NCBI GenBank assembly: GCA_965655095.1
Contig: OZ296649.1
Location: forward strand, 144,336,001-144,400,000
Reading direction: 5' to 3'
DNA: 64,000 bases
Origin: Haplodiscus bocki
Taxonomy: Eukaryota
Below the pieces are notes generated by a model. That model made no database searches. It was not told the origin of the DNA and was given only the letters and a program-made list of their open reading frames with translations. Numbering within the stretch: the stretch's first letter is position 1; each line of letters begins with the position of its first letter. Shown piece after piece: positions 1 to 64,000 of the stretch. Both the position numbers and the translations under genes were made by a program.

Positions 1-1307
1 GTAAAATATTTATCGGTCAGGTACTTCATTATTACAACGTGTTTCACAGTTTCGAACACTCTCAGGCTGGTCGTGCCCATACACTAGTTAATTAAAGTGA
101 TTTTATTTTTCATCAGATCTCAACTATTTGCTTAGTCATTTTACTCTGCTATACTGTTAGTGCTATTCTGTTGCTAGTCGGTGTTGGTGCCTTAAGTCAA
201 TGATGCAGCTCAATTACTTCAAAAAAATAGTGTATTTCGGTAGTTAGGTATTTTTAGTTACCAGTTATTGCGTTTTCGATGCAAGTTGATTGGTGGATTC
301 AAAAAATTAATATCTGAGCTTGGGTTGTGGACTTCATCCTTTGGATGAAAATCTATGAATTTTCAAGTAGCTCACAAAAGTTAGTCAGTGTTATATTGAT
401 CTTTTTGATGAAAACCGATGACTTTTGAATCAGTGTAGCAGTCAATGCGGAAGGTTTTTATCCTTTGGATGAAAACTGATAATTGTTTGAATACTTGCTA
501 CGGCATTGTAATTAGTTCACACCACTCAGATGTAAACCGATACTTTTTTGTCTTGACAAGGAATCTATTCCGTTTGAGTAGATATGCTCAGGAATGTTCC
601 TTTCTCAAAAAGTCCAAGTTTTATGTTGTACAGAGTAGAGTAATTGTACTAATTGCCTGAAATCGTCGAACGGATGTTTTCTAATGAAAAAGTAATCAGG
701 CTCAATTATGAACTTGTCTGTCGGGTGGCTACAGAGGGTACTTGTAGTGGATTTCAATGTTTTGATTGGACCTGACTGGTGTCTTTTGTTTCTGCTTGAA
801 TATATTTGAGCCTTTAACGGAATATGTTGGTTTTCACGGATTCGTTTCATCAACTTGGTTTTCGATGGATAAATATATTTTATAAGCTCAGCGATACTCC
901 TTAAAAATTATGTAAAGATGTTTTAAAAATACATAGTCTCGATCATAGCTGGGGGAAAAAATTTATTAGTACATAGTTGCTTTTATACTTTTATGCTTTT
1001 CGTGGCGACAGAACTAGCATTAAATCTTAGTACTAATAATGGTTTCATACATATGTAACATTAGGTATATTTAAAGTTATTTAGAAATTTCATTTTTCAC
1101 TCATAACAAACAGAGTTGCTTTTGGTAATTGAGACTAAGTTTCTTTTGGTATGATTTCCTTTATAGATTTTAAGGTTTCATTGTTTTCGAGGGTTTTCAA
1201 ACCCGCCACCTATCGATTCGTTAGTTTTTATAAGGTGAGTATCAGTAAAAAAAAATTGGTAGATTTTTGGTATAATTTCTACTATAAAATGTGAAAATTT
1301 GTAGCTT

Positions 1308-1375
1308 TTACTGGATGGCTTCGAATCGGAAACCTGTGGCTCCGGAACCCTTTTGTCCTACCCACTGTGCCATAC
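1308..1375 (-). repeat. tRNA-derived (SINE-like) repeat segment
   Basis: Minus strand reads GTATGGCACAGTGGGTAGGACAAAAGGGTTCCGGAGCCACAGGTTTCCGATTCGAAGCC, with A-box-like TGGCACAGTGG and B-box-like GATTCGAAGCC. Related degenerate copies lie at ~52755-52822 (-), ~61075-61135 (+) and 61181-61240 (+). No clean cloverleaf. Confidence 0.5.
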
Positions 1376-1488
1376 AAAATGCACAAAAAGTTTTACGAAC
1401 AAATATTTCACCGAAGAGTGGGTCAATCAAGAAAAGAAAGGTCGGTTGATTCGAGGCTAGAAAAGCGTCTTACGAAAAAAGAAGAAGA

Positions 1489-1494
1489 GTCGCT
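1489..1494 (+). repeat. Left 6-bp target-site duplication GTCGCT
   Basis: Identical hexamer immediately follows the right terminus (21056-21061); 6-bp TSDs are typical of Polintons. Confidence 0.95.
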
Positions 1495-1839
1495 AATAGT
1501 GTACAAAAAGGCATTCGACACCAGGCACGCATGACGCAGCGTTGTCCGACACCGACCCCTTTCCCGTCATCACAAAAATACAAATCCTAGGGCGTATAAT
1601 TATATATTAACTAATAATTAGAAGAATAAAATTCGTTAATCAAAAAATTGAATGAATACAATAAAAAATAATTACACCCTAGGATTTGTATTTTTGTGAT
1701 TTTGTTGAGTGGTTGGTGTCGGACGACGCTGCGTCATGCATGCCTAATGTCAAATGCTTTTTTGTACACTACTAGTCATGAAAGTATACAATTATGTTGA
1801 ATTAGAAATAAAATTGAAATTATAAAATTACATACAATT
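1495..1839 (+). repeat. Left terminal inverted repeat (internal hairpin 1495-1773)
   Basis: Reverse complement of 20710-21055; manual alignment gives ~17 substitutions and 1 indel. Confidence 0.95.
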
Positions 1840-1857
1840 TCTTGCTCTTTATAAATG

Positions 1858-2061
1858 TTACAAAAACTCCACTGGCCAACTTTCTAATTCTACTTTTTCA
1901 AGCATATTTAGTGAGCACTCCTGGCAGAGTTCCCCATCGATCTTTTCAACTTTTTCAAGCATCAAGATATAGACAGTTCCTCCACATAGCTTTCGCGCAT
2001 GATGATGACAAAGACTGGGGGATGTTGGCTAACAGTGAACCCCAAACGCTGTGACTACCAT
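1858..2061 (-). pseudogene. Small Cys/His-containing Polinton ORF with one internal stop
   Basis: Own translation: MVVTAFGVHC*PTSPSLCHHHARKLCGGTVYILMLEKVEKIDGELCQECSLNMLEKVELESWPVEFL*; no family recognised. Confidence 0.3.
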
Positions 2062-2189
2062 TCAAGCATAGTCCTATTTTTAGTCAATGTTACAAATTTC
2101 ACTAGGCTATAGGAGGCAGTATACAAGGCGAGAAACTAGAATAATTATACATATTCTATCACAGTCTCATGCACGTGTATGTTGTAATA

Positions 2190-2798
2190 TGTCCACTCTT
2201 AAACATGTAGAGATTATAAAATTTTCAACTAGCTTGATGAGTGATATATCATTCGATAGCCTGTTAAAAGTTTAGTATACCCTGAAAGTTTCAATTTTGT
2301 AACTATAATAACTTTCGAGAAAATTGACAAAGTCAGTTTTGAATGTCGACATACCTTAAACATGTAGAGATTATAGAATTTTGAGCTACACCAACGTGTG
2401 ATATATCATTCGATAGCCCATCAAAAGTTTAGTCGACCATGAAAATTTCAATCCTATATCTATTACCATTTTCGAGAAAATTGACAAAGTCAGTTTTGAA
2501 TGTCGACATACCTTTAACATGTAGAGATTATAAAATCTTGAGCTAGAACAAAGTGTGATATATTTTTGGATAGCTCGTGAAAAGTTAAGTATACGCTGGA
2601 AATTTCAACTCTGTATCCATTATAATCTTCGAAAAAATTGACAAAAAAAGGAATTGTCGACATACCTTAAACATGTAGAGATTATAAAATTTTGAGCTAC
2701 AACAAAGTGTGATATATCATTGGATAGGTCGTCAAAAGCTATGTTTACGCTGAAAATTTCAACTCTGTATCTATTCTAATCTTCGAGAAAATTGACAA
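2190..2798 (+). repeat. Subterminal tandem repeat, ~4 x 154-157 bp
   Basis: (A/T)AACATGTAGAGATTATA recurs at 2201, 2358, 2515 and 2669; each unit contains TTCGA(G/A)AAAATTGACAA. Confidence 0.9.
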
Positions 2799-2874
2799 CA
2801 TTTTATGATTTCTTTTTATTTGATACTATTTCTTTCTCCTTTTAGATTTGTCGTTATTTTTGAAATATTAATAC

Positions 2875-2938
2875 TAGAGACATATTTACAATTATAAGAG
2901 TTCAAATACCAGAGTATACATACAATTATATGTGTTTG
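2875..2938 (+). repeat. Polinton-internal repeat (TACAATTATATGAG family), short copy
   Basis: ATTTACAATTATAAGAGT...GTATACATACAATTATATGTG matches the units at 4583, 7963 and 11469. Confidence 0.6.
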
Positions 2939-3019
2939 AAATTTGTCTAGTCTTTTAGAAGTATTCTTTCACTTTTACAACCATTTATAAGATAATAAAT
3001 ATGTTCTCAAACCAGTTAA

Positions 3020-3307
3020 CTAAACGTTATTAGATTTCTCAATCATTTTCTGATCATACATTTCAAAGATTTTTTTTCTCAGGATTGTGATTAGTGATTT
3101 GTCAAAATAAACTTTCATTTTTAGACATTCTATATATAAATCATCGAGGGTTTTCATCATTTCAACTAATTTATCTAAATCAATATTTTCGAATTCATCT
3201 ATTAAATTTTTTCTAATTATGATAGAAGTATTCAATTCTACACCAGACACTATGTTATATATCTCCATCTGATTGAAAAAATTCAACACATCATTAATCG
3301 TTTCGAT
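3020..3307 (-). CDS. Hypothetical ~95-aa helical protein, paralog of 20407-20694; start codon probably mutated
   Basis: Frame extends to ATC at 3307 in a TAAATC context, giving (M)ETINDVLNFF, similar to MKTISDCLNLF of 20407. Confidence 0.6.
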   Translation of the reverse strand: METINDVLNFFNQMEIYNIVSGVELNTSIIIRKNLIDEFENIDLDKLVEMMKTLDDLYIECLKMKVYFDKSLITILRKKIFEMYDQKMIEKSNNV

Positions 3308-3322
3308 TTATATATAATAAAA

Positions 3323-3922
3323 TTATATCATCCATGGGAATAAAGTTGATGGTTGAAAACCTATATTTCTAAAACAATTTGGGAGAAAATTGTATTCATA
3401 ATCACTATTATCCACTATTTGATAAATTTCTTCAATATAATCTCTTTCAAGTTTCCTACACAACATTGATCTGGGTTGATTCACATAGTGTTGTAATGTC
3501 ATTTCTTTAAGTTCGGATATAAATATTATATCTATCTCATCGGATATTGTTTTATATGCACAATTTCTATCAACAATATTTAGAAACTCACGTTCAGATA
3601 CTTTTACATATATCGGTATTTCAAACATATCTGGTTTAAACATATGTGTTCTTTGTAAAGTAATCGTGCGTGGAATCGAGATTTTATTTTTAATCATATC
3701 ATTTTTCTTCCAAATAATCATTACAGTAAATTCATTGAATTTTTTTTTATGCTCATCACAGTATGATTGAAGAATATCTTTAAATTTATTAATATCATTA
3801 TTTTTTACAATGTATTTATTTACAATCAAATTTGATAAGAAATATCTATGTTTCATCGTTTTTTCATGTTTATTTTTGTTTTGCTTTTTAATTTTAGCTA
3901 AGCAGATACTACACTCATACAT
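3323..3922 (-). CDS. 199-aa protein with N-terminal C2H2-type zinc finger
   Basis: Intact ORF; YECSIC-x11-HEKTMKH; TAAAT immediately precedes ATG; paralog of 4940-5488. Confidence 0.75.
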   Translation of the reverse strand: MYECSICLAKIKKQNKNKHEKTMKHRYFLSNLIVNKYIVKNNDINKFKDILQSYCDEHKKKFNEFTVMIIWKKNDMIKNKISIPRTITLQRTHMFKPDMFEIPIYVKVSEREFLNIVDRNCAYKTISDEIDIIFISELKEMTLQHYVNQPRSMLCRKLERDYIEEIYQIVDNSDYEYNFLPNCFRNIGFQPSTLFPWMI

Positions 3923-3938
3923 TTATAAATAAATATTT

Positions 3939-4235
3939 TTATTCTCTGCTGTCATTTTTATCGTTCTGTATTCTTTCTAAGTTGTTTAGAATTAACTCTC
4001 TCATCTCATAATAGTCTTTTTTCAATTCTTCAATACAAGTCTCGTACAGTCTAGTTAATGTATAGTTTGTTTTATTAAGTAAATCAAAATGATACTCGAA
4101 CTGTATTTCTTCACTTTCTAGTACGAAGTTATTAATCATTTTCATAAATAATATATAGTGTCCGTCTCTGTTGTTGTTAAGTAAACCTTCATCAATAATA
4201 TTTAATATATCATAAATATTTTTTGCAGTCCTCAT
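3939..4235 (-). CDS. Hypothetical 98-aa protein
   Basis: Intact ORF, TAAATG start, tightly packed with neighbours. Confidence 0.65.
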   Translation of the reverse strand: MRTAKNIYDILNIIDEGLLNNNRDGHYILFMKMINNFVLESEEIQFEYHFDLLNKTNYTLTRLYETCIEELKKDYYEMRELILNNLERIQNDKNDSRE

Positions 4236-4438
4236 TTATATAGAGAAAAAATACTTTGAAGATGTTTAATTCTACTAATTTTCATTTTTAATTCTATATC
4301 TAAATCTGATATAATTATTGACATTATATTTATTAATTCTTTAAGAATAATATTTTGAATCAAATTATCATATGCTATCTCAAATTTATGATCATAAGTT
4401 AATCTTTTATATCTATCTAACAAGTTATTTTTTTTCAT
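4232..4438 (-). CDS. Hypothetical 68-aa protein
   Basis: Intact ORF overlapping the next start (ATGA overlap). Confidence 0.5.
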   Translation of the reverse strand: MKKNNLLDRYKRLTYDHKFEIAYDNLIQNIILKELINIMSIIISDLDIELKMKISRIKHLQSIFSLYK

Positions 4439-4526
4439 ACATACGAAAGGATCTTTTTAAATTACATTTATAAAAGCTTCCATTTTAATAACGCTACTTC
4501 ATTTCAAATAATCTTATCTTAATGAA

Positions 4527-4814
4527 ATGAATAGTGATAATCCACTAGTTTTTTTTTGTGAAGATGATGGAGAATATAAAACATGGATACATACAAATAT
4601 ATGAGAATTTCTACTTGAGTATACATTCAATTATTCGAGTAGTTATACAACAATGATAGTACATTTATATGAGTACTTATAGTTGGGTATACTCACACTT
4701 ATAAGAGTTTTATGTTGTGAAATTTGTGATAAATTATGTATTGAACGATTTTACAAAAATCATCTCAAATCACAAACTCATATAAATAATATTCGTAAAA
4801 GAGAAAACTCATAA
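4527..4814 (+). pseudogene. Small C2H2 (U1/matrin-like) zinc-finger gene interrupted by the internal repeat
   Basis: MNSDNPLVFFCEDDGEYKT [repeat ~4583-4712] CCEICDKLCIERFYKNHLKSQTHINNIRKRENS*; both halves are in the same frame. Confidence 0.65.
4583..4712 (+). repeat. Polinton-internal repeat copy
   Basis: Starts ATGGATACATACAA like the 7963 copy and ends GGTATACTCACACTTATAAGAGTTTT. Confidence 0.8.
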
Positions 4815-4939
4815 TTTTTTTTTTGGTTCTACATCAAATCCGACAGAACGAAACAACGATCACAATATCAACTAAAGAATACATTGATAGTTTATATGTT
4901 TTAGATAAATCATTTCAAGTAAATCTCACTTATATAAAT

Positions 4940-5488
4940 ATGGATATCCTTTGTAAAGTGTGCGATAAAGATATTATAGAAAATGAATCTCAATATAAAA
5001 ATTATATAACCACTCTATGTAAAAAAGACGATAAAAGTATATAAAAAAAATATGTTAATAAATATTTTAATTTGGATGAAAATGACAAAATATTAAAAGA
5101 TTATGTTAGTTCTCATAACAAAAAATTTAATATCTATTTTATTTATTGTGAATATAAAATACAATTTGATAATAATTATACCAGAAATCTATCAACTGCA
5201 TGTGTTCACAATAAAGATTTTGAGAAAATATATCAAAGTCTAATATATTATGTTGAAAGTATTAAAATAAATGGTTATATATTTGAAAAAATTTATGAAA
5301 TGACTATTAACACAATTAGTGATAAATGTAACATTACACATGAAATATATTTTAACAATCCCATGCCTATGGTTGAAAGACGGATAAATTTTACTTTTGC
5401 TAAAAACCCACAATTGATAAATTCATTAGAACGTAATAAAAGTCACCCGCTTATCAGAAAATTTTCACACATACCTTTTATTAACTAA
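4940..5488 (+). pseudogene. Zinc-binding protein paralogous to 3323-3922, one in-frame stop (5042)
   Basis: MDILCKVCDK...DKSI*KKYVNKY...ILKDYVSSHNKKFN aligns by eye with IVNKY...ILQSYCDEHKKKFN; C-terminal YFNNPMPMVERRI aligns with YVNQPRSMLCRKL. Confidence 0.7.
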
Positions 5489-5491
5489 TAA

Positions 5492-5677
5492 ATGTATGTA
5501 GTAAATGTTACCGATGATTATGATAATATGACGTTATGTAATTGTACAAACAATGAAAATGATATTGATATAACTATACCAACATTATTATTTACAAAAC
5601 CATCTGGTCTATCATTTTTATGTTGAATATCCCTCATGGTATATAATGTAATCAAACCTTTATTCAATAGTAAATGA
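5492..5677 (+). pseudogene. Small putative membrane glycoprotein (61 codons, one internal TGA)
   Basis: MYVVNVTDDYDNMTLCNCTNNENDIDITIPTLLFTKPSGLSFLC*ISLMVYNVIKPLFNSK*: three N-x-T sequons, then a hydrophobic stretch; TAAATG start. Confidence 0.5.
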
Positions 5678-6402
5678 TGGAGAAGATTTTATATCCAAAT
5701 CATCCAGTTCGTTGTATAAATACCGGCCCTAGTGAATGTGGCAAATCAGAATTTTTAACAAATTTAGTTTTAAATATCATAAACGAATATGATAAAATAT
5801 ACATCTGTTCACCTAGTCTTCATGAAGACCTATATCAAAAAATAATTAAATGTTTTAGTAAATAGATACCAATTCACATAATCCCAAATATTCTAAATGA
5901 AGAAGATATAGATGTGGTTTTTGAAGAGTTAGTTAATAATAAAGACTTTGAAAAATCAGATACTGAGATAGAAACATATGATAATATAGAAGAATTAAAA
6001 TTTCCCCAAGATTATGAAAATAATAGTATCGTTATCTTAGACGATTTAAATCAAAAAGAAATGGATGATCCTAGAGTACAAGCAATATTTAAGAGACTTA
6101 GACATAATAATTTATCTATTTTTATAATCAGTCAAGTTTACTATGAATTAGGTAAAAAAACAATACGCTGTAATGGTAATATCGTTCATATAATTAAGCC
6201 GAACAATTTCAGAGATGTATTAAATCTCTATCAAGATAAAAGTTCTATGGATGTGACCCTTAATGAATTCAAATTATTAACATCTACTTGTTGGAATGAA
6301 AAATATCAACCTCTTACAATTGATATGACAAAAAACAAATACCAAGGCCGTTATCGACTCGGATTAAATAGTATATTTGTTCCGAATAGTTCTCTTTTTT
6401 AA
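5674..6402 (+). pseudogene. A32/FtsK-like DNA-packaging ATPase, one in-frame stop (5863)
   Basis: Walker A GPSECGKS, Walker B SIVILDD, and RLRHNNLSIFIISQ (A32 arginine/sensor motif); the two ORF pieces share a frame. Confidence 0.92.
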
Positions 6403-6418
6403 ATTTTAAGTCTTATAA

Positions 6419-7170
6419 ATGAGTATTTATTCAAATGTAACAGAACAAGATTTGAATAATCTACGTAAATTAGCTGAACAACAAAAAGAACAACAAGCTC
6501 TTAAAATTAAAAATAGAATCTTAAAACAGACATTTGATGAAAAAGTAGCAGAATCTTTTAGTCCTATTACAGAGAAATTAGATAAAGTAGTTGAAATAAT
6601 AAAAGAAACCAATACTCCTAAACCTGATACATTATTTGAAAATACATTAAGTAATATGAAAAAAATATTGGTTTTTTCAATATAAAAGAAAGAGATAATG
6701 GTGAAATTTTTTGGAATGGATTTTCAGTTAAAAAAATGGGTGGTAATAAACTTAAAATAAGTGAGAACATTTTTGAGATAACTCCAGGTATTCAAAATGT
6801 TTTTACTCAAACGTCTAACATACCACTGAAAAAATCAAATAATCAAGAGCGGGAAGTATATAATAATATTTTGGAAACTCTTGATTTTGAGAAGTACCAA
6901 ACTATATCTGGTGAATCTAAATCTGGTAGATATAAACAATCTAAAAGCAAATTTAAAAAACGTAATTTAAAAGGAGAAGGAGTTAAAATTATTATACCAT
7001 CTAACATAATTGATTTTTACACCAGATTTGAAATCTTACTCGGACTAAAATTATCTGGTCATACTGATACTCTAACAGAAACTAGTAACTTAATAGATGA
7101 ATTATACAAACTAGGTGAAATTCAAAATAAACAACAATTTCGAAATGCTCTAAATAAATCTAATTTTTAA
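6419..7170 (+). pseudogene. Conserved uncharacterised Polinton protein (coiled N-terminus, helical C-terminus), frameshifted
   Basis: C-terminal RFEILLGLKLSGHTDTLTETSNLIDELYKLGEI resembles the RLxLLxGxxxAGN...DEL motif recalled from Polinton accessory proteins; preceded by an LKGE/G adenain-type site. Confidence 0.6.
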
Positions 7171-7173
7171 TAA

Positions 7174-7960
7174 ATGAATCTTACATCTAAACTTTTAAAA
7201 CAAATAGCATTTAATACTAGACCTAAAATAGAAGAGCATATGTTGATTGTTATGCATAAAAGCACTCACACAGAGCATTTATATGAGCCACTACAAACAA
7301 ATAATAAACAATTTAAAATAGCTATCACTTTTCTAACTGCTTATAATGGTATTTTCAATATTACAAGTAAAAAATAACAAATATTATTTCTCAAAATCAA
7401 TCATCGATGATAATCATTTTCAGAACATTACTATTCCACAAGGTGCTTACTAAATTGAAAGTTTGAGTAAAGAAACTAAAAGGATTATCATCGACGAAGG
7501 TCATTTTACTCTTCAAGAATATCAGTTTACAATAAAGCCTAATTTTACTGCTCTTGGGTCTATTATTGAAATATCCAACGAAGAGTCAACGATATCATTC
7601 ATACCAGAAGATAGCATACCAGATCTTCTGGGATTTAATAAGACTTCAATATACGAAAAATACAATATGGCACCCAATCCAGTTGATATAATATCATTCG
7701 ATAATTTTTTCATTGAAAGTAATATTGCTCAAGGAATGATTTTCAAAGGCCGAAGATCTGGAGTAATACACAATTTTACAATGACCGTCAATCCGGGATA
7801 CAAATACGTCCAACGCTTTGAAGGAGTAATTAGCTGGTATATTATGAAAAATATTGATGTTATTTCGAGTATTTATTTTAGAATAAAAAATGAAAATGAA
7901 AATTTAGTATCATTTAATGGTCAATCAATAACATTCAGATTATCAATCAAAGAAATTTAA
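7174..7960 (+). pseudogene. Minor capsid protein (penton, single jelly roll), disrupted
   Basis: IPQGAY, LLGF, PGYKY and terminal IKNENENLVSFNGQSITFRL motifs typical of Polinton pentons; located upstream of MCP. Confidence 0.8.
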
Positions 7961-7962
7961 AA

Positions 7963-8157
7963 TATGGATACATACAACTATATGAGTTCCTATACTGAGT
8001 ATACTTACAATTATAACTTTCAGATGTATTCAATTATATGAGTACATATACTTAGGTATACTTACAATTATATGAGAAGTTATACAACCATAGAAATAAT
8101 GTGATAGTACAATTATATGAGTACTTATACTTGGGTATACTTACAATTATATGAGTA
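7963..8157 (+). repeat. Polinton-internal repeat, longest copy (~33-34-bp subunits)
   Basis: Repeated TATACTTACAATTATATGAGTAC(A/T)TATACTT(A/G)GG units. Confidence 0.85.
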
Positions 8158-8262
8158 GGTGTTTTATTTATACGTTTATGAAAAATATGAAAAGGTGTGA
8201 ATAAGTAAAAGAGTAATTATGCTAGAGTATACTTAGAATTGTAAGAATTTACTTCTTATTAA

Positions 8263-8418
8263 ATGCCGAGAACTTTAATAAAACCAAGATTACATCCCAA
8301 TAAACCTAAACCAGAAATTAGACAAAAACCTAATAATACTAAATCAGATTTACCTCCAAATTTACAATCATTTGAACAAAAATTATTATCAGGAAACGGT
8401 TTTGTTGAATATAAATAG
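8263..8418 (+). CDS. 51-aa basic Pro/Lys-rich putative core protein
   Basis: Own translation MPRTLIKPRLHPNKPKPEIRQKPNNTKSDLPPNLQSFEQKLLSGNGFVEYK*; TAAATG start; LSGN/G adenain-type site. Confidence 0.6.
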   Translation: MPRTLIKPRLHPNKPKPEIRQKPNNTKSDLPPNLQSFEQKLLSGNGFVEYK

Positions 8419-8433
8419 TTTTTTATATTATAA

Positions 8434-9720
8434 ATGAGCTTAGAAGACTTTCAAATATTATATAATGAACCATTTGATAATTCTATCATAAAAAGAGATT
8501 TTTTTAAAGTATACCATCAACAAGGTTCTCAATTAATTGATGCAGATCAAAATATTGAATTTATATTTGGCGAAAACAATAATTTTCATCAGCTCGGTAA
8601 TGCTTATCTCGAATTTGACATAACAGTAAGAGCTCTAAACGCCGCTGATGCTTTTGACGAAGACAGCCCCATAAGACTAACTAATAGCAGATTTGCTTGT
8701 GTGTTCCAAGAAGGAAGATTAAGCACTTCAACAACAGACCTCGAACATAATAAATACTTAGGACAAATTTCAACTATTATGAGATTAGTATCCAGTAGGG
8801 ATGGCGATTTGCTCTCACAATTTGATAATATTAATGAAGAAATAGGTGCTAATGACGCTGCAACATCAGATAATGTTCGACAAACTTCTCTGAACAAAAT
8901 GCTTATTACTAATCATGAAGCTGCTAATCGAAGTAAAATTAAAGGTCAACTTCCCTTGGAGCAAATATTTGGATTTTGTAAAACTTTCAAAAAGGTAACA
9001 AAAAATCTCGGATTTCGTATCACGTTTAAAACGGCAAATCTACAAGATATTATTTCAACAACAATTGCAGATGCTACTCCAGTAAATGTTACAATTAACA
9101 GTTTATATTTGTTTGTTCCTTTTCTAATACCAACTACTGAAACACAACTTTCGTTCAACGAATCTACTCAAAATAACTACCGAACATTTTTCGATGAATG
9201 GTATACAGAGCGTAGAATTGTAGCTGATCAGATCTTCCAAGTTGATATCGGAAGCGCTCAATCAGTCAATAGTCCTAAATATATGATTTGTGCCCATCAA
9301 ACAGAAGCCAGATCGGGATTACCTAATAAACGTAATATTTCAATATTTGATAATAATAATGTTAGAATATAATTTATCGAAATTGATGGACAGCGCTATC
9401 CACGCATTAGTGTTCTTACAAACTATGCTGAGAACGATTATATTGATCAATAAAGAAACTTAAAATTATTTTAAAAAGAATACAATAGAGAAGAACTATT
9501 GACTCCTTTTGTATCTTATACTGATGTGAAAAATAAAATTCCTATACAAGTAATTGATTTAAGGTTTCAAGCAGATCATAATACACCTAAGAAAATTCAA
9601 TTGTTTGAAGAATACAGAGCAGCACCAGCTAATGCTAGATTATATGTTATATTAATTAGACAAAGGGAAATAGAATTTATTTCAGATGGTAACAAATTGA
9701 TAGAAGTTAAAGTTGTATAA
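8434..9720 (+). pseudogene. Major capsid protein (double jelly roll), ~428 codons, three in-frame TAA stops
   Basis: One frame with stops at 9370, 9451 and 9472; motifs IEFIFG..AYLEFDI, LPLEQIFGFCKTFKK, IEIDGQRYP and PIQVIDLRFQ; size and position fit the Polinton MCP. Confidence 0.88.
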
Positions 9721-9729
9721 AAAGACAAT

Positions 9730-10133
9730 ATGAAAATTTTAAAATTTAGAGATTTTATGAAAAAATAAAAATTAAAAATGATACTATGAACGAATCTCAA
9801 TTACAGAAAATTTATAATTATCCTATATACCCAAGAGATTCTGAAATATATTCAGATAAAAGATTTGTAAATATAGATAATGGCTCTCAAGGTGGAACTC
9901 ATTGGACGGGTTTTATAGTAAAAGATAAAAAATCATATTATTTCGACTCATTTGGTGGTCAGCCAGATAAATTTCTATTGAGTCAATTATCAAAACCAAT
10001 AATATATCACAATTATAAAGTTCAGCATATCGATTCAAAATTATGTGGCTCATATTGTTTGTACTTTTTCTATTTGATTGAAAGGATGGATTATTACAGA
10101 GCTATATTAACATTTTATTTTCAGCAATTTTAA
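9730..10133 (+). CDS. Adenain-like cysteine protease (catalytic core 9786-10133 open, 5' part disrupted)
   Basis: GGTHW (His), YYFDSFG (Asp), VQH...LCGSYC (Gln/Cys). Confidence 0.9.
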
Positions 10134-10135
10134 AT

Positions 10136-11467
10136 TTGCCGATAATTGTATTTGGAAACTCTTCAAATAACTCTGATAACAAAATTGATACAAGTCTGTT
10201 TGTACATAAACTATATTTGAGAACTAATTATATAGAAAGTAATATAGAAGAAGACATTGACTTAAAAAATCAATATAGAATTAAAAATTTACCTGATCCT
10301 ATTAGCATACGAGAAGCTTGGAGTAAAATTTATGCTGATACTTTATTCAACGATCCTAGTATAGTGAAAAACACTGAACATATTGATCTGAACGATAGAA
10401 GTATTACTAATGCTAGATTTATTCAAGTTAATCAATTACCCCAAATAGCTTCTCATCAAACAGCAAAGCTATATGTCGATAATGCTATAGATGATACTTC
10501 ATTCTTGAGATTAGATCCTGATGGAGCGCTAGATCTAGATAATCAAGATTCTATAATTTTAAATTCTACTCTAACAGAACCAAAGACGATAATAGAGATA
10601 CCAACAAAAACTTATATTGATAGCTTACATGAAGAAAATGAGCGATCAAGAAGAGATTTAGGTATAGATTTTTATGATGAATCAAGTGATTTAGTTAAAA
10701 ATAATCAAGATAATAATTTCAATGATAACAAATTAACAAATATTATTTCTATTACACTAAAGAACAATCCATCTGATAACAACCACGTTAGTAACAAAAA
10801 ATATATTGACGATGAATTAGATAAAAATACTATTGTAATATTTAATCAAACGCCAGCAGATTATCTCAAAGTATCTGTTGGAAATGATACATTTAAAATT
10901 ACTAAATATGACAAAATACAATTGACTGATACAACAGTTATGAAATCTGGAAATACCAGCGGTTATCTCTTACCATATTGGAAAATTATTTGTAACGATA
11001 AGAATGGTAATGGTAAAATACAAAACTTTATAAAATCAACAAAATCAAATTTTCCAACAGGATCAAGCGGGCCTACATCCCTACCACCCATCGGTACTGC
11101 ATTCAAGTTTATCGAGACTAGTTCAAATAATTCCGGTAGTAATAATTTGTTTGTGATTTGGGAGAGAACAGATATTATCCGAATTACCAATATAACATTC
11201 TATTATAACAGATTTTCAACATCTGATTCTAATTTACGTGGGATGGGTAAATTTAGGACACAGTTATTATTAGAAGATAATACTTGGAGTGATCAATATA
11301 CTATCGCTAAAAATACTCAATATATTGATAAATCAACTGAATGGACTTTATTAAATTTAGATTTTACTGTAAAAAATTATGGAATTAAATTAATTTACGA
11401 TCAAATTGATGCAGCTCACGCCGATATGTGTTTTAGTAATATAACAATAACACATTCTGTATTTTAA
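10136..11467 (+). CDS. Putative fibre/spike protein: repeated stalk motifs plus C-terminal MAM-like domain
   Basis: 443-codon open frame (TTG start in TAAAT context). Repeats SKIYAD, AKLYVD, TKTYID, NKKYID. C-terminus TG..GP...G.AFKFIETSS...ITFYY...MGK...W..L.L...ADMCFSNITI. Confidence 0.7.
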   Translation: MPIIVFGNSSNNSDNKIDTSLFVHKLYLRTNYIESNIEEDIDLKNQYRIKNLPDPISIREAWSKIYADTLFNDPSIVKNTEHIDLNDRSITNARFIQVNQLPQIASHQTAKLYVDNAIDDTSFLRLDPDGALDLDNQDSIILNSTLTEPKTIIEIPTKTYIDSLHEENERSRRDLGIDFYDESSDLVKNNQDNNFNDNKLTNIISITLKNNPSDNNHVSNKKYIDDELDKNTIVIFNQTPADYLKVSVGNDTFKITKYDKIQLTDTTVMKSGNTSGYLLPYWKIICNDKNGNGKIQNFIKSTKSNFPTGSSGPTSLPPIGTAFKFIETSSNNSGSNNLFVIWERTDIIRITNITFYYNRFSTSDSNLRGMGKFRTQLLLEDNTWSDQYTIAKNTQYIDKSTEWTLLNLDFTVKNYGIKLIYDQIDAAHADMCFSNITITHSVF

Positions 11468-11468
11468 A

Positions 11469-11608
11469 AACTCATATAATTGTATGTATACCTAAGTATA
11501 TGTACTCATATAATTATACAATCACCTAATTTCTATGATTGTATATTTACTTGTTTATTTGTAAGTATACCTAAGTATAAGTACTCATAAATTTGTGAAT
11601 ATCTATAT
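11469..11608 (-). repeat. Polinton-internal repeat, inverted copy
   Basis: Reverse complement starts ATATAGATATTCACAAATTTATGAGTAC and ends GGTATACATACAATTATATGAGTTT. Confidence 0.85.
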
Positions 11609-11613
11609 TTTAA

Positions 11614-11856
11614 ATGGATAATGTAAATTATTTTAAAGATTTATTGGAATCAATACCAGATTATAAGAAGATTGTCTTATTAATGTTCCTAATTAAAAAT
11701 GATGTTAATTTTTTATACGAATGTGGATTTTTAAAAGGTGATATTAACTTTCTATATAAAGAATTTAAACTTATTTTACTTGAATTGAATGAAAATTACT
11801 TAGATTATATTAAAAACGAGGAGGAAGGGATAACTGAAAAGATTTTAGATAGGTAA
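11614..11856 (+). CDS. Hypothetical 80-aa protein
   Basis: Intact ORF, TAAATG start. Confidence 0.7.
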   Translation: MDNVNYFKDLLESIPDYKKIVLLMFLIKNDVNFLYECGFLKGDINFLYKEFKLILLELNENYLDYIKNEEEGITEKILDR

Positions 11857-12084
11857 ATGGAAGCTTATTTTGCTACGATTTTTGAAGATGTTAGACAAGA
11901 ACGATCGTTGATATTATTATTATCACTAACAGATCCAGATATATTGAAGCAATCCAAATTTACTGATGATGAGGTAAATATAATAAAAAGTTTAGCTCTA
12001 GAAAAACTTTACAGACAGAGAATACTAAAAGAGCATGTCGCAATGGATTTGTTAGAAAAACAATTTTCAGATCAATCAATATAG
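11857..12084 (+). CDS. Hypothetical 75-aa protein, possible distant paralog of the preceding ORF
   Basis: Intact, abuts the previous stop; DILKQSKFTDDEVN vs NFLYECGFLKGDIN. Confidence 0.65.
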   Translation: MEAYFATIFEDVRQERSLILLLSLTDPDILKQSKFTDDEVNIIKSLALEKLYRQRILKEHVAMDLLEKQFSDQSI

Positions 12085-12101
12085 ATACCTTTTTTTAATA
12101 A

Positions 12102-12714
12102 ATGACGACTTATCCAAATTTATATAATGAACCAGAATTGTTAAAAATAAAAACACGGGATGACGAAATTAAAAATTTAAAATATCAAACTGAAAAACAT
12201 GATCATGAGAATATATTGAAATCTCTAAAAATTGATAATGAATATTATAAGAGAAGTATAAAAGTTTAAATAAAGAAAGATATTGTTAATTATTACAGAA
12301 ATCTTCATTGGATCAGGATCAGCAATAAGTTCATCAACATTGGGGTTAATCAATCCTGGTGCGGGTAATATTATTTCAAGAAGTACAGCTCTATTAACTA
12401 GTATAGCTATCCTAATCACTATCGAAAACATATCAAAAATAAAGATACGATATACTAAATTACGTGATTGGATTAATGTTATTACACTTCTATATGAGAA
12501 AACTTTAAAACAATCAATGGTTGATAAGAAAATTTATGAAAAAGAAGCTGATGATTTGAAAAAGGTTTAAAATCATTATCTTGATGATAGAAAAGAAATT
12601 ATGAAGAATACACAATTCAAAGCCGCAGACTTTTTCGGTGATGTTTTAAAAAAAGATAATTTTAGTCAAGAACAAATAACTAAAATAAATAATTTTTTAG
12701 CCAAAATAATGTGA
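12102..12714 (+). pseudogene. Coiled-coil protein with hydrophobic two-helix hairpin (putative membrane protein), disrupted
   Basis: MTTYPNL... (frameshift) ILLIITEIFIGSGSAISSSTLGLINPGAGNIISRSTALLTSIAILIT... with an in-frame TAA at 12568. Confidence 0.7.
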
Positions 12715-12820
12715 ATATAAATATAAGTATTAAATTTAATTTTTTTAAAAAAAAGAAAGGATAAAATAACAAATTTTGAAGCGAGTGCTCCTCCCGAATA
12801 ATCAGATTTTTAATAATTAA

Positions 12821-12985
12821 ATGACAAAGACTTGGTGTGTTGGTGGAAGACATAAAAGCAATACAAATAATATTATTGAATAAGAAAAAGTGAACCCCAA
12901 GACTAAAAAACTTAAAATTATAAAAGGGACTTGTAGTATTTGCGGTCGTAATAAATCACAAATTTTTACTAAGATATATGAATAG
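12821..12985 (+). pseudogene. Small zinc-ribbon-like protein (DUF5679-like), one stop
   Basis: MTKTWCVGGRH...E*EKVNPKTKKLKIIKGTCSICGRNKSQIF; TAAATG start. Confidence 0.6.
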
Positions 12986-13408
12986 AGCACAAAATTTTAT
13001 CCAAAAAGGTAAATGCAAAAAAAATCATTGTTCATCTATGTCAAATTCAGCATGGACTGACTTAAATAGTAAAGGTAAAATACTCAAGCTACATGACATA
13101 TGTCCGAACCCTAAATGTGGTCGTCAGAAAAATATTACCTTCACACCACATCATTATATGCTTGAGGGAGGATCAATTAAGAGTAAACAAGAAAAAAATT
13201 TCAGAGGTACGAAAAAAGCATGGGATAGTTTTTTAAGCCAGGTTTGAAAATGGCTACACCTCTGATATCAGCTGCTGTGGCCGCGAAAACGAAGAAACCA
13301 CAGTCAGCTCAAGTTACGAATAGTATTTTAAAATCCTTAACAGGAGGTAAAATTTTGAGTCTCACTGATATGCACTCAGGTACTGGTCTCAGATTGCGAG
13401 TTATGTAA
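12978..13408 (+). pseudogene. Putative protease-processed core/membrane-lytic precursor, one frameshift
   Basis: LEGG/SIKSKQEKNFRGTKKAWDSF(L)KPGLKMATPLISAAVAAK...LTGG/KILSL...: adenain-type sites followed by a cationic amphipathic helix. Confidence 0.6.
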
Positions 13409-13437
13409 GATCATTTCAAATATAGTTAGCTAAGTAA

Positions 13438-14074
13438 ATGAGTAATTGTATTAAACATTTACATGATTTTGTTTTAATTAAAAAAGGTTGTGGATGTGGA
13501 ATTATGTCTTTAATGAGTAATTTTCATAGAGATAGAACAAAGAAAGATGGTTATAGACCACATTGTAAAATTTGCTGTAAGAAGTATTATCATGATAATC
13601 AGAATAGAATACTAATCAATCATAAAAAATATAAAAAATAAAATCGAGAAAAAATAAATATATATGAGAAAAATAAAAGAAAAACAGATTTAAACTTCAA
13701 AATAGCTTGTAATTTACGGTCAAGAACATCATCAGCTTTCGAATCTCAGAATGTTAGAAAAACAAATAAAACTTCTGATTTACTAGGATGTTCTCAATCA
13801 TTTTGTAAAAGATTATTCATCAACTATATGGTGATATGACTGATAAGAAAATTATGGTTAAATTTGGTGTTTAGACCATTGTCTCCCTCTTTCGAAAACT
13901 AACTTATCTAATGAAAACGATATGTATAAATCTACAAATTGGATTAATTTAAAGCCTATGTACGTAAAAGATAATATTATTGAAGGTGATGAAATTGATT
14001 ATCATCTATATCTATTACAATGAATAAAGGAGCATTATTTCCAGAGATTAAATAGTCAAGAGGGACTTAGCTAA
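13438..14074 (+). pseudogene. HNH/EndoVII-like endonuclease of the type common in large DNA viruses, disrupted
   Basis: FHRDRTKKDGYRPHCKIC; DLNFKIACNLRSR; DLLGCS; NYG..WCLDHCLPLS; NWINLKPMYVKDN. Confidence 0.75.
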
Positions 14075-14922
14075 AATCTTTTTTGATGAAATTTATAGTA
14101 AGCCACCTCATAAGAATTATGAAACAAGTAAGACAATAATCAAATCTATTGATGATACCTGGTCCTCAGATTTATTAGATATGAATGATTATGGTATTAA
14201 AAATAATAAAGGTTATAAATATATTTTAGTAGTAGTCGATAATTTCAGTAAATTTGGTTGGACAATACCTGTGAAGAATAAATACGCTCAATCAATAACA
14301 GATGCTTTTTCACATATTAGTGAAACAACAAAACGTAAACCAAATCTACTCGAAATGATGATGGTAAGGAATATGTGAATAAAAGTTTCAACGAATTTTT
14401 AATTAATCATAACTTTAAAAGGTATTCTAGAAATACAGCCCTAGGAGCAGTTTTCGCATAACGATTTCAAAAGAACCATATGTAATCTCTTGAAAAAGCA
14501 AGTGTTTGAAAAAGGAAAGGCTGATTGGTTAAGTGAACTTCCTTCTGTTATTAAACAATATAATAATACAATCCACAGCTCTATAAAAATGACTCCTCTT
14601 CAAGCTAGTAAAAAATTAAATGAAAGAAAAGTCTATTCAACTCTCAGAGATGACGTAGTGAAACAAAAACCAAGATACAGATTAGGTCGATTAGTTCGTA
14701 CAGCTGATATTAAACGAGTTTTTAGTAAAGGTGATTCGACAAATTATAGTTATAAGTTATACACAATAACTGAAGTCATTCATGACACTATACCCTCATA
14801 CAGAACCGACTATTTACCCGAGAGATATAATGAAAATTTATTATCTTCCTACTAAACTATCTCGTGAACAAAATAATGAAGTTATGAAGAAACTAAATTT
14901 AATTCAGTCATATAAAACCTAA
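14052..14922 (+). pseudogene. Retroviral-type (rve, DDE) integrase, no recognisable chromodomain, frameshifted
   Basis: WSSDLLDM, YKYILVVVDNFSKFGW, (T)DDGKEY, A*RF (catalytic Glu now TAA at 14459), YNNTIHSSIKMTP, FSKG..NYS; start ATA in TAAATA context. Confidence 0.93.
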
Positions 14923-14925
14923 TAA

Positions 14926-15443
14926 ATGGAATTAACAGAAGATGAAATTATTGAAAAATATGGAAAACACTGCGGCATTGTAATAGAAATACTCTCTTAC
15001 CCTACGAATAAGAATTTACTTGTTTCTCATGTGGATTCAACGTAAACAAACGAAATCATGAACTCTCTAAAACACAAAGAAAAAAAATAAATTTTATCAA
15101 TCGATTGAAGTATGCTGAACAGAAAATACTTTGTATTTGTATAGATTTATTTATGATATATGATGGTAAGGATTATGATGAAATATATAAAGTTTTATCA
15201 ACATTAAAAAATAAAAAACTAAAAATGAACAATACTTTAATTGAGATATACAAAGACATGTTAAAAAATTCTGAATTCGAACAAGATTTTTGGTCAAGAA
15301 CAGCAACTGGTATTTACAAAATTGGCCATGATAGTATCCGATTGATGAAGTGGATTTGTTAATATGATAGGTCATATTATGAAAAAATAAAATATTATGA
15401 TTTAATGGGATCTGTTTGTAGATATATTATTGAGATCACATAA
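14926..15443 (+). pseudogene. Zinc-ribbon protein, paralog A
   Basis: HC(G)HC...FTCFSCGFNVNKRNH...NFINRLKYAEQKI...SRTATGIYK; frameshift and stops. Confidence 0.65.
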
Positions 15444-15579
15444 TTACTCTTATACGAATATTGATCATTATTATATTTGTAGGAATAAGTTATCTTCTTC
15501 CTAATTGCTATTGATTAATATAATATAAATACATGTATTCATATATTCTTATAATCGTAAGTATTTAAATTTTATTTGA

Positions 15580-16248
15580 ATGAAATATCTAAACGGTGAA
15601 TATTATGTAGAAGTAAAGGATCACAGATATAAAATCCATCCAACTGAAAATATAATATTAGGACTTAGAGATGAACCAAAATCTCTCAGAACTCGAAATC
15701 AAGTTCAAAATGAGACTCAGATTAGAAGAAATCAAAAAGTTATTAAGAACATTAAGAACGATAACGATCAATTAATATTGAAAAATTATCCCAAAAATAA
15801 ACAGCCAGTTATTCAACCACAATACCCAATTTGTCCATCCTGCAAACAAAATAATTAGTTAGAATTTGATAAAGGTTACTATTGCAAAAACTGCGAATAT
15901 ATTATTAACAAGCAGAAACATCAGATAGATAAAAATGTTCTTAGACAAAAATGAAATTTTTCAACTAGATTAAATTATGCTAATAAAAAGATTAGAGAAA
16001 TATATATAAAAATGGTTATTACTACTTATAATTTATCAGACGATATGAATAATACATTACAAAGCTTAAAAGGTAAAACAAAATTATAATTTTATAAAAT
16101 TATAAACAAATATTATACTGAAATGAAAAATTAAAATTTTCAAACTCATCATGAAGATCGTTTTTCTAGAAACGCACAAGGTATAATTAAAAATTATCAT
16201 GGAGTACTATTGTTAATGAAATTTTTACAGACTAATGCCACAGATTAA
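15580..16248 (+). pseudogene. Zinc-ribbon protein, paralog B
   Basis: CPSC...YYCKNCEYIINKQKH...NFSTRLNYANKKI...SRNAQGIIK; in-frame stops. Confidence 0.65.
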
Positions 16249-16493
16249 TTTTATGAATGCTGATTATATGATTTATATTAATTATACTGTATTAAAACTA
16301 GAGACGGAAACGGGGATATAGAAAATCAAGATGAAAATGACGAGAATGATTACATTAATTTTAACGATATTATTACTCCTAATCATCATGCTGGAATTAA
16401 ACCCTGTGAGACAATTTTAAGGTAGGTGGAGAAATTTGAGATCTTGAATAAATCATTTCAAGTAATTCTTACTATATATATAGAGACGCAAAA

Positions 16494-19400
16494 ATGAATA
16501 GCCGCAAATGTGAGATTTGTATTGTTGATGTTCATAGAGCATCTTATATTAAACACTTAAGGATTAAAAAACACTTGGTAAATATGAAAAAGAATGAAAT
16601 GATTATACCAGAATGGTTATTCCAAGAACCTGTTGAAAAAAAGATTAATAAAATATATAATCCTAGATCATTAAAACAAATAGCACGAGATAACATTAGA
16701 TTAGATGACAGACAATTAAATAGAGAGTTAGCTAAAAAGATGATTAATCATTATTATTTTACTGATAGAAGTTTGAAAGTTGCATATAAAACTAATCTAG
16801 ATAGTCATAATCTTCATCATACAAATTCCAAATACTATCACACCTACTTTTCAAGAATTTGGGATAGAATTTGAGATTTATCAATAAAAATATGAAAGAA
16901 TTATCTATTATTTATGCTAGATTAACAAATCAGTATAAATTCAAATATCAAACGGTGTTTTCAGCAAGATTTGATCAACAAGATGAAGATGGCTAATTAT
17001 TAGATGAAACTGAATTATTCATTAATTTAAAAATTAATCATAATTTAACACAAAGTGATCTTGATAAAATTGATATTAGATCTCCATTAGAATACCAAAT
17101 TCAACAACAAGAAATGAAAGATTCTGGATGGAGATTTGATAAATTTTATTCAATAACAATATATTTTTATAAAACTACTGAAATGAATGGTTCAAATTAT
17201 GTTAAAAATCCTCTGAGATCAAACGCTATCTTGAATATCGAAAATATTGAAAAAAATTTTGTTTCTTGTGGTCTATATTAGCTTTTTTACATCCTTGTAA
17301 TAATAATCATCCTAATAGAGTTTCAAATTATAGACAATATTTTAATGAATTAAACGTTCAAGGTTTCGGTTTTAGTAAAGGATTCAGATGTAGTGATGTC
17401 CACAAATTTAATGAATTGAATAAATTATCTGTTAATATATTTGAGCTAAATTTTCATGAAGAACAGATTCAATGGAAACATAAATTATTACCTATTGAGA
17501 TTAGTAAAAATGATTCAGATAGAGTTATTGATTTAGCAATTTACAAAAATCATTATGTACTCATTAAAAAGTTAGATATATTTTTAGGAGATCATAACAA
17601 AAAATTTATTTGTAGACAATGCTTGAGTTCATATACAAGCAAAAATTTGTTAATGAAACGTAAAGAAAAATGTGGTGATGATAAAATAACTGTTATCAAA
17701 ACTTCAAATGAATCGCATCTACATTGGAAAAAAACATTTTCATAAAAATCCATTATATTTTAGAGTATATGCTGATGTTGAAGCTGATAATGAAAAAGAT
17801 AATTCTATTATAGGTAATAAAACAACTATCATTTATAAACAAAATCCAGTACTTAATGGTTATCATATAGTATCTGAATTGGAAGATGTTTTAAAAAGTG
17901 AATATTACAAATCTCCTTTAGGATATATTAATGTAGATTGGTTTGTCGATGAGGTTATAAAATTAGAAAATAAGATGGCCTTCTATTTTAAAAATACTAA
18001 CAAAGATATCATTATGAGAGAAGAAGATGAAGAAGTTTTTATAAATACTAACATTTGTCGATTTTGTGAAAAAAATATTGAATCTGATAAAGTTAGAGAT
18101 CATTGTCAATTAACTGGTGAATATAGGGGTCCAGCTCATAGTATTGGTAATATTAATGTTACTCAAGATCAAAGTTATTTTATACCATTTATATTTCACA
18201 ATTTTAGTAACTATGAATGTCATATGTTTTTTAAAAAATTGGTTGATAAAAAAAATAATAAAGTAAAGTTTGATATTATACCTAAAACGAATGAAGAGAA
18301 TATATCTGTGACTTATGGTTGTATTAGATTTATAGATAGTTATCGATTTTTATCGAGTGGATTGGATTCACTAGTTAAAACATTAGTTGATAATAGTCAT
18401 AAAACATTGAAAAATTTGAAAAAAGAGATTGTTGGTAGTGATGAAATATTGAATTTTGTTAATAAAATAGAAGAAAATTATCCAGAAGAAATTGAAAAAT
18501 TAGAAGAAGATGATAGGACTATTAAAACTTTAAAAAAATTTTATCCAGAAGAAATTGAAAATTTAGAAGAAGCTTTACTTAATTATATAGGTGAAAGTGA
18601 TCTTAAAATATTAAAAACAGGGTTTCCTGATATGTGGAAATATTTAACTAAAAAATTGGCAAACCCATATGAATATTTTAATAAGATTGATGATTATCAA
18701 AAACCTGTTGATAATTTGAAGAAAGAAGACTTCTTCAGTAAACTAAAAGACAAATGTCCTGATGATGAAGAAATAGAACGAACAAAGGAAATTATTAAGG
18801 AATTCAATACTAGAAACGGTGAAGAATTAACGGAAATTTATTTGAAAAGTGATGTACTTTTGCTTACATGTGTGATTGAGAAAATTATAAAAGTATCTTT
18901 TAATGAATTTGATATCAATCCACTATATTGTGTTAGCTTACCAGGTTATACTTGGCAGTGTGGTTTGAAATATACAGGAATAAACTTACAAACACTTCAA
19001 GATAAAGATATGACATTGTTATTAGAAAAAAATATCCGTGGTGGTTTAAGTAGTGTTATGGGTGATACATATATACAATCAGATGAAAATAAAAAGATAT
19101 TATATATAGATGCTAATAATTTATATGGTCATTCAATGTCTGAATCATTACCTAATGATGAAATTAAATTTGATAATAATGTTAATTTAGAAGATACAAT
19201 AAATACTCCTGATGATAGTGATATCGGATATTTCGCCGAAGTTAATTTAGAATACCCAGATAATACAAAAGAGAAAACAAAGTCTTTCCCGTTTGCTTCT
19301 GTGAATAAAAAAGTTAATCCTAATAAATTTAGTGATTATATGAAGGAAATTAAACTTGATACTTATATTCAAACTAAAAAACTGATATGTGATTGGTCTG

Positions 19401-20345
19401 ACAAGAAAAATTATTTGGTACCTTATAGGATGTTGAAATTTTATCTTAGACATGGTATGATAGTTGATAAAGTTCATAATATAATATCATTTAGACAGAG
19501 TAGATGGTTAGAGAAATATATAAAATTAAATACTCAGAAAAGAAATCAAGCTGTAAATGATTTTGAAAAGGGTTTCTACAAATTACTAAATAACGCTTTT
19601 TATGGTAAGACAACGGAAAATGTTAGGAATCGTTTGGAACTAAAATTTATTAAAAAAGATAATTATAGAAAAATAAGAGAATATCAATCTAAATTAACAT
19701 TCAATGGTATTCATAAATCATATGAGAATTGTGATAATTATACAATTAAACAAAACGAAGTTCTTATGGATAAGCCAATTTATCTAGGACTCACTGTATT
19801 AGAATTGAGTAAATTTTTAATGTATGAGACATATGATGATATACTACAAGTATATTTAGGACAAGAAAATATACAACTACATTATATGGATACTGATAGT
19901 TTCGTATTATGTGTAAATACAAAAGACATTATCAAAGATTTGAAAAATTTTCAAGAGATATTTGATTTCAGTAACTTAGACAAAAATCATGAACTTTTCA
20001 GTAAAAAAAAATAAAAAAGTAATTGGTAAATTTAAAATTGAAACACCTGAGAATATTTGGATAGATGAATTTGTTTGTCTAAGAAGTAAAATGTATGCTT
20101 TTAAATGTGGTGATGATAGTAAAAATAAATTGAAAGGTATATCAAAATCTCAATCTAGAAATATTAAATTTGAAGAATATAAAAAATGTTTAGATGGAGA
20201 ACAATATCAACGAGAATGTATTAATTATATTATTAAATAAATTAATCGTGAAATGGTTCTTCAAGAAGTAAAAAAAACAACACTATCTATTTTCGATGAT
20301 AAACGATGTTATATAAATAATATTGAAAGTAAACCGTGGAATTAG
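16494..20345 (+). pseudogene. Protein-primed family B DNA polymerase (pPolB), frameshifted
   Basis: ExoI YADVE, EndoVII-like insert CRFC..VRDHCQLTGEYRGPAH, ExoII FHNFSNY, FIDSYRF, ExoIII YLKSDV, motif A YIDANNLYG, motif B KLLNNAFYGK, motif C YMDTDS, KLKG; ends KPWN* at 20345. Confidence 0.96.
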
Positions 20346-20406
20346 TATTATTAAATGGTTGTAAAAGTAAAAGAAATCTTATAATTTGTAATTTTCTGTA
20401 TCCTAA

Positions 20407-20694
20407 ATGAAAACGATAAGTGATTGTTTAAATTTATTTGATTGGATAATGTCGTCTAATATAGAAAAACGTATTGGTATTGAAAGTCTTGAAAATGCTC
20501 GTGATTATGTGATTCAAACGACTAATGATAATTGTTTTGAAAATAACATGATAATGCTTGATATTCTTTCCGGAATAAATCTCATAATAGAAAAATTTCA
20601 TATCGCTGAAGATATTGAAATTAAAAAAGAGTGTGAAACGTTGAGAAAATTTTTATTAATTTGGTTAGATAAGTTGTATAAAAATATAGAATAA
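20407..20694 (+). CDS. Hypothetical 95-aa helical protein, paralog of 3020-3307
   Basis: Intact ORF, TAAATG start, ends just before the right TIR. Confidence 0.7.
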   Translation: MKTISDCLNLFDWIMSSNIEKRIGIESLENARDYVIQTTNDNCFENNMIMLDILSGINLIIEKFHIAEDIEIKKECETLRKFLLIWLDKLYKNIE

Positions 20695-20709
20695 TTATTA
20701 AGATCAAAC

Positions 20710-21055
20710 AATTGTATGTAATTTTATATTTTCAATTTAATTTCTAATTCAACTTAATCGTATACTTTCCCGACTAGTAGTGTACAAAAAAGCATTTGAC
20801 ATTAGGCATGCATGACGCAGCGTCGTCCGACACCAACCACTCAACAAAATCACAAAATTACAAATCCTAGGGTGTAATTATTTTTTATTGTATTCATTCA
20901 ATTATTTGATTAACGAATTTTATTCTTCTAATTATTAGTTATTATATAATTATACACCCTAAGATTTGTATTTTTTGTGATGACGGGAAAGGGGTTGGTG
21001 TCGGACGACGCTGCGTCATGCGTGCCTGGTGTCAATTGCTTTTTTGTACACTACT
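20710..21055 (-). repeat. Right terminal inverted repeat (internal hairpin 20776-21055)
   Basis: Reverse complement of 1495-1839; ends GTACACTACT. Confidence 0.95.
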
Positions 21056-21061
21056 GTCGCT
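21056..21061 (+). repeat. Right 6-bp target-site duplication GTCGCT
   Basis: Matches 1489-1494. Confidence 0.95.
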
Positions 21062-21064
21062 GTT

Positions 21065-21104
21065 ATAGTCGGGCACTTTTTACTGTAAAAAGTGCCGTCT
21101 AAAA
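21065..21104 (+). repeat. 3' stem-loop end of a HINE/DINE-like host repeat split by the Polinton
   Basis: TAGTCGG followed by the perfect inverted repeat GGCACTTTTTAC-T-GTAAAAAGTGCC (21072-21096); TAGTCGG is complementary to CCGACTA in the repeat head at 52468. Confidence 0.45.
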
Positions 21105-24100
21105 TTACGAAATTGGAGAACTGTTCAATTGATATTTTTAGTAATCACTCTTCATTTTGTAGAGTTCTGATCTATTTTTTTTCAATTTTACAAAAAATCA
21201 AACCTTACTTCAAAATATCAATGATTCCACCGAATTTTCACCATAGAATCGATTTTGGATGTATCATTAAATCTTTGTTTTCTCTACAACTTTATTTTTT
21301 TGACACTCCTGAAAATGACTGCCTTAAGAAGTTTACGCCGAGAATCATTCAAATTTAGTTGTTTTTCATGTATTGCTGATGAGGTTCACATTTTTTCAAG
21401 GGTTTTTTGAAGAATTAAAGAAGACTTTTAAAGCAGACATTTTTAGCAAAATTGTCATTAAAGTTGAAAGTTGTAGAGCAGACAAAAAGCTGCACCTTCC
21501 TGTGAAAGTTTGTTTTTGATTTGAGAAGGAATCGTTGAGTCGATGTTGAAAGAAGCACAGTCTCCGGTTAATTTGCGAAATCACAAGAGAGATAAGTTCT
21601 CAAAAATTAGTTTGATAACAAAAAAATTACAAAAATCCGTGGTCTTCAAAAATCGATTATTTTTTGTTTCTATTGTTCTTCTGAGAATTGGATTAATTGG
21701 AATAAATGGGGATTCAAAGTTTTTAGCTCTCTGCCTAGTTTTTTTTCATAAGCCGTAGTTCAACGTGGTCGCAATTCGGGAATTGGGATCTCTCTCGACT
21801 GGTCATAATTTTTGCTAACTTGTGAATTCTCGGCTATCTGCCAAACACTTGGCAGTTTTACAAAGCTGTTCGGATAATCAAATTATTCGGGTTACGAATC
21901 AGAGAGTTTATTGCCCTAAAAGACACTAAAATGACAAAAATGTCAATTTCGCTAATAATTAAGTGTCCAAATTTTAAAGTTGCTATCAGTGAACCACTCC
22001 TCGCTGTGGTTTACTCTGCGGTTCCTATCAAGAGTCAGCGTTATATTTAGAGCAGCGTTTGAAAGTGGTTGACACTTAAGAGGGTGGGGAAGGGGGGTTC
22101 TGATCAAAAGGGGGCTCCAAATTACTGTCAGATTTTTTTGATTTATTAGACCCAAATTTGGAATTTACTCGACTTTCTATCAGCATTTGCATCAATTGAG
22201 GTCGGGAAAGCGTAAACTTTGTGAGTGGCAGACTGAACAAAATGCTACTTTGTGAACAAAAACTAGCTAAACGATTTTTTTGTAACTTAAAGCTCGGTAT
22301 AAGCCGTGGCAGTGCAGATTTCCGAAATCGACGATTTTGTTTTTGATTCAAAAACTCGAAGTCATCGCACATCAACTCTTACAACATACTAGGCATCCAC
22401 AATTTGTAAAGGCGGAAAATCCCAAACTGGTGCCCTTTTTTGTCCAGACTAAACGCCATCAGATAAACAAGTGGTACAGAAATAGTGAAAAAACCCGGAG
22501 AGCTTAAACTTTTCCTTGAAACTCTGCAATTATGACTAGTTTGGTAGCTAGATTTCCTTGGAAAATTATTTTTTCCAATAGTGAGTGTATTCCCACTCAG
22601 CCAGTACCATGCCCAGAGTTTTAAACAGCTGATTTTGGGTGTCAGTTGTCAGAAGATAAATTTGAGAGTTGTCGATGTCAATCCACTTGATCAATTACCC
22701 CCTCCTCTCGCGAGACCAACACGGACGGTCGGGTACCAAAAATGCGGACAACTTGGGCGTACGAGGATCTTCCGTGGTCCAGAACTGCACTGTTCAATAC
22801 CCGCAATTATGTTGATAAAGTGTGGCAGGTTTCTATCACATAAAAATTTTGCTTGGTGACAACATTGGTATCAGCGAGGAGTCGTGGCTTGAAATGTGGA
22901 TCATGGAAGATCGTGGATTTCGCTTCAAAAAAAATTGGTACCCGGTAACAGTAATTTCCGTGTGTTTTTCAAATCCTGAGGGCGTGAAAATTCTTTTGAT
23001 CGAGTCATGGCATTGTTTCTTGTGGCTGGAGGAAGAAGTTGGGCGTTCATTTCTGAAAACAATCCAGTAATTTTTTGTTAGTTTTGCTAGTTTCAGGGTA
23101 ACCATTATTCAGTAAATTTTCAATTTTCGTAATCCAGCCTGAACCCTGGAGTTTTTTAACTTTAACGTAGTTTTTTTCACCGTTTTGCTTAATACGGCCA
23201 AAATGCAGTTTAAAAACAACCCGAAAATGGCACATGTTCCCCTTTCGTCTTCATGCGAATCGTTCATGGTGAGCATCCTCTTGCCCGAAAATCCAGTACT
23301 GAAAGTTCTTGATTCCATCGGGGGTGTTTTCTAATGATGTCTTTAGGGCGACCTAATAGTGGAAACTCAATGGCGTTGTTTTTCCTTCTAGATAAGTTCG
23401 AAATCATACGAGGCCTACTGGACTCCTCAAGTCTCCAGTAGGTGTCTGTACAGATCGGTGCTTGGCAGAAGTAGAATTTTTAGGCATCAATGTAGTCTTG
23501 GTTCTCCACGAGAACCACGATTTGCAAGCTTACGATTTGCATTGTGCCCTCACGATTTGCAAGCTTACTAAAAAGAGAAGGGAATATAAGAAGATCGACG
23601 AAAAAGAAAAGCAAATGAGCCGTAGAAAGCCAAAAAACAGTCCGAAAATGAAGAATGGACGAGATTGAAGAAAAATACCAGAACCCCTGAACCTTCCAGT
23701 ACAACCACGTGAAACGTTCGTTGGTGCAACTTGTGCACGGCTGCTTCAAAGGAAACCCGATGAAGTTCCTGGGAAAGTCATTTTAGGATTAATTTTTTGC
23801 TCGAAAAGCTGTTTTTTTCCTGATCTTTACCAGTTTTCAAATAATTGTTTTTGTTGCGTTGGAGGCCGAATCAGCGATGTCTGTATTGGACGGGAAGCTA
23901 AGTTGCAGCCCAATCAAGGTGGGGCAACAGTGCGAATTTACCGCACTAAGCGCACCAAGTTGCCAAATTCAGACCTCATATTGTGGCTATCTAAACTGTT
24001 AAAATTTCAGTCCAAAAACGTCAAGTCTGGGACGATTTGGCAGAAAATCGTTCTCGAAACTCATGCTTGGTGCTCAGATGGAATCCAAGCTCAAAAGAGT

Positions 24101-27100
24101 CAAATTTAGCACACAAAAGGTTTGGGTCAGAAGTTTTATTCTAAAGGAAGGACTCCCAACCCCTTTGGACACGAAACTCACCAAAATTGTCTGGTTGCGA
24201 AAAGTCTTCTGAGGAAACAAAACTCACAGAAGCTGACACAGAAAGAAACGTATATGGAACCATTAAAATGATGAGATAGCCGAGGACTTTCACAGTTTTA
24301 ATCAGCTCGAGTGGTCAAAATCTTGAGGAGTTTATCCCGAAAACAACGAAAAATAGTCTGTTATGAGGAAGGCAATTGCTGAGCCGGGGTTAAGCTAACA
24401 ACCACTTCTAGGGTGGGGAGGACCAGAAATAAGCAAAACTGGTCAATTCAACCTTGCGGTCCTGATCCCAAATCCATGAAGTGTGTAAACAAGGGGCAAA
24501 AACTTGAAAATTTAACTCTTTGAGTAAAAAAATTTACTCTGAATGTGAGTTTTGCACGTATTTTTTTCTGGAATTTTATCGCTGAGGCCGTGCCTAATGT
24601 GTTCCACCCGAGTCTTTTTGGGGGTTAATGGGGCCGTTTGCGGACTTTTGGAAAACTTCATGAGTGTTTTCTTTTCATCATTTTTTGGCTGTTTTTCTGG
24701 TCCTTTTCTCGGGAATTTTGCATCTTGTTCCGATGCTCTTGCTTCCCGCAACTGGCAGTGGGCCTATTCGTGAAGAGGAACCAAGCCTAAAAGATATCCT
24801 AGTAATTCTTCTTATGGAGCTAAACACCGATCTGGACAGACACCTACCAGATGTATGCGGAAAAAGTAAATCTAGTGAATCAAATGCGGAAGGTATTGTC
24901 TATTAAGAAGTTGCCTCAACGACGTTGTTCGGAAGCACTCGTGGAGGATTTGGGGAGCCCATCAGGAACGATTCCGGGTGAGTAAATTGTTAATTTGCTC
25001 ATTTCGGTCTGATTTGTGGCAGGGTTTTGGCACGAATTGTTTAAGCATTACAAAGTATGCTGAAATTGAGCCAGAGAACCCTCGGAATAAGCCCAGATTA
25101 GTAAGATTACATAAAAATACTAACTAACGGCGTACCCTGAATTTACCCAAAACGGGGTAAAATTACGAAATTTCTCTCACAAATGAGTGCAATTTCTTCT
25201 TCAACCACCAAGCATTGTGCCACGTCAGTAGTTTTTGACGCCCTCAGGACTTGGAAACACCCGAAAACGAATTCTTAACTTAAGGTTTCCATTACAATAA
25301 AATATATAAAAGTAGCGTGTTCGAATCTCAGCAGGAACTAACTTTTCCTGCTAGTACAATCTCATCGAACTTTAACGATACTGTTTTGCGACAATCTTGG
25401 ACAAATTAAAAGAATTTGAGATTGAAAAAAAAACAACTTTCGCGTAGTCTCGATCCCCAGCCTCTGATATTTCCTAGGCATCCAATCTTGATCAAAAAAT
25501 CACGTCATCTGATGCATGCTTCCTACATGTAGAGAATCGGACAAGTCGACGCACATGATTTTGCGACTGCCTAAAATCAGGTTTCCAAATCAGCAATAGC
25601 GCTTTCTAAATAATTGGTTGGCGCTTTCAAAAAATTCAAATGTTTCAAATGAAAACAAAAGCGACTATTACAGTGGCTTTTGTTTTTCTAGGCAGTCAAA
25701 ATTGACGAAAATCTAGTTGCACAGTAATCGGGGAAATTGTACTGAAAGCCTATTAAAGGGCAATCCAAAGCTGGACAACGTATTATAGATTGTACAAAAA
25801 TACAAAAATCCCAAAATCTCAATACAAAAAATTTGCAAAATCTAGTATCCAAGATTCTAATGACACCCACTTCACTGAAAAACGGCGTAGATAACTTTAT
25901 ACGAAAAAAGCAAGCATATGCATCTGCGACCAGAATGCATTTCTGATCCATATGAGATTTTAACGGCAGTACTTGCTAAATTTACATGCTATTCCGCGGG
26001 CAAGGACGACATGAGATTTACAGGAAATTTCTCATGTGGTGTAGTTGCATGTAACCTTGTTGACCGCGACTGGTGAAACTCTCCATAGGCATCGGTCTAG
26101 CTCAAACAACTTTCATTTTTTCGAAAAAAAAAAGAGGTTTTATGATCAATTTGATGAGACGCTACGAGTCCACATTAAGTGAACGATCTTATGACAACTT
26201 GAATCCACAAGAAGGCAGCTACTTCTTTAGTAAAACGCCACGAGAAATGAGTTGAGTAGAGAAACTTTCCCATTTAACCCAAGAATATGAGATTTTTTTG
26301 GTGGCAAGATTAGGAATCCCTACCGAATGGTGCATGAAAGTTTTTCATCTTAAACTAAATTTTGCAGGCGAATAATTTATAAAACATAGTAAATTCAGAA
26401 ATTTAGCATTCAAGTATTTTATAAATTTTCACTGCTGGCTTGAAAAAATGTTCACGTTTCGGACAATGCATAGATAATCTAAATTATTTCGGTTGCCAAT
26501 GTTGACGACCGTTGATCTATTATTTGTTCATAAGTGACGCGCGATGGCGGAATATCAACTACTGTCGAACTAAAGTCTCGTACCTATTATTGCTGTTCCT
26601 GGCAGGGTTCTAGAGGTTCCCGTTTTCGCATTGAGCAAGATTTCAGTTTGCAGACGATGAGTAAGTGGACTCGCGTCGGAGTAGTTTTAACTGACTAGTC
26701 CTGCATCAGTTTAAACGCTTCTACGTGTTCTACAGTTAAACAAAAAGCTCATAAAACTGATGAAAGGTTAAATTTATGTTGTCAGCTGATAGCAGTGTTG
26801 CTGCAATGCAGTATCCACTGAAATTACAAAGTGAGGATATAAAGCGATGGGAACATTTAAAGTATAAAGTTAGGATCTTGTTAGTACTGGATAGCTCCGT
26901 TTCGCTCTGGTTATCTCTGTGTTAAGGATTGGTGCAGAGTTTTTTCTGCGACTGGATTTGCGCGGCAACGTGACCAATGGTAAGACTCAACTCTTACTAT
27001 CGGTAAGCTCTTATTGGCTCGTCGCCTTATTGATAATTTGATTGAATGTTTTGTGAAATGCAATTCCACCGCGAGAGTGTCAGATGCATAATATTTATGC

Positions 27101-27439
27101 AAATTATTGTGCAACTTTATGACTGAAAGAAAAATGACGTAAATGTCCGCTCAACTAAAGGTAATAAACATTAAATAAGACACAGTTATCATATTTTCAG
27201 TTCAAATAGTCAAATGAGGATACCTACCACATTTTATGATTAACATCGGAAAATGTCCATGTGCTAGATTCCTGAGATTGTTCAATTTACATTGACGTCC
27301 GAAAGTTTCTTTAAACTGATGTATGAGCTAGGTATGCTCGAGGGTTGTCATCTCCGCTGTCACTGTGGTCCTTCTGGGATATCGGAAACTTCTTTGTGAG
27401 CTTATAAATCTCCTCTTATTGAATCAAGAGGTAGTCTAA

Positions 27440-27618
27440 ACTCAGACATCGGAAAAAGTCTGTGTTAGCACCGTTAAATGTAGTTTTTAATTAAGGCGTC
27501 GATGAGGGTCGTTTCAGAAGTAGTAAATCAGTTTATTGACTCAGACCTTGGAAGATGTCTGTTCAGCATCAGTGATTCAGTATTTCTACTCAGACATTGG
27601 AAAACGTCTGTGTTCTGG
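27440..27618 (+). repeat. Degenerate 49-bp minisatellite with CAGAC...GTCTG dyad
   Basis: ACTCAGAC at ~27440, 27539 and 27588, with one degenerate unit between. Confidence 0.55.
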
Positions 27619-30600
27619 TGTAAGTTATTCTTCTGACCAAAACCTATGTGTTCTATTACGTCTATACTTGTTCGTGTTTTATCCAATGGTTTCTGTCGGC
27701 AGACTAGTTACAGGGGTGTTATTCAGCGTTCTCCGTCCTGGATGGACGCAAACCGATGTATTCCATTAACTTCTCCCAAATCCATCCTGCATGTTTTTTG
27801 TCTATGGCTAGTGAGTGTCTATTATGTCCCTTTGAGAGTTCTTGTGTTTACCTACTGCGGAATGAATTGTGAGGACGAAAACATCAACACGGATATTTTC
27901 CTCTGTGGAACAGATTTGGCTCATTTGTTCAATTTATAGTCTGGTTAGTGGGATTACAGCCATACAGAGGGCACTCGTAATGCTGCGAAATTCCGGCCGT
28001 GGCTTACTGGTGTCTGTTTGTGGCCTAATATGAATTTCCATCTTTGAGCTTCGGTCAGTCTCTAGCGCTAATGTTTCTGGCTATTTTCGAACTTTTGGTT
28101 TCGGTGTATACAAACCTGCTGTTTTATAAAATGCTCCACAAGACTTAGTTTTACAAACTACATTTGTGTTATATAAAATATAGTCGCTTTCATATCGAAA
28201 CGAGAGTGGAAGCAATATAACATAGTTGGATTTATAAGCCTTTTTAAGTTACAGAACCAGCATTAGGATCTTTTTTACTATAGTTATTTCATACATATCT
28301 TCATACATATAAAAGATAGACGATGCAAGACTTACAAGTATCTTTAACTACTCCAAACGAAAATTACGGTAAAATAGGAAAGATGTCTGCTCCATGTAAA
28401 ATAACTACAGTTGCATCTTAAAACTTGAAATCTTTCAATGGTTTTTTGTTGTTTGCTTTTGTAAGTAACTTATGAAACCCCGCAAAATTTTACAAGATCC
28501 ATTAAATAAACTTTTGAAATTTCAACGCAACAGCCAAAATCCAGGCATGGAAGTTTTAATATGAACTTTTCAAAAACATTCAAAAGTTTCCATTTTCGGA
28601 CTGGAATGGGCAAAAAATATGAAGAAGATTTGAGTTTTTGGCTACCGGCCGGTATGGTCTGCTAACATCTTGGACTAGGTTTTTCTAACTTCTCAGAGAA
28701 ACGCCAGAACCAATTTCGTTCTAGACACCAGGTAAAACTCCGAGCCTTGCCAGCCGAAACCACAGGTAATCAATACCCACTGAAAAGCCATTTTTACAAT
28801 GCTACGTATGTTCAGTCGTACTCGCAGCGCCAACTTGGGCCGCTCCTGGCATGTTCATGCTGCTCTCTTCATCTCGAATTTTGACCCAACAGTTACCTCA
28901 TTATCCCACTTTCTCTATATGTTAGTTCCAATTGACTTGAAACTGAAAGTAGAACAATAAAATTGACTGTTGCAGTTGACTTCCAAGTCATTACGTTCAT
29001 TGATTTTGAAAAAATCGAAAAAAAAATGTCAAGGATTTTTAGTCGTTATCATTTTGAAGGGAAAACTATACAGATGGCAAATTGAGACACGTTTTTTGCG
29101 GTGCAGAGTCTATTATCTTAGTTCTTCAAAATTCCCTAGTCTACATTTCTTGAAAAATTGATCTCCGTAGAGAAAACAGCTTTTTACCATCATTTTCTCA
29201 AGTTGCTGTTCTCATCAAGCTCTGATTCCCTCCCAAAAACTTCTGTAAACCAAATTTTCAACTAAATCTCGAAGTTGCCTTGGATTTAATTTTTTATGTG
29301 ACATACTTTTAGAAGATGAAAAAGGAAACTTCGAAATTAGGTAATCTGCTAATACAAAGCGTTTGATTGATTCCCGCGTGAACAGCTTCAAACAGTCATA
29401 CATACGGTGAAAACAGATTTTGAAAAACTGATGAGAATTAGTCATGAAAATTAATTGTGAAAAAATTGCATCAGTTTTGTCAATTACGGACCATTTTAAA
29501 TATTGAACCGGAAAGTATTTGATATTAAAAGGACATGCCTTGAATTTTTTTTCACACATCTGAAACGATGGCTTGCAACGTCAAAATTAACTTGCTATAA
29601 TTGTTACTACACATAAACAATTTATATAAAGGTGTCGGTTCACAAGTCTGGAAGAATAAAATTTTGCTTGAAATTAAAATCAACCAATCAAATTTAAGCA
29701 ATTTACATGCGCTCGCATCTTCAAACCATTCATTATAACGTAACGAGACAAGTATCTCAAACCTCGAACAGTTACAGAGGCACCAAGTAACAATTCCTGA
29801 GCGTAATGAGAGCACGTATACCACGCTTGAAGAGAGCCGAACGGTAGATGTGGCAGTGCCCAAGGCACCGGTTTCAATAGTGATTACTTTTTAAACTTAG
29901 CTAATTTATTTTCGGACTTGTGCAAACCAAACTTATTTTCGGACTTGTGAAAAGCCGCCATATATAAAACATAAAGTTGTGAAATTGTTCATTTAACGTC
30001 AGTCACTCACTTACATATATTTGGTTACGTGTATGTACAATTCACTCTTCATCAACAGCAGCTGAATTGTCCGCTTGAAACGTCGAAATGTAAAGCTAAA
30101 ACTGAATTTCCGTTATTCTTGTTGTTTTTTGTCTTTTGTTTTCGTTTGAATGCTGAGTGAGTGAATCAATGCACATTCTGTGGCAGCTACTTCTTTTGAA
30201 TTCTGTGAAATTTTGAGCAAACTGATATTAAATTTTTGTCTCTTTTGTCAGTTTATAAAACACCCCTTTTTTATTTATTAGCCCGTTGCTTCAATTTTAT
30301 CTAGCTTATGGAGGCTGTTGTGAATATTGATTGAAAAAAGGACAGATGCTACTCCCTTGTTCGAGCTTAACCAGGGGCCTGTTTTTCTTTTTACCGCAAC
30401 TGATTTGAAACAATCAATCTGAATATCATAAACGCAGAACAGAGTATCAAACCCAAAATTTTGCTTTTGAAAGAGTTTGCAGAAGTGAGAATGAGACATT
30501 GCAAGAACCTGCATAGGCAGAAAATATACGTTTGAGACCTTGATAAAAGAAATACAACCATTAGTTGTGGAGGAAAAGGAGTTCGAAAGCCCATATATCA

Positions 30601-43244: not shown

Positions 43245-46200
43245 AAACCCGTCAGGAGTGCTGCAGGGCTCGGTGCCCCAGTCGTCAATTTAAAAAAACT
43301 TCCACTTCTGGCGGCACGTGTGGCAGTTGCAGGATTCTGAGTTTGATTCTGAGTATATTTCACCGACAAAGTTCCATTTTCATTTTTAGAAATCTGTCCT
43401 TCAGTCCTAGCGGGTTCATGAAAGAGATATAGTTGTCCAATCAATTGACGAGTCTGCAATTTCTGAAGACGATCTAACTTCTTGCTTTCTCTGTTTGTGT
43501 CTTCCGAAGATTTCATTTTTTCTTCCTCTTAATTCGGTTTTGTCGGTTAGGTTGATGCTGGTTCCCATTTTCTGGGTAAGATTTTCGATAACAGCAGTAT
43601 GTCGTTGAACTGTAGAAACATTGGTAGCGACAGGATGTTAAGGTTTCTCAATAGTCTTCGATAACTCCATGTCGCTTTCCCAATTATCCATCTCACTACC
43701 TTTTTCTGGAAGTTTTCCAGTAGGTGGAGATATTTTCTTAATGTGAACACATGAGAAACCGTACAACAGGACTGGCAAGTTGAGAAACTTGTACAGACCT
43801 AGTTTTAAAAGTGTCTGTACTTTCACTGCAACGTTTCTGCGGCAAAATTAAGCACTTTTTTGGCTTTCAACAATCGCTCGTTTATGCGTACTTTCCAGGT
43901 TAGATTATCTGAGACATAGATGCCGAGATCTTTTACAGTCCTTGAGTGGACTAATTTTTGATCCAGGATGTTAAAACTTTGGTCACTGCCTCTGAAAGTT
44001 TTTTTCAAACACTTGTCCCTAGCAAATTCCATTCCGTTTTTTTTTGACCCGTTCCTCAATCCTATCCAGATCATCCTGTTTTTCCTAGTATGACTTTTTG
44101 ATTGAAGGTATTTTCAAGTCGTCCGCAAAGATGAATGGCTCAGAAAAACTTAGAACTTCCGGTAGATTGTTGATAAGTATGGAGAACAGCAACGGGCCTG
44201 AAATCGACCCTTGGGGTACTCCACTTGTAACAACCAGAGTTGTAGAGCTACAGTTGTCGATTCTTACGAAGTTCTGGCGAATTCAAGGTAGTTGAGCAGG
44301 ATTTTGAGTGAAGACCCGCCTACCCCGAGTTGGGCGACTTTTGGATGAGTTTATAATGAGGTAATTTGTCAAAAATTTTAGGAAAGTCAGGGTACAGGAC
44401 CCCAATTTCGGAGTTTAGGTCGTGGTCCAGCATTCATGTATCTTTTTGAGAGAGTAAAAAATGTTTGTGAAAACGGATCTGTGCCTTACAAACCCTGGTT
44501 GATGTTTGCCAATATAAAAAGTGAAGTATTTGTACAGAGCTGTATAGATGCTTTTTTCAAGAACTTTGCTTTCGATATCCAGTGGAGATACTGGTCGGTA
44601 GTTACCAACTTTTCGTCTAACCCCCTTTCTGTGAATTGGCGTGACTGCAGCCCTCTTCCAACTGTCCGGAAATTCTCCTGATCTCTTGATGTTCTTGAAG
44701 ACTTTAACCAGATTTTTCCTGTTTTCTCTGGAGGTATTCATGAAGAACGCTAGAGGAAGGCCATTTGGTCCGCGGGATTTTGTTACATCCATCTGGTCGA
44801 CCATTTTCTGGATTGGTCGCTTCGATATATCAAAATTTGTGAATAAAAGATTCTCGTTTTTAATCTCGGTTATGTTGAGCTTCTGTTTGCGAGAGCAAAC
44901 TGATTAGAAAAATTCATTCAGCATGCCAACTTGGTAATTGAGATTTGTGCTACTGATGCTGCAGCTTGTCTTGATTTTCGATAGGCTGAGCGATATGTTC
45001 AGGCATTTCAAGTGCTTGAAAATTGTATAAATGTTCCGTGTGCTTAGCAGCTTTTCCTGAAACTCTCTCCGGTCTTGTTCTGAAGATTCAGTTACAAGGT
45101 TCTCTAGATTTTGCGCTTGTTGCTTCTCGTAACTGGTGGGCTTTCTTTTGAGCAGAGTTTTTTGCTTTTTCTGCTGTTTCAGAAGATTAGATGTGTGGAT
45201 TGTATCACACGGTGCTAGGCATTGTCTTTGCCGTGTCCGTCTAGGAAAAAACCTCTATCATTTGGTCGGGATACTTTTAGAGTTCTTCACCCATTTTGTT
45301 TTTATCCGTGAAACAAAATGGTTGAAATGGGTTGACTGCCAGGTAGTTGTTAATGCCTTCATAGTCCGCATTCCCAAAACTTCTGAAGTTCTGGAGTGCT
45401 GGTTTACTTTCGGTGACGGGGCATTCTAACGTGGTTTGGAATACCTCGTGATTGGGGCAATCGTATAGAATGGGAAGAGATAGATACTTTTCCGGAAAAA
45501 CAAAATCAGTTCGGTAGAATGCTACGTCTACTATGTTCTGAGAATAGGTTGGGAAAATGGTTTGTCTGAAAAGAGCTTGCTCAAATTTTTGTGGGATTGA
45601 GTTCTCTTCCTCACCAGAACTGCTGTTTGTTTTCCGATTGGTTGCGGGGAATTTCAGGTTGTCACAAACTTTACCTGGCTTGCTTTTATGGATTGTTTCT
45701 CAGGAACTGTTGGAAATCTCCACGGATTAACGATCTAAACTTCCTGTGGGGGGGGATTGAAGAATGCTCAGACAACAACTTCCGATGTATCTAATTTCAT
45801 TGTGCAAGCAACTCATGAGTCGGGAAAAGATAGCCTGATTTGTTTAGATTGGTTTTGACAGCTATTAGTGAGCCCCCGTGGAAGTTTTCATCTCCGTTTA
45901 GTTTTCTGCTTTGTCGATAGATGTCGTTGTCGTTCATGAGGAATTCTTTAGAAATGATATTTTCTTTCAGCGATGTTTCTCGCCGACATGTCACGTTGTA
46001 TTTCGATGTCAAGACTGCATTGGAAAACCTAATCCGCCTATCTATGTCAATGAGACCCTTGGTGTTTTTAATTGGAGAATGTTGAGAAACCCCAGTCAGT
46101 CAGACTTGGCCTCCTGCATCTTGATTTTGACTTTCTGTCCTTCGTTGAGCATTTCCAGATTGCAGAGTTTCAGTTTCTCTGCAGGCGGCCCTTTATCTAG

Positions 46201-46900
46201 GAGAATTCTCCACTTCTTCGGAGTTAGATTTTCTTTCAGAACATCTTCTTTTGTCAGAGCAGGTAAAATATAAGCTCCTTTTTGTTTCAACATTTCCCGA
46301 TGTTCAAGAGTTTTTGTCAACGTAAGGCCTTCTTTATGTTCAATTGGCAATGGTACCAGTAGCTTTCGTGGCTTCTCATTTACGGCGTCTAATTTTCCAA
46401 GTCTTTTGAGCTCGATTCACGTTTTGATTCACATTGTGTCCAGGATATCGTTCACTTCGGCATTTGTCGGGACAAGGTTTTCTCCGTCGCTTTTATTGGG
46501 ACCTCTGGTACACCCTCAATACGCTAGCTTTGGCTATTGTTGTGACCTGTTCTTGTTTTTTTAACTTTTTGTGAGGCATTGGTGTTACTTGTCTCCGTGG
46601 ATTTCTCCAAGGCGACTAAGAGAGCCTACGTTTTCTCCAATATTCCACAGGTATTCTTTAAAGCTTCACCGACTTTTTGATCCACTAGTGCTGTCATTCT
46701 TTTCACCATGTTCCTCAACGTGTCACCCACATCAGATGTTGATAGTTTCTCCGAGACACCCGCTAGCGCTTTGCTGCGTATGAAATTGTGACGTTCATTA
46801 TTTCCGATGCATTTTTGCGCTAAAACTTTAGCTTCACGCCCATTTCTTTGTTGCCACTGATGGCTGCAGTTGACAGCGTGGTGCGTTCGGTTTGTAAGAT
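43245..46900 (-). mobile_element. Near full-length degenerate CR1/L2-group LINE (ORF1 ~46900-46096; ORF2 APE-RT ~46090-43290)
   Basis: KSRGPNG, FPDSWK.A.VTPIH.KG, NYRPVS, GVPQGS.SGPLLF (~44190-44222), FADDLK (~44112-44129), VKDLGI; GGSLIAVK in the endonuclease region; ORF1 RLGK...PRKLLV. Confidence 0.9.
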
Positions 46901-49900
46901 GCATGTGGGGGTAAGATGCATGATGCAGTTACAGGAAACGCACATGTATGTCTCTTCTTTTTATGGGGAAGGAAATCTTGAAGATTTTATTACTTTTTCC
47001 CATGAATCCAGTTGTCATTTTTCTCGTCTGTGCCAGGGAACCTAATCTCAAGGACATCGCAAGGAAAAGAAAATGACAACTGGGGCTTAAGGAGCAAGAT
47101 TCGTTCAAATTCTTTGACTTACTCAGATCCAACTCAGGCATTGATTCTTCTTCGCTTTTGGGATCTTTGCTTCTTCTTGATGGTCGCTTTCAGGTTGTTA
47201 CCGTAATTTAGAACATAGGTCGGTGTCTTGATTTCGAGAAGTGGTCGTAAATGAACTTCGCCGTAACTTCTTAGGACTCTTTTGTACTTGCTTTTCCGTT
47301 TTGACAGCAGATCTTTGATGATGTAGAAAAAAGGGATTCCAGTAGTTTTCAGTTCTTTATGTAAACCAGGGGCGCCTCCACGTACGCCGTGAACAATGCC
47401 AACAAGTTGCTGCAGCTCCAAAACTTCCTTCACCAGTTCGTTGGCAGTTAGGGGGATTCGGGGATCGCTAGAGGGATGTGAGGGAATTGTGTATTTTGTC
47501 GTGCCAGAGCACCACTATTTGAGCAGAAAGAGATGAAAGCTTGACTTCTTTGTCGAACTTTTGATTTGTCTGCCGTTTGTGGATGACGATTGTATGAGGG
47601 CTTCGTGATCACTTGCTTGGAAAGTTGCAATCGTTGACTGATGTTCCTCCACTTCTAGAGAGCTTGTACCAACAACGATTATCAAATCAAAAAGCCACTA
47701 CGGCTGCCCTGGTATTCATTCAATCTGAAACTATTTTGTTTAGGCACTATTGAAAATAGGCACCTATCAATCAGTGTTGAGAATGTTTACAAGAAAACCC
47801 ATCATTTTTATTCATTAGAAAACTGAGTTTTCTAAACCTACATTTCTGAGTGCAAATTTCGGTGTTAAAATCACCACTGACCGAGAATATCAGTTTTTTT
47901 GAAATTCGCGCCGCCAATAGCTGCGGGTTCTGCTGGTTGTAGTAACTTAACCAGGAACCTAAATGTGGCTCATGTACCTTAACTCCAGTTCTGCACTTCC
48001 ACGTATACAACCCCTCCTACGCTCTAGGGAGACATTCCATCGAATGCAGCTCATCTTTCTCGCGGTAATGGTCCTGATGGAATACCCCACAGATCTCAAG
48101 ACCAATCCTTTTAGTTAATTCAATTCATCTTCAAAGCTAGTAGGAACTCCGGGGAGTTTATTGCGAGCATGTAATATCACGATACCTCGCACTCTTCTGC
48201 TTTGAATCAGAACCACCTTTGTAACCTCGACAGGATTGAAAAGTGTCATTGATTTCTTAAAAAGTGATCACCTCATTGCTCAGAACTACTGATCAACTAA
48301 AAATTATAATCCCTGTAACATCTCTGGATGCTTGTTCATCAAGGAATAAACGGCCAAAGTTTAATTCAATGCTACCTATAATATCTACTACCGACATGTC
48401 ATAAACTCTTCCTTGTTCTTGAAATCATGTGGATTCCAAACTTGAATTTGTAAATTTCCAGCATATTTGCGTGTTCGCTTCGAATTGCTGAATATAAAGT
48501 TAATTTTTTCAATGTGTATGAATCTATGAAAATGAATTTATCAAGTTTTAGCTGATTTGGAATTGAAACACTTTGCTTTCTGACTATGGTTTTTTTCATT
48601 GAAAAATTTTTCTCTGAAAAATGAGCGAGAAAATTGAAGAGCGAGAGTATATGCTAGGCGGTCGTCCATGCGTTTTTGGAATCTAATCGGAAGTTTCGGT
48701 GGCTGACATTCAGACTCAATGTACTAAAACAAAATCGAATTTGGGTTCAATTGAAATTTTGTGTCAAAAATCATCACGCGTTAACGTAGAAGTACCTGAT
48801 TTCATTACAGTCCTATGCTCAAAAATTTCAAATGCCCAGAGAATTCCTCAGACAAAATCGAAACTAGGCTGTACACTAAGAGTTCTCAATATTGAACTGA
48901 AAAAATTGGAATCAGCGAAAATTCTATCTCTACCTCATTTTCATGTGAAAAGTTTTATTGAAATTCGAATCTAATGTAACAGTAATTGCTGTTTTCCACC
49001 ATCGCTGTTTCGATAGCTGCTACGCATCAAATCTTTACTCGATCTGTAAATACATGAGTCATCAATACTGTAATAACACTACATTCATCTTTCATTCTGG
49101 CACCGAAACAGCAAATTAAATAGACCAGAAAATGAATCATCGTCGATATTTGCATTCCCTTTGAAGCGAAACGTCAAAATATGCAATTGTGTTTTCCATG
49201 ACGACATCAGTTCGTGTTCTGTCTTCCAGTCTGGCGTGACGAAGAAAAGAATAACTGAAACTGGTGGGAGTGACATTTGTGTGTGTACCTGTATCAATAA
49301 TGATGATAGCAAATTCTAGCAGATGTTTCTTTTCATCTTTTCTTATCCAGGTGCTATCAGAAACTTTAGGCGGTGCAGTCATGCTAGGTAGGAAGAAGGG
49401 AGCGAGTTGATTGAAATGCAGTGGGGGGGGGGGGGGGTTGAAGATTCATCATTTTTTTGTTTGCGGAAGTATCATTCAGTACGCTCCATTGCATTACACC
49501 TTTACGCAATACAATCCAGTAGGTAATTTTTTTTGTATCATTCATCTATGAATTTCATTTCTTGTTTGTTTATTTATTGCCTCTCTCATTTTTGTTTACA
49601 TTTTTGAGGCTCAATTTTAATGCTTTTCAGTCGAGTGTTCCCATAGTTACAATATTGTTAGTTACTATTTCTCTCTCAAAAAAAGATGAAAATGAAATAT
49701 TTTGGGCCTAGAAAAAGTAAATTGCTATATTTTTCGCAGCAAAACGAAAAACGAAAAATTGAACGCTGCCGGGTTGAACAGGAAATTTTGTTGAATCTCT
49801 TCGCGGCAAAAAAAGAAAAATTGAATTATCGAGGCCATCTGAGCAAACGAAGCCGAGATTAGCGATGCAGCGAAGGTTTTCATTATTCTTTCTTTGATTA

Positions 49901-52467
49901 TGAATATAAGCTACAGATTTTCAAAAAATATTTTGAGTTCAAATTTTGATATTTGGTCTGTTACATGCGGTAGTCACCTTGGCGTTTCTTGCTGTAGTTA
50001 CTAATGGTTAAATGCGAGTTAAACAAATTGGTTGTTAAGTATATTAACATATAATAAATGCAGTAAATAGTAATATTGTTTTAAATGTAAAATATGGTTC
50101 CTTTTTTCAGATGAAAATCTTGAATGAGGGAGGCTGATACTTTATAGCATTCGATTTTGAGTGACCCCTGTTAGCACTTAATTTTGGCAGTAGTCTCATA
50201 TTATACCAATTATTAGTCGTGGAAGACAATGACGAATTTTACCATTCTTCTTTTTCCATGTTAGGCAATGTTATCCATTCCTTTATCCGTAGCTTAGACT
50301 GTGAATGAAAATCAAAGCGAACCAAGAAGCAACTAGGTAAACACGTTTTTTCGTCCATATCAGAAAAAAATCCGAGACAGCTTAAGAAGACGAAAAAAGA
50401 ACAGCAGTTACCGGCGCTCGAAGCAGCAGTTTGCAGTGTAATCAATCTTCTTTTCATGAGAAAGGAGCTAGCAGTAGTCTATTACAAGGAAAAACGCTAT
50501 AAAATGTGGAGGCTCCCTGATTCCTTGAGAGATGCCATCGCTCTCCTCAAATTGCAGAGAAAGGAAAAGGAAGGCCGCGTCGTGCAACGTATTGAACGTG
50601 CGTATAGAGCATAGTTGCGTTGCCGAAGATATAAATGAGCATGATTCACGAATATCGTTGGTTTAGAATTGCAATATATTAATATAAAATATTTTCAAAA
50701 TCTCGGTCTCTAATCACCGTCTGCTTATTATTGGGTGTCATTGGCGGTGTGGCAACATTTGCCGCAATTTAGAAAAGAAAGAATACAACAGTGGACTCTG
50801 TTCTGTAACTTATTCGCCCTTTGCGCGTCGACGTCTTGTTATTTGTAATAAGTAACTTATTATAAGTTATTAGTAATAACATTATTATATTATTATTACT
50901 TGACCAATCTTACCTTATGTTGATGTTACAAAGATACGTTCCGAATGTAATATTGTTGGTATTGGTTGGAAACATTGATACAGAATTTTCGAATTGGCAT
51001 TCTGTTGAGTAGTACCATTTATTGTACTGTTGTTTCTAGCATTCGATATAAACACTTATTCATCTCTTCTATTAACTGCAAGTATTTCACTCAGCACCCA
51101 CACCTTGACTAGAAATTGAAGCAACTGACTTTTCTCCATTCCCAGATTGTCAGCAAGGGTTCAAGTGTCACCATCGCCTTACTCTGTCATAATAAATTTA
51201 CTTGACTGGGTTAATATTTGTATTTATTTTTAAACAAGCATTGTTTACTGGGACAAGTTGCACTCATTGACGTGGTGCGCATTTCAAAGGTATTTTTGTC
51301 TGGTTAGTTTTTTGATACTTTTTCAAGCTTCTAAGTCACTGTTAGTTTTACTCGGTGTTTTTATCAAAAGTGCACGGCTATTACAGCCACTATTCTGGTC
51401 ACAGTTAAGCGGTATCGTCTTAGCAATTGTCTTGACTTTCTGGAAACTGCAAGTAACAAAGGATAAGCCGTACACTCTCATGACCCTCCCCTTCGCATAT
51501 TCCCCAATTTTTGAGAATTGCAAATGCCAAAACGTTTGTAATGGGGACCTTCGCTTTCTTTGTAACTTGAATTTTTGAACTGAAAAGCTTTTGGACGCGT
51601 CAGACCGTTGGGCTTTGTCGATTCCGTTGTCGAAACCCTTTTTTGATTTTTCGGTTTTAGGCCTTCTGTCGAGTTGAGAGTGTTCATATTTGGCAAATTA
51701 TACTTGTGACCAAAAGATTTCCTCGTTCCAGGAATTAAAATGGAGAGATTCCTAAGAATTCCTCTGATTTCTGCATTGATATAAAAAAAGAGTCATAAAA
51801 TTGTGATGATATCCCTTTATAATGCCATTTTTTGCAGAATTTTTATAACGCTAACACGGAAAATTCCGCTAAGCAAACTGATTCAAATTATCAGGACTTC
51901 AGAAAATTTTGATTTTACGAAGTCCTGGTAATAGCGTTACTCGGCTTTTGTTTTTTCGGCGCTTTTTTGTACGACATTTTGCGACTTCGTCCGTCTTAAC
52001 CATTTTCGTGCGACTTCTTGAAAATTCTGATTTCTTTCAACACACAGCAAAGCTGCGTGAGAGTACAGAAGGGACCATACGGACCATCATACTAGCCCAA
52101 TTGAATTATAGAGACTGCGCAATTGAAAAAAACTTGAACATTTTTTCTACTTCCCACATATTATACTAATAATAGTGTAAACCCGGAGAAATTTTGATCT
52201 CAATAATCCCAAATCTCTTGAAAACGGAATAAGAGTAAAGGGGTGGGGCTGTGATTATCTCAAAATTTTCCGGAGTCCTATCCGCGTTGGCGGCTATTTT
52301 ATTATTTTGAAAAGCTTCTGACCCGTATCATAGATATAAAGACAAAAGTTTCCTCAAAAATTTTAGCTAAGACTTACTACTAGTGTTTTCAAATTTTGAT
52401 AACCGAGAGTATTGTGAGAACTTCATTTTGGCTCCGTGAAAACTTCAACAGACCAGACAATATCAGA

Positions 52468-53100
52468 ACAAGACGGCCGACTAGCACCGGCATATTTTTC
52501 GCCCTACTACAAATATTCTGATCAAGTTTTTGCAAACGGTTAAAAACAAAACTACTGTTTTGATATTAGTTTTCAACGAGTTTTTACAAACATCAATTCC
52601 ACCACTGATTTCTGTACTTTATGCAAAAGGGTATCACGATTTTCCACTGAAAAATTTTTGTTTCACAGTGCCGAAAAATTTCGTAGGGGAACCCTTCAGT
52701 GTCTCACTAATTTCGAGTATCGAAAAATGATAGGGATAAATCATGAAAATATTTAGCACAACAGTGACTCGAGCCCCGATCCTACTGCTTGAGAACCTTG
52801 TCCTCAGCCTACTGCTGTCATTTATTTTTGAATAAAAAGTTGTCAATTTTGGTCTGAAAAAAAGAAACGACCCTAACTGAATGAATAATTTTTCTTCCGT
52901 AATATATATGCGGCGAAAAATAATTAAAATCGCCAAAAAGAAATCACCACCAAAACTGACGACAAAAACCAAATCATTCATAAATCTGTCGACGAAACTG
53001 TTGATGAAGTTGTAGAACTCTGCGATGCATGTGAAACCAAAATGAATGCAAACTATTTATAAATTGCGCACATACTCTTCTCTAACCAAACTCGGCGAGC
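52468..53100 (+). repeat. Interspersed repeat: ACAAGACGGCCG head, satellite-like core and tRNA-like segment
   Basis: Head shared with 56748 and 57226; core 52632-52728 recurs inverted at ~60340-60600; 3' boundary uncertain. Confidence 0.6.
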
Positions 53101-56100
53101 GCCCAGTTATGGTACCATGTGCCCGAAGAGCGGGAAAATTATCACTCACAAATTTTCGATATGTTTGTCGGCGAAAAGTTGAGACCACAACATTTGAAAA
53201 TAGTTCTTGAGTATTCTATCCTAGAAACCAGGTCAATATTAAATGGACATAAGAAAGACAATCAGTTCTATCTCTTTTTGGTTTCTGGTTGTGGTTTAGA
53301 AAAAATATCCATGAGTTTGTTTGCGAAAAAAAAACTTTTTTTGAAGGTGAATTGTCAAATTTAAGGCTTTATCATCCCGGAACCCAGCTCATCAAATGGC
53401 CTAAAGCTTGCATAGACACGCCAAAGTGATTTCAATGTTTGACTGACTGTATACAAGTTGTGATCCAAAAGTTTTCAACAACCGAAGAAAAAATCTCCGA
53501 GGAGGTATTAGATATCGTGTAGTTCTTTTTCTTCCTCAAAATTCTCGAAAAGCCTCATTAAGAAAATCGTTTTGTGAATAAGTACATTTTCTCGTTTTCA
53601 ACCAAAGTTTTCCTGAAAACTAGCAATACATGCAACAGTTATAGTCGAACCGATTTTCGGGTTTTGTTTTTTGTCAAGTTATGATGGCTTAAAAGTGACA
53701 GAAAACCCCTAAAATGCTGAGTTGTGTACCTTTTAAAAGTGGTTCTCTTGAATAATCACTCAATTCATTTCATTTAAGTTTTAATCGAAACCCCTATCAT
53801 TTGAAGATTGATTTGAGTGGAGCACATCAGACAGCAGATTCAGTTTCTTTCTAAAATTGATGGCCCAAACATGGCTACAAATGCAGATGATGTCAACGTC
53901 AGTCATTTTTTCTTATGTATGCTCCAATTTTTTTGAGGCAGATGGTATCGAAGTTCCTCAAAATTTCAGTCAATTTCAAGTCTGGAAAGTAAGTCTGGTA
54001 ATGGCCCAGATTTTGCATTGGCTGAACAAGGAAATTCTGTTCTATCGAATACTAAATTTTAATTGGGAGTCGAAAACTTTTTTTTGCGAAAGCTTGAAAG
54101 TCGAGCGATTTCTGTCTGTCTGTTTTGGAACTGCTGTGTCAAATTTAGGACTCCAATTCTGGAACACATGGGAACAAAGTTTCGCATGTTTGTTACATTT
54201 TGACTAAAGTCACCCTATTTGTCATTTTTGGTTGATTGACAGAAGTTACGAATAACAAGGCTTTGGAAACAAAATTGGCGAAGAAAGCTTGCATGCTTCG
54301 ATAGTAAAGCCCTCCTAGAGACTTTGGAAATAATTGTTCTATGACATGTCGTAACGGTGGTTCTCAGAAGCTTTGCGGTGGTATTAGTGGAACTAGCGGC
54401 AATGCGAGATTTCAAAAAGTCCGCCATGCACTCCAATGAACAGACGATTCATATCACAAAAATAATAAGCTCCCAGAGCCCATACTTTATCAGTTCGGTA
54501 GAGTTTTCTTGGTTTGACGCTTTATTAATTACCAGTGGGCATGCTTTTTTTGCGCAATCGAATTTCTTAGTGCGACCAAAAAATTACGTTGCAAAAAACT
54601 ACAAATAATCTACTAAGATGAATGCCAGTCAAAAAATGAGGAGTATTGAAGGATCCAGAGCCCCTTTTCTAAAAATATGTTTATTCACAAATGCATTATG
54701 AAAAGTCGAAAAAAATGCATAACCGTTTTCTACTATCTATCGTCTTACTAGTTTCTATAATTCAGTATTTTGTGAAGAAAAAACATGCGACGTACAATTT
54801 TGAACTTTCGTTGATATGAAGATGGTGTTGATTTTTTCTTAAAAATGTGATACTCTCCTTTCATTTAGAGAGCAGAATTGTGGAATTCTAACGTTCTTTG
54901 AAATATCCGACTGTTGTGAAGTCCGATGGGAAAGTCAAAAAGTCTGCTCCAGGGCTAATCAGCAAACTCAGAGAAAAGAACTCGCGATTGGTCGATGTGT
55001 TTTAATATGGTTATTGAAGCAGACTGTGCAAAAGTTTTTATAATCGTTAATTTTCGCTCGCTGTCTACGAATATGATGAATATATTTTTTAAGTATTTGT
55101 GATGGATTTGCATGATGTACAAATCCTAGTTCAGCAAATATTCATGTTTCGGAAGAATCTTGCAAGAAATGCCCAAAAATGAACTTCTTGTAAGATTTTT
55201 GTAAGATAGGTTAATCATTATGTAATTCTGGGCAGTCATTAGATTTTTTGCAAGGCCAGGTAAATTATTTCTTGCAAATTTTTAAACAAGAATGTCACAA
55301 GAAGTCTTCTTTGGAAGAATTTGACGATGAATGCGTTTCTTGCAACGATCTTGCAGAATCTTCCAAGAATGATGCAATGACTGGCCATATTTTTCGAAGG
55401 TTTTATCAGAAATTTTTCTTAATTAGGGAATTCTTTTAGTCTTCGTTTTTCTGGCAAAATCGAACCCATCTAATCAAACTAGCTGAATCACCAAACAAAA
55501 CGTGCGATTGAATTTAGTGACCTTGAGCAACCAAGAAAGCTGTTTAACCTTGCAGAAGATGAAAGATGCTGTGATGTGCACCTAAATATCAGTCCAATAC
55601 CATGCGATGATACTAGTTGAATATTAACATTGACCAAAGTACAAACATTTCGCATTCTCGTCCCAATATTCACTCCAGGATGTGACGGCTTATGAAGGGG
55701 CTATCAAAATTCCTTCGAATGTCCACAGTTTTGCATTAATGTCGTATTAATTATGGTCGATAAAGATGCAGAAAATGAGACAAAACTAGTGATAATTGTA
55801 GTCTATTGTATATAAATGTTCTTACATATAGCTCTCCAATTTGGTGATGATAAGAGTCGATACAAGCTTATTGTTTACACTTCCATCAAGTACAAATGAG
55901 GTATTCGATTGAAAATCTGAAAGTTCTTCCGGCTCTTGAAACATTTGCAGCTGTTTTGAGCTAGGAGTCATCAGTTTGAATTGTGAGGATGCCGAAAATT
56001 CGGTAGTTTCAAAAAAACTTCAGCATTAAATTGTGAACCAATGGAAAGCATTTCCTCCGTTCGGAAGAAAAAGAAAGCAAATTTGGTTAATTCATTATTC

Positions 56101-56578
56101 AAATTTTCTAATTTCACGAGTCTCTCTGGAAAAAATTCCCAAATGGCAAAATGATTTACTGAATTATCGCATAATTGTATTCCAAATTGTCATTACAATT
56201 TTTTAAAATCATTCTCAATAGCTACCTTTTTCCATTTCTTTTCTTAGATATCCATTGATCGCGTCAGTTTTCGAATAGTGGCGCTTTTGATTTGCAAGAT
56301 TATAAATCACATTTATCCTTTCAGGTTTGCGTCTTGGAATTGATTAAATATTGACTGAAGAATATAAGACAGCTTTTTCATTTCATCAACGCAGATCCTC
56401 ACTAACGTGCCAATTATTACGATGATCATAATTCCCTGGTTTCAAAGGTGATATGGTGGTTGACGGCGACCAATAAGGTGCCACGCTATCGTCCGTGGCC
56501 AATCAGCAGAGTCCTCGCGCCGGAAGCAGACTCAAGTTTTGTTACTACCACCCTGTGAGGTCCTGTTTCGGCGACAAG

Positions 56579-56714
56579 ATGAATGAATTTTTGTTACCAT
56601 ATATGATTATAGTTTTCCTAATATGGAGTATGGGAGTGGTTGATGTTGTGCGAGCGGACACAAGTGAGACTTCTCTCGTTTATTCTCGGCCCGATTCTGA
56701 GGCGGCATCGACAG
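56579..56714 (+). CDS. TMEM63/OSCA (CSC1-like) gene, probable coding exon 1 (signal-peptide-like)
   Basis: MNEFLLPYMIIVFLIWSMGVVDVVRA-DTSETS...; ends ACAG|gcttgg (GC donor, phase 1), in phase with the acceptor at 58170. Confidence 0.5.
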
Positions 56715-56747
56715 GCTTGGATTTTTGAATTTTAATGAAATAAGTTA

Positions 56748-57224
56748 ACAAGACGGCCGGCTACCACCAGCATATTTTCAGCCTTCCCATTTTGGTATAC
56801 ATGCCTTTTTATTAGTTGAACGTTATTTAAATACTCTGTTTCTTCATCATAGTGTAATTTTTCCAAATTTGAAAATTTTCTGTTTTTTAACCAAAAAATC
56901 TCACAATTAAGCTGGAAAAGACATTTTTAGGAAATAATACCACTTGATGCGCATTTTACTGCAAATCTGCCATATTTAGCGATTTTGAAAAAAATTCAAG
57001 GTTTTTTTCGAGGAAACCCATCTATTTTTTAAAAATAGCCCGCATTTCGTTCGTTTTGAGAAATCTTACTATTTCAGTCGCATTCTACAGAAAATGTGCT
57101 ACAGTATGGCGAAAAAAATTTCACGTTCAGAAACGTGAACGCAATTGGCAAACATCGATTAAAAAACGTTCCATTTGAGAGGAAGATTTTCCTTCCATAT
57201 TTTATAAATATGGCGGAAGATAAT
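56748..57224 (+). repeat. HINE/DINE-like non-autonomous repeat in intron; a second copy starts at 57226
   Basis: ACAAGACGGCCGG head and 3' hairpin CCATATTT-TAT-AAATATGG. Confidence 0.5.
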
Positions 57225-58170
57225 AACAAGACGTCCGGCTAACTCGGGGATATTTTCCGCCTTCCTCGGTTCGTAACAAACGTTAAATTGCCGTAATTCG
57301 AACCAAAAATGTCCTAAAAAGGTGCAAAATTACATCGAAAATTGTTTTTTTTTCAGTTAGGAAAAAAATGGCGAAATGATAATTTTTCGCGTGCATTTTT
57401 GCTTCAGCGTGCAATTGGCAAAATTGATTTAGAAAAAAAAACATGAAAGTTTAACGAATGATTTTCCTTCCAAGTATAATATTAACGTCTCGTGATACAA
57501 AATAGTTTGTAATAGAAAATTCCCATGGATCAGTACTGTAAAGTTGTCTTTAATGGCTTCTCAAAAAGACGTTTTGACAGCCAGAGCTGTGAATTTCATG
57601 TATTTTGTATGCAAAAAATGCCTTCTAAGGAATGTTTTGGTATTTTAAACTCTCGAGGACTCAAAATTATTGGAAAAAAGTTATCAATGATTATCCAAAA
57701 TTTTTTGAAACTGATAATTTTCCGCTAACAATGTAAGAAAGCCAAGGTACCTTCTTGGGTAACATTAGGACTCGTTCCTATTAGTGAATACGAATCACGT
57801 CCAATGTTGCTTGGTGCCCATTTGCAATCGACTCTTTCATAAAAAAAGGTTCAACTCTCGGGAGCACTCTTTTTTTGAGATTACAACGATGTCCAAGTAT
57901 TTTTGAAACGTTAATTTTGCCATAATTCAGTACTACTCCATACTGTAAGAAATTATCCGGAACACCAAAGACCCCCCGCGCCTCCCAACTGAGTTTTTTG
58001 TTACCGTATGACAATAAATTTTCAACAGAAAATCGTGATACTATGGTTTACTCCTATTTTTGCGCATGCCAGATTGACAGCGCCGACTTTGAGCTGCTCT
58101 GGTTGTGTTATTCTTAAACATACGCTATTGTTACAAGTTTTAAAAACCAAGCTTGGGCATCTAAATACAG

Positions 58171-58407
58171 AATCGATATTGGCGTCTTCTACGTCACTGG
58201 TTCAGCCGTTGGTGCCGGGCGCGCCCTCTTCTACGAGCAGTACCTCCTCCCCAGGGGACAACACAGTGGCGGTATGTGTGACCGATAACAGGAACAGAAA
58301 CTATACAGACATCTACACTCACGACTACGGAGGAATATTCATCACTTTCGCACTTAATGTTCTTTTCACTTTCTGTATCATGCTTCTCTTCTCTTTTATG
58401 CGGAAAG
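58171..58407 (+). CDS. TMEM63: TMEM63/OSCA (CSC1-like) gene, exon encoding the first TM helix
   Basis: tacag|...C...YGGIFITFALNVLFTFCIMLLFSFMRK G|gttagt matches the TMEM63 pattern FGG.P..L.L....F..LL.LFS.LRK. Confidence 0.75.
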
Positions 58408-59273
58408 GTTAGTTTTGAAAAACTCTAAAGTCAGCAGCGGCATTAGAGGGAATTCAAACTTCCCTTTCTTTTATTTTTTACATCAAATTTCCATTCAAGT
58501 GTCTAAGTGACAGTTTTTGGCTTTTTGTTTCGGACCATTCGAATACCTTTAAAGTCTGCAATGTTTTCCCTCCACTTCATTTTTTAGCATTCCAGGACAG
58601 TTTTGTGCATCTGAAATTGTGGAGTCAATGCAACTCCACTTTTTAGCGTGTGGTTTTTATAGACGTTTCAATGTTACCATCATATTTTCAACTTCTTTTC
58701 AAAACACTTTACGTTTCACTCATATAGAAATGAAAATTCTTGAAAGTTACTAAGACCTTCAGTCGGTTTCATAAGTCCACTGCAAATGGAAATTGCTTGA
58801 TTATGCTCTCCGTTTTGTTTCTTTTCTCTGAATTAAGATGTTATGAAAAAAGCGGAATTTTAGCAATTTAGAAATAATATCTTTTCTCGGCACAAAAACT
58901 TATTTCTTGTATGAAAATAAAATCTCCAAGTTGTCTGTATTTTTTCTGCGACCGTTTCATCATTTCTGATCAGGATAAAGCTTTGTTTGGAAAAGAATAA
59001 GTAATTGTCAGAAACAGTTTGAACTCTCAAAGTCCTCTAATACAAAACTTTTATTATGTACAGTTTCTAATATGCAGCATTTTATTTGACACTGTGCACA
59101 GCGGAAAAGGGTTACGATCATAAAGGATGTTGGTTCTAATCCCATCCTTAAATGAATTTTTAATACCGTGATGACATACGTTCACCAAAGCTTGTTGAGA
59201 AGACGAAAATTGCAAAAGAACAAAAAATGTATACAGTTTGTCTGGTCTTTGTATTTACTGAAAGTGATTTTAG

Positions 59274-59585
59274 GTATTGGAGGTTATGCACGTCTGGGTG
59301 TGACCATTGTGCGGGCGGGTTTCCCACACTTTGTGAGTCACGTGACGCAGACAGCTCAGAATGCTGCCAACAGGATCACAGAGACTGGCAACAAGATCCG
59401 CAATTCAAGAATAGTGAGTCACAATCTGTCCAATCCGGGAGACAACAGCGAGCCTGCTTCTCTCAGAGGAGTCTCTTCAATGGGCAGGTGTGACGAAAGA
59501 GCCGCGGTCACTTCTTCCTCGAAAAAGAAGCACAGGTCGCGAATTCCAGACGAGTTTGCTAACTTGCCAGAGTCGGAAGAAACAG
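59274..59585 (+). CDS. TMEM63: TMEM63/OSCA gene, next exon
   Basis: tttag|GT ATT GGA GGT TAT GCA CGT CTG gives RKGIGGYARLG (cf. RKxAWDYGRLA); phase-1 junctions consistent; ends ACAG|gtatgt. No further exons recognised in the window. Confidence 0.72.
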
Positions 59586-59735
59586 GTATGTAGGCAGCAA
59601 GGCAACCCGGAAACGACTGCGTTTCAAGTAATTGAAAGCAAGTAGGCGCATATAAAAGTAACAACCCAAAATAACAGCAAAGACTTGTTGTTAACTTTAA
59701 CTTATTTTTGAGACTTTAAAACTTTTTTTTCGGAA

Positions 59736-59748
59736 CCCCCCCCCCCCC

Positions 59749-59808
<60 letters not shown>

Positions 59809-59819
59809 TACACACACAC
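59736..59819 (+). repeat. Poly-C followed by (CA)n microsatellite
   Basis: Directly visible. Confidence 0.97.
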
Positions 59820-60339
59820 GTGTTTAGTTTTTTCTTGGCAAACGCCGTCGTGATTGACCTTTGGAGCGCTACAGTGGAGCCTAAGTCTTAGTCTCCTTTA
59901 CTTTCAATCATTTTTTACCCTTTCGCTCACTCTCGGTACGATTTGCTCTACAATTTCAAGTACATGATTCAAGTACAATAATGATTGAAATATTGTCAAG
60001 TTGGTCAATTTAATTCGCATCCTATTTTGCCTTTTTTTTACAAAATGGTGATCATTCATCGTGTCTAAATATTGTTGATTCTCAAAGCGTCGAAAAATTG
60101 CAGGCAATCCTCGGCGTCAAAAGTTTTCAAATTTCAAAACGCTCCGAAATTTTCTACGCTTTTTATGCTCGACGCCATGGTTTATATGAAATAAAAAGCC
60201 TACTCTTGTAGTCACTTGGTTTTTATTATTTTTTGAGATCACAAGCAATTGTCTACTTTTTTCCTGGCACATGATTTTAAAGTGTGCAAGTATAGTTTAT
60301 ACCGAGCACAGGCAAGTACTCACAAACATCAACAAGCTC

Positions 60340-60610
60340 CCTCTTCCACAAAATTTTTCGGTACTGTTGAAACAAAAAAAAATCGAAAAATTGTGATACC
60401 CCCTTATGCATTAAGTTTTTCAATGCCAGAAACTTTCGGAAACGCCGAAGGGTCCCCTTGTAGTTTTTCGGAACTGACAAAAACTTTTCGACGAAAAATA
60501 TGATACCCCTCCCTTACGTAAAAGTTCTTCAGTACCACAAACTTTAATAAGCACCAATCTTTGCGACAAAAAGTTTTCGACATCATGCCTGTGATACCGC
60601 CCCCCCCCTC
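60340..60610 (-). repeat. Tandem degenerate copies of the 52632-52728 repeat core
   Basis: Recurrent (G/A)TGATACC(C/G)C and CAGTACC(A/G)(C/A)AA-type motifs at ~100-bp spacing. Confidence 0.6.
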
Positions 60611-62099
60611 TATGGTTTACCAAAATTTTAGCGCCCGACAGATCCGCAGCACCTACTTTGAACTATTCTCTGCTTGTTCCTTCGCGAATCGGTAATGTCA
60701 ATTCGCTAATTCCATTTTTTTCATATTCTGAATTAATGACTGAGATCCCGCCTATGTTTTTGACACTGAGACCGCTAAAAAGTAATTGGACCTAAATACT
60801 TTTATGGCATCTAAAACAAAGAATTGTGTAAAGAATAGTGGAACTTTGGAGCGTACTGATTTGGTTGCAGATACCATATAAGTCTTCGAAGGCTCCCACA
60901 ATGAGTATAATGAGCCTTAAGGTGGCGGCGACTTAGACCCTTCCCGTCTCATTGCCAAACCGGGCCTGTATCTATTTTTCGCCCCATATTTCTATTTATG
61001 GAACAAAAAACATTTTCAGTAGGGTCTTTGTTTCAGACAAATTTTGCCGATTTATAAATCAATCTATTTTATATATCGGCAGTTGGGTTGGGACACAGAT
61101 TTCCCAAGATGTAAGTTCGGGCTCGAATCCCTACCTTGAGATATTTCATGTTTCCGCTGAAATCTGGATTCAGAATTCCAGTAGCACTGTGGTTAGGACA
61201 ACAGGGTTCTGAAGCGATAGGTACGGGTGTGAATCGCAGCATTTACCAATATTTTGAGGACTTCGGAAAGTTTCAACTTTAAGATCAGGACTTCGGCAAA
61301 TTTCAATTGTACGAAGTACTCATAGTGTTACATGTTTTTTTGACGGTTAATCGTACATTTTGCGACCTCGTTCGATGTTAGAAATTTGTGCGACCTTCGA
61401 AATTGTTTTTGCAAAACAAAGCTAAGCTGGGTGGGAGTACAGTAGTGACCATACAGACCGTCGTAATACCGGTGAAAGCGCGCTAAGCTAATTTAGATTC
61501 ATGTTCCCCAGTCAAAATACTGAATTTTCGTGCGACATTCTTATTAATTTTTTCTTTACTTTATTATTAGGATTTCGAGATTTTTTTCTACTGCCATCAA
61601 AATTGACATTTTTTGTCATTTTTTGAAATTCTCGTTTTTTTTTCAAAAAAATTCAATTCAGTAGTTTTCTGTTTACGTTTAGAAGAATGTTCGAATGCCA
61701 GACAAACTTTGTGTTGCCGATTTGTTAGCGTCTGGTGTAAAACATGTATTCCGTCTGACTGCATTTTGGTAGCCTCAACTTAAAGCGTTCGAAATTTTCT
61801 ACAGTCCGATTATATGTTTCCTGAAACTTTTATACATTTTTCGTGATCTTTTGTCCCGCATTAGTTTTTCTCGATATACTTTAGAGGTTTTTGATATATC
61901 AGCTTGTTTTCCGAAAACTCTCCTTTTGTCTACCTGAATGAATCAACTCGACTCGATTCAAATATTTTAGTATTTCAGAAAAAAATTCGACTATCCGATA
62001 ATTATCCGCTTTCAAGAAATTATATTTGCCTTATATAAAATACTTTCCATTTTTTTGAGAAATTTGAACTGTTTCTCCTTAAAAAATTCCCTAATACTT

Positions 62100-64000
62100 G
62101 TTGATCTTTTTTTCTGCTGGGCCTCAAACAACAAAATTTTACCACAAAAACTATTTGCCTGGAGCACGTTTTTCTGTACGTTGTGTCCTCCTTATACTCG
62201 GAACAGGCTTTGGAAGCATCTGGTTTTTTTAAATTTATATATTCAATGTCACTCTCCTCCAACACTACCGGTCAAATTTTTTGCATGAAGGTCTTAATCG
62301 AGGATGTTTTATTTCTAGTAAATCCTTCTATATTAAAATAGGTTGGTTCTGATATCTTGCAAGTGGAATCTGAGAGACCATTTCTTATTAAAGTTTTAGG
62401 CAGCTATTTTTTTCGAAATTCAAACCTATTTGACAAACACCAGCTGATTTTCCTCCATCAACATCTGGATCTGTTATTCTAACTGTGTAAAGGGGTATTC
62501 AATAATCAATGTTTTTCAATTTTTGGAAAGGCAGCCTCTTTGGCCAAAATTGGCCGAACGCCATTTGCGTATGACTTTCTTTGTTATTTCAACTAATCTT
62601 TCTTGAAAGCTACCAGGTTGGATTTTCCCTCTAATGTTTAACTTGACAATATTATTTTCGTACAATATAATTCAAAGGCATTTTCTTCAGTTAATTTGCT
62701 TGCATCTGGAAACTCGTGGACGGAGTTGGAGAAACGCGCATACAGACAAAAGTTTCCGTATATTCAAACCTGCATTTCTTCGGAGCTAACGGCTGCATTT
62801 CCATCAAGCTGTTGATCGACATTTTCATACTCACAAAAAGGTGTTCAATATCATTTCATTCATTTCATTTCTAGCAACTACAACTGGATTGGCGGAAGTT
62901 GCCAATCGTCTCAGAAAAGAATGAATCTTCCTTTTATACAAGCTCTTTTTCTTACAAGATTACGGACTGCAATTTTTGCGTCAAGGTCTCAATCCACATT
63001 TTTCTGCTTGCGAAAGGTCAATGGATAACGTTATATCCGAAAATGGTTCTTTCATCAGAACCTTTATGGGTTGAAGTAGGCGAGAAGAGCATACAGTATT
63101 GATTTCTTTAGAAATTCAATCCTTAACTTCTCTAAAGTTACCGGCGGCATATCTTCCGTCAATGTCTCAGTCGACATTTTACTACTTGTAAAGAGCAATT
63201 TCACTGTCAAAATTTGCGTTTGGTTCCTCACAAGGTAAACCTAATACACAAAAATTACCCATCTTTGCATATCCGTATGATTCGCCTTGATAATCACTTT
63301 CGGTTCTCTTCAAATCAACTGGCTGAATTTCGCACATCAAGGTCTTAGTCAACAAATTTGTAATTGTAGAGCATCACTCCATAATACTGTTTCAGTAAAC
63401 ATTTTTCACATCTGAAACTTCCTTGAGCGAAATAGCTGGAAAGTGCAAAAGGTTGTCATTTTTCCTGAGAATCAAACCTTTTCTCCAACATCACAGGCTG
63501 CATTTCATCCATTAGGGTATCAATCGACTTTATTTTTACTCGTAATAAGTTACTTGATTACCAAGCAATGCACTTGGTTCCTTGCTGGGTGAACCCGATG
63601 TGTCAAAATAGCCGAAAACTGGATGTTGGCTTGATTCAACTCAATAGTCAGATTCAACTCAATAGTCACTCAGTTTCCCTTTAAGCAACTGTCGAGACTT
63701 CTTCCCACCACGTCTCAAATTGGTTGTTTAACAAGATGACTCAATGTCCAGATGTTCTCTTTCCATCCTTTCTTCGAAATTTTTAAATGCCTAAATTCCC
63801 GAAAGGTATGTATATGTAGGATGCTTCTTTGTTAGATTTAGCTTTTTCCAAAGTTAACCTGTCCTTGTTCTTCCAAGTACCTTCTCAATCGACGATCTTT
63901 TAATTGTACAATATCCTTCAATAATTATATCTTTGGATGAATTTCTGGCATTGGAAACCTTATGGGCTGAAATAGCCAAAAAGTGCTGTGGGATTTAATT
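62100..64000 (-). mobile_element. Highly degenerate Ty3/gypsy pol remnant (RNase H-integrase), probably intronic
   Basis: H.GYAKM...RF resembles the integrase zinc-binding region (~63150-63285); PG..VFVVKF...KY.G resembles the C-terminal domain (~62090-62170); fragmentary. Confidence 0.4.

Follow-up and report, generated by a model that had tools for sequence, protein, structure and literature searches.

Hairpin ends whose two arms evolve in concert in a Polinton family of Haplodiscus bocki

Sequence comparison indicates that, in a family of Polintons of Haplodiscus bocki, the outer and inner arms of the hairpin found at each element end evolve in concert. The explanation we favor, with moderate confidence, is that the arms are matched by strand fold-back during protein-primed replication, with the outer arm being copied onto the inner one and a patch of mismatches disabling the inner end. 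The window analyzed here comprises 64,000 nt of contig OZ296649.1, and L-numbers designate loci taken from the genome of the same organism.

The initial annotation had described each end of the window's element as a hairpin of about 280 bp holding an inverted second terminus, and this is what we see: the left cassette occupies 1495-1773 (279 nt) and the right one 20776-21055 (280 nt). Both are imperfect inverted repeats with arms of ~106 nt and an AT-rich loop of ~64 nt (Table 1), and the module is non-coding. The further claim that arm-specific variants are common to both ends is borne out by the window sequence, since the outer-type variants ACCAGGCACG and CCCTTTCCCGTC and the inner-type variants ATTAGGCATG and CACTCAACAAA are all present at the left and right ends. 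The left terminus reads AATAGT; the right end and most copies have AGTAGT. The left end has a predicted fold of -90.8 kcal/mol (z = -18.3), a value equalled by none of 100 shuffles.

Table 1. Features of the hairpin-ended element in the window.
Feature	Position	Strand	Remark
Left target-site duplication GTCGCT	1489..1494	+	Identical to 21056-21061
Left outer arm, true terminus	1495..1603	+	
Outer/inner mismatch patch, arm positions 27-42	1521..1536	+	35% mismatch vs 5-6% elsewhere
AT-rich loop, fixed orientation, family-variable length	1604..1667	+	Cassettes 275-551 nt; 0/131 flipped
Left inner arm, terminus in inverted copy	1668..1773	-	
Hypervariable junction after inner ACTACT	1774..1775	+	Here AG; 1-5 nt in the family
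Left TIR, core part beyond hairpin	1776..1854	+	TIR alignment
A32-type packaging ATPase, stop-interrupted	5674..6402	+	PF04665 on both pieces
Double-jelly-roll major capsid protein, first piece	8434..9372	+	PF21738, E 2e-4, under curated cutoff
Adenovirus-type cysteine protease piece	9750..10133	+	PF00770, E 0.006, under cutoff
rve integrase, broken	14052..14855	+	PF00665, E 1.6e-4, first piece, under cutoff
Protein-primed family B polymerase, main open piece	17690..20014	+	Relatives annotated PF03175
Right TIR, core part and 2-nt junction	20695..20775	-	
Right inner arm, direct repeat of left outer arm	20776..20881	+	
Right loop	20882..20945	-	
Right outer arm, true terminus ...ACTACT	20946..21055	-	
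Right target-site duplication GTCGCT	21056..21061	+	

The whole element measures 19.6 kb (1495-21055) between GTCGCT target-site duplications (TSDs), and its terminal inverted repeats (TIRs) of 360 bp (1495-1854 and 20695-21055, 94%) extend ~80 bp beyond the cassette. Its features identify it as a decayed Polinton. Like Polintons/Mavericks, it combines a protein-primed family B polymerase (pPolB) and, on broken pieces, an rve integrase, an A32 ATPase, a cysteine protease and a double-jelly-roll (DJR) capsid protein with a 6-bp TSD, TIRs, a size within 15-25 kb and (AGT)2//(ACT)2 ends, a motif reported for Mavericks in the available text of PMC8097293. Among the broken gene pieces, a single PF04665 match reached the curated Pfam cutoff. 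The polymerase piece gave no direct Pfam match; it has 1337 relatives at E<=1e-20 among 8000 scored, and the best 120 of these 1337 are 66-83% identical to it (one being the self match), with many annotated as PF03175. A polymerase-based scan of IMG/VR returned 16 pattern matches, none of them confirmed as a relative.

Other repeats were observed in the window. Four tandem 157-bp units lie near the left end (2198-2822) and also occur in family members and in a sister family described below. An AT-rich motif of 45-135 bp is dispersed between genes in both orientations (2887-2957, 4573-4730, 7954-8178 and 11467-11615) and is possibly a shared promoter element. A separate 1.4-kb stretch between 29-bp inverted repeats (23438-24847) is probably another DNA transposon.

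The hairpin is a family-wide trait. The arm motif has 477 + 479 matches in the 1.5-Gb genome, against 0 for the reversed control. Inspection of 110 loci yielded one interior stretch, one truncated end (L036) and 108 loci with both arms, so that 108 of the 109 end-bearing loci keep both. These 108 loci contain 111 cassettes of 275-551 nt, with loops of variable length. Of 36 paired elements, 34 are flanked by a 6-bp TSD, exact in 29 and with a single mismatch in 5, as are 6 of 6 further paired elements, one of them mismatched. With exact anchors and a gap of 214-300 nt, at least 840 cassettes were counted genome-wide, of which, again as lower bounds, 806 have C/T between the arms at position 27, 19 have C/C and 15 have T/T. 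In an independent metagenome assembly, three contigs were found: two carry diverged hairpin cassettes (438 and 493 nt) with different distal arms, one of them also mismatched around positions 26-29, and the third stops at the contig edge. Because of the 108/109 two-armed loci, the 34/36 TSDs and the cassettes on 2/3 metagenome contigs, these sequences indicate that the hairpin is not an assembly artefact. That it is older than the insertion in the window, as had been proposed, is borne out by this family-wide occurrence.

Several ends show rearrangements. At L036/L150, a sister-family terminus precedes what is left of a hairpin cassette, after which comes the polymerase end; this is likely a recombinant end. 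The loop of L050 is expanded by about six 54-nt tandem units and that of L054/L055 has a duplicated unit at both ends, with unchanged arms in both cases. Exact TSDs flank six elements whose ends are unlike in joint or subtype (L008/L003, L017/L029, L071/L072, L088/L089, L105/L106 and L208/L209), which suggests recombination between elements. At L049, L051-L052, L213 and L218-L219, ends are triplicated in tandem together with host flank; in L049, one copy also has a short duplication in its outer arm, and the next two have it in their inner arm.

The case for concerted evolution needs no statistic, because diverged subfamilies whose distal arms have been replaced stay self-complementary. In L200, L204, L192, L206, L160 and L202, the distal arms align with those of the window over no more than 15 nt, yet they pair with each other within the cassette. 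Variant counts are available as well. Measured against each column's commonest letter in 34 elements (L060/L061 and L067/L068, which have no TSD, are left out), 64 variants over 25 columns are present in all four arms, 86 in both outer arms, 46 in both inner arms and 150 in a single arm, while one-end-only (2), three-arm (7) and crosswise (3) patterns are rarer. When inner arms were shuffled among elements, all-four variants fell to 12.2±4.3 (maximum 31 in 1000 shuffles); the shuffle ignores relatedness, and 64 is therefore no count of events. For 13 elements, the closest among the 34 inner arms is the element's own. With 2 variants shared within one end only as against 150 confined to a single arm, the matching appears to be inherited and not made after insertion.

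The two ends of an element resemble each other even more closely than the two arms of one end. Mean distances are 2.4% between left and right, 6.2% between an outer arm and its own inner arm, and 9.7% between outer arms of different elements. Single-arm mutations amount to 1.1% per arm, which predicts ~2.2% between ends; since the observed 2.4% is about this value, the ends would have been nearly identical at insertion. End-to-end correction thus appears to be faster than arm-to-arm conversion.

These distances bear on the proposal that each displaced strand folds back locally into a duplex origin for protein priming, replacing the pairing of distant ends. A sister family in the same genome serves as the comparison. 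It is larger (711 + 749 ends) and has the core as well as the initial ~45 nt of the terminus in common with the hairpin family, and in 14 of 14 ends inspected the inverted terminus is absent; because this larger family has no hairpin at all, the hairpin is dispensable for Polinton replication. The predicted folds of the hairpin family are very stable on all four strands (-87 to -97 kcal/mol), those of the sister family weak (-11 to -27 kcal/mol; first 280 nt, five ends), and the TIRs are short in the former (309-367 bp in 10 of 11 pairs, 835 in the remaining one, with 30-85 bp kept beyond the cassette) and plain and long in the latter (about 0.9-1.5 kb in 6 of 6). Both differences speak for a local origin. 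Fold-back itself likely occurs, the concerted evolution of the arms being indirect evidence for it. The clause "without pairing ends" fares worse: left and right ends differ by far less than outer and inner arms, and they have loop duplications and joint bases in common, so end-to-end correction would still be the faster route. We consider a local origin that replaces end pairing quite unlikely, and in its strong form it is contradicted.

The two arms differ systematically at one place. Mismatch between an outer arm and its own inner arm is 4.8% at positions 1-26, 35.4% at positions 27-42 and 6.0% at positions 43-102. Position 27 is unlike between the arms in 68 of 68 ends, and across this patch the inner arm exceeds the outer by 1 nt in 56 of 72 ends (6 are equal and 10 unparsed). 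The sister-family terminus is nearer to the outer than to the inner arm in 35 of 35 elements, which makes the outer form the likely ancestral working end and the inner form an altered copy. The patch appears not to be strictly required: against such a necessity stand the 19 cassettes with C at position 27 in both arms. In the window copy, the patch in the inner arm is partly converted to the outer type, and conversion of most of the patch did not keep its subfamily (L001-L007, L030) from spreading. Strong selection is therefore possible on part of the patch alone, chiefly position 27.

Conversion between the arms seems to run mostly from outer to inner. All-four variants were also found as outer-only in 14 cases and as inner-only in 3, and the outer letter appears in inner arms at columns 31, 35 and 36 in 5, 7 and 7 of 68, as compared with 0 of 68 for the reverse. 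The counter-examples are L213 and L214, which have ends with an inner-type outer arm (in L213 at one end only), and therefore conversion must also run from inner to outer at times.

Such rare one-end conversions, together with the seven three-arm patterns, would suit a neutral relic, that is, one old copy-back accident whose arms are kept alike by gene conversion in host chromosomes while the inner arm has no role; a sister family that thrives without a hairpin fits this as well. Host-chromosome conversion, however, sits poorly with 2 one-end-only variants as against 64 in all four arms. The patch persists in subfamilies with replaced distal arms, and nearly all end loci (108/109) retain both arms, even though an element can be deleted through this arrangement. 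We therefore regard a relic without function as very improbable.

The joint between the inner ACTACT and the core is another place of rapid change. It measures 1-5 nt, with 24 forms among 101 cassettes, and 26 of 34 elements have the same joint left and right. Over a tree of 30 elements, which leaves out six pairs with unlike or unparsed joints, it changed 19 times, while 332 three-column windows changed 4.2 times on average (maximum 15). This is near the value for random labels (shuffle mean 21.8; 19 or fewer in 14 of 1000 shuffles). We infer that some process acts repeatedly at the inner terminus. The joint is not a copy of the present host flank, an option rejected since 34 pairs gave no consistent match.

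The orientation of the ends is fixed. We classed 192 cassettes, of which 61 were unorientable or had core on both sides; the 131 with core on one side comprise 115 outer/inner, 14 outer/outer and 2 inner/inner cassettes, and by a crude motif rule none of the 131 is flipped, with the inner arm outside and the outer arm inside. Ends of the AAV type flip-flop, unlike these hairpin-Polinton ends, and because no flipped end was seen, terminal resolution of the AAV type is unlikely.

Two groups of unusual loci were set aside. L111/L112 and L125/L126 were considered as propagating outer/outer elements and rejected, as their inverted host flanks mark them as rearranged loci. At L111/L112/L149, L125/L126 and L133/L134, host flank is repeated in inverted form beyond the other end over ~1.1, 0.5-0.8 and 0.4 kb, respectively; the original right end of L111/L112, with CAGGCC as its TSD, is situated further out. 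The two inverted-flank cases that belong to the hairpin family have C at position 27 in both arms. A terminus directly after the inner arm in L064/L117, a candidate for the origin of a third arm, proved to be an inserted sister-family element with its own TSD, TACTTA. In this single case (L117/L144, G000:C1:113.88-113.90 Mb), the insertion lies 2 nt inside the end of the inner arm, perhaps by chance or because the site is structure-prone.

A fixed mismatch, a length difference and a single orientation are also the hallmarks of the left end of minute virus of mice (MVM), a terminal hairpin whose fixed GA/GAA mismatch, differing by one base, makes one arm an active origin and the other inactive, according to the available part of PMC1185569. 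By analogy, a displaced 3' end could fold onto the inner arm and prime synthesis; the resulting dimer joint would hold a live outer and a dead inner origin, protein priming from the live origin would keep one orientation, and an end that lost its cassette would be rebuilt through the short core TIR, with its joint bases rewritten. The absence of flips, the conserved 1-nt length difference resembling GA/GAA (PMC1185569, as available), the hypervariable joint and the TIR of 30-85 bp kept beyond the cassette all speak for this, and hairpin priming has been proposed for virophage and PLV terminal palindromes (10.64898/2026.07.28.741278, available in part). Nevertheless, the element retains pPolB and (AGT)2 jump-back ends, which make a hairpin primer unneeded, and trimming and refilling of a folded 3' end predicts conversion from inner to outer, opposite to the observed bias. 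There is no head-to-head dimer joint among the cassettes examined, and the 19 ORF pieces scanned, which cover part of the broken genes, gave no Pfam match to a Rep/NS1-type nickase. Parvoviruses differ further in having ssDNA, an NS1/Rep nickase and no terminal-protein polymerase. Asymmetric resolution of this kind is the main rival to the favored explanation but, in our assessment, unlikely.

Since the left-outer and right-inner arms are direct repeats, exchange between them can give solo and tandem products. In LTR retroelements, direct-repeat recombination leaves one terminal unit between the TSDs, the solo LTR, with tandem copies as the reciprocal product; to our knowledge, solos are normally impossible in TIR elements. 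The direct repeats involved here differ from LTRs in being arms of two inverted hairpins in a TIR element. The initial annotation had predicted this recombination and suggested a search for TSD-flanked solo cassettes, and both reciprocal products were found: four to five such solos of 278-357 bp and four inner/inner junctions.

Among all 19 C/C cassettes, exact 6-bp TSDs flank L115 (278 bp), L122 (316 bp) and L123 (357 bp; its TSD is AT-rich and a polymerase fragment lies 0.8 kb off), and L113 is a solo with two TSD mismatches; these four came from a search that selected C at position 27. The 40 unpaired C/T cassettes add one solo, L190, whose TSD has a single mismatch and whose empty site is represented in L007 by a paralogous host repeat. 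In each of the five solos both arms have the outer patch, and the arms of L122 match at 102 of 102 bases. The 20 unpaired loci L031-L050 contain no solo. On the reciprocal side, 14 of the 15 T/T cassettes were inspected, and four have core on both sides, joining copies head to tail through inner/inner joints: L154 and L155 (together in a trimer of a 13,444-bp unit), L158 and L159. The last is a dimer of a mini-element with a hybrid junction arm, whose patch is of the inner type and whose sequence near position 88 is of the outer type. We also observed that this non-autonomous mini-Polinton of ~1.9 kb, two cassettes around a polymerase 3' fragment, occurs as monomer and head-to-tail dimer (L232, L159, L233; G000:C4:82.844-82.850 Mb).

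As with solo LTRs, therefore, there is a solo unit between TSDs, a reciprocal tandem joint and a hybrid repeat, and the solos and inner/inner junctions are likely reciprocal products of left-outer and right-inner exchange. A free circle was not seen; three tail-to-head terminus-joint pattern matches were obtained, none of which is a circle joint.

The solos could also be taken as evidence that the cassette moves alone, as a MITE or IS-like module mobilized by the integrase or as a copy-back mini-replicon that has two outer ends and inserts de novo. The four to five solos are indeed short non-coding units with TIRs and a 6-bp TSD, the perfect arms of L122 and the empty site of L190 also speak for such a unit, and a given solo may be a single copy-back molecule integrated de novo. 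An amplified, homogeneous MITE family was nevertheless not found (solos are 3-4 of 19 C/C and 1 of 40 unpaired C/T cassettes). The solos are few, unlike in subtype and all different in length, with the outer-type patch on both arms of every one; inner/inner junctions are about as frequent (4 vs 4-5), as reciprocal exchange predicts, and L159 has a hybrid arm. Mobilization of the cassette, which the initial annotation had put forward, is thus not upheld and seems to us most improbable. We found neither integration at an inner end nor a solo with an inner-type patch. In the composite transposons Tn5 and Tn10, each of two inverted modules likewise pairs a strong outer end with an inner end of altered sequence; the module described here differs in measuring 280 bp, being non-coding and showing no inner-end integration.

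Fold-back copying during protein-primed replication, the explanation we favor, can be laid out in steps, read from integrated fossils alone. Strand displacement primed by protein would start at the outer ends. Template switching is known at imperfect palindromes, and while the new strand passes the inner arm, its 3' end would sometimes pair with its own finished outer arm and copy it. Conversion tracts that miss the patch would be inherited, while those converting it would create a second live end 280 bp inside and would mostly be lost, with selection keeping the inner end inactive as a terminus. Run-off at the protein-capped 5' end, followed by return to the true template, would scar the joint. 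The ordinary panhandle would still correct the distant ends against each other, and recombination of integrated copies would occasionally yield a solo cassette or a tandem copy.

Compared with other Polintons, the peculiarity of this family is that each TIR contains an inverted second terminus, which the sister family in the same genome does not have. TIR length itself is ordinary, falling inside the range of 46-1447 bp given for vertebrate Mavericks in the available text of PMC8097293. Hairpin TIRs are not described in the available portions of PMC8097293, PMC6431247, PMC4196379, PMC12220804 and 10.1101/2025.02.07.637071; of these, PMC4196379 presents a model of Polinton replication and excision through a single-stranded, racket-like intermediate. 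The full-text literature on Polintons, Mavericks and adintoviruses, a coverage that leaves founding papers, Repbase and supplements outside, provided one precedent, available in part: a 2026 bioRxiv report on endogenous virophages of Halocafeteria seosinensis and PLV subtype 4 with terminal palindromes (10.64898/2026.07.28.741278). There too, the palindrome lies within the TIR and adjoins the TSD, and hairpin priming is proposed. The palindromes of that report are 52 nt (subtype 5), with a gap limit of 10, in mostly non-pPolB protist elements, as opposed to the arms of ~106 nt, loop of at least 64 nt, pPolB element and animal host found here. Concerted evolution, a conserved mismatch, solos and junctions are absent from the account as available.

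These findings indicate that the family preserves fingerprints of end processing, namely a templating arm, a patch by which the working end is marked and a joint that is rewritten much faster than the sequence beside it, and the hairpin-less sister family in the same genome provides a built-in control. They also describe a route by which a TIR element can become a solo end or multiply head to tail, as LTR elements do, and this bears on the counting and annotation of such repeats. A more far-reaching reading, which we put forward only tentatively, is that this lineage has added to protein priming a telomere in the style of parvoviruses: a hairpin that templates itself, with live and dead origins, a one-base spacing patch and an inner joint that is rewritten during replication. 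If so, replication in these elements would combine hairpin priming with protein priming, and their ends would record a Polinton replication intermediate directly in the genome.
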